DNA of 64,000 nucleotides from an uncultured Acidobacteriota bacterium (GCA_963809485.1 CAWEJX010000021.1:116335-180334), one strand, 5' to 3'. Numbered from the stretch's first letter, positions 1 to 64,000 are shown. Numbers and translations: made by a program. Notes: a model not told the origin generated them from the letters alone.

Positions 1-252
1 CCGCTGGGCCATGAGCTGGTCGCGGTCCAGGCGGGCAACCACCTGTCCCTTATTCACCCTATCTCCTTCATCCACATTGCGCTCGATCAGGCGCCCGGAC
101 GTTTTAAAGGCGATATTGACCTCGGTCAGCTCGATATTACCCGACACCACAATCGCGGTGCCGGCTTTTTGATTGGATCGCCGGAAATGATAGACAGAGG
201 CTGCTGCGGCAGCCAGCACCAGGACACCCAACACCAGGATTCGTTTTCTCAT
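1..252 (-). CDS. HlyD/YbhG-family membrane fusion protein, 5' part (runs off window)
   Basis: Not in ORF track. Manual translation from ATG at 252: MRKRILVLGVLVLAAAAASVYHFRR...VSGNIELTEVNIAFKTSGRLIERNVDEGDRVNKGQVVARLD, i.e. TM anchor plus lipoyl-like motif; downstream of TolC. Confidence 0.85.
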   Translation of the reverse strand, partial: MRKRILVLGVLVLAAAAASVYHFRRSNQKAGTAIVVSGNIELTEVNIAFKTSGRLIERNVDEGDRVNKGQVVARLDRDQLMAQR

Positions 253-343
253 CCGATTTGCTCTCCACTCGAGTGGTGAGTATAAAATATAGGATCTTTT
301 CGGGCACGCCTTCAAACAAATCCCCGCAGGCGCCTCGGGGATA

Positions 344-1693
344 TCAGCGGCTGCTCACCGCGCGCCTCACACGGCCCATGGCCTGCTCCAGGTCAATGTG
401 CGCCACATTGTAATTGTATAGCGCTGCAATCCGGTTGTCCCGGGCCCGCTCCAGGCGTGTTTGCGCATCGGTTACCTCCAGGCCGAAAGCGACGCCCGAC
501 TGGTAGCGCCGCTGGGCCTGCGCAAGTTCATTTTCGGACAACTGCAACCCGTTCTGCGCCACTTTAACCTGCTGCTCCGCAGAGCGCAAAGCATCCAGGG
601 CAAGACGCACATCGAGCTCGATCTGTTCTTTAAGGTCGTGGGTACGCACCATCTCCGCGCGGTACTGGGAGGCGGATTCGGCACGCCGGGCGTCCCGGCG
701 CCCGCCATCGAAGATGGGGAGCTTTAATAGGATTCCATAGGTTCGGGTAGGCAGAGAACTGTCGAAGCCGTTGCCGATAGTTCCATAATCCCCAAAAGCG
801 GACAAGGATGGCAACCTCTCCATTTTGGTGGCGCTGGCTGACAGCCGCGCGCTGATCTCACGCTCCTTTTGAGCTTTGAAGTCGGGCCTTTGATCAAACG
901 CCTGGGCCTTGGCCTCTTCAAGCGTCACAGGATCCACGGGCTTATAGCCGAGCTTGTCGGTGAGATCGAGCTCCACGCCCAGCTGCAGATTCATCACGCG
1001 CAACAACTGCAGGTTCGCACTGTGGCGCGTGTTCTCCGCCACCAGCAGGCGCTGCTCGTCATTGGCGAGTTGCACGCGGGCGCGCGTGATTTCGATTCCC
1101 GTTCCTGTGCCCGCGCTCTTCTGGTTCTCTGCCTGGGAGAGAAGCGCTCGGGACAGTGTAACGTTGGCCCGCGCGGTTTCGACATCCGCATCCGCGCGAA
1201 TGGCCGCAAGGTAGGCCCGGGCCACCGCGGCCGCCACCTGCTCTTCCGCGCTGGCCAGTTCCGATTCGGCAGCGGACACGCCTGCCCGTGAGGCCTGAAG
1301 CCTGCGTATTGAGCTGAAATCAAAAATGCTTTGCGTCGCGGAGAGACGCGCATCCATGACATTGTAGGGACCCACCAGTGTCGGGAAGGAAAAGGCGAAT
1401 CCCGGCAAGGTAGGTATCTGGAACTGCAATCCATAGGCCTTCAGATTCACAGTCTGATCGCGGTAGTTGAGGTAGGAAGAGATGTCCGGGAGCAAGGCGG
1501 CCCGCGCCTGCGCGGACTGTGACTTAGACTGCTTCAATGCTTCGCCCGACAACTGAATCCTGGCGTTCCCTTCGGGTGAGAGAGCGATTTCCACGGCACG
1601 CTTGAGGCTCAGGGTGAGTGTGCTGTTTTCCGGCGCCGGTTCGGCAGCCGGTCCCAGGGACGACAGGAGCAAAATAATCCACAGATGCTTCAT
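344..1693 (-). CDS. TolC-family outer membrane efflux protein
   Basis: Signal peptide, two OEP repeats (ARAALLPDIS; LPIFDGG; AQRRYQSG), 449 aa. Confidence 0.9.
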   Translation of the reverse strand: MKHLWIILLLSSLGPAAEPAPENSTLTLSLKRAVEIALSPEGNARIQLSGEALKQSKSQSAQARAALLPDISSYLNYRDQTVNLKAYGLQFQIPTLPGFAFSFPTLVGPYNVMDARLSATQSIFDFSSIRRLQASRAGVSAAESELASAEEQVAAAVARAYLAAIRADADVETARANVTLSRALLSQAENQKSAGTGTGIEITRARVQLANDEQRLLVAENTRHSANLQLLRVMNLQLGVELDLTDKLGYKPVDPVTLEEAKAQAFDQRPDFKAQKEREISARLSASATKMERLPSLSAFGDYGTIGNGFDSSLPTRTYGILLKLPIFDGGRRDARRAESASQYRAEMVRTHDLKEQIELDVRLALDALRSAEQQVKVAQNGLQLSENELAQAQRRYQSGVAFGLEVTDAQTRLERARDNRIAALYNYNVAHIDLEQAMGRVRRAVSSR

Positions 1694-2313
1694 GGGTTCA
1701 CCTCGATCTCTTTCTCCGGCCCGGCAACGGCGCGGAATCCATTTCCGGCGAATGCCACAAGGTGTCTGGCGACATCTATTGAAAGCTTGGGAGGAGCCTC
1801 CGCAAGGATTTCAGACCGCACGGATAGCATATGCGCCATGGCGCCAAGGGTAAAATGGACTTTCCAGGCCAACTCCTCCCTGGACATCTCCGGCAGCGCC
1901 CGGCTCATGGCGGACAGGAACCGGTCCAGCATCGGCTGGAACTGCCGCCGCGCGATTTCGGGCATCAGTCCCTCCGCATGCACTCTTCCCAACAGTCTGA
2001 TAAAGTCCGGGCTCTTTCCGGCCAGCATTATGGGCAGAATAAAAGCCTCGAGGATTTTTTCAATGCAGGCCGGCTGGGGAACTGCTTCCACTTCAAACTG
2101 TTCCAGCATCTCCAGACGGCGCTGGTTTATTGGTTCCGCCTTCCTCGAGACCACCTGATCCAGCAGGTTTTGTTTGGATCCAAAGTGATAGTGGATGGCT
2201 GCCAGATTGACGCCCGCCTTGGAAATGATGTGCCTTAGGGAGGTGGCGGAGTAGCCGTATTCTCCAAAAAGAAATTCCGCCGCATCCAAAATCCTCTCTC
2301 TTGTATTACTCAT
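1690..2313 (-). CDS. TetR-family transcriptional regulator (PsrA/CecR-like)
   Basis: TRERILDAAEFLF...TSLRHIISKAGVNLAAIHYHFGSK helix-turn-helix; 4-bp overlap with TolC. Confidence 0.92.
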   Translation of the reverse strand: MSNTRERILDAAEFLFGEYGYSATSLRHIISKAGVNLAAIHYHFGSKQNLLDQVVSRKAEPINQRRLEMLEQFEVEAVPQPACIEKILEAFILPIMLAGKSPDFIRLLGRVHAEGLMPEIARRQFQPMLDRFLSAMSRALPEMSREELAWKVHFTLGAMAHMLSVRSEILAEAPPKLSIDVARHLVAFAGNGFRAVAGPEKEIEVNP

Positions 2314-2340
2314 ACGAATGACTTAATCATACGTTTGATT
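2310..2340. promoter_or_regulatory. Putative TetR autoregulatory operator (tandem TCAWAC-G-WWTGA palindromes)
   Basis: AATCATACGTTTGATT (2325-2340) is a near-perfect palindrome; a second copy TCATACGAATGA overlaps the TetR start codon. Confidence 0.6.
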
Positions 2341-2363
2341 TAAAATCAACGGCTTTTTCAAGA

Positions 2364-2426
2364 GGGACAGCCACCAGTGTCCGCGCATTTATAACTAATG
2401 GGAGCGGGGACAGTGGTGGCTGTCCC
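2364..2426. repeat. REP-like inverted repeat
   Basis: gggacagccacca...tggtggctgtccc arms. Confidence 0.6.
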
Positions 2427-2431
2427 CCTTT

Positions 2432-2896
2432 GTGTGTCGCTATGAATTTGTGATGCGATACTCCAGAGAGAACAACCTTCCGAAGGCAGCCGAATATGCA
2501 CAACTCACGCGGCGGTCTGCCGGATTGGCGCAGAAACAGGACGAAAAGTCAGAGGAGCAGATTCGAAAAGTGCGCCGGGCCTGTCAGCACGTGATCGGCA
2601 GCAATCTGATGGAAAAGGGGAATTATGCCGAGGCGATTGCGGCCTTCAAAGAGGCTATCAAGGCCGAGAGGTATGCGGAAGGCTATTACAGAATCGGCGC
2701 ATGCCTGGATCAACAGAAGCAGGTCGAGGATGCAATGCTTTACTACGCCATGGCCGAGCTGGTTGACGGAGAGTCGGGATCCAAGGCAAAAGCCAGACTT
2801 GAAACTCTCTATAAGGTTCTCCACAACAACACACTGATCGGGATCGACAAGGTCTACCAAAAGGCAAAAGACGCTTTGGCCCAACCTTCCCTGTAG
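2432..2896 (+). pseudogene. TPR-repeat protein, probably a C-terminal fragment
   Basis: GNYAEAIAAFKEAIK...EGYYRIGACL TPR pattern; begins abruptly after the REP hairpin with no clear RBS. Confidence 0.5.
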
Positions 2897-2947
2897 CGTC
2901 GCATTCCAGGGGCGCAGCCTCAAACGGATCTGCCGTCAGCCTCCGGT

Positions 2948-3511
2948 TTATGTCTGTTTATCCAGAAGCACGGACACCGGGGCCGATTTTGCAATCGTGT
3001 TGAACACCGGCGAATATTTTATCCCGGTCCGGATCATCTCCTCTTTTTGCTCGTCGGAAACATCGGCGTCAATTTTGAAATAAACCCGGATGTCCTTGTA
3101 CCCTTTTGGGACCTCTTCCGATATTCCAAGAAAGCCGCGGAGGTCTATATCTCCTTCATATCTGGATTGTATTCCCCGGATTTTGATTCCTTTTGCAGAG
3201 GCGTGTGCGACCAGGCTTGTGGTAATGCATCCGGACAAGGCGACGAGAAGATACTCGACAGGATTGCTTCCCGCATTATTTCCCAGGAGTACCGGGGGTT
3301 CATCCATGTCGTAATCCACAGGCGCCCGGGAGTCGTCTTCCTTCAAGGCTCCGGAAAAATCCCTAACCGTCGCCCGGCAATGTGTTCCGCCGATCCATCG
3401 GTTGGCCGCCCGGAACTGGAATTTGGCGACTTCGGGATTGAGTTTCACAGCTTCGATCACGCTGAATAATTCGGTCACGTTCACCCCGTTGACAATTTTG
3501 CTTTCTGCCAT
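2948..3511 (-). CDS. OsmC-family protein
   Basis: VNGVNV...DEPPVLLG...NPVEYLLVALSGC...EGDIDLRGFLG...SPVFNT; good RBS (ggaaggagagg). Confidence 0.9.
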   Translation of the reverse strand: MAESKIVNGVNVTELFSVIEAVKLNPEVAKFQFRAANRWIGGTHCRATVRDFSGALKEDDSRAPVDYDMDEPPVLLGNNAGSNPVEYLLVALSGCITTSLVAHASAKGIKIRGIQSRYEGDIDLRGFLGISEEVPKGYKDIRVYFKIDADVSDEQKEEMIRTGIKYSPVFNTIAKSAPVSVLLDKQT

Positions 3512-3675
3512 GTCGATCCTCTCCTTCCCAGGATAATTTCCTACAGGAAGTTAATCTCAAGGCTGTCCGAGGCGCAAATCGGCAGAAACACGCAATTCAA
3601 AGTAGGTAGTTATACGTACTATGATCACTGCCGGTCGCCGGCATTGAATCCTCTTACAAAACTCCGCATTTCCCC

Positions 3676-3985
3676 TAATTAGTTTCTGTCGCGAAACTCG
3701 GGTTTTGTGAAAAAGCCAAATTTTTCAACCGTCAATAGGATATTTGATATTACATAGAAGCCGATAATTGGAGTCAGGCCGCGTAGCGGCCAGCTGAATT
3801 TAGCCAGGCCTTTTAAGGCCTGGAGCGAAAGGAGTTAAGTTTTCCGTCGCGTAGCGACGGCTGAATCTCAGGCGTCGCTACGCGACGCGCTGCTCGCTGT
3901 ACCATGGTTCCCGGCCTTGAAAGGCCGGGCTAAAATCATAGTGCCGCTACGCGGCACAAACCAGTTTCGCGACAGAAACTAATTA
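3676..3985. mobile_element. MITE with 23-bp perfect terminal inverted repeats enclosing a nested REP/REPIN palindrome
   Basis: taattagtttctgtcgcgaaact (3676-3698) and agtttcgcgacagaaactaatta (3963-3985); inner arms gccgcgtagcggc / gccgctacgcggc, caggccttttaaggcctgg / ccggccttgaaaggccgg, cgtcgcgtagcgacg / cgtcgctacgcgacg. Confidence 0.8.
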
Positions 3986-4528
3986 CATTTTGACCCGGCC
4001 CACAACGCTATTTTGATTTCATCGTTGCACGGATATTCCCTTACTGGTCGTCGTTCTTATGCTTCGGGTTGGTTGGATAGCAGCCTTTAGAGCTCAATAC
4101 CGCTCGACATTGTCTGGCGGTTTATTCCATTACTGCAATTTATACAGTTCCCATGGAGATTTTCCGCTGTAACCGCTTTTGCCTTTTCTTTACTGGCTGG
4201 GACCAATTGCGTTTTGGATATCACGGCGCTTGTGTCGCGTGCCTGTAATTCCCGGCAGAGCCTTATTCTCCTGGCTTATTGCAGAATACCTAGCGGCGCA
4301 GCTTTTTATCTTGCGAAAAGACGGAACGATAAAAAGTATTTGCTTTTTCCTCGTCCTTATTTATATATAGACATTCTAGGCATTCCCCCGGATTATCCAA
4401 CATGTGGATTTAAGGGCAAGCAATTTTGAAGGTTGAATTCATCTTCGATTGAGCGCCATTTTAAGTTATCATTAAAGCTGTTTTTTGCGACCAGCGGAAG
4501 CGCTGAGAAAAATGACGAGGGTAGGCAA

Positions 4529-5977
4529 ATGAACTCTTTAAATATTGACAAATTAAGAGAAATTGTCGGCGATGAAAATATTCGGGACAACAAAGCCGAC
4601 CTCTACGTTTATGGCTCCGATGCGTCCGTTCACGAAGCCATGCCGCAGCTAATCGTCCGTCCGCAAAACATCGAGCATGTCCAGGCGGTCATGCGCTACG
4701 CCAACAGTGAAAAGATCCCTGTGATCCCCCGCGGCTCCGGATCCGGCATGTGCGGGCAGGTTGTCCCCATTATGGGCGGCATCATCCTGGACATGAGGGC
4801 CATGAACCGCATCCTCGAAATCAATCCCCAGGATGGCTATTGCCGGGTGGAGCCGGGGGTGGTCGATGACGACCTCAACCGAGCCCTCAAACCCTACGGT
4901 GTCTTTTATCCGCCGACACCCGCCTCCAGCGTAATTGCCACCATCGGCGGCGAGATCGCCAACAATGCTTCCGGCGGACGCTCGGTCAAATACGGCGCCG
5001 CTCGCGACGCCATCCTCGCCGTAAAAGTAGTGATGGCCAATGGAGAATGCCTCTCCTTCGGATCCACCACCCGCGTCTCCGCTTCCGGCTACCCTATTGA
5101 GCGCCTGATGGTCGGATCCGAAGGGACCCTTGCAGTGATCGTCGAGGCGACCATGCGTTTTGTGCCCATCCCCAAAATGCGCTGCCTGGGCATCGCCAAG
5201 TTCAATGTGTTGTCCGAGGCCGGCGATGCTATCGCGGACGTCATGGGCGGCGGCTGCCAGCCCTCGATGCTCGAGCTCATCGACAAGATCGCCATCATCG
5301 CTGCCAATAAGGCCGCAAAACTCGGTCTGCCCGAGGTCGACGCGATCCTGCTTTTTGAAGCCGACGGCATGACTAAAGATGTTATTGATGTGGAAATGGC
5401 AAAGATTCTGGCCATCTGCGAGAAACACAACGGCTTTGGAATGGAAAGCAGCTACGACGAAAAGGAAAGAACACGGATCTGGGCAGCACGCGCCAAGCTC
5501 TTCCCCTCTCTCTCCAAGTATGATGAACGTCTTGCCTCCACCTCTCTGGCCGACGATATGGCCGTCCCGTTCTCCAAGATGGCGGCGACCGCCGACAAGA
5601 TTCACGAAGTGGCCGATAAGCATGGCCTCGTCATGACAGCTTACGGCCATTGCGGCGCGGGCTGCATGCACACCAAGATTTTGATGGACACCGACAAGGA
5701 ATTCCAATGGGAAGCGGCGCGCAAGGCGGTGGCCGAAATCTACGATTTTGTCCGTTCGGTCGGCGGCACGACTTCCGCCGAACACGGCATCGGGTTGTCA
5801 AAAGCCGCGGCTTTCAAAAAGGAAAAAGCAGCCACCCTGGATCTGATGCGCGCGATCAAGAAAGTCTTTGACCCGAACAATATTCTGAATCCGGGCAAAC
5901 TGATGGACGGCCCCGACGACTGGGTCGAAGCCACCAATCTACGATACCAATTACCAAAGCGGGAATACAATGACTGA
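4529..5977 (+). CDS. FAD-linked 2-hydroxyacid oxidoreductase (GlcD / D-lactate dehydrogenase family)
   Basis: PRGSGSG, ATIGGEIANNASG..SVKYG, GSEGTL, GH.GAGCMH, SAEHGIG, FDPNNILNPGK motifs; start chosen at MNSLNI after gagggtagg. Confidence 0.9.
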   Translation: MNSLNIDKLREIVGDENIRDNKADLYVYGSDASVHEAMPQLIVRPQNIEHVQAVMRYANSEKIPVIPRGSGSGMCGQVVPIMGGIILDMRAMNRILEINPQDGYCRVEPGVVDDDLNRALKPYGVFYPPTPASSVIATIGGEIANNASGGRSVKYGAARDAILAVKVVMANGECLSFGSTTRVSASGYPIERLMVGSEGTLAVIVEATMRFVPIPKMRCLGIAKFNVLSEAGDAIADVMGGGCQPSMLELIDKIAIIAANKAAKLGLPEVDAILLFEADGMTKDVIDVEMAKILAICEKHNGFGMESSYDEKERTRIWAARAKLFPSLSKYDERLASTSLADDMAVPFSKMAATADKIHEVADKHGLVMTAYGHCGAGCMHTKILMDTDKEFQWEAARKAVAEIYDFVRSVGGTTSAEHGIGLSKAAAFKKEKAATLDLMRAIKKVFDPNNILNPGKLMDGPDDWVEATNLRYQLPKREYND

Positions 5978-6913
5978 ACTTAACCAGATTAGAAAAATGG
6001 AAAGGCGCCCTCAACAAGTGCATCCGGTGCGGCTACTGTTACGAACACTGCCCGATCTACAAGTCCACCGGTGGGAAATCGACAGCCCTCGGGGCAAGCT
6101 GGTATTGCTGTATGGAATGCTCAGCGGAGAACTCGAGCCTTCCGATTATATCGCCAACAAGATTTTCGAATGTTTCCACTGCAACCGCTGCCAGAAGGCC
6201 TGCTCTTCGGGAGTGCCCATCCAGGACGTCTACAACGATGCCCGCGCTTTCTTCCTGGAATCCGGCTTCGACGTCGTCGGGACCACCTCGCAGACCGACC
6301 ATGATGTCTGCGCCCGCTGCCTGAATTGCGTGCGCATGTGCAAACACGAAGCCCGGAGTTTTGTCGACGGAAAAATCGTGACTGACCGGCTCAAGTGCCA
6401 GAGCTGCGGCAGTTGCCTGGATATCTGTCCGGAAAAGGGCGTCTACCATCCGCACCGGCTACGGCACCAATCCAAACGAGCTCATCGATCAGGTCCAGTC
6501 CTATTTCACCGATCCGGACAATCCCGATGCCAAAGCGGTCGTGTTCACCTGCGGCTATTCGAGCTATCCCGGTCTTCAGTCCTCCCGCTATGACAAATTC
6601 GAGATCAGCAAGGAATACAAGATACTGGTCACCGCCTGCAGCGGACGCCTGAAATCGACCACCGTGCTGGAATCCCTCGAACGCGGCGCCTGGGGCGTGC
6701 TGATCTGCTGCTGTCCCGAGGATGATTGCGAACACGGCGGAACCCCGAGGGTCAAGGCGCGCATGAAATCTCTGACCAGCACCCTGGAAGGATAGACATC
6801 AGACCCGAAACGCCTTCAGGTTGTCGAAGTCCCTCAGGGGAATCCCAAAAAGTTCACCGATTCCGCACAAAGTCTTTATGGATGAAATCCGGGGCCTCGG
6901 TCCTATCGTGTAA
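5970..6913 (+). CDS. Fe-S protein: four [4Fe-4S] motifs fused to an MvhD/FlpD [2Fe-2S] domain (frameshifted)
   Basis: Reassembled across frames: CIRCGYCYEHCP (hidden frame, ~6020), CFHCNRCQKAC, CARCLNCVRMC, CQSCGSCLDICP, then VVFTCGYSSYPG...TACSGRL...GAWGVLICCCPEDDCEHGG...DPKRL...FMDEIRGLGPIV*. Confidence 0.8.
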
Positions 6914-6925
6914 GGGAGAGTAGCC

Positions 6926-8190
6926 ATGATCTTGCGTGTTCCGTACGGAAAAGACGGCAAGCTTGAGGCCGAAATTGACGAACAACGACTCGCCGGCATC
7001 ATCGAGCCGAATGAGGTCAAGATCGGAGACGAAACCGAAGTGATTCGCCAGGCACTGGCCAATCCGATCGGCTCCAAAAGCCTGAGCGATTTTTTGAAGG
7101 GTGCGCGGGATGTCCTGTTCATTGTCAACGACCCGACCCGGCCTACTCCGACCGCCCGCGTGCTGGATATCATCGAAAAAGACATTTCCGGATATCCGAT
7201 CAGTTTCATAATCGCCACGCGGAGTTCATCGGGCTCCGACTCCGGAAGAATACCTGCAGATCTTTTCCGAAAGATATTACGGCAAATATAAAGACCGCAT
7301 CTTCGTCCACGACGGCCGGAAAGAGCGAAGTGGTGTACCTGGGCACTTCGAAAAACGGCACAGAGATGGGATCAACGAGCGGGGCGTCGATGCGCACAAA
7401 ATAGTGATCATCAGCTCCGTCGAGCCGCACTATTTTGCCGGCTACACCGGCGGACGTAAGTCTTTCCTGCCCGGGATCGCCTCCTATAAGACCATCGAGC
7501 AGAACCACAAGCTGGCGCTAAAACGTGAAGCGTGCGCGCTCAAGCTCGAGGGCAATCCGGTTCACGAGGACATGATCGACGCGCTCGGGACGGTCAAAAA
7601 GGAAATCTTTACCATCAACACCGTTCTCGACAAAAACCACCGCATCTATGCGGCGGTCGCCGGCGACATCTACGAATCCGATGGATGAGGCGGTTGCCAA
7701 GGCCGACGAGGTGTTTGCGGCAAAGATCCCGCAGAAGGCGGATATTGTGGTTTCGGTCGTCAAATTTCCCTCGGATATCGATCTTTACCAGGCTCAGAAG
7801 GCAATCGACAACGCGAAGTATGCTCTCGAGACGGCGGCATCCTCATCCTGGTCGCCAAATGCCGGAGCGGCATCGGCGATGAGTCCTTCGTGAACCTGCT
7901 GAGTTCGGCGAGCTCGCCCAGGGATGCGCTGGACTCGCATCGAGCAGAAATTTGTGCTGGGATACCACAAGGCAGCCAAAATGGCTGAAGTCGGCCTGTG
8001 GGCTCAGACCTGGGCCGTAACCGATCTCGATCCTCAATTGCTGAAAAAGATTTTTATCCGTCCCTTTTCATCTTTGCAGGCTGCCGTGGATGCTGCCCGG
8101 AAGGAAAAAGGCAAAGATGCAAAAGTACTGGTACTGCTGGACGGCAGTCTGACCATCCGCATGTTGCAGATTGAGCATTGGCACGTTTGA
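6926..8190 (+). CDS. larA: Nickel-pincer-dependent lactate racemase family (frameshifted)
   Basis: VPYGK, ALANPIGS, VNDPTRPTPT, ATGVHR (after indel), VEPHYFAGYTGGRKSFLPGIA, DIDLYQAQKA, GYHKA motifs spread over several frames. Confidence 0.88.
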
Positions 8191-8256
8191 ACCTTGCACG
8201 CCCAAAAATCCGACGCGCGTTGCCTGGAAATGTGCAAAAAAGGTGGAGGAAATGAA

Positions 8257-8922
8257 ATGATTGTAGGCGATCAAAAACCGATTGAAGACATCCTCTCGTA
8301 CCTCGACGACTACGAGCGTATCCTGCTGGCCGGTTGCCACGGCTGCGTGACCGTGTGCAGCGCCGGAGGCCAGAAGGAAGTGGACATACTGGCCAGCCTG
8401 ATAGAAATGGCTGGAAAAAACGAGGTAAGCCATACAAGGTCACTAAGATCACCCTGGAGCGCCAGTGCGATCCGGAATTTCTGATCGAGCTGGTCGAAAT
8501 GGCGAAAGAACACGATGTGATCTTATCGATGGCCTGTGGGGCCGGGGTCCAGTTGGTAGCCGAGAAGGCCGGTTCCGTGAAAGTCTTTCCGGCCTTGAAT
8601 ACCAACTTTATCGGTGTCATCGAGCAAAAAGGGCAGTGGGGTGAGCGCTGTCAGGCCTGCGGCGACTGCAAACTCTACCTGACCGGCGGCATTTGCCCGG
8701 TCACCCGTTGCTCGAAGAGCTTGATGAACGGTCCCTGTGGAGGGTCTCGCAATGGTGTATGCGAAGTCAACGCCGCAGACGCCCTGCGGCTGGCAACTGA
8801 TCATCGACCGGCTCGACGCGACGGGTTGTCTGGATCAGTACGAAACGATCCAGGACCCGGCGGATTGGTCGCGATCTCGCGACGGCGGTCCCCGCAAGCT
8901 GGTCCGGGAAGATCTGAAGTAG
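8257..8922 (+). CDS. metV: MetV, Fe-S/Zn subunit of methylene-THF reductase (frameshifted)
   Basis: MIVGDQKPIEDI...GCHGCVTVCSAGGQKEV; ERQCDPEF; SMACGAGVQ; ERCQACGDC...TGGICPVTRCSKSLMNGPCGG; PRKLVREDL. Confidence 0.88.
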
Positions 8923-8938
8923 ACAGGGATAGCGAGGA

Positions 8939-9863
8939 ATGGCGATGAACGAGAATAAATCGAATCTGAAAACCGTATTAAAATCCGGAAATTTCGCCGT
9001 CACCGCCGAGGCCGGGCCGCCGCGTGGCGCCAGACCCGAAGTGATGCGCGAAAAAGCGAAAATCCTGAAAGGCTACGTCGATGCCTGCAACGTGACGGAT
9101 AATCAGACCAGTGTGGTGCGCATGTGCAGCCTGGCAGCCTGCAAGATATTGCTCGAAGAAGGCCTCGATGCGGTGATGCAGATGGTCTGCCGCGACCGCA
9201 ACCGAATCGCCGCGCAGAGCGATATACTGGGCGCCGCTGCCCTCGGAATCTCCAACCTGCTCTGCCTGTCCGGGGATCATCAGATATTCGGCGATCATCC
9301 CCAGGCCAAAAATGTCTTCGACATAGACTCGATTCAGCTTATGAAAATCGCCAGACAGATGCGCGACGAGTCAAAATTCGCCGGCGGCAAGGACGTGGAT
9401 GGACCGCCTGATTTGTTTATCGGCGCCGCTGCTAATCCCTTTGCCGATCCTTTCAAAATCCAGGTCCCCCGCCTGGCCAAAAAGGTCGCAGCCGGCGCTC
9501 AGTTCATCCAGACCCAGTGCGTTTTTAACGTGGAAAAGTTCATCGAATGGATGAAAGGGGTCCGGGAGCGGGGACTGCACGAGAAGACCTATCATCCTGG
9601 CCGGGATCACGCCGATCAAGAGCCTTCCCATGGTCGAGTATATGGCAACCAAGGTCGCCGGCATGGACATTCCCGACGCGGTCATCGAGCGGATCAAAGG
9701 GGTAGAAAAGAAGAAGCAGAAGCAGGAGGGCATCAAGATAGCCGTGGAGACCATCCAGAGGCTGAAGGAGATCGAGGGCATCCGCGGAGTTCACATCATG
9801 GCCATCGAATGGGAAGATGCGGTGCCGGAAATAGTCCGGCAGGCCGGCCTGAAGCCGAAATAG
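8939..9863 (+). CDS. metF: 5,10-methylenetetrahydrofolate reductase MetF (one frameshift near 9590)
   Basis: FAVTAEAGPP, NVTDNQ, CRDRNRIA.QSD, LSGDH, KKVAAGAQFIQTQ, then GVHIMAIEWE in the shifted frame. Confidence 0.92.
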
Positions 9864-9900
9864 GGCCAGTCGCACGATCTGCGCCGATCAAGAGGGAAAG

Positions 9901-9957
9901 GCCACGGAATTCCACGGGTTATTGCTCATGAACCGTGTGAATCCGTGGCTTTTTTTG
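9901..9957 (+). terminator. Hairpin plus U-tract after metF
   Basis: gccacggaattccacgg...ccgtgtgaatccgtggc followed by ttttttt. Confidence 0.6.
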
Positions 9958-10122
9958 ATTTCAAACACAATCCATTCTGTGTAAATATCTTGGATGAAAG
10001 GTCGATTTTGAGCCGCCCCCGCGCTATTTGTTTTGAAAGTGAGGGTGAAGGATTGCTTGACTGAAGGCTCGGGACCTTTTTTAGCGGAAAAATTGCAGCA
10101 TCCGGATATACATGGGACCAGG

Positions 10123-10746
10123 ATGAAGAATCGCTTGGCATTCCCCAAAATCCGTTTAGACCTGACTCGCTGGCAGGCTTCCGGACGGCAATTCCTCGCC
10201 TACTCCCGGTTCCTTCTTCCCGCAAGTGTGCTGCTGGTGTTCCTGACCGTGCTAGCCGTCGGCTGGTTTACCCAGCCCGATTCATACGTGCGGGGCTATG
10301 CCCCCGAACAACCCATTCCTTATTCGCACGGGCTCCATGCGGGCACCCTGAGAATTCCCTGCCAGTACTGTCATTCGGGGGCAGTCAAATCGCGCCAGGC
10401 CGGAATTCCAAGCGTGCAAAAATGCATGAACTGCCACAGTTTGACCAAAACGGACAGCCCGCACATCAGGGAACTCGCTTCCCTGATTGCATCCGGTGAA
10501 CCGATGAAATGGAAAAGGGTTCACAACCTGCCGGACTATGCATATTTTGATCACAGGCCCCATGTGACCGCCGGCATTCTCTGTCAAACCTGTCATGGTG
10601 AAATTCAAACGATGGAGGTTGTGTCTCAGCAAATGTCCATGCGCATGGCAAACTGCCTGGGATGCCATCGGGAGCCGAAGGATGCGCTGCCCGCGGATTC
10701 CGGCATCGGGCGTGGACCTGAGCACTGCAATTCCTGCCATCGATGA
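10123..10746 (+). CDS. actA: Alternative complex III pentaheme cytochrome c ActA
   Basis: TM helix, GYAPEQPIPYSH..HAG, five CxxCH motifs (CQYCH, CMNCH, CQTCH, CLGCH, CNSCH), LPDYAYFDH. Confidence 0.92.
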   Translation: MKNRLAFPKIRLDLTRWQASGRQFLAYSRFLLPASVLLVFLTVLAVGWFTQPDSYVRGYAPEQPIPYSHGLHAGTLRIPCQYCHSGAVKSRQAGIPSVQKCMNCHSLTKTDSPHIRELASLIASGEPMKWKRVHNLPDYAYFDHRPHVTAGILCQTCHGEIQTMEVVSQQMSMRMANCLGCHREPKDALPADSGIGRGPEHCNSCHR

Positions 10747-10765
10747 GCCGAGAGGAACAAGCGCT

Positions 10766-13700
10766 GTGGATGATCCGATTTTCTTAAAAAAGGAAGGCCG
10801 ACATCCCCTCCGGTTCCGGTCCCTGAACGAATGGATCGGGCAGACGCAGGGAGACCCGGCCGCCACCGGAAATTTTGATGAGTTTTCCCCGGCGGCATTC
10901 GATCCCGTGGGGATGCCCGTCGAAATCCTCTCGCGGCGCAGGTTCCTCAGCCTTCTTTCCGCCTCCGCGACGCTGGCGTTGGGGACCTCTGCCTGCAGCC
11001 GCATCGACCGGCAGACCATCGTTCCATATACCAAGCGGCCGGAAGAAATAATTCCGGGCGTTGCCAATTATTATGCGAGCACGTTCCAGGAAGGCCTGAT
11101 CACCCAGGGAGTTTTGGTGAAAACCCGTGAGGGAAGGCCTATTCACGTGGAGGGGAATCCCGAGCACCCGCTTGGCATGGGGATAACGAGTTTACGAAGT
11201 GTCGCGGACCTGCTTGGCCTTTATGATCCGGACCGGCTGCGCGGGCCATCCCGAGCCGGAACCAGAAAAACCTGGGAAGAGGCCGGCCGGGAAATAGTCC
11301 GCGCTCTCCGGACGGCGCGTGACAGCGGATCTGCTGTGCTGCTTCTGACGGACGCCGTGGTTTCACCAACGCGAAGCGCGCTGATACAGGACTTGAAGAA
11401 AGCTCTGCCAAACCTGCACCATGCCGCCTGGGAACCGGCAGCCCCGCATGCGGAAATTTCAGCCGCAAAAGAGCTCTTTGGCGAAGCAGTGCCCGGCAGG
11501 ATGCGCCTGGACCGGGCGGATGTCATTGTGGCATTCGAGGCGGATTTTTTGGGATCCGAGGGCAACGATGCCGCCGCTATCCGGGATTTTGCCGCGCGGC
11601 GCAGCATTTCGGGGCCTGCCGACACCATGAACCGGCTCTGGGCATTCGAAGGCCGGATGAGCCTCACCGGGGCAAATGCGGATCACCGCATACCGGTTCG
11701 GCCATCCCGCATCGCGCCCGTGATATTTGCCATTGCCGGTCATCTGAACCAAAAGCTCGGAGTTGCCCTGCCGACGGGATTGAATGCCCGCAGCTTGAGT
11801 CCTTTTGCACTGGAAGCCGTTGCGGCCGACTCGGCCATCGAGCCCGAGCTGCTTCGCGCTCTATGTGACGATTTGAAGCGGGCGGGCAGGTCCGCCCTCG
11901 CTGTCGCCGGCCCGGCGCTGACGCAGGAAGCACACGTCGCCTGCCAGCTGTTGAATGCCATGCTGGGCGCCGAAGGCTATACGGTGGACGCCTCCATGTC
12001 GCTGCCGGTCCGGGATCTGCTGACCTATGCCGGGCTGCAGGGTCTTCTTGATGAAGCCGCCGGAGGCAAATTTGCGGCAGCGGTGTTTTGGGGCGCAAAC
12101 CCTGCCTATTCCTGTCCGCAGGCGTCTCTCTGGAAGGCGGCTGCGGCAAAAATCCCGTTTAAGATCAGGATCGGGCTGTACGAGGATGAGACCGCTCTCG
12201 ACTGCGGCTGGCGGCTGCCCGAGCATCACTGGCTGGAAGCCTGGGGCGATTTTGAGTGCTCTGCGGATATCCTCAGTCTGCGCCAGCCTGCGATGGGTGC
12301 GATACACGACACGCGCCAGGGAGAAGATATCCTTCTCTCCTGGCTGCGGGGGCTGGGAACGGATACTCCACAAAATTATCTGGAATATATGAAAGCCCGC
12401 TGGGAAAGGGAGGTTTATCCTGCAGGCAGCCCGGTTCGCTTCCCGGCCTATTGGAATGCGGCACTTCACGACGGAGTGGTTCTGCGGGAGGCGAAGCCTC
12501 GTCCCGGGCGCAATCCCCGTCCGGAAGTTCTAACGGACGCCATCGAACGATCGGCGGCCGCGCTGAAAAAAGCGCCCGCCTCAATCGAGCTGGTGCTGCA
12601 TCCGGCAGCCTCCGTATTTGACGGACGCTATGCCAACAATGGCTGGCTCAATGAACTGCCCGATCCCGTAACCAAAGCGACCTGGGGAAACCCCCTTCTT
12701 CTCTCCGTCTCCGACGCTGCCCGGCTTCAGTTGAAGGATGAAGACCAGGTCCGGATCACGGCGGGATCGGCAAGTCTGGATGCTCCCGTAATTGTTCAGC
12801 CCGGACAAGCGCCGAGCGTGGCCAGCCTGTCCCTAGGGTACGGTCGGAAGGCCGGCAACGTGGCTGCGGGAGTGGGGAACAACGCGTATGTGTTGGCCGA
12901 ATCCTCCGCCGCCTCGCCGCTGATCCGCGGAATCGCCAGGATCGAGTGTACGGGAGGCCGCAGGCCGGTTCCCAGGACGCAGGATCATTTTCGAATGGGG
13001 GGGCGCGACCTGGCCCGATCGCGGACCCTTTCCGAATTCGCACATGACGTCGCGCATGTCGACGCGGGGAAGCATCACGAACTGCATTCGCTGATTCCAC
13101 CGCAGCAGTTTCCGGAACACAGGTGGGGGATGGCCATCGACCTATCCGCCTGCGTCGGCTGCAGCGCCTGCGTTATCGCCTGTCAATCGGAAAACAACAT
13201 CCCGGTTGTAGGACCGGAGCGCATCATCGAGGGGCGGGAAATGCACTGGATCCGCGTCGATCGCTACTACGAAGGGGACCCTGCCAATCCGAAGGTCATC
13301 CACCAGCCGGTTCCGTGCCAGCATTGCGAGAATGCGCCCTGCGAAATCGTCTGTCCGGTGAATGCCACCACGCACAGTTCGGACGGGCTGAACCAGATGT
13401 CGTACAACCGCTGTGTGGGAACGCGCTACTGCTCCAACAATTGCCCGTACAAGGTCCGGCGTTTTAACTTTTTCGATTATACATCCATGAAGAAGCAGCC
13501 TGAAAATCTGGTATTCAATCCCGAAGTGACGGTGAGACCGCGCGGCGTCATGGAGAAATGCACCTTTTGCATCCAGCGCATTGACGACGCAAGGCAGCGG
13601 GCAAACAGCGAGGGCCGCCGCCTGCGGGACGGAGAAATCCTTCCGGCATGTGCGGTCGCCTGTCCGGCCCAGGCGATCGTTTTCGGCGACCTGAACGATT

Positions 13701-13831
13701 CCCGGAGCAAAGTCGCGGCGGCATCCCGCATGGGCCGCGGATATCACATGCTGGAGGACCTCGGCGTCAAGCCGGCGGTCACTTATCTTGCAGACATCTC
13801 CAATCCCGTATCCGGAAAGGGTAAGGCATGA
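10766..13831 (+). CDS. actB: Alternative complex III ActB (molybdopterin-like domain plus Fe-S domain)
   Basis: Tat signal SRRRFL, lipobox-like SAC, EGRPIHVEGNPEHP, DGRYANNGWLNELPDP, CVGCSACVIAC, CQHCENAPC, CVGTRYCSNNCPY, MEKCTFC; GTG start after agagga. Confidence 0.93.
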   Translation: MDDPIFLKKEGRHPLRFRSLNEWIGQTQGDPAATGNFDEFSPAAFDPVGMPVEILSRRRFLSLLSASATLALGTSACSRIDRQTIVPYTKRPEEIIPGVANYYASTFQEGLITQGVLVKTREGRPIHVEGNPEHPLGMGITSLRSVADLLGLYDPDRLRGPSRAGTRKTWEEAGREIVRALRTARDSGSAVLLLTDAVVSPTRSALIQDLKKALPNLHHAAWEPAAPHAEISAAKELFGEAVPGRMRLDRADVIVAFEADFLGSEGNDAAAIRDFAARRSISGPADTMNRLWAFEGRMSLTGANADHRIPVRPSRIAPVIFAIAGHLNQKLGVALPTGLNARSLSPFALEAVAADSAIEPELLRALCDDLKRAGRSALAVAGPALTQEAHVACQLLNAMLGAEGYTVDASMSLPVRDLLTYAGLQGLLDEAAGGKFAAAVFWGANPAYSCPQASLWKAAAAKIPFKIRIGLYEDETALDCGWRLPEHHWLEAWGDFECSADILSLRQPAMGAIHDTRQGEDILLSWLRGLGTDTPQNYLEYMKARWEREVYPAGSPVRFPAYWNAALHDGVVLREAKPRPGRNPRPEVLTDAIERSAAALKKAPASIELVLHPAASVFDGRYANNGWLNELPDPVTKATWGNPLLLSVSDAARLQLKDEDQVRITAGSASLDAPVIVQPGQAPSVASLSLGYGRKAGNVAAGVGNNAYVLAESSAASPLIRGIARIECTGGRRPVPRTQDHFRMGGRDLARSRTLSEFAHDVAHVDAGKHHELHSLIPPQQFPEHRWGMAIDLSACVGCSACVIACQSENNIPVVGPERIIEGREMHWIRVDRYYEGDPANPKVIHQPVPCQHCENAPCEIVCPVNATTHSSDGLNQMSYNRCVGTRYCSNNCPYKVRRFNFFDYTSMKKQPENLVFNPEVTVRPRGVMEKCTFCIQRIDDARQRANSEGRRLRDGEILPACAVACPAQAIVFGDLNDSRSKVAAASRMGRGYHMLEDLGVKPAVTYLADISNPVSGKGKA

Positions 13832-15234
13832 ATTCACGAACCGACTCCATGCCCGGACAGATCCTGCCGGAGTCCTTGAGGACGCCGCCCATTACGGCCG
13901 GCCCTGTCAGTCTTGCGGAACTGGATGAGCAGGTGCTATCGCCGGTCGAGCGGAAGCCGCCCAAGGCCTGGTTCTTCGCGTTTGCCTTCACCTCGGCGGT
14001 CACGCTCCTGGGGATGGGGCTCATCGGATACACGATTGCCACGGGCATCGGGGTCTGGGGCAACAACATTCCGGTCGCCTGGGGCTTCGACATCATCAAC
14101 TTTGTTTTCTGGGTGGGGATCGGTCATGCGGGGACGTTGATTTCGGCGATTCTGCTGCTGTTCAGGGCACGTTGGAGGAATGCGATTTCACGTTCTGCCG
14201 AGGCCCTCACCATATTCGCCATCCTGTGCGCCACCCTCTTTCCGCTTATCCACGTAGGCAGGCCCTGGCTCGCCTTTTGGCTTTTCCCCTACCCCAACCA
14301 GCGCGGCATCTGGCCTAATTTCCGTTCTCCGCTGATGTGGGACGTTTTTGCAGTGAATACATATTTCGCGGTTTCGCTCCTGTTCTGGTATCTCGGACTG
14401 GTGCCCGACTTCGCCTCCCTGCGGGAGAGAACGCAAAGCAAAATCCGCAAGTTCTTCTATTCCATTCTCAGCGCGGGCTGGCGCGGATCCGCCTCCCACT
14501 GGCACCACTACGAGAAGGCGTACCTCGTCATCGCCGGGCTTGCGACCGGTCTTGTCCTGTCGGTCCACAGCGTTGTTTCCTTCGATTTCGCGGTGTCGCT
14601 GGTCCCGGGCTGGCACATGACTATTTTTCCGCCATACTTCGTGGCCGGCGCAATTTTCGCCGGTTTTGCCATGGTGGTGATCGTCCTCGTCGTCGTTCGG
14701 ACCACGATGCGGCTGGAAAATCTCATCACCATGTATCACCTTGAGGTCATGAACAAAATCATACTGACCTGCTCCTGCCTCATGGGCTATTCCTATCTGA
14801 TGGAGGCGTGGACGGCCTGGTACAGCATGAATTCATACATCCACCATGCCTTCTGGCAATATGTCGCCGGTACTTACTGGTGGGCCGGCTGGACGACCAT
14901 TACATGCAATATTGTTATCCCTCAGCTGCTGTGGGTGCGCCGTCTGCGCAGGAGCTATCCGGTGATGATCTTTGTCGCCGTGGCGGTCACGGTGGGGATG
15001 TGGTTTGAGAGGTTCGTAATCATTGTGAGCTCGCTTCACCAGGATTTCCTGCCGTCCGCGTGGCACATATACAAGCCGACGCTTGTGGATTGCGGCATTC
15101 TGCTCGGCACCTTCGGGCTGTTCTTCACGCTGGTGCTCCTGTTCGCCCGGGTCCTGCCCGTTATTGCTTCCACGGAGATGAAAAGCGTTCTGCCGGGCAT
15201 GCAACCTCGCCGGGAAGGAGGGGCGCATGAATAG
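13828..15234 (+). CDS. actC: Alternative complex III ActC (NrfD-family quinol-binding subunit)
   Basis: WGFDIINFVFWVGIGHAGTLISAIL, HVGRPW, SPLMWD, SVHSVVSFDFA, PGWH.TIFPPYFVAGAI. Confidence 0.95.
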   Translation: MNSRTDSMPGQILPESLRTPPITAGPVSLAELDEQVLSPVERKPPKAWFFAFAFTSAVTLLGMGLIGYTIATGIGVWGNNIPVAWGFDIINFVFWVGIGHAGTLISAILLLFRARWRNAISRSAEALTIFAILCATLFPLIHVGRPWLAFWLFPYPNQRGIWPNFRSPLMWDVFAVNTYFAVSLLFWYLGLVPDFASLRERTQSKIRKFFYSILSAGWRGSASHWHHYEKAYLVIAGLATGLVLSVHSVVSFDFAVSLVPGWHMTIFPPYFVAGAIFAGFAMVVIVLVVVRTTMRLENLITMYHLEVMNKIILTCSCLMGYSYLMEAWTAWYSMNSYIHHAFWQYVAGTYWWAGWTTITCNIVIPQLLWVRRLRRSYPVMIFVAVAVTVGMWFERFVIIVSSLHQDFLPSAWHIYKPTLVDCGILLGTFGLFFTLVLLFARVLPVIASTEMKSVLPGMQPRREGGAHE

Positions 15235-16372
15235 AGAGGTCTTCTCCGTCCTGGGTATATTTGACAGCGCTCAGCAGTTGATGGACGCTATCGCGGCTGT
15301 TAAAGGAAAGGTGCCGGGCAAACTTGAAGCGTATACGCCCTATCCAATTCACGGAATAGAGCAGGCGCTGGGATTGAGGAAGTCCCCCATTGCGGGCATG
15401 GTCCTGGTGATGGGTTTTATCGGCGCGATATCCGCCATGGTCTTTGAGCTCTGGACCGAAGCCGTGGATTACCCGATGATGACCGCCGGCAAGCCGTTCT
15501 GGTCCTGGGAAGCCTTCGTCCCCATCATGTTCGAAGCCATGGTGCTTTTCGCCTGCTTCACTGCAGGCCTGGGCATGCTTTTCCTGCTGAACCGGCTGCC
15601 GATGTTCCGCCATCCGATGCTGAGCTCCAGGTCGATGCCGCTCGTCACCCGGGACAAATTTGCCCTTGCCGTCGAAACGGAGGGGCAGAGAGTGGATGTC
15701 GATGGGATCTCGCGGCTTCTGGAGTCGGTTGGCGCCCGTTCGATTGAGGTTGTCGAACAAATGCCGGCGGCAGGGCCTGCTTCACCCCAATTCCTGTTTC
15801 GATTCACCGTCGGGGTGATCGTTGCCTGTCTGGCCGCCGGATACCTGACCTATTGGGTCATCAAGCTTTATCCGCGCGCTATCCCGATGGTGCATATGCT
15901 CGATCAGCCCCGCCTCGATCCGCAGCGGGAAGATTCCTTCTTCCGGGACGGCGCTGGCATGCGCATGCCTGTAGCCGGCACCGTGGCACGCGGCCACATG
16001 CCCTATTTGATTCAAAGCGAAAACGAGGCGGATCTGCTGCCTAATCCTCTGCCCCGGACGGAGGAAGTGCTGAAACAAGGCCGCCTTACCTTCAACACCT
16101 ACTGCTCCGTCTGCCACGGCATCCTCGGCAACGGAAAGCCCACTCTTACGGCTGCTTACGGTGCAAAGCCTGCCAACCTGGTCTCCGAGTCGATCCGCGA
16201 TTATGCCGATGGAAGGCTATATCACGTCATCACGATGGGCAAAAATACCATGACCTCCTATGCCGCAGACGTGGGCAGGGAGGAACGCTGGACGGTGGTC
16301 CATTACGTGCGCGTGCTGCAGCGCGCCCTGAATGCACGGGACGAGGACATCCCTGAGGAGGCTCGAAAATGA
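15227..16372 (+). CDS. actDE: ActD (DUF3341) - ActE (monoheme cytochrome c) fusion
   Basis: EAYTPYPIHGI...GKPFWSWEAFVPIMFE followed by M.DQP...MRMPVAGTVARG...CSVCHG...RWTVVHYVRVLQRA. Confidence 0.88.
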   Translation: MNREVFSVLGIFDSAQQLMDAIAAVKGKVPGKLEAYTPYPIHGIEQALGLRKSPIAGMVLVMGFIGAISAMVFELWTEAVDYPMMTAGKPFWSWEAFVPIMFEAMVLFACFTAGLGMLFLLNRLPMFRHPMLSSRSMPLVTRDKFALAVETEGQRVDVDGISRLLESVGARSIEVVEQMPAAGPASPQFLFRFTVGVIVACLAAGYLTYWVIKLYPRAIPMVHMLDQPRLDPQREDSFFRDGAGMRMPVAGTVARGHMPYLIQSENEADLLPNPLPRTEEVLKQGRLTFNTYCSVCHGILGNGKPTLTAAYGAKPANLVSESIRDYADGRLYHVITMGKNTMTSYAADVGREERWTVVHYVRVLQRALNARDEDIPEEARK

Positions 16373-17514
16373 GCGACAGAGGCGCAACCAGGATTCTTGC
16401 AGCCACGGCGTTCGCCGGCCTTGCAGGCGCTGCAGCCACAGGTCCCGTGGCCGGATGGGAGCGCTTTTGGATCAACTGGATCCAGTGGTTTCTCTTCCTC
16501 CTGACCATCGGCCTGGGATGCCTTTTTATCGTGGCCCTGGAGCACGTGGTGGGCGCCAGGTGGAGCGTTCCCCTGCGCCGCGTCCCCGAAAAGCTCTCCG
16601 TCCTCATGCTCCTTGCATGCCCCCTCGCCCTGGCGGGACTGTTTTCTCTGCCGATCCTGTATCCATGGACCCGCCCGGAAAGCCTCCAGAATCCCTTAAT
16701 CGCCGGAAAGGCTTTCTGGTTGAGCATCCAATTCTTTGCCATCCGCGCGGTTGTCTGTATCGGGCTCTGGGTGATTGCCTACCGGATCTTGATCCGTGGA
16801 TCGATGCGCCAGGACGAGGACAAGGATCCGAAATTCAACGTGCGCGCCCGGCGATTCGCACCGGTGTTCATGGTGCTATTCGGCATCACGCTTACAGTAG
16901 TGGCATTCGACTGGATCTCGAGTTTGGAGCCCGAGTGGTACAGCGATATTTTCGGAGTATACATTTTTGCCGGGACCTTTCTCGCCGGACTGGCGGCCAC
17001 CGTTCTGGCGGTCCAATACCTGATGGCACGCGGCCGGCTGCCGGGAGTTACACCGGACCATGTCTACAACCTGGGCGGATTTCTTTTCGCTTTCACGGTG
17101 TTCTGGTCCTATATCGGCTTCGCCCAGTACATGCTCATGTGGTATGCCAATCTCCCGGAGGAAGTCTTCTGGTACAAGGAGCGGCTCGAGGGGCTCTGGG
17201 GGCCGCTTCTGCTGGCGCTCGCGGTGCTGCATTTCTTTGTCCCATTTTTTGTGCTGATCCCGCGCGACTCGAAAAGAGGTCGGCGCCGGATGTTCTGGAT
17301 TTCAATCCTGGTGCTTTTTGCGCACTGGCTGGATCTTTACTGGATGATTTTCCCGGCGATCGCGAAAAATCCGGTTTTCAGCTGGTCTGAGATTTCGTTT
17401 GGGCTGCTGTTCTTGTCTGCAGCCCTGCTCTGGATCCGGCGCGCAATGACCCGGGGAGCCGACATGCCTGTGGGGGATCCGTTCCTCCGGGAAGGTTTGG
17501 AGTTCCGCCTATGA
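16369..17514 (+). CDS. actF: Alternative complex III ActF
   Basis: Multi-TM; ARWSVPLRRVPE, FDWISSLEPEWYSDIFG, WSYIGFAQYMLMWYANLPEE. Confidence 0.92.
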   Translation: MSDRGATRILAATAFAGLAGAAATGPVAGWERFWINWIQWFLFLLTIGLGCLFIVALEHVVGARWSVPLRRVPEKLSVLMLLACPLALAGLFSLPILYPWTRPESLQNPLIAGKAFWLSIQFFAIRAVVCIGLWVIAYRILIRGSMRQDEDKDPKFNVRARRFAPVFMVLFGITLTVVAFDWISSLEPEWYSDIFGVYIFAGTFLAGLAATVLAVQYLMARGRLPGVTPDHVYNLGGFLFAFTVFWSYIGFAQYMLMWYANLPEEVFWYKERLEGLWGPLLLALAVLHFFVPFFVLIPRDSKRGRRRMFWISILVLFAHWLDLYWMIFPAIAKNPVFSWSEISFGLLFLSAALLWIRRAMTRGADMPVGDPFLREGLEFRL

Positions 17515-18425
17515 TAGAGAAATACGTGGATGCGGAGGAACTCAAACGGCTCGTATCGACTTTGCTCGTCGTGGTCGGCGCGCTTCTGATCGCGGCTCTG
17601 TTTGCATCGATCGTAGTCCCCGGGATAAGAAATGCCAACAGGCCGGCGGCTCCCACGCCGGTGAAGCCCGTCGTCGGCGAACCCGGGTGGCTTGATCCGG
17701 CCGAATTTCCGCCCGAAAAAGGACGCGAAATTCCACCGGTGGACCCGGTAGCCCTGATCGCTCCCTCCCCGGAACTGCTCGCCCGGGGCAAGGAGGTTTA
17801 TGCGCCGAATTGCGTCGCGTGCCACGGCGAATCGGGAAAAGGCGATGGAACTGCCGCCTCCACGATGAAGCCCGTACCCCGGAACTTCGCGCAGCCCGAC
17901 GGATGGACGAGCGGGAGCGACCTGGCCGCGATCTTCAAAACTCTGAGCGAGGGCATTCCGGGCACTTCCATGTCTGCGTTCGACTATCTGACGAGGCGAG
18001 ACCGGATGGCGCTGGCGCATTACGTACAGTCGTTTGGGGCTTTCACGCATCCCGCAGGCAGCCGGGAATCGATGGACGCTTTATCGAAGAATTTGGCGGC
18101 GCCGGGAGAAAAAACCTCCAACAAGATTCCTGTGAGCATGGCAATCCGCAAACTGGAACAGCAGTTCTCGGCTCCTCCGCCGATTGCTGTCCCAGCGCCA
18201 GACCCGAGCGCCGAAGCCCGGATTCTGCGCCGCGTGATCACCGATGGGACCAGGGCTGCGCAGACACTCGCGGGCTCATCGCTGTGGCGTACCGGCCCCC
18301 AGGGTCTCGCAAACGCAATACTCAGCGGCGCTCCCGCCAACGGTTTTTCCACGGGGGCCGCAACGCTGAGTCCTGCCGAGTGGCAGGAACTCTATAGCGG
18401 GTTACTAAGGATCTATCCGCAGTGA
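17511..18425 (+). CDS. Membrane-anchored monoheme cytochrome c
   Basis: TM helix, CVACHGESGKGDG, PRNF, GIPGTSMSAF. Confidence 0.85.
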   Translation: MIEKYVDAEELKRLVSTLLVVVGALLIAALFASIVVPGIRNANRPAAPTPVKPVVGEPGWLDPAEFPPEKGREIPPVDPVALIAPSPELLARGKEVYAPNCVACHGESGKGDGTAASTMKPVPRNFAQPDGWTSGSDLAAIFKTLSEGIPGTSMSAFDYLTRRDRMALAHYVQSFGAFTHPAGSRESMDALSKNLAAPGEKTSNKIPVSMAIRKLEQQFSAPPPIAVPAPDPSAEARILRRVITDGTRAAQTLAGSSLWRTGPQGLANAILSGAPANGFSTGAATLSPAEWQELYSGLLRIYPQ

Positions 18426-18488
18426 GGGTCCATGAAACAGGCTTTGGGGCTGGTACGGGGTCTGGTCTTGAGGCGACTCTCGGTCGTA

Positions 18489-18684
18489 GTCAGGCACCGC
18501 CGGCAAAACCGGGAGCAAGATTTGAACCGCTCAAAGCCGTTGGGGGAGTTATGCCGGTCTTGAACGCCGACCCTCAGCGAACAAATCGGCGTTTGTCAGC
18601 GCTTTTGTCAGCGTATCTCAGCGTTTCAAAATACAGAGCTGTCAAACTCCATCAGTCCCCCGGCAAAGCCTGGAATTTACTAAT
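18489..18684 (-). mobile_element. IS200-family-derived MITE, copy 1 (inside the respiratory operon)
   Basis: Shares both ends with copies at 54110-54314 and 62259-62631 (aaaatac.gagctgtcaaactc, ccggtcttgaacgc, ccgctcaaagc). Confidence 0.75.
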
Positions 18685-18743
18685 GGAAATAGAGCCTATC
18701 GGCTCCGCCAGGTAATGGTTTAGCGGAAGAGAAGGAGGCGGCA

Positions 18744-19547
18744 ATGAAACGTTTTGTTTTGCTTTTAGCATGGGCCATCGGAGCCCTGCTCGCCTGCGGC
18801 GTGGCATCGGGCGCCCGGGGGGCATCCCAGCAGGAAGCCGGCATCGTGGAAAAGCCCGGTGCGCAGGCAGCGCTGGACCCCGTACTCAAGGACGAGGATG
18901 GAAACGATATTGCGCTGCGCATGCTGATGGGCAAGCCGACAATTTTGACGCTGAACTATTTCCGTTGCGCAGGAATCTGCACTCCGCTCCTCAACGGTCT
19001 TGCCACCACCCTCAACGAGATCGGGCTGGAGCCGGGCAAAGACTTCCAGGTTGTCACGATGAGCTTCGATCCTGTGGACACGCCCGAAGTCGCTCATCAG
19101 AAGCGCATCAATTACCTTAAACAGATGACCCGTCCGTTCCCGCCGGCGGCATGGAGGTTCCTGACCGGCACCGCGCAGGCGACCAGGGCTGTGACCGATT
19201 CGGTAGGGTTCAATTTCAAGCCTGCAGGCGATGGCTACGTCCACGCAGGAGCGATCATTGTTCTCACACCCGCAGGAAACGTGAGCCGGTATCTGTACGG
19301 CACCAGTTTTCTCCCCGCCGACCTCCAGATGGCAGTCCAGGAGGCCAAATTGGGATATGTACGGCCCACCATTTCAAAGGTCCTTTCCTTCTGTTACAGC
19401 TATGATCCCGAAGGGCGGCGTTACATTTTCAGCCTGACCCGCCTGGTGGGGGCGATCATCCTGGTGCTTGCCGTCGCATATGTGATCTACCTTGTGGCGG
19501 CCGGCCGTTTGCGCAAAGGGAAAGAAAAAGAAAGGCAATCGGCATGA
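18744..19547 (+). CDS. SCO1/SenC copper chaperone
   Basis: YFRCAGIC (CxxxC), [29 protein letters not shown]. Confidence 0.9.
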
Positions 19548-21172
19548 CGAATTCGGCTGCTGGACCGGTCCCGGTTGCGCGGGGCTATCTGGAACAGGGA
19601 AGAAGAAAGGGAATTCTCGGGTGGCTCCTGTCCACGGATCACAAAAGAATCGGGGTGCTGTATCTCGGCACCATGCTGACGTTTTTCTTCGTGGCGGTGC
19701 TGATCGGCGTACTCATGCGAATCGAGCAGCTCACGCTGAATCCACCGCTGTTCCCGGCGCAGATCTACAACGCGTTTTTCACACTGCACGGCGTCATCAT
19801 GATTTTCCTTTTCGTCCTTCCCGGGCTGTCGGCCGTGTTCGGAAACTTCTTTCTGCCCATCATGATCGGCGCGGAGGATGTGGCATTCCCCAGGCTCAAC
19901 CTGACTTCCTGGTATTTCTTTATCACGGGGGCACTGCTCGCGGTCGTTGCGCTTTTCACAGGAAACGGCCCCCCCGACACAGGATGGACCTTTTACGCGC
20001 CCTTCAGCATTCGCACCGGTACCAATGTCACGCTGGGAGTTTTTGCCGCATTCGTTCTCGGCTTCTCATCGATTCTTACAGGATTGAACTTCATCACTAC
20101 GGTCCACCGGATGCGGGCGCCCGGGATGCACTGGCACCGCATGCCCCTGTTCATCTGGTCGCTCTATGCAACGGCGTGGATTCAGGTTCTTGCGACACCC
20201 ATTTTGGGAATAACGCTCCTGCTCGTGATCGCGGAGCGCCTGTTCGGAATCGGCGTGTTCGACCCGGCCAAGGGAGGCGACCCCATCCTCTACCAGCATC
20301 TTTTCTGGATCTACTCGCATCCTGCGGTGTACATCATGATCGTTCCGGCAATGGGAGCGATTTCCGAGATCATCCCTACCTTCGCCCATCGAACGATCTT
20401 CGGCTACCGTGCAATCGCCTACTCCTCGATGGCCATTGCAGCCCTGGGGTCCCTCGTGTGGGGGCACCACATGTTCACCAGCGGCATGGCAGACCAGGCC
20501 AACGTGGTTTTTTCGCTCCTTACATTCCTCGTGGCTGTTCCAAGCGCCATCAAGGTATTCAACTGGACGGCTACTCTCTACAAAGGATCCATCGAGCTCA
20601 AGCCCGCCATGCTGTACGCGCTCACGTTTATCTTCCTGTTCGCCATCGGAGGGCTCACGGGAATCATACAGGGAGCCCTGAACGTCAACGTGCACCTGCA
20701 TGATACGTATTGGATCGTGGGGCATTTTCATTATGTTATGTTCGGCGGCACCGGCGTGGGATTCCTGGCCGCATTGCTGTACTGGTTTCCGAAAATGTTC
20801 GGCAAAATGTACAACCACACAATGGCCGTCGTCGCCTGGTTCCCCATCTTCATCGGGTTCAACATCTTTTATTTCACAATGCTGGTCCTGGGATATATGG
20901 GCATGCCGAGACGGTACTTCACGCACTTGCCGCAATACCATGAGGCGCATGTCATCGCTTCCATAGGCGCCTTCATCATGGTTTTCGGGCTTCTGCTCTT
21001 TTTTGGAAACCTGCTGGCGGCTCTCTGGAAAGGGAAAAAGGCCGAAGCGAACCCCTGGGGAGGCGTCACGCTCGAGTGGCAAACATCCAGCCCGCCGCCC
21101 CTGGAGAATTTCGAGACGCGCCCCGAGATCCACGAGCGTCCCTATATATTCAACCCGGAGATAAACCGATGA
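19544..21172 (+). CDS. ctaD: Cytochrome c oxidase subunit I, type A2
   Basis: [33 protein letters not shown] (YS motif), [24 protein letters not shown]. Confidence 0.97.
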
Positions 21173-21792
21173 GCAAACCGGCTGTAGCCCTCTCTCATAC
21201 GGGTCACAAGGACTACCAGGGCGCCAAGCTCGGGATGTGGATCTTTCTCTTCACCGAGCTTCTCCTGTTCGGCGGCCTGTTCATACTGTACTCCTCCTAT
21301 CGCGCCATCTATCCGCATGATTTCCACGAGGGAGGCCAGCATCTGAACGTGGTCATCGGGGTCGTGAATACGGTGTTCCTGCTCACCAGCAGCCTCACGG
21401 TCGCCGTCTCAATCTCGGCTCTCCGGAAAGGCAATCGCCAGCTCACTTTGCAGTGCCTGGGAGCCACGATCGTGCTGGGAATCCTGTTCCTGGCCAACAA
21501 ATATATCGAGTGGAGCGAGGAAATCCGCCGCGGCATTTACCCGAACGGGCCCGAACTCGGGAAGCTTCCCAACGGAGAAAAAATATTTTACGGATTGTAT
21601 TACAGCATGACCGGCCTGCACGGCCTGCACGTGCTTGCAGGCGTCGTGGTGCTCACTGTGATCCTCGCGTTCGTCCTGAGAAACAGGATCACGACCGCCG
21701 ATTATGTAAAGCTCGAAAATGCCGGATTGTACTGGCATCTTGTGGACGTGATCTGGATCTTTTTGCTCCCTATGCTCTATCTCGCCGCTTGA
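21169..21792 (+). CDS. ctaE: Cytochrome c oxidase subunit III
   Basis: [40 protein letters not shown]; ATGA overlap with subunit I. Confidence 0.95.
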
Positions 21793-21803
21793 CGGAGTTT
21801 GCG

Positions 21804-22094
21804 ATGGAACCAGCACAGGAACACAGTCCCATAATTCCCTATCAGACCCTGGTGCAGGTGTGGCTGGTCCTGCTTCTGTTAACCGCGATCCTGGTCTTCG
21901 TAAGCACCAGGTATCACGAAGCCCTCTCTGTCTGGGCCATGCTGACTCTGACTCCGTTGAAGGCGGGCCTGGTTTTTTATTATTTCATGCACCTGAAATA
22001 CGAGAAGCCTTTCCTTAAGACCATGGTGCTGATAACAATCGCCGCGCTCCTCATTTTCATCGGTCTGACTTTCCTGGATATTTTGCAGAGGTAA
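21804..22094 (+). CDS. ctaF: Cytochrome c oxidase subunit IV
   Basis: VWLVLLLLT...KAGLVFYYFMHLKYE. Confidence 0.9.
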   Translation: MEPAQEHSPIIPYQTLVQVWLVLLLLTAILVFVSTRYHEALSVWAMLTLTPLKAGLVFYYFMHLKYEKPFLKTMVLITIAALLIFIGLTFLDILQR

Positions 22095-22100
22095 GATGCC

Positions 22101-23045
22101 ATGCCGATTGCACCTCAAGCATCGACAGCCGCGCAGCAGGTCGACACGGTCTTTCTCTTTATTGTCGCGGTGAGCCTTGCGTTCCTGCTCCTCATCACCA
22201 TCCTGATGGTGTATTTCGTCATCCGGTACAACCGGAAGCGGCATCCGAAGGGCGAAGATATCGAGGGAAGCAAATGGCTGGAAATTGTCTGGACGATTAT
22301 ACCGACTGTTCTTTTCCTGGGGATGTTTTATTACGGCTGGACCAATTTCGACTACATGCGCAGCGTTCCCCGCGACGCCATGGTCGTCGAGGTCACTGCG
22401 CGCCAATGGGCTTATTCGTTCACTTATCCCAACGGAAAGCGCACCACGGAGCTCTATCTCGCTCTGAATAAGCCGGTCAAAACAGAACTTCATTCTCTGG
22501 ATGTGATCCACGGCTTTTACGTGCCGGCCTTCCGCATAAAACAGGACATCGTCCCCGGCCGTCAGAACTACACATGGTTCACCCCGACGATGCTCGGAAG
22601 CTTTGACATCGAATGCACCGTAATCTGCGGCCCCGGCCACGCGGAGATGCTGTCGAAGGTCATCGTGGTTCCGGTCCCGGATTTCGAGGCCTGGTATTTT
22701 GGCGATGAGAACACGCCCTTGCCCGGAGCGGCAAAGACCGAAGCCCCGGAGCGGCAGGATCCGGCAATAGCGCTTCTCCGCCAAAAGGATTGCCTGGCCT
22801 GCCACTCGCTGGACGGCAAGGTGATGGTGGGGCCCACATTCAAGGGAATCTTCGGCCGGACCCAAATGGTCAAGGATCCCGACGGCAAGGAGCGCGAGAT
22901 CACGGTGGATGCATCCAGCCTGGAGAAGTCGATCCGCGATCCCAACGCCGAGATTGTGAAGGGGTACCCGGCGGCCATGCCGCCTGCGGCTTTGACCGAC
23001 GACGAGCTGAACCGGATGGTCGAATTCCTCAAAAGCCTGAAATAA
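22101..23045 (+). CDS. ctaC: Cytochrome c oxidase subunit II with C-terminal cytochrome c
   Basis: WLEIVWTIIP, DVIHGFYVP, CuA motif CTVICGPGHAEM, heme motif CLACH. Confidence 0.95.
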   Translation: MPIAPQASTAAQQVDTVFLFIVAVSLAFLLLITILMVYFVIRYNRKRHPKGEDIEGSKWLEIVWTIIPTVLFLGMFYYGWTNFDYMRSVPRDAMVVEVTARQWAYSFTYPNGKRTTELYLALNKPVKTELHSLDVIHGFYVPAFRIKQDIVPGRQNYTWFTPTMLGSFDIECTVICGPGHAEMLSKVIVVPVPDFEAWYFGDENTPLPGAAKTEAPERQDPAIALLRQKDCLACHSLDGKVMVGPTFKGIFGRTQMVKDPDGKEREITVDASSLEKSIRDPNAEIVKGYPAAMPPAALTDDELNRMVEFLKSLK

Positions 23046-23101
23046 TCCGGATACACACGGACATCCCGCATTCCCGAAACCGGAAACAGAAACGGATCTG
23101 T

Positions 23102-27387
<4,286 letters not shown>

Positions 27388-27400
27388 TTATGTCCTGTAA

Positions 27401-27872
27401 CGGGCCTGAATGCAAAAATGGTGCATTGACGAGCGAGTGCATGATCGCCGTATCTGACATCCAAAAGTACCAAATGCTCGCGCACAGAATCAAGGAACTC
27501 GCTTTGAGTCGGATAGGTAGCCTTCATAGGCGGTCTTGCAGGATGGACCGTTATTTTTTTGATCTCAGGTGGAGGTGCGTAGCCGCTTCTCCAGTATAGT
27601 TGGGGCAGAGAGATTCCGAACCGTTCCATATGAGAATCGATTATGTCCTTGCTGGATAATAAGCCTTGGAAAATATCCGGCTGCATTGCAGTGATGAACC
27701 GGAACCGCAGCTCGTGATAGTCTGTAATTCCTGCTGAAAGATACATGGATGCAACGGCTTGAGGACTTTCTTAGGGTTCGCTCTGTGTATGTATGCGAGT
27801 GAGGAACAGACGGTCCGGTTTGAGGTTTGAGGAAAGGATTCGGGCGAAATTCCGGTATCCTGCAGGATATGA
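27401..27872 (-). pseudogene. Diverged duplicate of the 3' half of the methyltransferase at 34447-35355
   Basis: Near-identical to ~34518-34988 (ITDYHELRFRFITAMQPDIFQG...MKATYPTQ.EFLDSVREH); in-frame TAA at EP*ESP; no 5' half. Confidence 0.85.
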
Positions 27873-28290
27873 ACAACGAGCGCTGAGGTAAAGCGATCCA
27901 GATAGCTTCTTATGGTAGTGTCCGCGACACCAAACGACCGGGCGAATTCCGATGAGTTCCATACTTGCCCATGATAGTGAGCCAACATTGTCCAGAACCG
28001 GCGCATGGTTGTTGAATTGATGCTTATGCCCAATTGGGGCAAATCACGCTCCAGAAAAGTACGGATGAAACCCTTGCGCCACTCGTTACTCTCATTTGGA
28101 AAGTGCACCAGATAGGAGCGCGGAAGGCTGCAGCGAAACCATAGCTTTTCATGCTTCGCCGCGCCCAGCTCCTTTAGCGTAAAACAACCGATTTCGTGAT
28201 AAAAAATGCGGCCGGCCAGGCCTTCCGAGCTTTGACGCAAAAGATCTAGAGATGCGCTTCCCAGCACAAGAAAGGTGCGCACCTCTGCGC
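27873..28290 (-). pseudogene. Internal fragment of an AAA_14/DUF4143 ATPase
   Basis: FLVLGSASLDLLRQSSEGLAGR, FIRTFLERDLPQLG, RRFWTMLAHYHGQ; no Walker A and no C-terminus. Confidence 0.8.
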
Positions 28291-28388
28291 CCAAAACCCT
28301 TTTCAAAAGCCTCACTTTTAGGTCAAGATCCCACCGAATTTGATGAATGGGGCGATTTTGACCCCGAAGTTTACATAAGCCATAATTA

Positions 28389-28460
28389 TCAGCAGTTGAA
28401 AGAGAGTGCCAAAGGAGCTATGTCCGGGAGGCCTATGACCAAAACGGCAGTTAATGCTTC
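28389..28460 (+). repeat. 72-bp inverted repeat, left copy
   Basis: tcagcagttgaaagag...ggcctatgaccaaaacggcagttaatgcttc is the reverse complement of 29537-29608 with a few mismatches. Confidence 0.85.
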
Positions 28461-28631
28461 CTAGCGCGGCCGCTGGCCGCAACCAAGGATATTGGATGCT
28501 GACGGTGAGGCCGCGCGCTATCAGCTGTCAGCTTTCAGCGGTCAGCCTCTGAACATAATTGCGGAAGTGCTTGGTTTTAAAAGGGAAGCAAAACTTCGTT
28601 GTAAAACGCAAAGAAGTCATAGATAAAGATT

Positions 28632-28763
28632 CTATCCATTCCGACAACGCTTAATGGCGGAAAGCACCTTCAGGTGCAAGATTGTCAGCCAAGACCGGTT
28701 TTTCTCAATGAAGTTTTTTCCTGCCGCACGAATAATGTCCGCCATCTCAAAGGGCGGCTGCAT
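28632..28763 (-). pseudogene. IS91-family transposase N-terminal stub
   Basis: Manual translation MQPPFEMADIIRAAGKNFIEKNRSWLTILHLKVLSAIKRCR, coupled (TGATG) to the integrase; truncated. Confidence 0.75.
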
Positions 28764-29285
28764 CACTGAGGTTGTTTCCTCCCGGAACGTTTCACCTCGG
28801 CAACATCCGATATGGCCAGGGCATCCAACGGATTCGGACAGGCGTGCAAATGGCGTTGGGATAAATGTAAATAGATGGTTGTATAGGTAATGCTGCTATG
28901 GCCAAGCAGCATTTGGATGGTCCGCAGATCCGCCCCTGCCTCCAGAAGATGTGTCGCAAATGAGTGTCTACAATTATGGCAGCCTACCGCTTTTTGCACT
29001 CCTGCTTTCCTGGCTGTGGATCGGCAGATATCAAATATGCCTTTCGTTGTGATAGGCGACCCCTTCCTCACTTTGTAGCGGCTCGGAAAAAGATGCGTCT
29101 GCGGTTTCATCCAGCGCCAATACTCCCGCAATGTTTCCAGTAGCTTCGGACTGAGCGGCATATCTTGGTCCTTTCCTCCTTTTCCTCGATGAATGCGAAC
29201 CATCATGCGCTTGCTGTCGATATCGCCGATGGCAAGATGAGCCAGTTCCGCACAGCGCATTCCGGTCGAATAGAGCGCGTGTGGT
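28763..29285 (-). pseudogene. XerD-like tyrosine recombinase, 5'-truncated (IS91-associated type)
   Basis: LYSTGMRCAEL, GKGGKD, H..RHSFATHLLEAGADLRTIQMLLGHSS..TT.Y; N-terminal core-binding domain missing. Confidence 0.85.
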
Positions 29286-29536
29286 GAAGAAACTCAGAAG
29301 CCCCATAATTGCGCGGCGCTTAATCGGTTGGAAGCGGGGATAAGCTGCAATTTTGGTCAACATTACGGGCTGCAATTCCAGGCCCGTGCTTCAACTGGGT
29401 ACGATGTCTAACTCATCTGTTGGAGTCAGGGAAGTGAACTGTAACCTGCGGATACTTTCTGCGAGCATGCAGCGTGGCGCCCAGCTTCAGATGCCAGACC
29501 AGATCAAGCCGCTTTGCGGTACTATTCCATGGATAT

Positions 29537-29608
29537 GAAGCATTAACTGCCGTTTTGGTCATAGGCCTCCCGGAGATACCTCCTTTGGCACCCTCTTTCA
29601 ACTGCTGA
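29537..29608 (-). repeat. 72-bp inverted repeat, right copy, followed by a 15-bp tandem duplication aaggaattaggattc x2 (29609-29638)
   Basis: Direct sequence comparison. Confidence 0.85.
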
Positions 29609-29682
29609 AAGGAATTAGGATTCAAGGAATTAGGATTCTATAAGGCGAGACAGGGTACGCTCCGAAATAAAGCGCTTGACGC

Positions 29683-30060
29683 TTACGCAGCGGATCCTTT
29701 GACAGCATATGGACGAATCAGAACATCGGCGGATATGCCGAGGCCGGTGTGCAGCTTGCGAATCATTTCAATGGAAAGCGCCCGCTTCCGATTCAGCACT
29801 TCCGCGACTCGGGCACGACTGCCTAGATAGGGCTCCAGATCCCGTCGCTCCAGCCCCCGGCTTTCCATGTGATAGATCAGCGCTTCGATAGGGTCCGGCG
29901 GTTCAATCGGTTCGTGCAGTGACTCGTAATGTTCCACCAGTGTCGTCAGAACCTCAAGCCGGTCCCCCGCCGGTGTGCCGGGCGCCGCGTCCATCAGACG
30001 CTCGATCTCAGCCAAGGCCTCTCGATAATCCACATCGGTCTTAATCGGCCGAATTTTCAT
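29683..30060 (-). CDS. higA: HigA antitoxin (HTH)
   Basis: MKIRPIKTDVDYREAL...LEVL..LVEHYE...PDPIEA...EVLNRKRALSIEMIRKLH. Confidence 0.92.
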   Translation of the reverse strand: MKIRPIKTDVDYREALAEIERLMDAAPGTPAGDRLEVLTTLVEHYESLHEPIEPPDPIEALIYHMESRGLERRDLEPYLGSRARVAEVLNRKRALSIEMIRKLHTGLGISADVLIRPYAVKGSAA

Positions 30061-30066
30061 AAAACC

Positions 30067-30366
30067 TCACACTTGCTCGACATCGATCCCGTCATACTCC
30101 TCGTGAGTGCCGACAAATCGTATATAACAGATCTGATAAGGATAATTGATTGCCACCACCAGCCGATATCGGTTTCCCTTGATGTTAAACACGACCCGGT
30201 TTCGGCCGAGAATGCTGGCATTTGCATACTTGCGTTTGACATCTGCCGGAGATTTCCAGGCCGCAGTCTGAACGTCGTAATACCAAGCCCGGAGACTTTG
30301 CTCTGCATCCGGATGGCGCTCCCAGAATTCCCTCAGAGTCCGCCGCGCGATAATGCGCATAAGCAA
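30067..30366 (-). CDS. higB: HigB toxin
   Basis: MRIIARRTLREFWERHPDAEQSLRAW...VVFNIKGNRYRLV...RFVGTHEEYD; toxin upstream of antitoxin. Confidence 0.93.
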   Translation of the reverse strand: MLMRIIARRTLREFWERHPDAEQSLRAWYYDVQTAAWKSPADVKRKYANASILGRNRVVFNIKGNRYRLVVAINYPYQICYIRFVGTHEEYDGIDVEQV

Positions 30367-30732
30367 GTATACGGCGCTCCCATTATGGGAGCAAAGGAAA
30401 ATATTCTCTTGATCGACGGTGTTGCCCCATTTTGCAGGCTGATTTCAGCGTTTCAGGATTTTCCGCAACCGCCGGAAGCAAGGCCGCGTCAATCGGGAAG
30501 GTCCTTCCGGATATAAGGGATCGTCTTCATGACCACCGGGATGAAACCGACGATAAGCTTGCAGCGCTGGCATTCAAAATCTGGCGAGCTGAGAAACTTA
30601 CAAAATTGGCTGGAGTCCATTGAGAGTCCATTAACAGACTCTCAAAAAGAACGCCTTTAGAATCCATGGTCTGCAATAGTCAGCAATCAACACCATAGGC
30701 GCTAAATTTTTTGTTTTCAATTCACGTTCAAT

Positions 30733-30777
30733 TTCCCAAGCTGGACGTCGCGGGTTCTATCACCGTCTCCCGCTCCA
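30733..30777 (+). mobile_element. 3' half of tRNA-Gly(CCC): integration att core
   Basis: ttcccaagctggacgtcgcgggttctatcaccgtctcccgctcca gives anticodon loop, degenerate T arm and acceptor CCA; no 5' half upstream. Confidence 0.8.
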
Positions 30778-30828
30778 TAGAATAAAGTTACAGAAGATCC
30801 CCCGAGCGGCAGAGTCGAATAGAGTCCA

Positions 30829-31087
30829 TTAAGCCTCCAAAACCCTCTCCAAAGCATTCACCGCGTTTTTCCGGCAGCTGATTGACACGATCGAGTACAG
30901 GTTTTCGTTCACATCAACCGAATGCCCCATCTGTTCCGCCCGTATCTGCGGGTCGACGTCCAGTTCTTTCAAAAAGGGAACTGTGGGTTCGCCGCATGAC
31001 CTGGAAATTTGCCCAAGCCAATCCGGCTGTCTTGAGTTCCGGCAGGAAACCGCGCCTCCAATAGTTGTCTTTTGCCAGAGGTGTCGT
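30829..31087 (-). pseudogene. Tyrosine integrase C-terminal fragment (not in ORF track)
   Basis: Manual translation TPLAKDNYWRRGFLPELKTAGLAWANFQVMRRTHSS /frameshift/ KELDVDPQIRAEQMGHSVDVNENLYS...AVNALERVLEA*. Confidence 0.75.
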
Positions 31088-31458
31088 TAGTACCAGCTAA
31101 GCGCACGGCCTCTGGCCCTGCGACCCTGACAGGCTAAGCCGTTCCGTCTGTTGGAATAACCTCTCCCTCCGGGGAAAGCCCATATGGGCAGGAGGAAGAG
31201 CGCATGGAAGACCTTGAGGATTTGGCACATGTGCACTGGGTTGGTGAAAGTACCGTATCCACTGTGGTCTGCAATGAATATACCGGCATAGTCCATGCCC
31301 TATCCTTAAATCCTTGCTCTGCGCGCCACGCTACGGCTCGATTTCGCCTCAGCCCTTATCGTGCCATTACCTTTACCAAAGTATTGGCCTAGCAAAAAGG
31401 CTGCTCGGAAGAGCGGCCCTCAATTGGTGAGGGAGCATGAATGTTGCAGATAACGCTG

Positions 31459-32070
31459 CTATTTTCGCCTGCGCCATGCTGCCAGTGCTAACCCAATGAG
31501 TCCGCTGCTCAAGAGAAAAATTGTTCCCGGCTCCGGCGCCTCTAAGTCCTGAGTCTCGATGACAAGGGCAATGGAACCTACGCTATAGTGGCAATCCGGA
31601 TCGAAGCTCAGACTGAAATGGCTGTTGTTGTTCACATAGCCGGCCAACCAATCGACCAAGCCGAGCGTGCTGAAGTTGAATGTCAGAGTTTCGGGAGATC
31701 CGTAATGCAAATCATTGTAGTCTGCAATCGGAATGCCGACCCTGCTGACAAAGACATCCGAAGGATTCTGATTATCCCAGGTTGGGGCAGATAATCCCTC
31801 GAGTCCAGTGCCGCTGCTGCCATTGTCGAGCAGGCGCATGTGAAGGACATTGGGTTCACTCGCCCAATTGTCAATTCCTGTGATGGTGAGATTGGCTTCT
31901 GTGATGGATTGGCTGGTGGGAAGCGACCACTGGATTCCCCATTCGTAGGCATAATGATGATCGAGAGGCAGCAGCTCTGCAGGCGCCGTGAATGTGAAGG
32001 TGTCCGCCGCAGCGATAGATACCGAAAACATGAAGATACATGCGGCTAATGTAAGGAAACGGGCGTTCAT
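31459..32070 (-). CDS. PEP-CTERM sorting domain protein
   Basis: Signal peptide; C-terminus APEPGTIFLLSSGLIGLALAAWRRRK. Confidence 0.92.
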   Translation of the reverse strand: MNARFLTLAACIFMFSVSIAAADTFTFTAPAELLPLDHHYAYEWGIQWSLPTSQSITEANLTITGIDNWASEPNVLHMRLLDNGSSGTGLEGLSAPTWDNQNPSDVFVSRVGIPIADYNDLHYGSPETLTFNFSTLGLVDWLAGYVNNNSHFSLSFDPDCHYSVGSIALVIETQDLEAPEPGTIFLLSSGLIGLALAAWRRRK

Positions 32071-32139
32071 AAATCCTCCTTATTTATCTTTTCTATCTGG
32101 GGGAGGGAACCACAGAAGGGAATGATCAATCCCTATTAC

Positions 32140-32154
32140 GCAACATTTGTGCCA
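32140..32154 (-). promoter_or_regulatory. sigma54 (-24/-12) promoter of the PEP-CTERM gene
   Basis: Minus strand TGGCAC-AAATG-TTGC matches the consensus. Confidence 0.8.
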
Positions 32155-32265
32155 AAAGGCACTCCGGTTTGGGCATTCACCTTACAACCGATGATTTCAT
32201 TAGCTTTACCTTCACAATGCAGCCTTGAATAATGCTCAGCCACACTTGCTGAGAATTAGGGGTAA

Positions 32266-32371
32266 TGTAAAAGATTTCGACATATATGCTGAAGGCATTT
32301 TTCACGTAGATCCTTAATGATTGACAAATAAGAATTACCCCTAATAAATCTGGTCGTAAGGAATTCCGACA
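32266..32371. promoter_or_regulatory. Two enhancer-like boxes (TGT-N11-ACA type)
   Basis: TGTAAAAGATTTCGACA (32266-32282) and CGTAAGGAATTCCGACA (32355-32371), ~110-220 bp upstream of the sigma54 site. Confidence 0.6.
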
Positions 32372-32539
32372 CTATAGATCTTAGGGTATTCGCCTCAACC
32401 GCTGCGAATCTAAGAAATCGTTGCAGCCCTTTGAGTTGATAACAGAAAGATGCGTGATTGAACCGCGCTGCTACATTTTTCAAATCGCGCTCGCTTGCGA
32501 TAACCGCTCAAAACGGATCGGAATTTGCGGTCTGTCATT

Positions 32540-32895
32540 TTCATTGCCATTCGCCTCGAAGGTACGTGCAGTCTACGACGGCCGTGAGGTCGGCGTCATG
32601 AATGCCTGCGGCCACGATCTTCATACCGCCATTCTGATGGGAGTTGCCGAAGTCCTGGCCGGCGTTCGCAGCGATCTTCCCGGCAGCGTAAAGTTCCTTT
32701 CCCAGCCTGCCGAAGCGGGAGCCCTATCCGGCGAACAAGACCGCGCAGCGCCCATGATTCGAGAAGGCGCTCTCGACAATCCCCGGCCGGAAGCCATCCT
32801 CGGACTGCACATGGACCTCTGCCCTTTCGGCGAAATCCACTGTCGTCCGTGACCCATAATGGCAAGCTCGGATTCCCTCAAAATCCGTGTGCACA
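32540..32895 (+). pseudogene. M20-family amidohydrolase internal fragment
   Basis: LPFASKV...VM(N)ACGHDLHTAILMG...VKF..QPAE.G...LGLH, in-frame TGA, then PIMASSDSLKIRV; both ends missing. Confidence 0.8.
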
Positions 32896-33507
32896 GCCGG
32901 CGGTGGCGACGGAACGTTTGTCGTGGTTTCCCGACGGACGGGTTTTGTATCGCCTGAAGCATCGATGGCCCGAATTCGTCGGCGCGACGGCACATTGGTT
33001 TGGGTCTTAACCACCACATTCGGTACTCCTATGGGCAGGGACCGGATGGTTTTTGTCTCTATGGATGTGGATATCACTGAGCGCAAAAGGGCAGAGGAGG
33101 AGCTGATGCAGAAGAACATTGCGCTTGGCGAGATGCTTAAGCAGATAGATTTTGAAAAGGAGAAAGTAAAGAAAGAGATCACGGTCAACGTCGAACTATT
33201 GCTCATTCCGACCTTAAAAAAACTGTATTTAAAAAGAGGCTCGAATAAATATGTTCGGTTACTCGAGCATAATCTCAGGGAAATAACTACATCTTTTGGC
33301 TTGAAGATAACCGATAAAAAGAGCAGGCTCACTTCCAAGGAAATTGAGCTTTGCAATATGGTTAAGAGCGGGCTATCTAGTAAGGATATATCAGAATTAC
33401 TTAATGTTTCTTCTCTTACGGTAAGTAAACACCGCAGAAATATCCGCAAGAAATTGAGAATTTCTAATAAGGACGTCAATCTAGCTTCTTTCCTAAAGAC
33501 TCTTTAG
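32887..33507 (+). CDS. PAC-motif plus LuxR-HTH regulator, probably 5'-truncated
   Basis: RIRRRDGTLVWV...DITERKRAEEEL; LTSKEIELCNMVKSGLSSKDISELLNVSSLTVSKHRRNIRKKL. Confidence 0.75.
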   Translation: MCTAGGGDGTFVVVSRRTGFVSPEASMARIRRRDGTLVWVLTTTFGTPMGRDRMVFVSMDVDITERKRAEEELMQKNIALGEMLKQIDFEKEKVKKEITVNVELLLIPTLKKLYLKRGSNKYVRLLEHNLREITTSFGLKITDKKSRLTSKEIELCNMVKSGLSSKDISELLNVSSLTVSKHRRNIRKKLRISNKDVNLASFLKTL

Positions 33508-33803
33508 ATACAAATCATCCCTGTTTATCAGTGAGTATTATGCATACTCATTCCAGCCCCATTTAAGTCTCATTGTCAAATTTCTGGACCAGTTTATCCT
33601 CTAAATAAAAGAAGGTAGACCTGTTACATAACCTTGTTTTGGGGGAAACCATCTGGAATGTCAGGACTATTCATCTCAACACGCTGTGATATGAGGCAGC
33701 TGGCAACACGTCACTGTCCTTCATTGCTCGAGATCAACGACGACATCCCCCCGATCCACTATCCTATAACCAGTTAAATAATTATGCCTGGAAAGGAGCA
33801 CAA

Positions 33804-34220
33804 TTGGCCGGAATAAAACTAGTGGTTGCCGATGATAACGACAGTTTTCGCAAGGCTTTGGTTCGGTTCCTGAGCAATTATTTTGTGGTTCTCGATGCTG
33901 TGACAGATGGCGGGGAGCTTATTAACTCCGCAACCTTATTGAATCCGGATGTGATCGTCAGTGATGTTTGCATGCCGATAATCACAGGGCCGGAAGCGAT
34001 GCACGAATTAAACACACGAGGGATTACAATTCCCTTCGTTTTTGTCAGCGCAGGAGAGAACAAAATCGGGGACCACGTTTTATTTGTCTCCAAGGACAAA
34101 ATTACGCATCAGTTGCTGCCGGCCATCCAAAAAATTGTATCGGATTCGCCATTTGTTTCGCACAAAACTCTTACAGCGGACGATCGCCGGCCAGGTCAAG
34201 TGCTCTTGGAACAAAGATAA
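33804..34220 (+). CDS. Stand-alone response regulator receiver domain
   Basis: LVVADDN...PDVIVSDVCMP...VFVS...K; TTG start after aaggag. Confidence 0.75.
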   Translation: MAGIKLVVADDNDSFRKALVRFLSNYFVVLDAVTDGGELINSATLLNPDVIVSDVCMPIITGPEAMHELNTRGITIPFVFVSAGENKIGDHVLFVSKDKITHQLLPAIQKIVSDSPFVSHKTLTADDRRPGQVLLEQR

Positions 34221-34446
34221 TGCAGTTTGGAGTTTCTGCTGTAGGGTATGTCATCCTTCTAATCTTCGCGCTTCTTTTTTTCAGAGGTGCAAGTTTCAGG
34301 CCAACCCGCGTGTTCTCGACTTCCAACAACGGTGACGGGAACAAACTACTGCGGAACTTGAAACTCCCTTTGTTGCAGCGCACTCCGACGTTTTCGCTGA
34401 CTGCGACATTTGGGTAGGCGTGCCAGCCCGCCTCCTGGAGTAGCCG

Positions 34447-35355
34447 TTAGTGCTTCAACAGTTCTCCCAATCGCCGATTATATTGGCATCTATCGTTAGA
34501 GTCCCCAAATTCACCCACAGGCCTGAACGCAAAAATGGGGCATTGATGAGCGAGCGCGTGATCCCCGTATCCGACATACAACAGCTGAAAATGCTCGCGC
34601 ACGGAATCAAGGAACTCGTTTTGAGTCGGATAGGTAGCCTTCATGGGCGGGATTCCGGTCCGGGCCGGAAGGTTTTTTATCTCAGGTGGAGGTACGTAGC
34701 CGGTCCTCCGGTATAGTTCGGGCAGAAAGATTCCGAACCGCTCCATATGAGAATCGATTATGTCCTTGCTGGATAATACGCCCTGGAAAATATCCGGCTG
34801 CATTGCAGTGATGAACCGGAACCGCAGCTCGTGATAGTCTGTAATTCCTTCTGAAAGATACAGGGCGGCAACGTCTTGAGGATTTTCCTTGGGTTCGCAC
34901 TGTGTGTGTATGCGGGTCAGGAACAGGCCGCCCGGCTTGAGGTTTGAGGAAAGGATGCGGGCAAAATTCCGGTATCCTTCAGGATATGAAAAGATGTTAA
35001 AAACACCGTCTCCAATAATTGCGTCAAATCTCTGAGGTACAAAGGGCAGATGTACCCAATCGGCCTGGACCAATTGTTTCCCATGATCACAGTCTCCGAG
35101 CCCAAAGGCACGAACCATAGCCTCCGAATTGTCTACCACTGTGAGCGTGGTCTTATCGGGCGGAATCATGTTGACAATTTCCGGTGTGATGCCCAGTACA
35201 AGCATTTGGATTGCGGAATGATCGATTCTTTGGCGTATCCATCCGGCTACCAGGCTCTCCATGATGGCAGTTTCCTGCCGGCTCGGCCGCCAGGGCGATT
35301 TCATCCTTCTGTAGACTTCGGTCGAATGATCCCAAAAATCACCTTTCATCTGCAT
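34447..35355 (-). CDS. Class I SAM-dependent methyltransferase-like protein
   Basis: PWRPS, MLVLGITPE, VDNSEAMV, ADWVHLPF...FDAIIGDG, LKPGG. Confidence 0.75.
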   Translation of the reverse strand: MQMKGDFWDHSTEVYRRMKSPWRPSRQETAIMESLVAGWIRQRIDHSAIQMLVLGITPEIVNMIPPDKTTLTVVDNSEAMVRAFGLGDCDHGKQLVQADWVHLPFVPQRFDAIIGDGVFNIFSYPEGYRNFARILSSNLKPGGLFLTRIHTQCEPKENPQDVAALYLSEGITDYHELRFRFITAMQPDIFQGVLSSKDIIDSHMERFGIFLPELYRRTGYVPPPEIKNLPARTGIPPMKATYPTQNEFLDSVREHFQLLYVGYGDHALAHQCPIFAFRPVGEFGDSNDRCQYNRRLGELLKH

Positions 35356-35390
35356 TCTCCGGATGCGCTATTAATTAAGCGCGAGGGCCA

Positions 35391-36245
35391 ATGATTTCAA
35401 GAAAGAAAATCAGCATCCTCCTGCATAAAAAGGATTCTCCCTTCCGGCAGAATAGTCATCTGATCTGGGGCATAGCGCCCATTTGGCGGGAAATGGGTTT
35501 TAAAGTCGAAGTTTTAAGGGGAATCCCCGGGCTCAACCTAAAAACGGATTTATTGCTGCCTCACATAGATTTGACCCGGGTGCCCGAGGAATACGCGGAC
35601 TACACGGCCGGCGTTCCGCACGTCCTGAACCGGCAAGTGACCGACATTTCCAAACGCCGCATCAGCGGGAACCTGCTTTGCCGGAACGATGTGTACGACG
35701 CGCCCGTAATAGTCAAAACCGATAACAACTGCGGGGGATTCCCGGAGCTGAAACTGAGCCCTTACTTGCGGGCGAAGCGAAGGCTGCTCCGTCTTGCGGG
35801 CATCAGGTCGTCCCTGAATGCCAGTGGATCCGGCGGCTTCGTGCTGGACAAATACCTCTTATTCCCGACACTCGGGCAAGTTCCGGCGGAAGTCTGGTCG
35901 AATCCGGATCTGGTTGTGGAAAAATTCATCCCGGAACGCCGGGAACAGTCTTACGGCATACGGGTCGCTCTGTTCCTGGGGAATATTGTGCTGAACCGGA
36001 GATTATGGTCAACGGACCCGGTCATCAAGGGATTGCCGGCGCTTTCCGAAACGCTGGATGTGCCTGAGGAGCTTCTCGAAATAAGGGACCGGCTGGGCTT
36101 TGATTACGGGAAATTCGATTATGTGGTGCATCAGGGCAAAGTCCATATTATTGATGCCAACAAAACGCCCGGGATCCTGGCGTCGGGCGAAGTCAGCGCG
36201 AGTATTTGCGGCAAACTGGCAAAGGGCATCCTGAGCTATTTATGA
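35391..36245 (+). CDS. ATP-grasp-fold protein
   Basis: PVIVKTDNNCGG.PE, VVEKFIPE, GFDYGKFDYV...IIDANKTPG. Confidence 0.65.
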   Translation: MISRKKISILLHKKDSPFRQNSHLIWGIAPIWREMGFKVEVLRGIPGLNLKTDLLLPHIDLTRVPEEYADYTAGVPHVLNRQVTDISKRRISGNLLCRNDVYDAPVIVKTDNNCGGFPELKLSPYLRAKRRLLRLAGIRSSLNASGSGGFVLDKYLLFPTLGQVPAEVWSNPDLVVEKFIPERREQSYGIRVALFLGNIVLNRRLWSTDPVIKGLPALSETLDVPEELLEIRDRLGFDYGKFDYVVHQGKVHIIDANKTPGILASGEVSASICGKLAKGILSYL

Positions 36246-36272
36246 ACACGCACATAGGATCCGGGAGACGCA

Positions 36273-37247
36273 ATGGCGATTGATGCCGCTATGCTCGAAG
36301 TTCTTCAATGTCCGGCATGCCGGGGATGCTTGAGTGAAATCCCGGACGGCCTTTTGTGCAATTCCTGCGCCAGGGAGTATTCCGTTTCCAGCGGCATCCC
36401 TGACATGACCTTCCTGGGAACCGGGACCTCCGATGACGATCTCAACCGCATACAGGCACTCCACGAATCAGCGGTACACGACCAGATGGCTGAGTCGCTT
36501 TACGAGGAGCAGATTGTCCGGATCTATGGAACGAAGACGCGGTTGCTGGCTCAAAGCTGGGCGGACAGAATCGCGAAAATGCCTCAACCGGTGCGAGTCC
36601 TGGACTACGGCTGCGGCACAGGCCAGATGAGCCGGATCCTCGGGCGATATTGCCGATCCTTGTTCGCCGTCGACATTTCGGCTGCCAGCGTGAAAAAGAA
36701 CGTGGCCGATAACGGAGTGCTTGGCTGCGTCGCCAACGGACTCTACCTGCCGTTCAGGGACCATGCATTCGATGTTGTCTGTCTGAGCGGAGTCCTGCAC
36801 CATATCCTGGATCTGGCTCGGGCGGCCGGCGAGATCACACGTGTGTCCGGGTGTTATGTATTTGTTTCCGACATAATGCCGAACTCCAGTCCCGCCATCC
36901 GGAGAGCGTGGGATTACCCAGGGGCGCTTCCAAAGCTGCTCTATGGAGCCTGGGCTGTCCTGTGGCTGGCAAACGTCGCCGCACGAAAGCTTGGGAGAAA
37001 GGCACTGGCCGGGTTGGGGCTGCCGAAGTCTGCCAGGGCAGGAGTACCCAGCAGGTTTGAGAAACCGATTGCTGCCGGAGCGGCGGAGAAACTGTTTCTG
37101 GATAACGGCTTTATCAGGGATCGGCTGCGATACTGGACCAACCTGAGGGTACCGGGCGATCACATCCTGAAGCGATGGGCCACGCTGGCGCTGGTGAACG
37201 AGGCTATTGGAACGCATTTTGAATTTGTTTTCAGACGGAACCTTTAG
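36273..37247 (+). CDS. Trm112-like Zn-ribbon plus SAM methyltransferase (type 11)
   Basis: LQCPACRG...CNSC..Y....GIP; VLDYGCGTG; LPFRDHAFDVV...VLHH. Confidence 0.85.
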   Translation: MAIDAAMLEVLQCPACRGCLSEIPDGLLCNSCAREYSVSSGIPDMTFLGTGTSDDDLNRIQALHESAVHDQMAESLYEEQIVRIYGTKTRLLAQSWADRIAKMPQPVRVLDYGCGTGQMSRILGRYCRSLFAVDISAASVKKNVADNGVLGCVANGLYLPFRDHAFDVVCLSGVLHHILDLARAAGEITRVSGCYVFVSDIMPNSSPAIRRAWDYPGALPKLLYGAWAVLWLANVAARKLGRKALAGLGLPKSARAGVPSRFEKPIAAGAAEKLFLDNGFIRDRLRYWTNLRVPGDHILKRWATLALVNEAIGTHFEFVFRRNL

Positions 37248-37324
37248 GCGCTGCTGTCAGTGTATCTGTGCTAATCTCAAACAGACTGGTGACGCGGGTT
37301 GTACTTTGGGAATCGGGATGATGC

Positions 37325-38521
37325 ATGAAGACTAGGCCGGAAGCCAAAATGAACCTCGTTCTTTTTCTCAGCGCATTGGGATACGGAGGCCTCGGACGAA
37401 TCATGTCGGACGTCTCATGCCGACTTCCGGAAAACGTCAACCAGACCATGGTGCTGCTAAAAGACAGGGTCATGTATCCCTATCGAGGCCGGCTGCGGAT
37501 TCTGGGGAAAAACTGCCTCAAGCGTCTTCCTGTCAAAGGCCTGAGACTCCTCCTCAATGTCCTGAAATTCCGAAAGCTGATCCGGGAAGTAAAACCTGAC
37601 GCGGTCCTCTGCTTTAACCACGATGCGCGCGCCATCAATTTCCTGGCCAAGATGTCCCTCCCCTGGATGCGCTATGGAACAACCATAGCCGCCCTCGGCA
37701 TCGCGACGCAATACGAGAAATATTTCCCCGGATCGAGGAAACCCCTGCACCGGCTGCTGGTTTTTATGCTTTTCAGGCATGCCGATAGAGTCATAGCAAT
37801 TACAGAAGGGGTCAAATCCGATCTGGTTGCGGGTTTCAAGGTGGATTCGAGGAAGATCAAAGTCGTCTATGGAGCCGTGGATTTTCAAAAGTCGGCGGAA
37901 CTGGCATCAGAACCTGTCGACCATCCCTGGTTTTCTCAGGATGTCCCCATCATCGTCTTATCGGGGCGGCTCGTTTTTGAGAAAAACCAATCCGATCTCA
38001 TGAAAGCGTTTGCCATGGTAAGAAAACAAAAATCCTGCCGGCTTGCATTGATCGGCGACGGACCGGAGCAGAGCGCTCTCCAGACCCTGGCAGAAACCCT
38101 CGATATTTCGATGGACGTTCTCTTTCTGGGATACCAGGAAAATCCGTTCAAATTTGTTTCGAGGTCCAGCGTTTTTGCTTTCCCGTCGCTGTTTGAAGCC
38201 CAGGGCCTTGTTTTGATAGAAGCCATGGCAGTCGGCTGTCCCATCGTAGCCTATGATTGCCCCGTTGGCCCAAGAGAAATGCTGGCGCCGGGAACCGGCG
38301 GCTCAGTCTGCGGCGACAATATTGAGGAAGCCGCTTACGGACTTCTCGTAGAGACAGGAAATGTGGAGGCCTTTGCAAAAGCAATCCTGAGGCTGCTAGA
38401 TGACGCCCAGTTAAGAGACAGATATTCCAGGCTGGGAGCAGAGAGGGCCAAACAGTTTGATCCTCAGGATATGGCGGATGGATATTTCCGGGTCCTGGCC
38501 GATTCCATCTCGCGGGTGTGA
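37325..38521 (+). CDS. Glycosyltransferase family 4
   Basis: YGGLGR, GRLVFEKN, FLGYQENP, FPSLFEAQGLVLIEAMAVGCPIV..DCPVGPRE. Confidence 0.92.
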   Translation: MKTRPEAKMNLVLFLSALGYGGLGRIMSDVSCRLPENVNQTMVLLKDRVMYPYRGRLRILGKNCLKRLPVKGLRLLLNVLKFRKLIREVKPDAVLCFNHDARAINFLAKMSLPWMRYGTTIAALGIATQYEKYFPGSRKPLHRLLVFMLFRHADRVIAITEGVKSDLVAGFKVDSRKIKVVYGAVDFQKSAELASEPVDHPWFSQDVPIIVLSGRLVFEKNQSDLMKAFAMVRKQKSCRLALIGDGPEQSALQTLAETLDISMDVLFLGYQENPFKFVSRSSVFAFPSLFEAQGLVLIEAMAVGCPIVAYDCPVGPREMLAPGTGGSVCGDNIEEAAYGLLVETGNVEAFAKAILRLLDDAQLRDRYSRLGAERAKQFDPQDMADGYFRVLADSISRV

Positions 38522-38627
38522 ATACCTGATGAGTAGGTTAGCTCTGCAGACATCCAGGCCAAATGGCCGGCTGTACGGTTCCCGGCGGTGAATTCTTATC
38601 CGCACAACCCTACGGTGGCTGATTTAT

Positions 38628-39119
38628 GTGCATGACGCAGATATCATGGATCAAGAACAAATGATTTTCTGGCAACGATTTTCCCGGACTTTTTTCCACA
38701 CCGGGCCTCCCATGCGACCGTCGGCAGAGGACCTTGCCAATTGCTGGGATATTGCGAATGAATGGATTGAAAAGCGAGGAGCGCCTCGAGTACTGCTGTT
38801 GGGAGTGACACCCGAGCTTTATAGCCTGCCCTGGCCCAAAGGTACCGACTTTCTGGCAGTAGATGGATCCCAGGATATGATCGATGCGGTGTGGCCGGGG
38901 CCTGAAGATGCCATCCGGTGCAGTAATTGGCTTTCTCTGGATCTTCCCAGGGGATCGCGCGATATCGTGCTGCGTGATGGAGGTTTGCACCTGCTCAGAT
39001 ACCCGGAGGCACAGCATCAGCTTATCAGCATTTTCCGGCGCACACAGCCGCATTTGCAGCGATCTGCTCCGAGTGGGCCAAGGGAATTCGGGCCTATCTA
39101 TAACCGGCCTTCCGCATAG
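38628..39119 (+). pseudogene. Truncated paralog (N-terminal half) of the 34447-35355 methyltransferase
   Basis: PPMRPS...VLLLGVTPE...VDGSQDMI...DIVLRDGG...YPE, then homology is lost. Confidence 0.7.
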
Positions 39120-39172
39120 CCCCCTGAAACTCGATTCAGGGATTCGACAAACTCCGAGCATCTCCGAATGGG

Positions 39173-40011
39173 TTAGAGCATTTTGGGGCGAAAACGCCCC
39201 CAGACATATCCCAGCGCCGCCGCATAGCTGACAAGCGCTTTCAGCGGCTTAAAGCCCGGGCGCCAACCGGATTCCGCGTAGGAGAAACCCAGGAATGCAT
39301 GAGGCACAAGTGCGGCGCTGCGCAGCAGAAGGTAAAGCAGCGGCCGTTTTTCGAACGGCCGCGCACGGAGCGGGTCGCGCATCACTGCCTGGGCATGGCC
39401 CAATCCATAGCGAAAGTGCTTTTGCAGAAGGGCCCGCAGGTCAGGAGGGGACGGGTGGTACACCCATAGGTCCGGCACGAGCATCGCTGCATACCCTGCC
39501 CGGCCCAGGCGAATGAAAAACTCCGTATCCACACCCTGTATCAGCTTCTCGTCAAACCCTCCCATTTCGTCAAACAACGCCCGGCGCAGAGCGCAACATG
39601 TGGTGGTGATCGCGCAATAAAAGTAGTTTTCAGGACCGGGACGGCTTATCACGGGTGATTGCACGACCTGATTTTCAATGCGGGCCACCTGGTTTGCGCT
39701 CCAGCGCTGAAAAGCACTGGAGTCCGGGGGGATCAGGCGCGAAGCCCCGGTAGCGCCGATCGCCGATTCCGAGATCAGCGGCGCCGCCAGTTTTTCGATG
39801 AGCTGGGGCTGAAACGGGCGGGCGTCGTCATCCAGAAACACCAGGATTTCGCCGCTGGTTCGCGAGACACCCACATTGCGCGCGCGCCCATTAGGCCGTA
39901 CGCCGCGCACCACCTCAATTTCGCACGGCGGCAGGGTCTGAGAGTGAAGCACTTGCAGCACCTGGGGATCAGCATCGGATAATGTCGGTATGATCACGCT
40001 CACCCTGGCCA
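39173..40011 (-). CDS. Glycosyltransferase family 2
   Basis: VSVIIPT, ARNVG, VFLDDD, GGFDEKL..GVDTEF. Confidence 0.88.
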
Positions 40012-40166
40012 TAGATCGATCAACAAGAAACGGGGTCAAGAAATGGGGAGAAATGGGGTCGGACCACGAAAAATGCCTGGTGACCGGAGAAGATGCTTAT
40101 CTCGATATATATTTGTCGAATGAGCACACACCGTCCGGTCCCGATTCCAATCCCGATGCCGTATTC

Positions 40167-40652
40167 TCAGCCCGCAGCGGGCGGCTTCATGCGCATGTGG
40201 ATCTCCGTGCCGCCCTTCTCGAAGCGGACTTCGTCCATCAGCTGATTGATGAGATAGATACCACGGCCGCCTGTCGCGAATATGTTCTGCCCGACGATGG
40301 GACTGGGGATGGATGCCGGATCGAATCCCGGTCCCGGATCGCGAATGACAATGAGCATGCCGCGTGCATGGTCGCACGCGACGCAGCATTGAATCTGCTT
40401 GGAGCGATCATTTGCGCTCCCATGCTTGATAGCATTGGCGAGGGCCTCCCACAACGCCACTTCAATCTCGAACTCGCGGCCCGCCGCGCAGCCCATTTCA
40501 TTGACGACAGCCATGATTTTTTCGATGAAGGGTCCGATCGTGCCGACGTCGCCCGGCAGAGTTTCGTCCAGTTTTACCAGAAGGTTGCTGCTGTCGAATT
40601 CACAATGGGTAAAGGGTTCGCTCGACATATCTGCTCTCTCGGTGTCGGTCAT
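40167..40652 (-). CDS. RsbW-like anti-sigma / Ser-Thr kinase (HATPase_c_2)
   Basis: EALANAIKHG, IRDPGPGFDP, GGRGIYLINQLMDEV. Confidence 0.9.
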   Translation of the reverse strand: MTDTERADMSSEPFTHCEFDSSNLLVKLDETLPGDVGTIGPFIEKIMAVVNEMGCAAGREFEIEVALWEALANAIKHGSANDRSKQIQCCVACDHARGMLIVIRDPGPGFDPASIPSPIVGQNIFATGGRGIYLINQLMDEVRFEKGGTEIHMRMKPPAAG

Positions 40653-41014
40653 GCGCCAAGAAGGCGAATCTCCGGATCATTGCCTGCCGGCCATGAGGCT
40701 GTTTTCAACCGCGATGCCTCAAAGCCTTAGAGTGTTGGCGGCTGAAAGCCATATCCTTCAGAACGCCTGGATTCAAAGATATCCCGAAGCACAGTCTCCA
40801 GTTTTTGCCCTCCTATATTAAGCCCTGGATCACAAAAAGGCACCGAATTTGCGTTCCTTTTTCCCAGTTCGGCCCCGTCATACCAAAAAACAGGACATCC
40901 TTTGGTAAAAAATGAGCTGTTTTGAAATCCATAATAGCTGGGTTGGGAGGACACGTTGACTTCCGTTTGGCGGACGCCGAGCCACGCTGAAACAATGTAA
41001 ACCTATAAGTTTTT

Positions 41015-41111
41015 CAGCGTGCGCCGGCGTTTTTGTCGGCGTATGTCGGCGTTTAATGATCCTGGAACTGCCAAACTCTGTGAGTCTCCCAGTAGAACTG
41101 GGGGATTGCCC
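41015..41111 (-). mobile_element. Degenerate IS200-MITE left end
   Basis: Minus strand ggcaatcccccagttctactgggagactcacagagtttggcagttcc resembles the MITE left end; adjacent gtcggcg repeats. Confidence 0.55.
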
Positions 41112-41155
41112 GTTTATTTAGGGCTGGGACCGCTTCAGGATAGAGCGACCGCGTA

Positions 41156-42925
41156 TCAGCTTTCGGGCGCTTCATACGCCCCCCTGGCTTCCCCCGTGTC
41201 CGGGGCACCGCCGTACTGAAATGGAGCAGGTGCTTTGGAGCGCCACTTGTCGATGGAAGCCGACACAGCATGGTCGAAGTCGGAAACCTTCCACAGCGGG
41301 CTCGTTTCCCCGCCCACTACGAGGATGCTGACCTTTTCCGGCCTGTGGTAAGGGGCGATAAGAGCATCGCCGGGGATTTGCTTCCAGGCGGCGTATGGCT
41401 GCACGCCGCTCAGTGCAAGAGGCGCCACCAGCATGTCGATTATATCGTTGGCCCAGAATTGGCCTGCCGTCATCCGGACATTCTCGGAAATCCATCGACT
41501 GACATCGAGTTTGGCCTGAAACCCTTCGTTTTCCTTGAGATGCCGGGCCAGCATCGGGTCCAGAATCAGGGTGGCACCGGAATAAAGCGCCGGGAGCGCC
41601 TGCATCTGTATTTTAATTTCTTCTCCCCAGGAGCGTTTGGCGGCGGCGCCGGTGCTGTTCAGAAGGTTCCATCCCCGGAAAAGGCTGACAACGCTTTCTT
41701 CCGGCTTGTGGCCTTTCTGCACGTGAAACGGCTCCCATACGCTGCGCTCTTCGTTCTCGGCCATGCAAAGGTTGTTGTAGGAATAGTTGTTGCCCTGGGA
41801 TGTCCAGAAGGTTCTTTTGCGCCGGGCGTAACCCCACACGATGCTCATCAGCGTCCACGCCCGTCCGATAACTGCGTTGGCCTGGTTGTAGGGTCCCAGA
41901 GCTCCCATGCCGTAGTTCATGCCGATCTCATTGCGGATGGGCCCATTCACCAGCAGCGCGCTGGCGAAGGGCAGCGTCGAGGGTTGAATGGCGGGGTGGC
42001 CGGTCGATGCAATGGCGAGGAGGACGGGCAGATGCTCCGGCCGGGCACCGGCCATTACCGCGGCAATAGCGACCGTCTCGACAGTGATTCGCAGATTTTC
42101 CTGTGTGTCGACCATGTACGGCTTGCCGACCAGCTTGTCCGGCGGCTGCGCGGTGCCGGTGAGCATTTCCGCAACGCGTTCCTCCGTGGGCAGAATGATG
42201 GGCAAGCCGTCCGTCCATCCGCGCTCGAAAAAGAACCGCTGCAGGTTGTCTTCATTGTCCGCTTCGAGCGACCGCTTCCTGTGCGGGGGAACGGGATGTT
42301 TGATGGCAAGATTCCGGCTCTCTTCCTCAGTGTAGGGCCTGGTGAGTGCCTCCAGCACCTCGTCCACAAGCCGCTTTCCCGTCACGGGGTCCTTGCCTTC
42401 GATATATCCGCGCAGCACGGACGGCGGCATGGATACCACCGGATGAGGCGTAAACATGAAGCGCAGCGGCACCCCGTAAAATTCCTTATCCTCCTGGGCC
42501 ACGTTCTCGAAAGCAATGGTTGCAAGCGGAGCTGTGGGAACTCCATACTCCAGTTCAAGAGTTCGGCAACTGCCGGCGACCGCCGCTATGCATCCCGGTC
42601 AACCCGCCACGCCGAATATAACCGCATCGCCTTTTTCCCTAATCTCCGCCCACAAGTCCTTGGTGTCGTCCCTAAAAATGAATCCCGTCTTTCGCTTAAT
42701 GACGGTTTTTACGGTCGGCATGTTTTCGGCAAACCATGCCTGGAATTGCTCCATGAAAAGGTCGCTTCCCCCGAAGCCCTGATTTACCAGGTACACGGTC
42801 TTGCCGCTCAGACTTTCCAGACGCGGCGCCATTTTCCACGACGGGGCGCCGGCGCCCGAACCCTCTGAAGCCGGCGTTCGCAAAGCTTCAGGATTTAAAA
42901 CCGCAGTAAGCATTGGACTCGCCAT
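41156..42925 (-). CDS. UGSC-family selenoprotein (589 aa, Sec at codon 109, U-P-G-C)
   Basis: ORFs 42599-42925 and 41156-42502 are in frame and joined by a single TGA: AVIFGVAG-U-PGCIAAV...LELEYGVPTAPL...; C-terminal GWTDGLPIILPTEERV domain; SECIS-like hairpin follows the TGA. Confidence 0.85.
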
Positions 42926-43064
42926 CAGACCTTGCTCCTTTCATCAAAAACAATGCCAGATCGTTTTTCCCTGCCCGGGAATAATAAAGTGTTTGGAACC
43001 CCGGAGGGCTACCGGGCGAACCTACTGTGACGCAGGACTTGCGCAGAAAACCGCCGGGCAGTTT

Positions 43065-43589
43065 CTATTTTCCGGAATCGGCTTTCAGATCCTTCAACTT
43101 TTCCGCAACCCGCTGGGCGTCAAGTACAGGGTCGACATCCTTCTCGATCGCGCGAATCCGCAAATCAGGACCAATAACAAAGGTCCATCGTTTGGACATA
43201 TTCACCACCGGCATTTTCGTTCCGTAAGCCTTGATGGCGTCGAGCCCGGGATCGGCCAGAAGGGTGAAGTTAAGATTGTGCTTCTTTTTGAAGTCCGCAA
43301 GCGCTTTCACGTCGTCGGCGCTTACCCCGAAGATTTCCGCTCCCAGGTTGCGGATCTTCGAGATATTATCGCGAAAAGCGCAGGCCTGCTTGGTGCATCC
43401 CGGCGTATCCGCCTTGGGGTAAAAATACAGCACCGTCCATTGACCTTTGCGTGACTGCAGGTCGAAGATTGAACCCTTATCGGTCTTCAGTTTCACGCCT
43501 GGAGCCGGGTCGCCCACTTTCAGATCGGAAGCCAGCCCGGAACCCCAAAAGCTCAATAGAAAAAACGCCATCATAGTCGCCTTTCCCAT
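43065..43589 (-). CDS. bcp: Peroxiredoxin Q/BCP with signal peptide
   Basis: LYFYPKADTPGCTKQACAFRD, GVSAD, FTLLAD. Confidence 0.92.
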   Translation of the reverse strand: MGKATMMAFFLLSFWGSGLASDLKVGDPAPGVKLKTDKGSIFDLQSRKGQWTVLYFYPKADTPGCTKQACAFRDNISKIRNLGAEIFGVSADDVKALADFKKKHNLNFTLLADPGLDAIKAYGTKMPVVNMSKRWTFVIGPDLRIRAIEKDVDPVLDAQRVAEKLKDLKADSGK

Positions 43590-44074
43590 TCTTCGAACCC
43601 CTTTGTTGTGTATTCCCAGCTGACTTATAACATCCGCTTTCCCGATCTACAACCTGTGCGCTCCCTGCGCTGCCGCGTTGTCTTCCACAGAGGCATGCAA
43701 AAGCCGATGACGCATCGGAATCGTCTTGTCAACTCCAGCCCGTTGATCCTCGCGTGCGTGGCCGGCATTCGTCAGCGCCTTTTTCGGCGTATCTCGGGTT
43801 CGCTGGCACAGAAGCTGTCATCCGAAAGCCCCCAAACAGAGATGGGGAAACCGATGCAGATATTACTTTGCCGAGGAGGAGAATGACTCAATATTATGCC
43901 GAACTCAATAATTGAAGCTCGGGAGTGCCTGTATTATGATGCGCGCGTCCTGACAAAAAAACAGATGATTCTGAGCCCTGCGATGGATTCGCATGGGGGG
44001 ACACCAGGATGGGGAAGGTTCTTCTTTCTGCCTTTTTCGCCTCATCCGTACCATAAATCTGCAAGGTATAAGCA

Positions 44075-45196
44075 ATGGGACAATTGGCACACAAGGCCGC
44101 CGTCCTGGCCGGGATTGCCAGCCGCCGCTTCGCTTTTAGCGGCCCGCTTTTTGCCACCATTAGCCTTTCGAGCATCTGCAATCTCAACTGCCGCTTCTGC
44201 CATTACCGTGATGCAGAGATTCGTTCGGATGCGAACGGCAGGAGAACCTCCAGATTTCTAGACTATGACGCCGCCTGCAGGCTGCTCGATGATCTGCGCG
44301 ATATGGGGACCGAACTGGCAATCTTCCTTGGCGAGGGAGAACCACTCCTGTACCCGCAGCTTATCGAGCTGCTCCATGAATGCCGCAAGCGGGGAATAGG
44401 GACCGAGGTTTTCTCTAACGGCCTGCGGCTTGATCCTGTCCTGTCGGCGGAATTGGTGAGAGCCGGCCTTGGAGCCATGAAGATCAGCATCATGGCGGAC
44501 TGTGCCGAGCATTATGAAGAGCTTCGCAAAAGCGGCAGGAAAGAAACCTGGGAACAGGTCTGGCAGGGTGTGGATTCCCTGGTCAAAGCCAGAGGCAGGG
44601 CAGGGGCCAGGAAGCCCCGCATCATCCTTCATCACATGGTTTGTCGTATTACCCGGGACCGACTGGGAAGGATGGTGGAGAATGCGCGGCGGGCGAAAGC
44701 TGATGGCGTCACATTTACCCCTCTTGTCGAGCAGCCGCTTCCCATTCCGGATCTGGCTCTGAATGAAGCGGACATCCCGGACGTGTGCCGCAATCTTCGC
44801 GAAATCGATGCCTCCCTGAAAAAAACGCCTCTCAGCTGCAATGCGGAGGATGCCGCAGCACGGCTGGAGGCGGGCCCCTATGTGCACAGGCACATGCCAT
44901 GCTGGATCGGCTGGCTTTCGATGCGCATTCAAACGAACGGAGATGTCTTTTTCTGCCATGCCGTGGATCAGACAGCCGGGAATATTCTGCAGCGGAGCTT
45001 CCGCGAGATTTGGCAATCGGGGGAATACCGTTCCTTTCGCCGAATCGCCGGGAAGTGCGGCGGAATAGCCGCGCCGGAAATGCGCGCCTCCTGTCACTAC
45101 TGCTGCTATTTCCCGCATCACGAGAGGATCCGCAAACTCCGTTCTGTACGAGGGATTGTGCAAGCCCTTTGCGACACACTGACGACGGAGGAATAA
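44075..45196 (+). CDS. Radical SAM / SPASM-domain protein
   Basis: CNLNCRFC, GEGEPLL, C-terminal C..GW...GDVFFC...GNI...EIW...C..CC. Confidence 0.88.
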   Translation: MGQLAHKAAVLAGIASRRFAFSGPLFATISLSSICNLNCRFCHYRDAEIRSDANGRRTSRFLDYDAACRLLDDLRDMGTELAIFLGEGEPLLYPQLIELLHECRKRGIGTEVFSNGLRLDPVLSAELVRAGLGAMKISIMADCAEHYEELRKSGRKETWEQVWQGVDSLVKARGRAGARKPRIILHHMVCRITRDRLGRMVENARRAKADGVTFTPLVEQPLPIPDLALNEADIPDVCRNLREIDASLKKTPLSCNAEDAAARLEAGPYVHRHMPCWIGWLSMRIQTNGDVFFCHAVDQTAGNILQRSFREIWQSGEYRSFRRIAGKCGGIAAPEMRASCHYCCYFPHHERIRKLRSVRGIVQALCDTLTTEE

Positions 45197-45625
45197 TGCC
45201 GGACCCGTCGGTTCCGATCGTCAGCATTGTGATTCCCGTCCGCAATGAAAGTCGGGCGATGGCGGACCTTAATTGGCCGAAAGGAAGCCGGGAACTGATC
45301 CTGGTTGATAACGCATCATTCGACAGCTCGGGCACTCTTCTGAAAAAAGCCGGCGGTGGTCGGGCTGAGGGGGTGGGTGAATCCCGCCGCGGTTCCTACG
45401 CGGTGCGCAATGCAGAGACTTCGATTGCCGGCGGAGAGATACCGGCCTTTACCGATACCGATTGCCGCCCGGAGCGGGACTGGCTCGTAAAAGGGGCCGA
45501 TATCCTGCGACGCCACGGCCTCGACACTGTGACGGGCAAGGTCCGTCAAGTCAGCCCGGCACGCCGCACGTTATTCGATATTGTCGATCAGAGCATCTAC
45601 GTCCAAACCTCTTTGTTTCGCAAGC
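45196..45625 (+). pseudogene. Glycosyltransferase family 2 fragment
   Basis: VSIVIPVRNE, ILVDNAS, SYAVRN, AFTDTDC; degenerate, cut off at the hydrogenase operon. Confidence 0.65.
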
Positions 45626-46086
45626 TATCGGGCGAACAGGGATTTCAGGGCAGCAAGAGTTTGCCTGAGTGTGGGAGAGAGCGGGGCCATTTCCGTATTG
45701 CTGCGGATGCTGATCCCGAGAAAATGGACTTGAAGGCCGGGGACTTCCTTTTGCCAGTAGGAAATCAACATGGAAAGCGGGATAGAATGCGTGGAGTGAC
45801 AGATGGAATCCAGTTGATGCGGAGGATACAAGGCCCAGGATCCCTCCGCAAGCGATTCATCGAAGACCGCGTCCACCAGCAGGACCGTCCCGCCGGCCAT
45901 TTGCCGGACCCAGGACATCGCGTTCTCGACGGCCGTCCCGACTGCATGAGCCTGAAATCCTTCGCTGCCGAGAGACTCGATGTCTTCGGCCAGCATGTGG
46001 CCGATCGCATCGTCCCCACGCAGCGGGTTGCCGACTCCCAGAACCAGCAGCGGCCGGATTTTCAGGATTTCGGAGAGCGTTTGCAT
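45625..46086 (-). CDS. hycI: Hydrogenase maturation endopeptidase (HycI-like)
   Basis: LVLGVGNPLRGDDAIG, VLLVDAV, STHSIPL. Confidence 0.9.
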   Translation of the reverse strand: MQTLSEILKIRPLLVLGVGNPLRGDDAIGHMLAEDIESLGSEGFQAHAVGTAVENAMSWVRQMAGGTVLLVDAVFDESLAEGSWALYPPHQLDSICHSTHSIPLSMLISYWQKEVPGLQVHFLGISIRSNTEMAPLSPTLRQTLAALKSLFAR

Positions 46087-46093
46087 TGCGAAT

Positions 46094-46140
46094 AAAAAGG
46101 CACCGGGAGCCGGTAACTGCAAATTCCGGCTCCCGGTGCC
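46094..46140 (-). terminator. Strong hairpin plus U-tract between the ferredoxin subunit and hycI
   Basis: ggcaccgggagccgg...ccggctcccggtgcc followed by ttttt on the minus strand. Confidence 0.6.
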
Positions 46141-46159
46141 AACCGTTCCTTAACCGTTT

Positions 46160-46565
46160 TTATTCGGAAACAATCCGCAGAGCATCGCGCGTGAAATTTG
46201 CGACTTCGAATTCCTCGTCGAGATAGATTGCATCCTTGGGGCAGACTTCCGCACAGCGGGCGCAGTGAATGCAGCGGTCCAGGTAAAGAATCATCTGGAA
46301 CTTTTTCACCGGCTTCTTCCCCTCTTCCGGAGGCGGATCCGACGGGCTGGGCGGCTTCAGCACTATCTCGATCGCTTCCGACGTGCAATCGCGCACGCAG
46401 GCTTTGCAGCCGACACAGAGGCCCGGCCTCATGCGCGGAGTGCCGCGGAATCCTGCCGCAACCTGGGCCTTGGCAAAGGGATATTCCCGGGTTGCCGGTG
46501 TTTCGGCCAAATTGCCCGAGGAGTTCGGGGATAAATACACCTGCTACCATATTAAAAGACTCCAT
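46160..46565 (-). CDS. Group 4 hydrogenase 2[4Fe-4S] subunit (NuoI/EchF/MbhN-like; frameshift near the 5' end)
   Basis: PATREYPF..FRG...CVGCKACVRDC, CIHCARCAEVCP. Confidence 0.85.
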
Positions 46566-47522
46566 TTCCTTTGAAAATAAGAACGATCAAAAGCTGGACC
46601 AGGCTTACGGGCGCCAGGTATTTCCAGCTGAAGGTCACGATCTGGTCAATGCGGATCCGGGCGAATGCCGCTCGTATGACGCTGAGCAGGAACACGATGA
46701 AAGCGGTTTTGACCAGCAGTTGGAGCCCGCCGAGCAAGATCCCGCCGGGGAATCCGCCCAGGAAAAGCGCGGCGATGAAGGCCGAACCGACCAGCATCAG
46801 GATGTCTTTCTGAAGCCGGAACAGGGCCAGCTTTTTCCCGCTGTATTCCGTAAGCGGGCCGCCGACAACTTCGGTTTCGGCCTCGGGGATGTCGAAGGGA
46901 ACGCGCTCGAGTTTCGCCTGCAGGGTGAGCAGCGCCACCACAAATGCAAGCACCTGGACCAGGATGACCCACCAGGCGCCGCTCGTCCAGGGAAAAGCGG
47001 CGATCTTCTGGATCTGCCAGCTGCCGGCAACCACGGCGGGCGTCAGCAGCGCGAGGAAAAACGGGACCTCGTAGGCGAACAGCTGGGTGAGGACGCGCGT
47101 CGCACCGATCAGGCTGAAAGGGCTGACGGAAAACCAACCCGCAAGAAACAGTACCAGCGAGGGGATGGACAGCAGATAGAGCACGACGATCAGGTCGCCT
47201 TCAAAGGAGTTGTACGGGGTGAACAGCCAGACCGGTATGTACAATCCGGCCGTCATGACCGCCGCCAGCCCGAGGATCGGCATGAGGCTGAACATGAAGC
47301 GGTCCGCGCCGGCCGGGACGATATCTTCCTTGAAGAAGAGCTTGAAAATAGTCGGCCACAGGCTGAAGCATGCCTTGGTAGCCGGTATACAGAGGGCCGC
47401 GCCGGTTCTGCATGCGCGCGTAAAACTTCCGGTCCATCCACTCCAGGAAAGTCGAAAAAACGAACTGGAAAACAAAACCGGGGAAAACCAGGATATACAA
47501 TAATCGGGTTGATGACTTCCAT
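46552..47522 (-). CDS. Group 4 hydrogenase membrane subunit (NuoH/EchB/MbhM-like; frameshifted)
   Basis: LVFPGF...EWMDRKFYARMQNRRGP, QPVAD, KLFFKEDI, AYEVP, RVPFDIPEAETEVVGGPLTEYSG, ARIRIDQ. Confidence 0.88.
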
Positions 47523-47537
47523 TGAATCCCCCCAGGA

Positions 47538-48736
47538 TCAGAAACGAATCCCCTTGTTCTTGCCGTACCAATCGATGCCGTAGCGGCGCAGTTCTTCCCA
47601 GGTCGCTACCCGGGTGCCGTTCTTGCGGTCGCGGAGCACGATCGCCATCCGGTCCGTGCACGAGAAGCACGGATCGATGGAAGCAATCGCGATCGGGATA
47701 TCGGCCACAAAGGCACCGATGACGGATTCGGTGGCCGCTTCGAGGTTCGCCATCGTGGGGGCGCGGACACGGACTCGCTCCGGCTTGTCCGTGCCGTTGC
47801 CGCGGACGAAGTGAACGTCTTCCCCGCGCGGCGCTTCGTAGCGGCTGACGGCCACCCGGCCGGCGCTTTGCGCGGCACCTTGGCGGCGACGATTTCCCCT
47901 TCCGGGAGATTCGTCAGAAGCTGTTCAATCATCTTGCAGGATTCCACGATCTCGAGGACGCGCACGATCACGCGGCCGTAAATGTCGCACGAGTCGCTGG
48001 TGACGACCTTAAAATCGAGCTCCTTATATGCGGCGTACGGATCATCGCGGCGGACGTCGACATCCACGTCGCTGGCCCGGGCAAACGGCCCGACTGCGCA
48101 CATCTCGGCAGCCCGTTTCGTCGTCAGCTTTCCGACTCCCTGGATGCGCCCCACAAAACTGGGTTCATTGGTGCCGATATGGGCGTAATAGTCCAGCCGC
48201 TTTTTAAGCACCGAGAGCAGGTCCAGGATCTTTTTGCGCTGCGCGTCGTTGATATCGCGCCGGACGCCGCCGATGGTATTGATCGCGTAATTGACCCGGT
48301 TGCCGCCGATCTCCTCCAGAATGTCCATGACGAGTTCGCGATCGCGCCAGACAAGCATGAACATCGAGTCGAAACCGACCTCATGGGCCGCAACGCCAAG
48401 CCAGAGCAGGTGGCTGTGAAGCCGTTCCAGTTCGCACACCAGCGTGCGCAGATAGAGCCCGCGCCGGGGCACTTCCACCTTCATGATTTCTTCAACCGCC
48501 TGCGTGAACGCGGTTGTGTGAGAGTGCGAGCATATGCCGCAGACGCGCTCCAGGAGATACAGGCATTGATAATAATTCCGGGCTTCGCAGGCTTTCTCGA
48601 TTCCGCGGTGGTTGTAGCCGATGTTCATGCGGGCGCCGACAATTTCTTCCCCGTGGATGTCGAAATCGAATTTGGCCGGCTCCTTCAGGAACGGGTGCTG
48701 GGGACCAATCGGTATGCGAAATGTAGAATCATCCAT
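47538..48736 (-). CDS. Group 4 [NiFe]-hydrogenase large subunit (frameshift near 47855)
   Basis: IPIGPQHP..KEP, GYNHRGIEK, L1 ERVCGICSHSH, EAPRGE, RAPT.AN, L2 DPCFSCTDR with cleavable C-terminal extension. Confidence 0.92.
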
Positions 48737-48737
48737 A

Positions 48738-49200
48738 TTACTTTGCCTCCTTCGCTGTCTCTTCCGCGTCCTTGTTGAACTGCACGTCTTTTCGAAGCGG
48801 ATAAACACCCTCGGGCCAGTCCTCCGGCACTGCCTGGCGCCTGAGGTCGGGATGTCCGACCGGAATGATCCCGAACAGGTCCTTCAGTTCCCGTTCATAG
48901 ACCATGGCCCCGGGCACCAGGCCGGCCAGCGAGGGGACACTCGGCTTTGTCACGGTCGATGCGCACCTGAAGCACAACGACCCTGGGTCCCGTAAACACA
49001 TAGTTGCATAGGAAGGCGTCGCGCAGATCCTCGCCCACGATCACTGCCAGCTGGATAATCGAAAACCGATCGCGCAGCACACCAACGGCCGGGATCAGTT
49101 CGCTGCGTTTCAGTGTGACCCAAAAACGGCCGTTCGACCCGAGCGTCACCTGCGAATCGGGGAATGCTTCTTTCAGCCTGGCTTCAAAATCTTCCGTCAT
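48738..49200 (-). CDS. Group 4 hydrogenase NuoC/EchD/MbhK-like subunit (frameshift)
   Basis: PSLAGLVPGAMVYERELKDLFGI...GHPDLRR...PEDWPEGVYPLRK. Confidence 0.85.
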
Positions 49201-49214
49201 GAACCCTTCCTCCT

Positions 49215-50051
49215 CTACGCAATTTTCTTCTGCAGGCTGCCGAGCAGTTTGGCCACGCCGTCGATGATGGCTTCCGGCCTGACGGGACACCCGGGGATGT
49301 ACGCCGAAACCGGGATGACCTGATCAATCCCTTCCATCACGTTGTAGCAGCCGCGGAATGCGCCGCCGCTGCAGGCACAAGCGCCGACCGCCACCACGAA
49401 TTTGGGCTCCGGCATCTGGTCATAAATGCGCCGGAGGCGTTTCGCAATCTGCTTGGTCACCGGCCCGCTGCACACCAGAATATCGGCATGGCGCGGCGTA
49501 GCCTTCAGCAGGACGCCGAACCGTTCCAGATCGTAGTGGGGCATAAGCGCCGCAAGGATTTCAATATCGCACCCGTTGCAGGCACCCGAATTGAAGTGCA
49601 AAATCCAGGGAGATTTTACCCCGGCCAGTATCAGGGCCACCTGGCCAAGGACGTCGGCGCTTCTTATTTCCCAAAACACCTTTTGAAACGAGCCCGACGG
49701 ATTGGGGACAACTCCCACCGGCAACACATTCGCCACCCACCGGATCAGGAAATAGTCGATGCCGAGAAAAATCAGAGCAAAGAGCGGCACGAAATAGGTC
49801 GGCAGCCGGGTCTCGATATTTTTATCTGAATCCTTGGTCAGGCTGACCGTCGCGATGAAAAGCACCGTAATCAGCCCGGCGCAGACGCTCAACTCAAAAA
49901 CTCCGGCGATGTTGGCGCCGAATTTAAAAAGAACCAGCGCCAGAATGGCGGAAATGGTCGCCAGACAAATTGCGACATACAGCAGGTCCTTGAATATGCA
50001 GCACCCGATCGAAAGCAGTACCAGCAATCCCAGAAGCACCCAAAGCAGCAT
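49215..50051 (-). CDS. NuoJ/MbhD-like membrane domain fused in frame to the hydrogenase small subunit (NuoB/EchC-like)
   Basis: FELSVCAGLITVLF...FWEIRSADVLGQVALILAGV|KSPWILHFNSGACNGCDIE...PRHADIL...GACACSGG...PGCPVRPEAI. Confidence 0.85.
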   Translation of the reverse strand: MLLWVLLGLLVLLSIGCCIFKDLLYVAICLATISAILALVLFKFGANIAGVFELSVCAGLITVLFIATVSLTKDSDKNIETRLPTYFVPLFALIFLGIDYFLIRWVANVLPVGVVPNPSGSFQKVFWEIRSADVLGQVALILAGVKSPWILHFNSGACNGCDIEILAALMPHYDLERFGVLLKATPRHADILVCSGPVTKQIAKRLRRIYDQMPEPKFVVAVGACACSGGAFRGCYNVMEGIDQVIPVSAYIPGCPVRPEAIIDGVAKLLGSLQKKIA

Positions 50052-50319
50052 TTCAATGGAACCGCATTCCACCACAATATCAAAAATTTTAATGTGCTGT
50101 TGACATTTCAATAAGTTTTACTTCTAGCCATAGTTGCTTGCCCGCCATGGGTTTCCGGCCGGCATTTTCAAACGGCTTCAGGAAAATCCATATTGTGCCG
50201 GCGGGTCAGGGTACGCATAATTCGTTCAAGGTTATCACCGGGAGACCGGCGCCGATGACTGCAGACTGTCGTTGAGAATCATGGAAATATTTACCCAGCA
50301 AACAACCGGAGGGACATCG

Positions 50320-50784
50320 ATGGCGGAATCAAAATACGGCAAATATATCGTTACGGAGGATCGCATGCCGCCGCAGCCGGCGGAGTGGATCAAGGCGATG
50401 GACGACCAGGCAAAAGAGGGCCGGATACTGGACAGGACAATGCTGCTCGGGATTATGGATTCCATAGTTCCCGGATGCTCGCTTTTTGCAGGCTGCGAAA
50501 TACTCTGGGGCCTTCCCGGAGGTAAACCCGTGGCTATCGAAATTCCCCACAGCCACGATTTTGACGAGGTTATCGGCTTTGCCGGTACAAACAGGAACTA
50601 CCCCCGCGATCTGGGAGGTGAAATCGAGTTTCCCATAGGAGAAGAAGTTCATACCTTGACGAAGACCTGCCTGATCTTTGTGCCGAAGGGCGTACAGCAC
50701 TGCCCGGTGCTTTTCAAAAGAATCGACACGCCGATCTTCATGTTCGAAGCGGCAAACAATGCGGAGTATATAAAGAAACTGTAA
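50320..50784 (+). CDS. Cupin-fold hypothetical protein
   Basis: SKYGKYI...PHSHDFDEVIGFAG.N...DLGGEIEF...E.H......FVPKGVQHCP; RBS ggaggg. Confidence 0.7.
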   Translation: MAESKYGKYIVTEDRMPPQPAEWIKAMDDQAKEGRILDRTMLLGIMDSIVPGCSLFAGCEILWGLPGGKPVAIEIPHSHDFDEVIGFAGTNRNYPRDLGGEIEFPIGEEVHTLTKTCLIFVPKGVQHCPVLFKRIDTPIFMFEAANNAEYIKKL

Positions 50785-50967
50785 TGGGAATTTATGATAC
50801 TCCGCCTCCAAAACGCTGACAAACACTGACCCTTGCGCAAGTCCTCGGCATTCATCAGCGTTTTTTCAGCCTCCGTCGGCGTTACACGCCCCCGAGCTAT
50901 CAGACCATTTGAGGCCCTGAGCAACGCAGGGAATTACACTCTTGTCCAAATTGGCTTTCGATTCATG

Positions 50968-51160
50968 GGGGCCGGAGGCCCGGCAGAAAATAGCCAGGGG
51001 TGAGCGCAGCGAACCCCTGGTAGGAATTGGCAATAGCAAGAGCCCTGGAAGGGCCATAGCATATAGTCTTTCGCCCTTCCCAGGGCTCTTTTCTCCGCCA
51101 TAGGAACCAGGGGTTCGCTGCGCTCATCCCTGGCTATTTTCTTTCCGCCCCTATCGGGGC
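50968..51160. repeat. REPIN-like nested palindrome
   Basis: agaaaatagccaggggtgagcgcagcgaacccctggt pairs with accaggggttcgctgcgctcatccctggctattttct; inner agccctggaagggc / gcccttcccagggct. Confidence 0.85.
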
Positions 51161-51292
51161 TTGGTCTCAACCTTGTCCTTACACAGGCACTTCAAGCACC
51201 ATAAGGCGAATGCTTTCAGTCAGCCTTCCGCCTCTAATGGGCAAATTTGGACAGCACTGCGGGAAATACAGATTCCTTTACGGGAGCGGCGG

Positions 51293-53956
51293 CTATCGGC
51301 TGAACCAGTAGGCGAGACGGACCAGGAATATATCGTTGGAGGGTGCCGAAAACAGCTTTCCAATATCGCTTCCTGCGGAAAACTGACCGGGATTGGCGAA
51401 GTCCTGGCGGTCTTCGGTCCACACCAGGTACAGTGTTGATCCGGGCCTCCATTCCCAACGGAAGATGGCGTTCAGGCGCAGCGATTTGAAGTTGAAATCG
51501 GGATCCTCAAAGGTGAATGGCGGGGCAGGGCCATCCCCGTCCGGATCGACAGCGTAAATACCGCCGGCCTCGGAACTGATCCGGCCGATATCCTGCCCAT
51601 ATTTAAAAAAAGAAAGAGTTTTCGGGCGGGCAAACTCCTTGAAATCCCAATAGTCTCCAACCGAGATCAGAGGCTGCATGTAGACCTGCAAGGATATTTT
51701 GGGGCTGAGGATCCAGTTGACGCGCGTCGTCATGGAGGTCTCCAATTGATCGATATCGGCAAACACATACCGTGACCCATAGGTATGCGTGGCGAGTGGA
51801 TCCGTCACCGTCTTGACATACTGGGCAATTCCGCGGGACCGGTCGACGCTGGGTCCCACGGAGAGGCTGAGAGACGAAAATGGCTTGAAGCTGACATTGA
51901 TGTTTCCGGAAGCGCCCCAATTCCCCTCTTCATTCCATCCATAGCTGAAGGAGGTGTCCAACGAGACTTTTTTGCGGGAATCGCTGTTAAATCCGAAGTC
52001 GACGAATCCCCCTCCGGCTTTTGCGGCTGCAGGACCGCCCCTGGTTAACCGGTCATCCTGTGCGCGCCGTGATAATCCGGCATCGATCCAGTACGACCAG
52101 TAGGCCATGGTCGTCAGGCCGGCCGAACCGTATACACCATCGCTCTGGCGCTTTCCCCCGAAGTTCCATGTCCACCATTTCGCGGCATAGAGATACCGGC
52201 TCCGGCTCCAGCGATCGGGCTTCTCCTTTCTCCAATTCAGAACGGCATGGGCGCCCGCTATATCGCCGCCCGTCTGGAATCCCAGGTCGTTGGATTCGAA
52301 GCCGGGACTTGTGCCCCAAATGGCGGTGTTAAAGAGCACGTTCCCGCTCTGGCGATTCAGGTTAACGCTGCCGGTCCATCCCTGGAGCGACGTGGAACCA
52401 GGATGCAGACTTACATGACCGGCATCGGGACGCTGGAAATAGTGTTGGGGCGCATGCTCCAGCCGGTCGATGGCGGACGGGCTGCCTTTCAGATAACTGC
52501 CTGCAAACCTGCCGGTCACAACCCAGTCTTTGCGCGCATCCAGGAAGTAGTAGCCATCCACTCCGGCGACATAGGCCTGCTCGGGCAGCATGTCGCGGAG
52601 CTCCGGTTCTCTGAGGTCACGAAGCACGCCGGTCGTGAGGAAGCCGAAGCCTCCGCGTTCCTTTTCCTTTAGAACACGGCCGACAAAGTAGTTGGTCATC
52701 GGCTCAACTTCAGCCGTCGATCGCCGGTCATCCTGAACAACCTTCGCATATTCCCTGGCGGTTACAGCTTCCACCAGGCCCAATGTCCAGCCATTCTTTG
52801 TTTTCCCGGTGATTTTGCCGGCGCCGAGAATTGTTGTTGCATCGGGGAAATCCACATAATCCCCGTCAACTTCTCTCTGTGGATATCGGCCGATCCTGCG
52901 CGAATAAAAGATGGTCGGCTCCTGGCGGTTAAATCCATAGAAGCTGTTGGAGCCGAGCTGCCCGAAATTTTCAAAAATGGCGGCACCTTCGAGAAAGAAC
53001 GGGCGTTTCTCAGGATAAAAGGTCTCAAATGCGGTGAGGTTGACGACGGCCGGATCCACTTCAACCTGACCAAAATCCGGATTGATCGTCGCATCAAGAG
53101 TGAAGTTGCTGCTGAGTCCATATTTTATGTCGACACCCGCCGTTCCCGACTGCGCTGATCCGTCGTTGAACGGATCGTTCGGGGACTGCGGCTCGATGAA
53201 CTCCATTCGGCCGACGACATACGGCATCAGATCAAGGTGCTTTTTCGCTTCGAGTCCGTCAATCCCGTCCAGATCGTTCATCCGTGAAGCAACGCCGCTT
53301 TCAGTTTTGGGGACCAGGCGCAGCCAGACGCTCTCGTTTTTGCGATAGATGAAACGTGTCGCGTTGATTCCCCAAACGTGATGCTCCGACCCCGGGAAAC
53401 GCAGCTGAGAAAACGGGATGCGCATCTCCGCGCACCATCCTTCACTATTGACGCTTACCGCGGATTCCCAGACACCCTCCCAGGACCAGTCAATGAAGGT
53501 GTCATTTGAGATGCTCCCGTCGCGCTGAACGCCTGCCGCGCTGATCTGGAAGACCGCCCCTGTCAGGCCGTCGTGATAGGGGCTGAGCTGAATGGCGAAC
53601 ATATCGCAGTCAAAAACGTCATCCCTGCGGGAAAGCCGCCGGACAATCTTCGGTGGCTCGCTGTCAAATAGCTGAACTCCTACATAGAGAGCCGTATCGT
53701 CGTAGGCAATTCGCATTTCGGACCGTTCGGTAGCCTGTTTGCCTTCGTCCGGATCGCGCTGGGTGAAAACCATCTCAGGAGGCGCAAGGTTCCAGGTTTC
53801 CTCCTTCAATGCTCCGTCCAGATCTATTTTCCCTGCAACCCGCACTGCATGCGCAACACGAACGGGGCCTGGTTTGCTGTTCGCTGCAGAGACGGATAGG
53901 GCCGGAGGCAAAAAAATGCTGAGGGCTGTCAGAATGTAGCTGAGACATCTGCTCAT
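51293..53956 (-). CDS. CBM9-like plus DUF5916 outer-membrane protein
   Basis: IDLDGALKEETW, WEGVWESA...GWCAEMRIPFSQLRF, NPDFGQVEVDPAVVNL, EKRPFFLEG, FYSRRIG, C-terminal YWF. Confidence 0.85.
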   Translation of the reverse strand: MSRCLSYILTALSIFLPPALSVSAANSKPGPVRVAHAVRVAGKIDLDGALKEETWNLAPPEMVFTQRDPDEGKQATERSEMRIAYDDTALYVGVQLFDSEPPKIVRRLSRRDDVFDCDMFAIQLSPYHDGLTGAVFQISAAGVQRDGSISNDTFIDWSWEGVWESAVSVNSEGWCAEMRIPFSQLRFPGSEHHVWGINATRFIYRKNESVWLRLVPKTESGVASRMNDLDGIDGLEAKKHLDLMPYVVGRMEFIEPQSPNDPFNDGSAQSGTAGVDIKYGLSSNFTLDATINPDFGQVEVDPAVVNLTAFETFYPEKRPFFLEGAAIFENFGQLGSNSFYGFNRQEPTIFYSRRIGRYPQREVDGDYVDFPDATTILGAGKITGKTKNGWTLGLVEAVTAREYAKVVQDDRRSTAEVEPMTNYFVGRVLKEKERGGFGFLTTGVLRDLREPELRDMLPEQAYVAGVDGYYFLDARKDWVVTGRFAGSYLKGSPSAIDRLEHAPQHYFQRPDAGHVSLHPGSTSLQGWTGSVNLNRQSGNVLFNTAIWGTSPGFESNDLGFQTGGDIAGAHAVLNWRKEKPDRWSRSRYLYAAKWWTWNFGGKRQSDGVYGSAGLTTMAYWSYWIDAGLSRRAQDDRLTRGGPAAAKAGGGFVDFGFNSDSRKKVSLDTSFSYGWNEEGNWGASGNINVSFKPFSSLSLSVGPSVDRSRGIAQYVKTVTDPLATHTYGSRYVFADIDQLETSMTTRVNWILSPKISLQVYMQPLISVGDYWDFKEFARPKTLSFFKYGQDIGRISSEAGGIYAVDPDGDGPAPPFTFEDPDFNFKSLRLNAIFRWEWRPGSTLYLVWTEDRQDFANPGQFSAGSDIGKLFSAPSNDIFLVRLAYWFSR

Positions 53957-54109
53957 GCACGGGCTCTCAATAGCTCAGAGGATCCATACGCCGCTGCACG
54001 GGCCGGATGGAAACCGGAGAAGCAGTACTCTATGAATGATTCGCAGGCGCGCTATCGATTGTCTTTACGTGCAAATCACCACATTTGTTCCTTTTTTGCT
54101 GTTCCGAGC

Positions 54110-54314
54110 AGCTCCGGCCTTGCCGGAGGCAAGATTTGCACCGCTCAAAGCGGCTGGAGGAGTTACGCCGGTCTTGAACGCCGACATACGCGGGCAAAAG
54201 CCGATGAGGCGCCTCATCGGCTTTTGTCAGCGATTTTGTCAGCGTATCTCAGCGTTTCAAAATACGGAGCTGTCAAACTCTATGAGTCCCCGGCAGAGCC
54301 GGGGATTTACCAAT
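54110..54314 (-). mobile_element. IS200-family-derived MITE, copy 2
   Basis: Homologous ends to the other copies; internal perfect palindrome caaaagccgatgaggcgcctcatcggcttttg. Confidence 0.8.
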
Positions 54315-54331
54315 AGAATTAGGCCAGGCGG

Positions 54332-55393
54332 CTACTTCGCAAATGCGATTCCGAGTCCGGTAGTGTAAAGCAAGTCGTTGGTCTGGCGGCCTGGGGCCGG
54401 CTCGCTCATATAGCGATCACTCAGCGCAATATTCCATGAAAGCCATTTAAAAAGCTGCGTGCTCAAGCCGATGTCGAAGTTCACGCGGTATATGCTTGTA
54501 TCATTCAGGTCGTTGAACATGCGGTAGCTCTGGACCAGGGATGTTTTTGAGCCCAGCTTCAAAGAGTACTCGTCGCCCCAATAAAACTCTGCGGAATTCC
54601 GGACGAATGGCGTCGCATAGCTGGACCGGTTGTACGCGGCTCCGGCGACCAGGTCCAGGCTGCTGCTTTCAGTCTTATAGGCGTGATACCCCAGGCCTCC
54701 TCCGATGACGAACCGAAGGTCCAGATCCTGGAACCGGTCATAATCGTTATCGTTGAAGACGCTTACAAACAGACGTGAATTCACGTTGTGGCCATAGCTG
54801 ATCCCGCCGCGCACGGCTTCGGCGGTGTCCTCGCTCAAGTCCCCGATCCGGGCGGATGCCTTGATAAATCTGAAGTAGAGAGCAGTTTTGTCGGTGTTTG
54901 TCACCCTGCTGGCGTTAAGACCGGTCGTGAAAGTCAGCGATTTGGCATTTCCGGCTGTGCCGGCAAAACCAACAGTTCCCGTTCCTGCCCATAGGTCTCC
55001 CCATCCGGGATGCAGCAACCGCTGGTAAGCCTTTTCCTCGTCATCGTTGCGGATAACGGCGATATCCGCCGGCGTCAGGTTGACCTTTGTCTGCGGCGTC
55101 GTCACTTCCGCTTTTCCGCCTGCTGAGGCCAGAGTGCCCTGCAGCGCCCTGCCGTCCTGTAGGACGATGTTGACGGGCTTTTCGGCCGTAACCGACTCAA
55201 CCTGGTCCCATGGGATGACGACCACGCCAAAGTGCTCGGATTTAACCGTCAGATTTTTATCATCTTTCTTGACGATGCTGCCGGTGACACGGTCGCCGTT
55301 TTTCAGCAAAACCTGATCCGCCCAGGCAGCGGGCAATATAATGCTGAGTGCGAGACAAAATTGGAAAAATTTGCCGCATTTAAGGAACTGCAT
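54332..55393 (-). CDS. DUF481 outer-membrane beta-barrel protein
   Basis: ADQVLLKNGDRVTG, DRFQDLDLR..GGGLGY, C-terminal GLGIAF. Confidence 0.85.
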   Translation of the reverse strand: MQFLKCGKFFQFCLALSIILPAAWADQVLLKNGDRVTGSIVKKDDKNLTVKSEHFGVVVIPWDQVESVTAEKPVNIVLQDGRALQGTLASAGGKAEVTTPQTKVNLTPADIAVIRNDDEEKAYQRLLHPGWGDLWAGTGTVGFAGTAGNAKSLTFTTGLNASRVTNTDKTALYFRFIKASARIGDLSEDTAEAVRGGISYGHNVNSRLFVSVFNDNDYDRFQDLDLRFVIGGGLGYHAYKTESSSLDLVAGAAYNRSSYATPFVRNSAEFYWGDEYSLKLGSKTSLVQSYRMFNDLNDTSIYRVNFDIGLSTQLFKWLSWNIALSDRYMSEPAPGRQTNDLLYTTGLGIAFAK

Positions 55394-55561
55394 GATATTA
55401 CCTCCCCAACTGATTGCGCTGATCCGTACGCCAAAGCTACGAACTGACCGCCATATAGGCATATATATAGGCCATCCCAACTTCGGAAGCAAGGCAGGAA
55501 ATGGAGCCGGTCCGCGATGCGCGGGCGGTCCGCAGGCACCGGTTATGCGTACCAGACCGGT

Positions 55562-57009
55562 TCATTGTCGAAGCGGGGCATAGACGTAATAGGGATGCGC
55601 AATTTCATGTACCTGGTAATTTTGACGCAATGCCTGCAGCATCTCCGGCGTAAACCGTTCCCGTGCATTTTCAGACAAGGCCTGCTGCTCGATTGGAAAT
55701 TCAGTGATGACAAAGGAAAAAGTATGGTTTTGGATTTCCTTCAACAGGAGGTTCTGGTCCCAAAGTCCCGCACGCGAAAGAGCCGTAAAGTGAAACAGCT
55801 GGATATAGATTTCTCCACAGCTGAACAGGGCGAAGCTTCCCTGCTGAGAAAGAATGGGCCCGGGTTTTGCGCTCAACAATCGGATATATTTTTTTTGCCG
55901 CCCGGTTGGCGGGGATATCCCACATTCCTTCCTCAAGGAAAATAAAAAGGGGGGCGTAGCATAGGAGCAGAAGGATTTGAATTGTGACCAGCGCCTCCCG
56001 GCCCTTTATCGCTGGCAGGCCGTAGGTTCGTAACAAATAAAGCAGCGTTACTACAAGCAATTCCAAGGACATACTGCCCGTGCGCGCCGGTCCTTCCAAG
56101 CGAGGCCAGCGTCGTCGTCAGCACGCAGCCCAGATAGCAATCCAGAGCTTCCCAGGAACCGTTTCTGAAGCGCTTCCACAGCGACGCCAACGCCAGGCCG
56201 ATGAAAATGAGTGCCGGGCCGGCGTGATGAATAAAGATGGGCAGTATCTGAAGTGGGTCGTAGGCCAGATTGGCCAGCCGGACCGTATCCAGGAAGAAAT
56301 GACCGCCGGTTATCCGCTGCAGCCAAAGAAAGGGGATCAGCCCTCCCAGGCACAGCACTGAGACGTAGGGAAGCAGCCAACGCCGGTTCCGGAATACCAG
56401 ATAGACGGCCATTGCCAGCGGCAGGGCTATCTGCGTCTGTTTGGTGTAGAAAGCCAGCACCGCAAACAGGGGGCTCAGAATGACCGTTTCCATCCAGCGG
56501 TTGCGCAGGAATAAAACCAGCGACCACACGGAAAGGGCTACCGCCGTCATCTGAACATTGCTTCGGGTTGAGTTGTACAGGAATGCGGGAATGAGAAACA
56601 GGAAAAAGGCCGCCCAGATTCCACCCGCCCCGCTTTTGTTCCACTCCCGATTCAGGCGCACCAGCGCCCAACCAATGGACAATGCTGCCAGGAAAGACAG
56701 GAATCTGGCCGGAAGGAAACTCAGCCCGGTGAATTTCAGGAGAAGCGCCGTCAGGGCAAAATAGAAGGGAGGGTAGGCCGCAAATGTGAACGGCGGGGTA
56801 TCGATGCCGCGATAGATGCTCTCGCCCCGGGCCAGGCGCCAGGCCTGGTTCAGGACCTCAGGGTCCGCATCGTCCCAGGAGAAATCGGATCGGACGGAAA
56901 CAAAGCACCAGGCCAAAAAGCAGAGCGTCGCCGCAATCGGGACCCATCGGCACAACAGCGGATGGGCGCGGGCAAGCCAAGAGGGCGGCCTGACTTTGGG
57001 CATATCCAT
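55562..57009 (-). CDS. GT-C/ArnT-like membrane glycosyltransferase (frameshifted)
   Basis: DPEVLNQAWRLARGESIY, YPPFYF, RFLSFLA, FYTKQT; multi-TM, split into three ORFs. Confidence 0.65.
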
Positions 57010-57016
57010 TGCCCTT

Positions 57017-57775
57017 TCATTCTGTATGGTTACCCGATTGGGGCCCCGGCGCCGGCCGTTGGGCCGATTTTCGCCAGTCGGATCTGAACTTCCAAACGCG
57101 CCAGCAGGCTTCCAGCGCAATGGCCGCGGACATTTTGCTTTTTCCGGCCCGGCGCTCCGTGAAAAGGATTGGAAATTCGATGTGCGCATAACCCAGCCTG
57201 TCGGCCCGGTACTTCAATTCAAGCTGAAAACTGTATCCATCACTCCGGATTGTGTCCAGGCGGATGCCCCGAAGCACATCGCCGTGCCAGCCGTTGAATC
57301 CGCCGGTAAAATCCGAGAAATTCGACCCGAGGATCCACCGGGAGTATGCGCCGCCGAATTTCGAGAGCAGCTTTCTGCCCGCACCCCAGTTCAGGGTGCC
57401 TCCCCCGTGCACATAGCGCGAGCCGACAACAAAGTCGGCCTTGCGGGCCAGCTCGAGCATCGTCCGCAAATCCTCAGGGTCGTGGCTCCAGTCCGCATCC
57501 ATCTCGATCAAAAAGTCGTATCCCCTTGCCAATCCCCACGTGAATCCATGGACATAGGCGCTTCCGAGGCCCGACTTCCCCGGCCGTGACTCGAGGAACA
57601 GCCTCGATGCGCCGCCGGCGCCGATCAATTCCCGGACTTTTTCCGCCGTATGATCAGGGCTTGCGTCGTCAACGATCAAAATGTGAATACGGCTGTCTAT
57701 ATTCAAAGCTGCAGGTATCAGACCGGAAACGTTATCCCGCTCGTTATAAGTCGGGATGATCACCAGCGGTTTCAT
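57017..57775 (-). CDS. Polyprenol-monophosphate sugar (mannose) synthase, Ppm1/Dpm1-like GT2
   Basis: VIIPTYNERDN, VDDASPD, GLGSAY, EMDADWSHDP, GSRYV.GG, DFTGGF, GYSFQLE, FTERRAGKSKMS. Confidence 0.9.
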   Translation of the reverse strand: MKPLVIIPTYNERDNVSGLIPAALNIDSRIHILIVDDASPDHTAEKVRELIGAGGASRLFLESRPGKSGLGSAYVHGFTWGLARGYDFLIEMDADWSHDPEDLRTMLELARKADFVVGSRYVHGGGTLNWGAGRKLLSKFGGAYSRWILGSNFSDFTGGFNGWHGDVLRGIRLDTIRSDGYSFQLELKYRADRLGYAHIEFPILFTERRAGKSKMSAAIALEACWRVWKFRSDWRKSAQRPAPGPQSGNHTE

Positions 57776-57830
57776 GATAGATCGCATCAATTGAACCTTG
57801 CTTCTGACTTCCGCGTAATAGCGGAATCCA

Positions 57831-59039
57831 TTATTCATACCTCAGCGCTTCGACGGGATTCATGCGCGAGGCCCTTACAGCCGGGATCATCCCGAAGGTC
57901 AAGCCCACCAGCAGCGTCACGCCGAAACCCGCAAGAATGGCCACCGCCGGAATCTGGATTTCTATCGCCGGCGCGAAAAAGTGGACGGAATAGGGCACGG
58001 CGATCCCCAGCAGAATTCCTACCAACCCTCCTCCGCAGCTCAGAATGAGCGCTTCCGCGAGGAATTCGATTAACAAGACCCGGCGGAGGGCGCCCATGGC
58101 CTTTTTGACGCCAATCTCCCGCGTTCGTTCGGTGACGGTGATCAGCATTACATTCATGATACCGATCCCGCTGGCCAGCAGGGATATGGCGGCGATCACC
58201 AGGAGGACCACCGTCAATCCAAGACTGATCTTGCCCGCCGCTTTCAGGATGTCGCTGAGATTAAACACCTTGTAAAGCGACTGCCCGCGATGATGGCTGA
58301 TCAAAAGCTTCCGGATATCCTCGGTGACCCGGGGCACCTGTTCCATGCTTTCCGCGGAAACACACATCTGATCGATCGTATCGGCCTGTTTGAAATAGCG
58401 TAGTACCGATATTGGGACTATGGCGCTGTAGTCGGCTATTTCCGTCTGACCGAAGGTGTTGCCGCGCTCCCGGAAAACCCCGATCACCGTGAAGCGAAGC
58501 CCATAAAAACTGACATAGCCTTTATAAAAGGGATCGCTCTCCAGGCTTTTGGCCAGAAGCTCTGTCACCAGGCAAACCTTGCTGCGAAAACGCTGGTCGT
58601 TTTCATCGATAAATCTACCCCGCAACACCTTTAAACTGCGCACCTGCTGGTATTCCGGGGTCGTGCCTATCAGGTTGACAACCCGTGCGACTCCGTCCAG
58701 GGATACCGTGGGGTAACTTAAAATCTGGGGAGAGGCGTAAAGGACCCCGGGAACCTTTGTCCGGACCGCTTGAACGTCGCTATCGTTCAACCGGTCGGCA
58801 AGGGCTTTTGCACCCACAGACGAATCCGCGTCCTCGTGGTACACAAATATAATGTTGGATCCAACTCCGCGGATTTGCTCCAGCGTATAGTCCCGACCGC
58901 TAATGCCCGCTACCACGACCAGAACCAGCGAGGCCGTTCCCACCACCATGCTCAGGGATGTCAGTACGGCGCGCCCCCAGTTGCGCAACAGGGCCTGATG
59001 GGCGGACCGCAATACTTCCAAAACGGGCATCATGTTCAT
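57831..59039 (-). CDS. MacB-like ABC transporter permease
   Basis: RAVLTSLSMVVG, GIGIMNVMLITVTERTREIGVKKAMGA, PAVRASRMNPVEALRYE. Confidence 0.92.
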   Translation of the reverse strand: MNMMPVLEVLRSAHQALLRNWGRAVLTSLSMVVGTASLVLVVVAGISGRDYTLEQIRGVGSNIIFVYHEDADSSVGAKALADRLNDSDVQAVRTKVPGVLYASPQILSYPTVSLDGVARVVNLIGTTPEYQQVRSLKVLRGRFIDENDQRFRSKVCLVTELLAKSLESDPFYKGYVSFYGLRFTVIGVFRERGNTFGQTEIADYSAIVPISVLRYFKQADTIDQMCVSAESMEQVPRVTEDIRKLLISHHRGQSLYKVFNLSDILKAAGKISLGLTVVLLVIAAISLLASGIGIMNVMLITVTERTREIGVKKAMGALRRVLLIEFLAEALILSCGGGLVGILLGIAVPYSVHFFAPAIEIQIPAVAILAGFGVTLLVGLTFGMIPAVRASRMNPVEALRYE

Positions 59040-59108
59040 TGGGTTCGGATCTTGTACGGATATCTTTGAGCTCAAACGGCAAACCTCAAAGACTCCAAGG
59101 CTCAAGGG

Positions 59109-60317
59109 CTAAAACCTGCTAGCTTCGCCGTGGTTCAAAACGACAGAACTTCCCTCTGGGATTCCCTGCAATATTTCAATTTCCTCCGGGGCTGCGAGGC
59201 CTAATTCCACAGGTTTCAGGCCCGTGCCCTTCGCTTCCGACACCATGACCGTAGGCTGTCCATTGCGGTTAAAAACGGCGGCTCTGGGGATCAGGAGCGC
59301 ATCTTTCTTTTGCGCTGTGACAATCTCAACTTTTACATTGAGGTTTGGGATCAGCTCCGCCGGATCGCCGTCAAGCGCGCAGAGGACATGACCGACGGAG
59401 CGGTTGTTTAACGGCACAACCTGTTTTGCGGGTTTCTCCACGATTCCGGTCCATTTGCGATCAGGCAAACCGTCCCACTCGACAAGCACGTGCTGCCCCT
59501 TTTGTATTCTCCCCAGGTCCGGCTCGTCCACGTATGCCCGGAGCTGTACCTTGCCGGGCTGATAAATTTGCGCGAGCAGCTGACCTTTGGTTACAAAAGC
59601 TCCCGGTTTGACCGGAATCGAAAAGATCAGGCCGCTTCGGGGCGCCAGGACGGATTCCATCCGGAGCTGCTGCTCCAGCAATTCCACCTGTCGGCTTAAC
59701 TCGACGATTTTGTCCCGTTCCCATTCCTTCTCTTCCGTCGAATACCGCTCGTGCAAATCCAGCTTCTTCTGCTTGAGAGCCTCCAGACGAAGCTGAAGCA
59801 GATCGCGCTGCTTCCGCAAATTCTCGACCGCCACCCGCGGAGTGGCTCCCCTGGAAAAGAGAGCTTCTTCCTCCCGCAGATCTTTATCCTGCTGCTTCAA
59901 TTGCATCTCGCTTTCGGCAATGGATGCATCCAGGGCGGCCATCTCCTCCTTCGAGGGTCCGGCCGTGACCGCGCGTGCCTGCCGCCTTTCCTGAAGCAGA
60001 GCAGTGCGGGCTTCAGTAAGCGCCGTCCGCACCTGTTCGGATTCCAGTTTCACAAGAAGCCGGCCTCCCTCAATCTCCGATCCTTCCTGTTGCGGGATCA
60101 GAGCAACGGTCCCATCGACTGGAGCATAGACTTCGCTGCGGCCGGCAGGCTCGATGATTCCGTTCGTGCTTACCACGACTTTAATCTCGCGGCGGGCTGC
60201 CGTCGCCAGGAGCAGTTGAGGAGGCTCCGGCTCATGGTTCAGGAGATATATAAGATAGAAAGCGCCCAGCAGGACCAGGATCAGAAGCGGGAACAAGATG
60301 TTTTTTTTTCGCGCCAT
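59109..60317 (-). CDS. MacA/HlyD-like membrane fusion protein
   Basis: TM anchor, GIIEP...VYAPVDG, APRSG, VDEPDLGRIQKGQ, ALLIPRAAV. Confidence 0.88.
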   Translation of the reverse strand: MARKKNILFPLLILVLLGAFYLIYLLNHEPEPPQLLLATAARREIKVVVSTNGIIEPAGRSEVYAPVDGTVALIPQQEGSEIEGGRLLVKLESEQVRTALTEARTALLQERRQARAVTAGPSKEEMAALDASIAESEMQLKQQDKDLREEEALFSRGATPRVAVENLRKQRDLLQLRLEALKQKKLDLHERYSTEEKEWERDKIVELSRQVELLEQQLRMESVLAPRSGLIFSIPVKPGAFVTKGQLLAQIYQPGKVQLRAYVDEPDLGRIQKGQHVLVEWDGLPDRKWTGIVEKPAKQVVPLNNRSVGHVLCALDGDPAELIPNLNVKVEIVTAQKKDALLIPRAAVFNRNGQPTVMVSEAKGTGLKPVELGLAAPEEIEILQGIPEGSSVVLNHGEASRF

Positions 60318-60392
60318 AGAAGCCTCGAAATCCCGAGTGTCAGCTTATAGATATATCCCAAACATTTGGCGACAGCCATAACGAACTGCGGT

Positions 60393-62129
60393 TCAGTGGT
60401 TTCGAACCAGCACACGGTGCAGTATCCGCAGGACCTCGGCCCCCCCCGGGACGCATTCACCCGACCGGGCTTCAGGCACCAGGGCGAATACGCGGCCGGC
60501 GGAATGCCAGGCTGCCCGGAACTCCTCCTGGGACAGGACGACCTTCGGCGCGTCGGGGTACCTCAAGCCGGGAACCAAGGCATAAGCCACACCCCCGGTA
60601 ACCTCCACCCGCAACGGTTGATAGAAATTCAGAGAATTGGCGGATTCATAATCTCCCACAACCACAAGGCGGTCGCCCGGGCGCGCCTCCTGCGCTATCG
60701 CCAGGCCAAACTTCCTGGAGGAAATCAAATCCTCGCAGATATGGAGGCTCCATTGGACCATGCCGCAGACAATAACCATGACAGCCGAAAGGCATATCAC
60801 CGCCGGCATTCGCCGGTGATGCGTCTCGAACCGGAGAGCGGCTGCAAAGCCTAGTGCCAGGGCAAGAACCGTTACAGCGGCGGGTTTGAGCAACTCAGAC
60901 AGGATGGCAGAAGGGATCTCCGCCATGATGCTGAAATCGGTTTCGTCCAGGCGATTGGCGGGACCGGTTGCATGGGATTGGAATCCTTGATCCGAGACAA
61001 GCCAGATACCCGCAACGGCTCCCGAGACCAGGGCCAGAATCCCAAGAACGGCCAGTCCGCGGAATGCCCAAAGCAGGGATTTGCCTTCGCCTGCGTTGCC
61101 CAGCGTTCCGGCAACCAGCAGAGAAAAGGCTGGCAGCGCAGGGAACGCATAATGCTCCAGCCTGCCCGAAATCGAAAAAAAACCGAGAATAACCGCAGCC
61201 CAGGTAACAGCCAGCTTTGCAAGGACAATCCGGTTCCTATCCCCATATTTTCGCATCTCTGCGAAAGCAGCCGGAAGGAATGCCGTCCATGGAAAAAGCC
61301 AAACCAGGAGGAGTGACCAGAATGTCAGAAGCGGGAGCGACCAGACCACAGGAGGTTCGCGCTTGCCGAAAAAGCGCAGGAATTGCTCCCCGACAAAGTA
61401 AAAGCTGAGGAATCCGGGATTTCGTTCAGCCGCCAGCCAGTGCCAGGGCACTGTTATCAGAAGAAACAGGAGCATTCCCGGCCAGAGATGGAGCGTTCTC
61501 AAGCGGGGAGGTTCGCGCGAGATCAGGAAAAACACAACGACAATACCCACGGGAAAAGCGATTCCTATCAGGCTTTTGCACATAAAAGCCCCGGCTGCCG
61601 ATGCGTAGAAAAGAAGGGCGTGGCGCATGGGATGAAGCGGATCCAGATACCATTCCAGAAATGCATACATGGCAAGGGCCAGGAACAGGACCAGCCAGAC
61701 ATCATGCAGGGTTTCCCGGGTAAAAAGGCAGGTCCCCACGCAAAACGCCGTACACAACCCGGCTATCAATGCCGCTCTTTCTCCGGCCGTCCGCCGCCCG
61801 ATAAGGATCACGGTCCAGACGAGGGCAATCACAGCAATAGCCGTCGGCAGGCGCAGGGCAAACTCGTTGACGCCGAACAACCTGAAGCTGGCAGCCGTCA
61901 CCCAGTAAAGAAGCGGCGGTTTCTCGAGAAACCTGACCCCGTTTGCATACGGCGTCACCCAGTCGCCGTGCACGGCCATGTTCAGCGCCGCCTGCGCGTA
62001 ATACCCTTCGTCGTAATCGATGACGCCGCGGCCCGCTGACGAAAAGACATAGACCATGGCCGTCAGAAGAATCACGGCCCAAAGCGAATGCTTTTCCCAA
62101 GCCCTGCCAGAATGCACGACTTTTGGCAT
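60393..62129 (-). CDS. ArnT/GT39-family glycosyltransferase
   Basis: DYDEGYYAQAALNM...GDWVTP..NG..FLEKPPLLYW...GVNEFALRLP, KSLIG, PWH, FPWT. Confidence 0.9.
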   Translation of the reverse strand: MPKVVHSGRAWEKHSLWAVILLTAMVYVFSSAGRGVIDYDEGYYAQAALNMAVHGDWVTPYANGVRFLEKPPLLYWVTAASFRLFGVNEFALRLPTAIAVIALVWTVILIGRRTAGERAALIAGLCTAFCVGTCLFTRETLHDVWLVLFLALAMYAFLEWYLDPLHPMRHALLFYASAAGAFMCKSLIGIAFPVGIVVVFFLISREPPRLRTLHLWPGMLLFLLITVPWHWLAAERNPGFLSFYFVGEQFLRFFGKREPPVVWSLPLLTFWSLLLVWLFPWTAFLPAAFAEMRKYGDRNRIVLAKLAVTWAAVILGFFSISGRLEHYAFPALPAFSLLVAGTLGNAGEGKSLLWAFRGLAVLGILALVSGAVAGIWLVSDQGFQSHATGPANRLDETDFSIMAEIPSAILSELLKPAAVTVLALALGFAAALRFETHHRRMPAVICLSAVMVIVCGMVQWSLHICEDLISSRKFGLAIAQEARPGDRLVVVGDYESANSLNFYQPLRVEVTGGVAYALVPGLRYPDAPKVVLSQEEFRAAWHSAGRVFALVPEARSGECVPGGAEVLRILHRVLVRNH

Positions 62130-62258
62130 AAATGAACGGCCTCCCAGGCTATTCCCAGGATCAGGTAACGCTGACATACGCTGACAGAAACGCTGATGGA
62201 CGCTGACCAATGATGCCAAAGTCGGCCCGTGTCAGCGTTAATACCAGAAATTAATTAC

Positions 62259-62631
62259 ATTGGTAAACCCCCGGCTCTGGCGGGGGACTCAAAGAGTTTG
62301 ACAGCTCCGTATTTTGAAACGCTGACAAACGCCGATTTGTTCGGCGAGGGTCGGCGAGCAAAAGCCGATGAGGCGCTTCCGATGGAGTTTTCTGCGGCGG
62401 CACTGTGGCAAGCGCCGTGCGGCAAGGAGATGAAGGGTATGAGAAACCGGGCATTTGCCACAGTGCCGCCGCAGAAAACTGTCCAGCGCGGAGCGCTGGC
62501 CCCTGCGGGGATCGGAAGCGCCTCATCGGCTTTTGCCCGCGTAAGTCAGCGTTCAAGACCGGCGTAACTCCTCCAACCGCTTTGAGTGGTTCAAATCTTT
62601 CAAGCCTCCGGTTTTGCCGGAGGCACCTGAC
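62259..62631 (+). mobile_element. IS200-family-derived MITE, copy 3 (longest, with nested inverted repeats)
   Basis: Left end gtaaacccccggctctggcgggggactc...gagtttgacag; right end ccgctttgagtggttc...caagcctccggttttgccggagg; no transposase. Confidence 0.8.
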
Positions 62632-62644
62632 AGCCTGCCATCTT

Positions 62645-63935
62645 CTACTTTTCCTGTTCGCGGAATTCGCCGGCCAGCCGGGTGAATAGCGCCAGGATGG
62701 CGATGCCCACGATTGTGTGCAGCGCCAGCATATACCACAGGTACTCGGGATGCCCCTGGTCGGTGAAGCGGCCGTAGAGGGTCGTGTAGGTCACGCCGCT
62801 CAATGTGCCCCCGATCATGGTCGCAAGGAAGTTCATTCCCATGTAAAGCCCCGCCTTTTCCCGCGGAGCTATCCACGTGATGTATTCCTGGATACGGGGA
62901 GAGGAAATCATCTCACCGACTGCAAAAAGAAATATTCCCAGGAATATCAGAGCCGGGACCGAAATCCGGGAATAGCCTATGACACAGAATCCGGCGGTCG
63001 CCAGCAGAAGGCCGAAAAGGAAAGTCGGCATGGGCTTGCGTTTTTCGAAGATCCGGGACACCAGGAACTGGAAGATCATGATGATGTATCCGGTGTGCGA
63101 AATTGTCTCGCCCAGGACCCTGCGCGTGCCGTCCTCGCCCGTGGCTGGAGAAAAGCCCTGCCAGTGGGGCGCCGAGAACGGATTCCATGCTGCGGTAAAG
63201 CCGGACAGTGTCCAGGCCGGCATCGACGTAGAGGGCGCAGAGGTTGAAGAAACTCCAGAATGGAAGCCAGAAGAAAAGGCCGAGCAGGATCAAAAATGCG
63301 GTCAATTTGAAATCGCAAAGAGCGGTGCCGATGTCCCGGAATTTCTGTTTTAGCGTCGTTCCCTCGATCTCCCTTTGCGGTTCCTTGTAAAAGAAGATCG
63401 TGATCAGCAGCATCAGAGTGACACATACAGCGCCCGCGAAAAACGCATAGTTCCAGGAGATCGCCCTGAGGTTGCCCATGACCATTGGCCCGAAAGAGCC
63501 GCCGACATTCACCATCTGGTAAAAAATGCCGAACCCGAGGGACTTGTTGGTGCCGTCGGTGACGGCGCGCACCGTCCCGGCCACCAGCGGCTTGAAAATA
63601 CCTGCTGCAAGGCCTATGGAGAGCATCGTCAGAGCAATGCCCGAGAACGACCGGGTCACGATGAGCAGGAGAATCGAGGGCAGATAGGCAAGATAGGATA
63701 TGATCAGGACCTTTTTAAAACCGAAGCGGTCGGCGAAGCTTCCGGAGATTACGGGGATGCCGTACGACAGCAAGAGAAAGATGCTTTGCACGATACCGAG
63801 TTGGGCCCGCGTGAAGCCCAGGGAAGCCATATAGATCCCGAAACCGAAATACACGCCGTAGTAGGCGAATCGCTCCAGGACCTCGATGAAGTTGGCAATC
63901 CAGAAGACCCGGGGGAAAGGGGTGCGTTTGCTCAT
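62645..63935 (-). CDS. MFS/POT-type peptide transporter (frameshift near 63140)
   Basis: FWIANFIEVLERFAYYG, ADRFGFKK, GIFKP, FYQMVNVG, GEMISSPRIQEY...AP..KAGLYMG. Confidence 0.88.
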
Positions 63936-64000
63936 GCGTGCCTCCGTTGGAACGTCGCCATGATAAATCAAATCTGTCCCGGTCTGTTATTATTTGTGCG

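Follow-up and report, generated by a model that had tools for sequence, protein, structure and literature searches.

A candidate redox module encoding a D-2-hydroxyacid dehydrogenase, an Fe-S/MvhD connector and a LarA-family racemase together with a MetVF-type methylene-THF reductase

Introduction

It is debated which electron partner serves MetVF-type methylene-THF reductases in the cell, and ferredoxin, their sole donor in vitro, is argued not to be the donor in vivo (PMC8760232, from an excerpt of that paper). The window analysed here, 64,000 nucleotides of DNA from an uncultured Acidobacteriota bacterium, raises the question from another side: could a MetVF that shares its operon with a 2-hydroxyacid dehydrogenase, an Fe-S protein ending in an MvhD-like domain and a LarA homolog exchange electrons with that dehydrogenase? 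No description of this arrangement was found in a full-text literature search, and the cluster suggests an undescribed route for electrons into, or out of, one-carbon metabolism.

Results

Layout of the five-gene cluster

Pfam searches on the in-frame pieces of the sequence resolved positions 4529-9863 into five genes, all on the + strand, with spacings of -8, 12, 66 and 16-22 nt. They are listed here with a downstream hairpin.

4529..5977, +, GlcD/LctD-type FAD-dependent D-2-hydroxyacid dehydrogenase, 482 aa (Pfam FAD_binding_4 and FAD-oxidase_C)
5970..6913, +, Fe-S 'wire', a fusion of four [4Fe-4S] motifs with MvhD (Pfam Fer4_8/Fer4 diclusters and FlpD)
6926..8190, +, putative LarA-superfamily nickel-pincer racemase with a malate-racemase (MAR) signature (Pfam Lar_N and LarA_C)
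8257..8922, +, MetV, small Fe-S subunit of a predicted MetVF-type methylene-THF reductase (PF12225)
8939..9863, +, MetF, flavin subunit of the predicted methylene-THF reductase (PF02219, MTHFR)
9933..9955, +, terminator-like hairpin followed by T7, 70 nt 3' of the metF stop codon (terminator scan)

A preliminary description of this DNA had given the same identities and positions for all five genes, and its account of co-oriented genes with gaps of -8 to 66 bp, in an operon devoid of Etf, HdrA and RnfC2, holds: none of the three is encoded in the operon, and Pfam detected no Pyr_redox_2/HdrA or CCG protein in 4529-9863. The terminator that it placed after metF has a counterpart in the hairpin at 9933-9955, which is weak evidence alone because the same scan found four terminator-like sites in the region versus 8.2 expected by chance.

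Assignment of the cluster to two known types was rejected: type IV methylene-THF reductase (HdrCBA-MvhD-MetVF) because no HdrA or CCG protein is encoded in 4529-9863, and the confurcating Ldh-EtfAB type because EtfA/EtfB are not encoded with the dehydrogenase, the single EtfAB pair of the source genome lying away from the operon on contig C5 (29898-31165).

Frameshifts in the assembled sequence

Alignment with an 88%-identical ortholog revealed 19 isolated 1-nt indels (11 insertions and 8 deletions) between 5949 and 9593, 17 of them coding, in line with the earlier remark that indels needed correcting. The dehydrogenase gene is whole apart from its last ~9 codons, shifted by a 1-nt deletion at 5949; the Fe-S/MvhD gene has six indels (5982, 6072, 6445, 6790, 6803 and 6871), the LarA-homolog gene seven (7218, 7323, 7371, 7678, 7830, 7935 and 8157), metV two frameshifts (8413 and 8777) and metF one (9593). 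Nine indel places were listed against contigs of related soil and wetland strains, and all coincide with places found in the ortholog alignment.

These frameshifts are most likely assembly errors, judging from the intact orthologs of the same genus (all five genes in each of six orthologous loci examined) and from substitutions that are still biased towards synonymous changes, the synonymous/nonsynonymous codon differences being 62/12, 92/25, 74/40 and 86/29 in the broken genes versus 86/36 in intact GlcD. That the four downstream genes are instead real pseudogenes of a decaying operon is highly improbable. Their concentration would fit decay, as the 17 coding frameshifts are confined to 3.6 kb and the other ~19 kb of the alignment holds four isolated non-triplet indels (2438, 10110, 10751 and 18725). 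However, every indel is exactly 1 nt with no deletion bias, third-position and synonymous bias equals that of the intact neighbour, with no sign of relaxation, and 7.3% contamination and 21 contigs in the source genome fit a locally poor consensus. Real frameshifts keep a small probability because the related soil and wetland contigs are not from the same strain.

The dehydrogenase, the racemase and their likely substrate

The first gene product is, on its sequence motifs, a predicted VAO/PCMH 2-hydroxyacid dehydrogenase. Its subsite A motifs R, H...H and EH, mapped by motif to mouse LDHD Arg347/His398/His405/Glu442-His443, occur in 75-76 of 77 loci, RxKLF in 73 and HTK in 75; the best solved relative of the ortholog is LctD (7qh2_C, 7e-71). 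Subsite B, hydrophobic in the D-lactate-specific LDHD/LctD type (LDHD Trp351, Ser365 and Ile407), has by motif rather than structural mapping a Phe at Trp351 and a small residue at Ser365. A Lys stands at the position of mouse LDHD Ile407 and human D2HGDH Asn443, and another at Arg+2 (RxK).

The third gene product is predicted to be an NPN-dependent racemase of the LarA superfamily: catalytic His108 and His174, NPN-tethering Lys184 and Ni-binding His200 of L. plantarum LarA all align (phmmer), and the source genome encodes LarC, for nickel-pincer cofactor synthesis. The preliminary description had taken this protein for a lactate racemase, a label that closer comparison does not support. Its best-scoring model is the LarAH6 malate racemase NF052593 (397.6 bits, cut-off 500), about 107 bits ahead of the Ni_dep_LarA lactate-racemase model NF033504 (290.5 bits, cut-off 460), although no NCBIfam model scores it above the curated cut-off; among solved structures its best match is Mar2 (6d6z, 1.9e-75). 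At LarA1 positions 175, 176, 358 and 359 it carries Y-F-H-K, whereas lactate racemases have F-F-W-E/Q by the rule given in an excerpt of PMC11770544. H/Q and K at 358/359 (W358/T359 in LarA1) is the MAR criterion, and H-K was found in all 70 loci covering both positions.

The substrate is thus probably a D-2-hydroxyacid, with malate more likely than lactate. Genes for malate and oxaloacetate also lie in the neighbourhood: a Syntrophorhabdaceae metagenome-assembled genome (MAG) has malic enzyme, an OadA/PycB-like protein and DctM/DctP adjoining the cluster, and in one same-genus genome the cluster is followed by NAD-MDH/LDH and citrate synthase. Lactate or another hydroxyacid keeps some likelihood because the racemase is below every NCBIfam cut-off and the closest solved relative of the dehydrogenase is a lactate dehydrogenase. 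If the LarA homolog racemised L-/D-lactate and the LctD-like enzyme formed pyruvate, the electrons would reduce methylene-THF in acetogenic lactate use. We regard this as rather unlikely, even though that relative is the LctD of Acetobacterium woodii, a pyruvate:ferredoxin oxidoreductase (PFOR) gene comes first in the operon at two Desulfobacteraceae loci, and LarA-family enzymes may be promiscuous, as part of PMC11770544 indicates. The H-K pair, the ranking of the racemase models, the conserved Lys in a pocket that is hydrophobic in LDHD and the neighbouring genes all argue against it, as does the distribution of acetyl-CoA synthase: a genome search gave no match in the source genome, and among the 29 further genomes of the genus that were searched 22 had none (matches in 7 of 30). 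Coupling to acetogenesis is therefore not the general explanation, and the acetogen framing of the preliminary description does not fit.

MetV, MetF and the Fe-S/MvhD wire

MetV and MetF together are, as predicted from their profiles, a MetVF-type methylene-THF reductase, with metV directly before metF in the source sequence and its relatives. The MetF pieces cover PF02219 profile positions 3-199 and 203-287 of 287, a full-length MTHFR domain; intact orthologs have 308-312 aa, and NCBIfam MTHFR models match, all below equivalog cut-offs. MetV matches PF12225 at 1.1e-25, its intact orthologs have 221 aa, and 13 Cys are invariant in 20 sequences.

The wire (313 aa in an intact ortholog) consists of three parts, a GlcF-N/HdrC-like 2x[4Fe-4S] segment, a ferredoxin-like 2x[4Fe-4S] segment and an MvhD-like domain; against NCBIfam, residues 12-92 match GlcF-N and residues 97-312 the HdrA2 tail. 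Across 19 diverse members 16+4 Cys are invariant, the four lying in the MvhD-like domain, where they correspond in the alignment to four of MvhD's six Cys and are candidate ligands of a [2Fe-2S] cluster. This FlpD domain (PF02662, 7.2e-19) matches MvhD chains 9sw2_D and 5odc_D.

Conservation and linkage to MetVF

The synteny check proposed in the preliminary description is passed, with conservation in the genus and a link to MetVF that recurs across phyla in varied arrangements. In 16 of 24 same-genus genomes the triad (the dehydrogenase, FeS-MvhD and racemase genes) is colinear with MetVF on one contig, and in four more it is split at contig ends. A search with the FeS-MvhD profile yielded 80 loci from five phyla, 74 of them with the full triad. 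MetV/MetF occurs within 8 kb in 41 of 57 evaluable loci; 16 have none despite flanks of at least 3 kb, and 23 were left out as not evaluable.

Three different arrangements were found. In Acidobacteriota, Myxococcota and a Planctomycetota MAG, MetVF follows the triad on the same strand. In Desulfocicer vacuolatum DSM 3385 and a Desulfamplus MAG (L087 and L046, the two Desulfobacteraceae loci above) it precedes the triad, again co-oriented, and stands behind the PFOR gene. In 11 loci MetVF is convergent with the triad, four of these shown by Pfam or the MetF tree. Two MAGs (L028 and L031) have the order GlcD-FeS/MvhD-MetV-MetF with a 17-nt gap and no racemase, mirroring the HdrA-MvhD-MetV-MetF order on contig C3 of the source genome. 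In Desulfobacteraceae the MetVF beside the triad often belongs to a MetV-MetF-HdrA-like-MvhD cluster with its own MvhD, and in the MetF tree triad-linked and Hdr-linked copies are intermixed. The Syntrophorhabdaceae locus has MetV adjoining the triad and MetF not beside it. The 16 evaluable loci without MetVF nearby are mostly from Desulfobacula and Desulfotignum, with one Spirochaetia MAG; because of them, the wire must also work with partners in trans.

Discussion

Our preferred reading, held with a confidence somewhat short of even, is that the five genes form a single soluble redox module: a methylene-THF reductase of the MetVF type whose input is a D-2-hydroxyacid dehydrogenase instead of HdrABC or RnfC2, with malate as the likeliest substrate. 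From the gene order we infer physical coupling and electron transfer from the dehydrogenase to MetVF; the complex, its substrate and its direction are proposed in the same spirit. The MAR-type LarA homolog, with its nickel-pincer cofactor, would interconvert the two enantiomers (L and D) of a 2-hydroxy-dicarboxylate, for which malate is the likeliest candidate, and the GlcD/LctD-type flavoenzyme would oxidize the D-form to the 2-oxoacid (oxaloacetate). Two electrons would then pass from FAD into the fusion protein, moving along its GlcF-N-like and then its ferredoxin-like dicluster to the MvhD-like cluster and on to MetV, the putative docking partner of the MvhD domain, as is thought for the separate MvhD of HdrCBA-MvhD-MetVF enzymes, and the MetF flavin would reduce methylene-THF to methyl-THF. 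The oxaloacetate/malate couple, at about -170 mV, and the methylene-/methyl-THF couple, at -200 mV, are nearly isopotential, so the module should be reversible. The source genome encodes corrinoid methyltransferases and, without acetyl-CoA synthase, has no obvious catabolic sink for methyl-THF; in such genomes the module may instead oxidize methyl-THF with the oxoacid as acceptor.

A different routing, unlikely but to be taken seriously, involves no direct electron exchange between the dehydrogenase/FeS-MvhD pair and MetVF. Each would connect to a further partner whose gene lies elsewhere, an HdrA-type flavoprotein or a different acceptor; they would be neighbours since both handle electrons of about -200 mV that need the same confurcating or respiratory outlet. 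MvhD is the classical HdrA adaptor, as in the matched solved Mvh-Hdr complexes, the source genome has two HdrA-MvhD-MetV(F) clusters elsewhere (contigs C3 and C17), and both the triads that abut MetV-MetF-HdrA-like-MvhD in Desulfobacteraceae and the 16 loci without nearby MetVF fit this routing. Yet the Hdr clusters have their own MvhD, and the five-gene operons, like the four-gene ones of L028 and L031, are tightly spaced without HdrA; their gene order, X-MvhD-MetV-MetF, matches that of Hdr-type clusters except that the dehydrogenase and ferredoxin domains stand where HdrA would be.

Mere co-location is very doubtful. MetVF would then take its electrons from ferredoxin (type II behaviour), the dehydrogenase/FeS-MvhD pair would feed ferredoxin or another carrier, and the genes would be co-regulated in C4-dicarboxylate and one-carbon metabolism. 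The use of reduced ferredoxin by MetVF alone in vitro (in the excerpt of PMC8760232), the same-operon PFOR gene at L087 and L046 and the Syntrophorhabdaceae locus are consistent with this, but without coupling, electrons from 2-hydroxyacid oxidation, at about -170 to -190 mV, cannot be passed to ferredoxin, and five phyla show the association, in three arrangements, far above the ~1% expected by chance (our own estimate, taking a 5-Mb genome with a few MetVF loci).

The coupled module could also be half of a malate/oxaloacetate redox loop, an extension that we regard as a long shot, in which methylene-/methyl-THF is handled without direct reaction with NAD(H), making this a new, fifth type of methylene-THF reductase. 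In the reductive direction, malic enzyme would place NAD(P)H electrons, pyruvate and CO2 into L-malate, the racemase would convert this to D-malate, and the dehydrogenase/FeS-MvhD/MetVF complex would deliver the electrons to methylene-THF. The ~23 kJ/mol of the overall NADH:methylene-THF reaction would be freed in oxaloacetate decarboxylation, where a membrane decarboxylase could capture it by building a sodium gradient. With the loop running backwards, the cost of methyl-THF oxidation would be borne by pyruvate carboxylation. If true, the loop is a candidate answer to how the reductase step couples to energy conservation.

In several phyla, then, a single operon combines MetVF, a defined substrate dehydrogenase and a dedicated connector of the Fe-S/MvhD type. 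The module would extend the idea of MvhD-tailed ferredoxins as general plugs between organic-acid oxidation and the machinery of Hdr, Mvh or MetVF, and it would assign a physiological function to a large malate racemase group that has so far had no context. It also points to a metabolism of widespread soil and peat Acidobacteriota (UBA6911-like) that is misread in standard annotation, where it appears as 'lactate racemase + glycolate oxidase + hydrogenase subunit'. Because the cluster spans several phyla and one of its hosts, D. vacuolatum DSM 3385, is a sulfate reducer that can be cultured, the hypothesis can be tested directly with four or five recombinant proteins.

Among known systems, the closest in layout is the type IV methylene-THF reductase HdrCBA-MvhD-MetVF of Moorella thermoacetica, described in the excerpt of PMC8760232. 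Both have MetV and MetF, an MvhD-type module directly ahead of metV, save for the racemase gene inserted here, and an electron-input module further upstream; the source genome has such Hdr-type clusters itself. The new cluster differs in that its MvhD forms a fusion with four [4Fe-4S] motifs and that a VAO/PCMH-family 2-hydroxyacid dehydrogenase is the input instead of HdrABC with its NADH site. The A. woodii lct operon, which comprises Ldh-EtfAB (LctBCD, PDB 7qh2) and the LarA-type racemase LctF, likewise pairs an LctD-like FAD dehydrogenase with a LarA-family racemase and faces the same problem, hydroxyacid oxidation at about -190 mV; the new cluster has the Fe-S/MvhD wire and MetVF in place of EtfAB, and its racemase signature is for malate, not lactate.

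As in GlcDEF glycolate oxidase and the GlcD+GlcF-like D-lactate dehydrogenases of sulfate reducers, a GlcD-like flavoprotein adjoins a protein whose N-terminus matches GlcF (residues 20-99). Unlike GlcF/HdrD, the wire lacks CCG domains and has a ferredoxin domain and MvhD, the architecture of the HdrA2 C-terminal tail. With malate racemase Mar2/LarAH6 (PDB 6d6z; excerpts of PMC7583248 and PMC11770544) the putative racemase shares H-K selectivity and the aligned catalytic His, His and Lys and Ni-binding His, but it scores below the family cut-off and has Y-F at the first two selectivity positions, the residues found there in 2-hydroxyglutarate racemases. Finally, the MvhD-fold domain is that of methanogen MvhAGD-HdrABC (PDB 5odc and 9sw2), with four MvhD Cys kept and the other two of the six replaced by Ala and Ser, in an operon that encodes neither hydrogenase nor HdrA.

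A five-gene cluster joining a dehydrogenase to MetVF

Six-frame reading of the window (G000:C21:116335-180334, from a genome of 6.04 Mb in 21 contigs with 95.7% completeness and 7.3% contamination), with Pfam searches of the in-frame pieces, bore out the five co-oriented genes and the identities assigned to them in the preliminary description.

Genes of the cluster (window coordinates, strand, product, Pfam evidence)
4529-5977, plus strand: FAD-linked oxidase, GlcD-like (FAD_binding_4 and FAD-oxidase_C)
5970-6913, plus strand: Fe-S protein with terminal MvhD domain, FeS-MvhD (Fer4_8/Fer4 motifs and FlpD, 7.2e-19)
6926-8190, plus strand: LarA homolog (Lar_N, LarA_C)
8257-8922, plus strand: MetV (PF12225)
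8939-9863, plus strand: MetF (PF02219)

The intergenic spacings are -8, 12, 66 and about 16-22 nt. A terminator had been placed after metF; a hairpin with a T7 tract does lie 3' of the cluster (9933-9955), but a terminator scan over the region did not rise above chance overall.

Immediately 3' of the operon (10033-24025, plus strand) comes a cluster for alternative complex III. It encodes ActA-like (multihaem) and ActB-like (1078 aa) proteins, an NrfD-type ActC and ActD; SCO1, subunits I and III of cytochrome c oxidase and a haem O synthase of the UbiA type come next. This ~14-kb block is syntenic in the same-genus genome G006, and with its genes the organism combines oxygen respiration with many enzymes of oxygen-sensitive type. 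Further along, a stretch of low GC (27600-35400; 0.47-0.52, versus 0.55-0.61 in most other 2-kb bins) carries an integrase of phage type that is truncated (28766-29260), along with a DUF4143 protein and several ORFs lacking a Pfam match, and may be a mobile-element remnant. The minus strand at 47609-50111 encodes two proteins, one resembling the Complex1_49kDa/NiFe-hydrogenase large subunit and one resembling an Oxidored_q6 small subunit; together they look like either a membrane hydrogenase of the group-4 type or a module akin to complex I.

Frameshifts cluster in the operon

In the window, reading frames are interrupted in four of the five genes. Alignment to the orthologous contig of G006, which is 88% identical, revealed 19 isolated indels within 5949-9593, all of exactly 1 nt (11 insertions and 8 deletions). 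Seventeen are coding (GlcD tail 1, FeS-MvhD 6, LarA 7, MetV 2, MetF 1), in keeping with the earlier remark that the cluster contains indels needing correction. In a wider alignment, four isolated non-triplet indels (at 2438, 10110, 10751 and 18725) were found in the ~19 kb outside the 5.6-kb operon block, versus 14 inside 6072-9593, and on this count frameshifting as an assembly-wide property was rejected.

Codon differences from G006, given as synonymous/nonsynonymous, were 62/12 for FeS-MvhD, 92/25 for LarA, 74/40 for MetV and 86/29 for MetF, a synonymous bias equal to that of the intact neighbour GlcD (86/36). All five genes are open in six of six orthologous loci of relatives, where first-start ORFs measure 476-490, 313-330, 414-426, 221-237 and 308-312 aa in gene order from GlcD to MetF. 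Contigs from four soil and wetland runs, which represent related strains and not the source sample, showed nine small-indel places over the stretch, each matching a place from the G006 comparison. Of the indexed sequencing runs, none contained more than 8% of the sampled words and none of those matching was an RNA run; the source sample is not among them. From these comparisons we conclude that the breaks are probably errors in the local consensus; at most, they would be of very recent origin. Real decay, in which the four downstream genes would be true pseudogenes of this strain, would account for the broken frames as such; set beside the undiminished synonymous bias and the open orthologs, it is very improbable.

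The linkage is conserved through rearrangement

The operon DNA was searched against 24 same-genus genomes. The triad of dehydrogenase, FeS-MvhD and LarA homolog was colinear with MetVF on one contig in 16 of them, and the set was split at contig ends in 4; two genomes (G008 and G014) had the triad without MetVF on that contig, and two (G009 and G016) had neither. Genome G034 of this search is unpublished, and nothing concluded here depends on it. Across phyla, a profile built from 19 diverse FeS-MvhD proteins retrieved 287 relatives in species-representative genomes, and the best 80 of the 287 loci were searched by tblastn with five reference proteins; these loci are phylogenetically clustered, with kin not independent, and the resulting counts are descriptive. 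The triad was complete in 74 of these best 80 loci, the LarA homolog being absent from four (two at contig ends) and the dehydrogenase from two (both at contig ends). MetV and/or MetF lay inside 41 of the 80, while 16 lacked MetVF despite flanks of at least 3 kb on both sides and 23 were not judgeable.

By their labels, the carriers belong to Acidobacteriota, Myxococcota, Planctomycetota, 'Pseudomonadota' (MAGs) and Thermodesulfobacteriota. Two of them are cultured species: Desulfocicer vacuolatum DSM 3385, with two copies, and Desulfamplus magnetovallimortis. MetV-MetF directly follows the triad in Acidobacteriota, Myxococcota and Planctomycetota. Two MAGs (L028, L031) have GlcD-FeS/MvhD-MetV-MetF without the racemase, D. 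vacuolatum and a Desulfamplus MAG (L087, L046) have PFOR-x-MetV-MetF-GlcD-FeS/MvhD-LarAH, and in L052 and L043 the triad converges on a cluster of MetV, MetF, an FAD protein and an HdrA-C-terminus/Fd/MvhD protein, a layout that tblastn suggests for nine further loci. The synteny thus extends beyond the window, in differing arrangements, and its persistence through these rearrangements is our main argument for a functional tie between triad and MetVF.

In a tree of 37 MetF matches with at least 85% coverage and no stop, a dedicated clade of triad-linked MetF was rejected in Desulfobacteraceae, where copies intermix with Hdr-linked ones; the Acidobacteriota and Myxococcota copies formed an unresolved polytomy.

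Eight Desulfobacteraceae-type loci (L052, L043, L071, L045, L065, L066, L083 and L088; about 800-6300, minus strand) encode, upstream of the triad and on the other strand, a pair of RACo-like proteins (reductive activators of corrinoid proteins), accompanied by formiminotransferase-cyclodeaminase in L065, L071, L083 and L088 and by DUF1638 in L052. Such neighbours link the triad with the metabolism of corrinoids and one-carbon units, also in loci that have no MetVF next to it. A Desulfobacula MAG (L065:10293-14181, minus strand) has EtfA, EtfB and a 687-aa CCG-domain protein convergent to the triad, possibly another electron outlet.

A putative Fe-S wire and a malate-racemase signature

The intact 313-aa ortholog of FeS-MvhD (P0001) contains four CxxCxxCxxxC motifs, and its MvhD domain adds four invariant Cys that align with four of the six of the structurally solved MvhD. 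By NCBIfam models, residues 12-92 resemble the GlcF N-terminus and residues 97-312 the C-terminal ferredoxin and MvhD tail of HdrA2; the protein is in effect a GlcF whose CCG domains have been swapped for a protein-docking tail. Alignment-based complex predictions of MetF and MetV with FeS-MvhD as partner gave control-free scores of 0.21, 0.40 and 0.02, where 0.32 is the threshold, and weigh neither for nor against binding.

The preliminary description took the LarA homolog for a lactate racemase, an assignment that was not supported. Its best NCBIfam model was the LarAH6 malate racemase (397.6 bits, cut-off 500), ahead of lactate racemase (290.5 bits, cut-off 460), and its best solved relative is the malate racemase Mar2 (6d6z). 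According to the available text of PMC11770544, lactate racemases have F, F, W and E/Q at LarA1 positions 175, 176, 358 and 359, and malate racemases H/Q and K at the last two. The homolog reads Y, F, H, K, with H-K in all 70 loci covering the site, and by its sequence does not look like a lactate racemase.

Among solved structures, the dehydrogenase is best matched by LctD from the Ldh-Etf complex of A. woodii (7e-71), by a glycolate oxidase and by the mitochondrial D-lactate dehydrogenase. As set out in the accessible part of PMC10589216, subsite B is hydrophobic in the D-lactate dehydrogenase LDHD (Trp351, Ser365, Ile407) and positively charged in D2HGDH, which acts on D-2-hydroxyglutarate and D-malate (Thr390, Lys401, Asn443). 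Mapped by motif, the family has Phe at the Trp351 position and Lys ('HTK') at the Ile407/Asn443 position in 75 of 77 loci (the position is uncovered in the remaining two); another Lys stands two residues past the catalytic Arg in all 76 loci covering that motif. Gene context agrees with malate. In a Syntrophorhabdaceae MAG (L023), the triad is directly preceded by genes for DctM, malic enzyme and a carboxylase subunit of OadA/PycB-like type (1649-6422), and in place of MetF, MetV is followed by TauE, a CdhD-like fragment and DctP (11009-14957); in a same-genus genome, an NAD-type malate/lactate dehydrogenase and citrate synthase lie just 3' of metF. On racemase signature, dehydrogenase pocket and context, we therefore place malate (or a closely similar 2-hydroxy-dicarboxylate) ahead of lactate as the likelier substrate. 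Some room for lactate is left by the racemase scoring below every curated NCBIfam cut-off and by the PFOR heading two operons; against the invariant H-K, the pocket lysines and the malate-type neighbours, it is an unlikely substrate.

MetF/MetV recurs with other redox partners

MetF is strikingly multiplied in G000, the genome of the window: MetF/MetV genes occur at six or more loci, and the redox neighbour differs from one locus to the next.

Further MetF/MetV loci of G000 (L091-L095)
C3:1-9000: HdrC-HdrB-GltD/HdrA fusion (1499 aa)-MvhD-MetV-MetF
C17:134000-142000: second HdrCB-GltD/HdrA-MvhD-MetV(F) cluster
C17:146000-150000: sigma54 activator-MvhD-like-MetF-like-two glutamate-synthase-like proteins
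C7:143000-150000: aldehyde:ferredoxin oxidoreductase-ferredoxin-MetF, MetV nearby
C4:57800-62400: 657-aa MetF-MetV fusion beside a URO-D-type methyltransferase

This suggests that MetF/MetV is a reusable module joined to alternative redox partners, the studied operon being one such combination. Besides the studied one, the genome has five LarA-family loci in all; two LarA homologs, at C7:424852-437316, have a small corrinoid protein no more than 13 kb away. A pterin-binding methyltransferase is encoded beside a small corrinoid protein, there are several more corrinoid proteins, and the one EtfAB pair is far from the operon.

Of the genes sought in the rest of the genome, FTHFS, HdrA clusters and LarC were found, but CdhC/acetyl-CoA synthase (ACS) had no match. 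ACS matched in 7 of 30 genus genomes, and had no match in twelve operon-bearing relatives, one of them a one-contig genome. Wood-Ljungdahl coupling is accordingly rejected as a general rationale for the genus. For family UBA6911, the accessible part of a preprint (10.1101/2021.04.09.439258) describes the Wood-Ljungdahl pathway as complete in most of the genus-UBA6911 genomes that it covers, and makes no mention of the five-gene cluster.

A candidate electron path to methylene-THF

Building on the observed families, cofactor motifs and linkage, we tentatively favour, with somewhat less than even confidence, a racemase-fed path from dehydrogenase through FeS-MvhD to MetVF. The racemase would supply the D-isomer, the flavoenzyme would oxidise it, electrons would pass five clusters to the MvhD domain, this domain would dock on MetV, and MetF would reduce methylene-THF. 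The oxoacid couple lies near -170 to -190 mV. With the methylene-THF couple at -200 mV (PMC8760232, in the part available), the reaction should be close to equilibrium and so reversible; in a genome with methyltransferases but no ACS match, methyl-THF oxidation by the oxoacid is as plausible as the reverse.

Two alternatives bear on this path. An HdrA-type hub could serve both dehydrogenase/FeS-MvhD and MetVF; HdrA clusters are present in G000 and an HdrA-C-terminus protein stands in the convergent loci, while several arrangements join the triad directly to MetV-MetF, and we consider such a hub rather unlikely. That the genes are only co-located and exchange no electrons runs against the linkage kept through rearrangements and is less probable still.

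A hydroxyacid-dehydrogenase-linked MetVF was undescribed in the full-text literature searched (bioRxiv supplements and subscription journals lay outside its scope). It is absent from the available portions of the D. autotrophicum genome paper, the deep-sea Chloroflexi paper and the LarA-superfamily papers; that of PMC7583248 notes only COG0277 and COG0247 genes near several LarA-homolog groups. The four MTHFR types in the accessible text of PMC8760232 include none with a hydroxyacid-dehydrogenase donor; if our proposal is true, the cluster would add a fifth to the known modes of supplying MetVF with electrons. A close comparison is the type IV enzyme (HdrCBA-MvhD-MetVF), whose gene order in that text is hdrA-mvhD-metV-metF and by analogy with which we propose the MvhD-MetV docking; the studied cluster instead reads dehydrogenase-[4x FeS-MvhD]-(racemase)-metV-metF.
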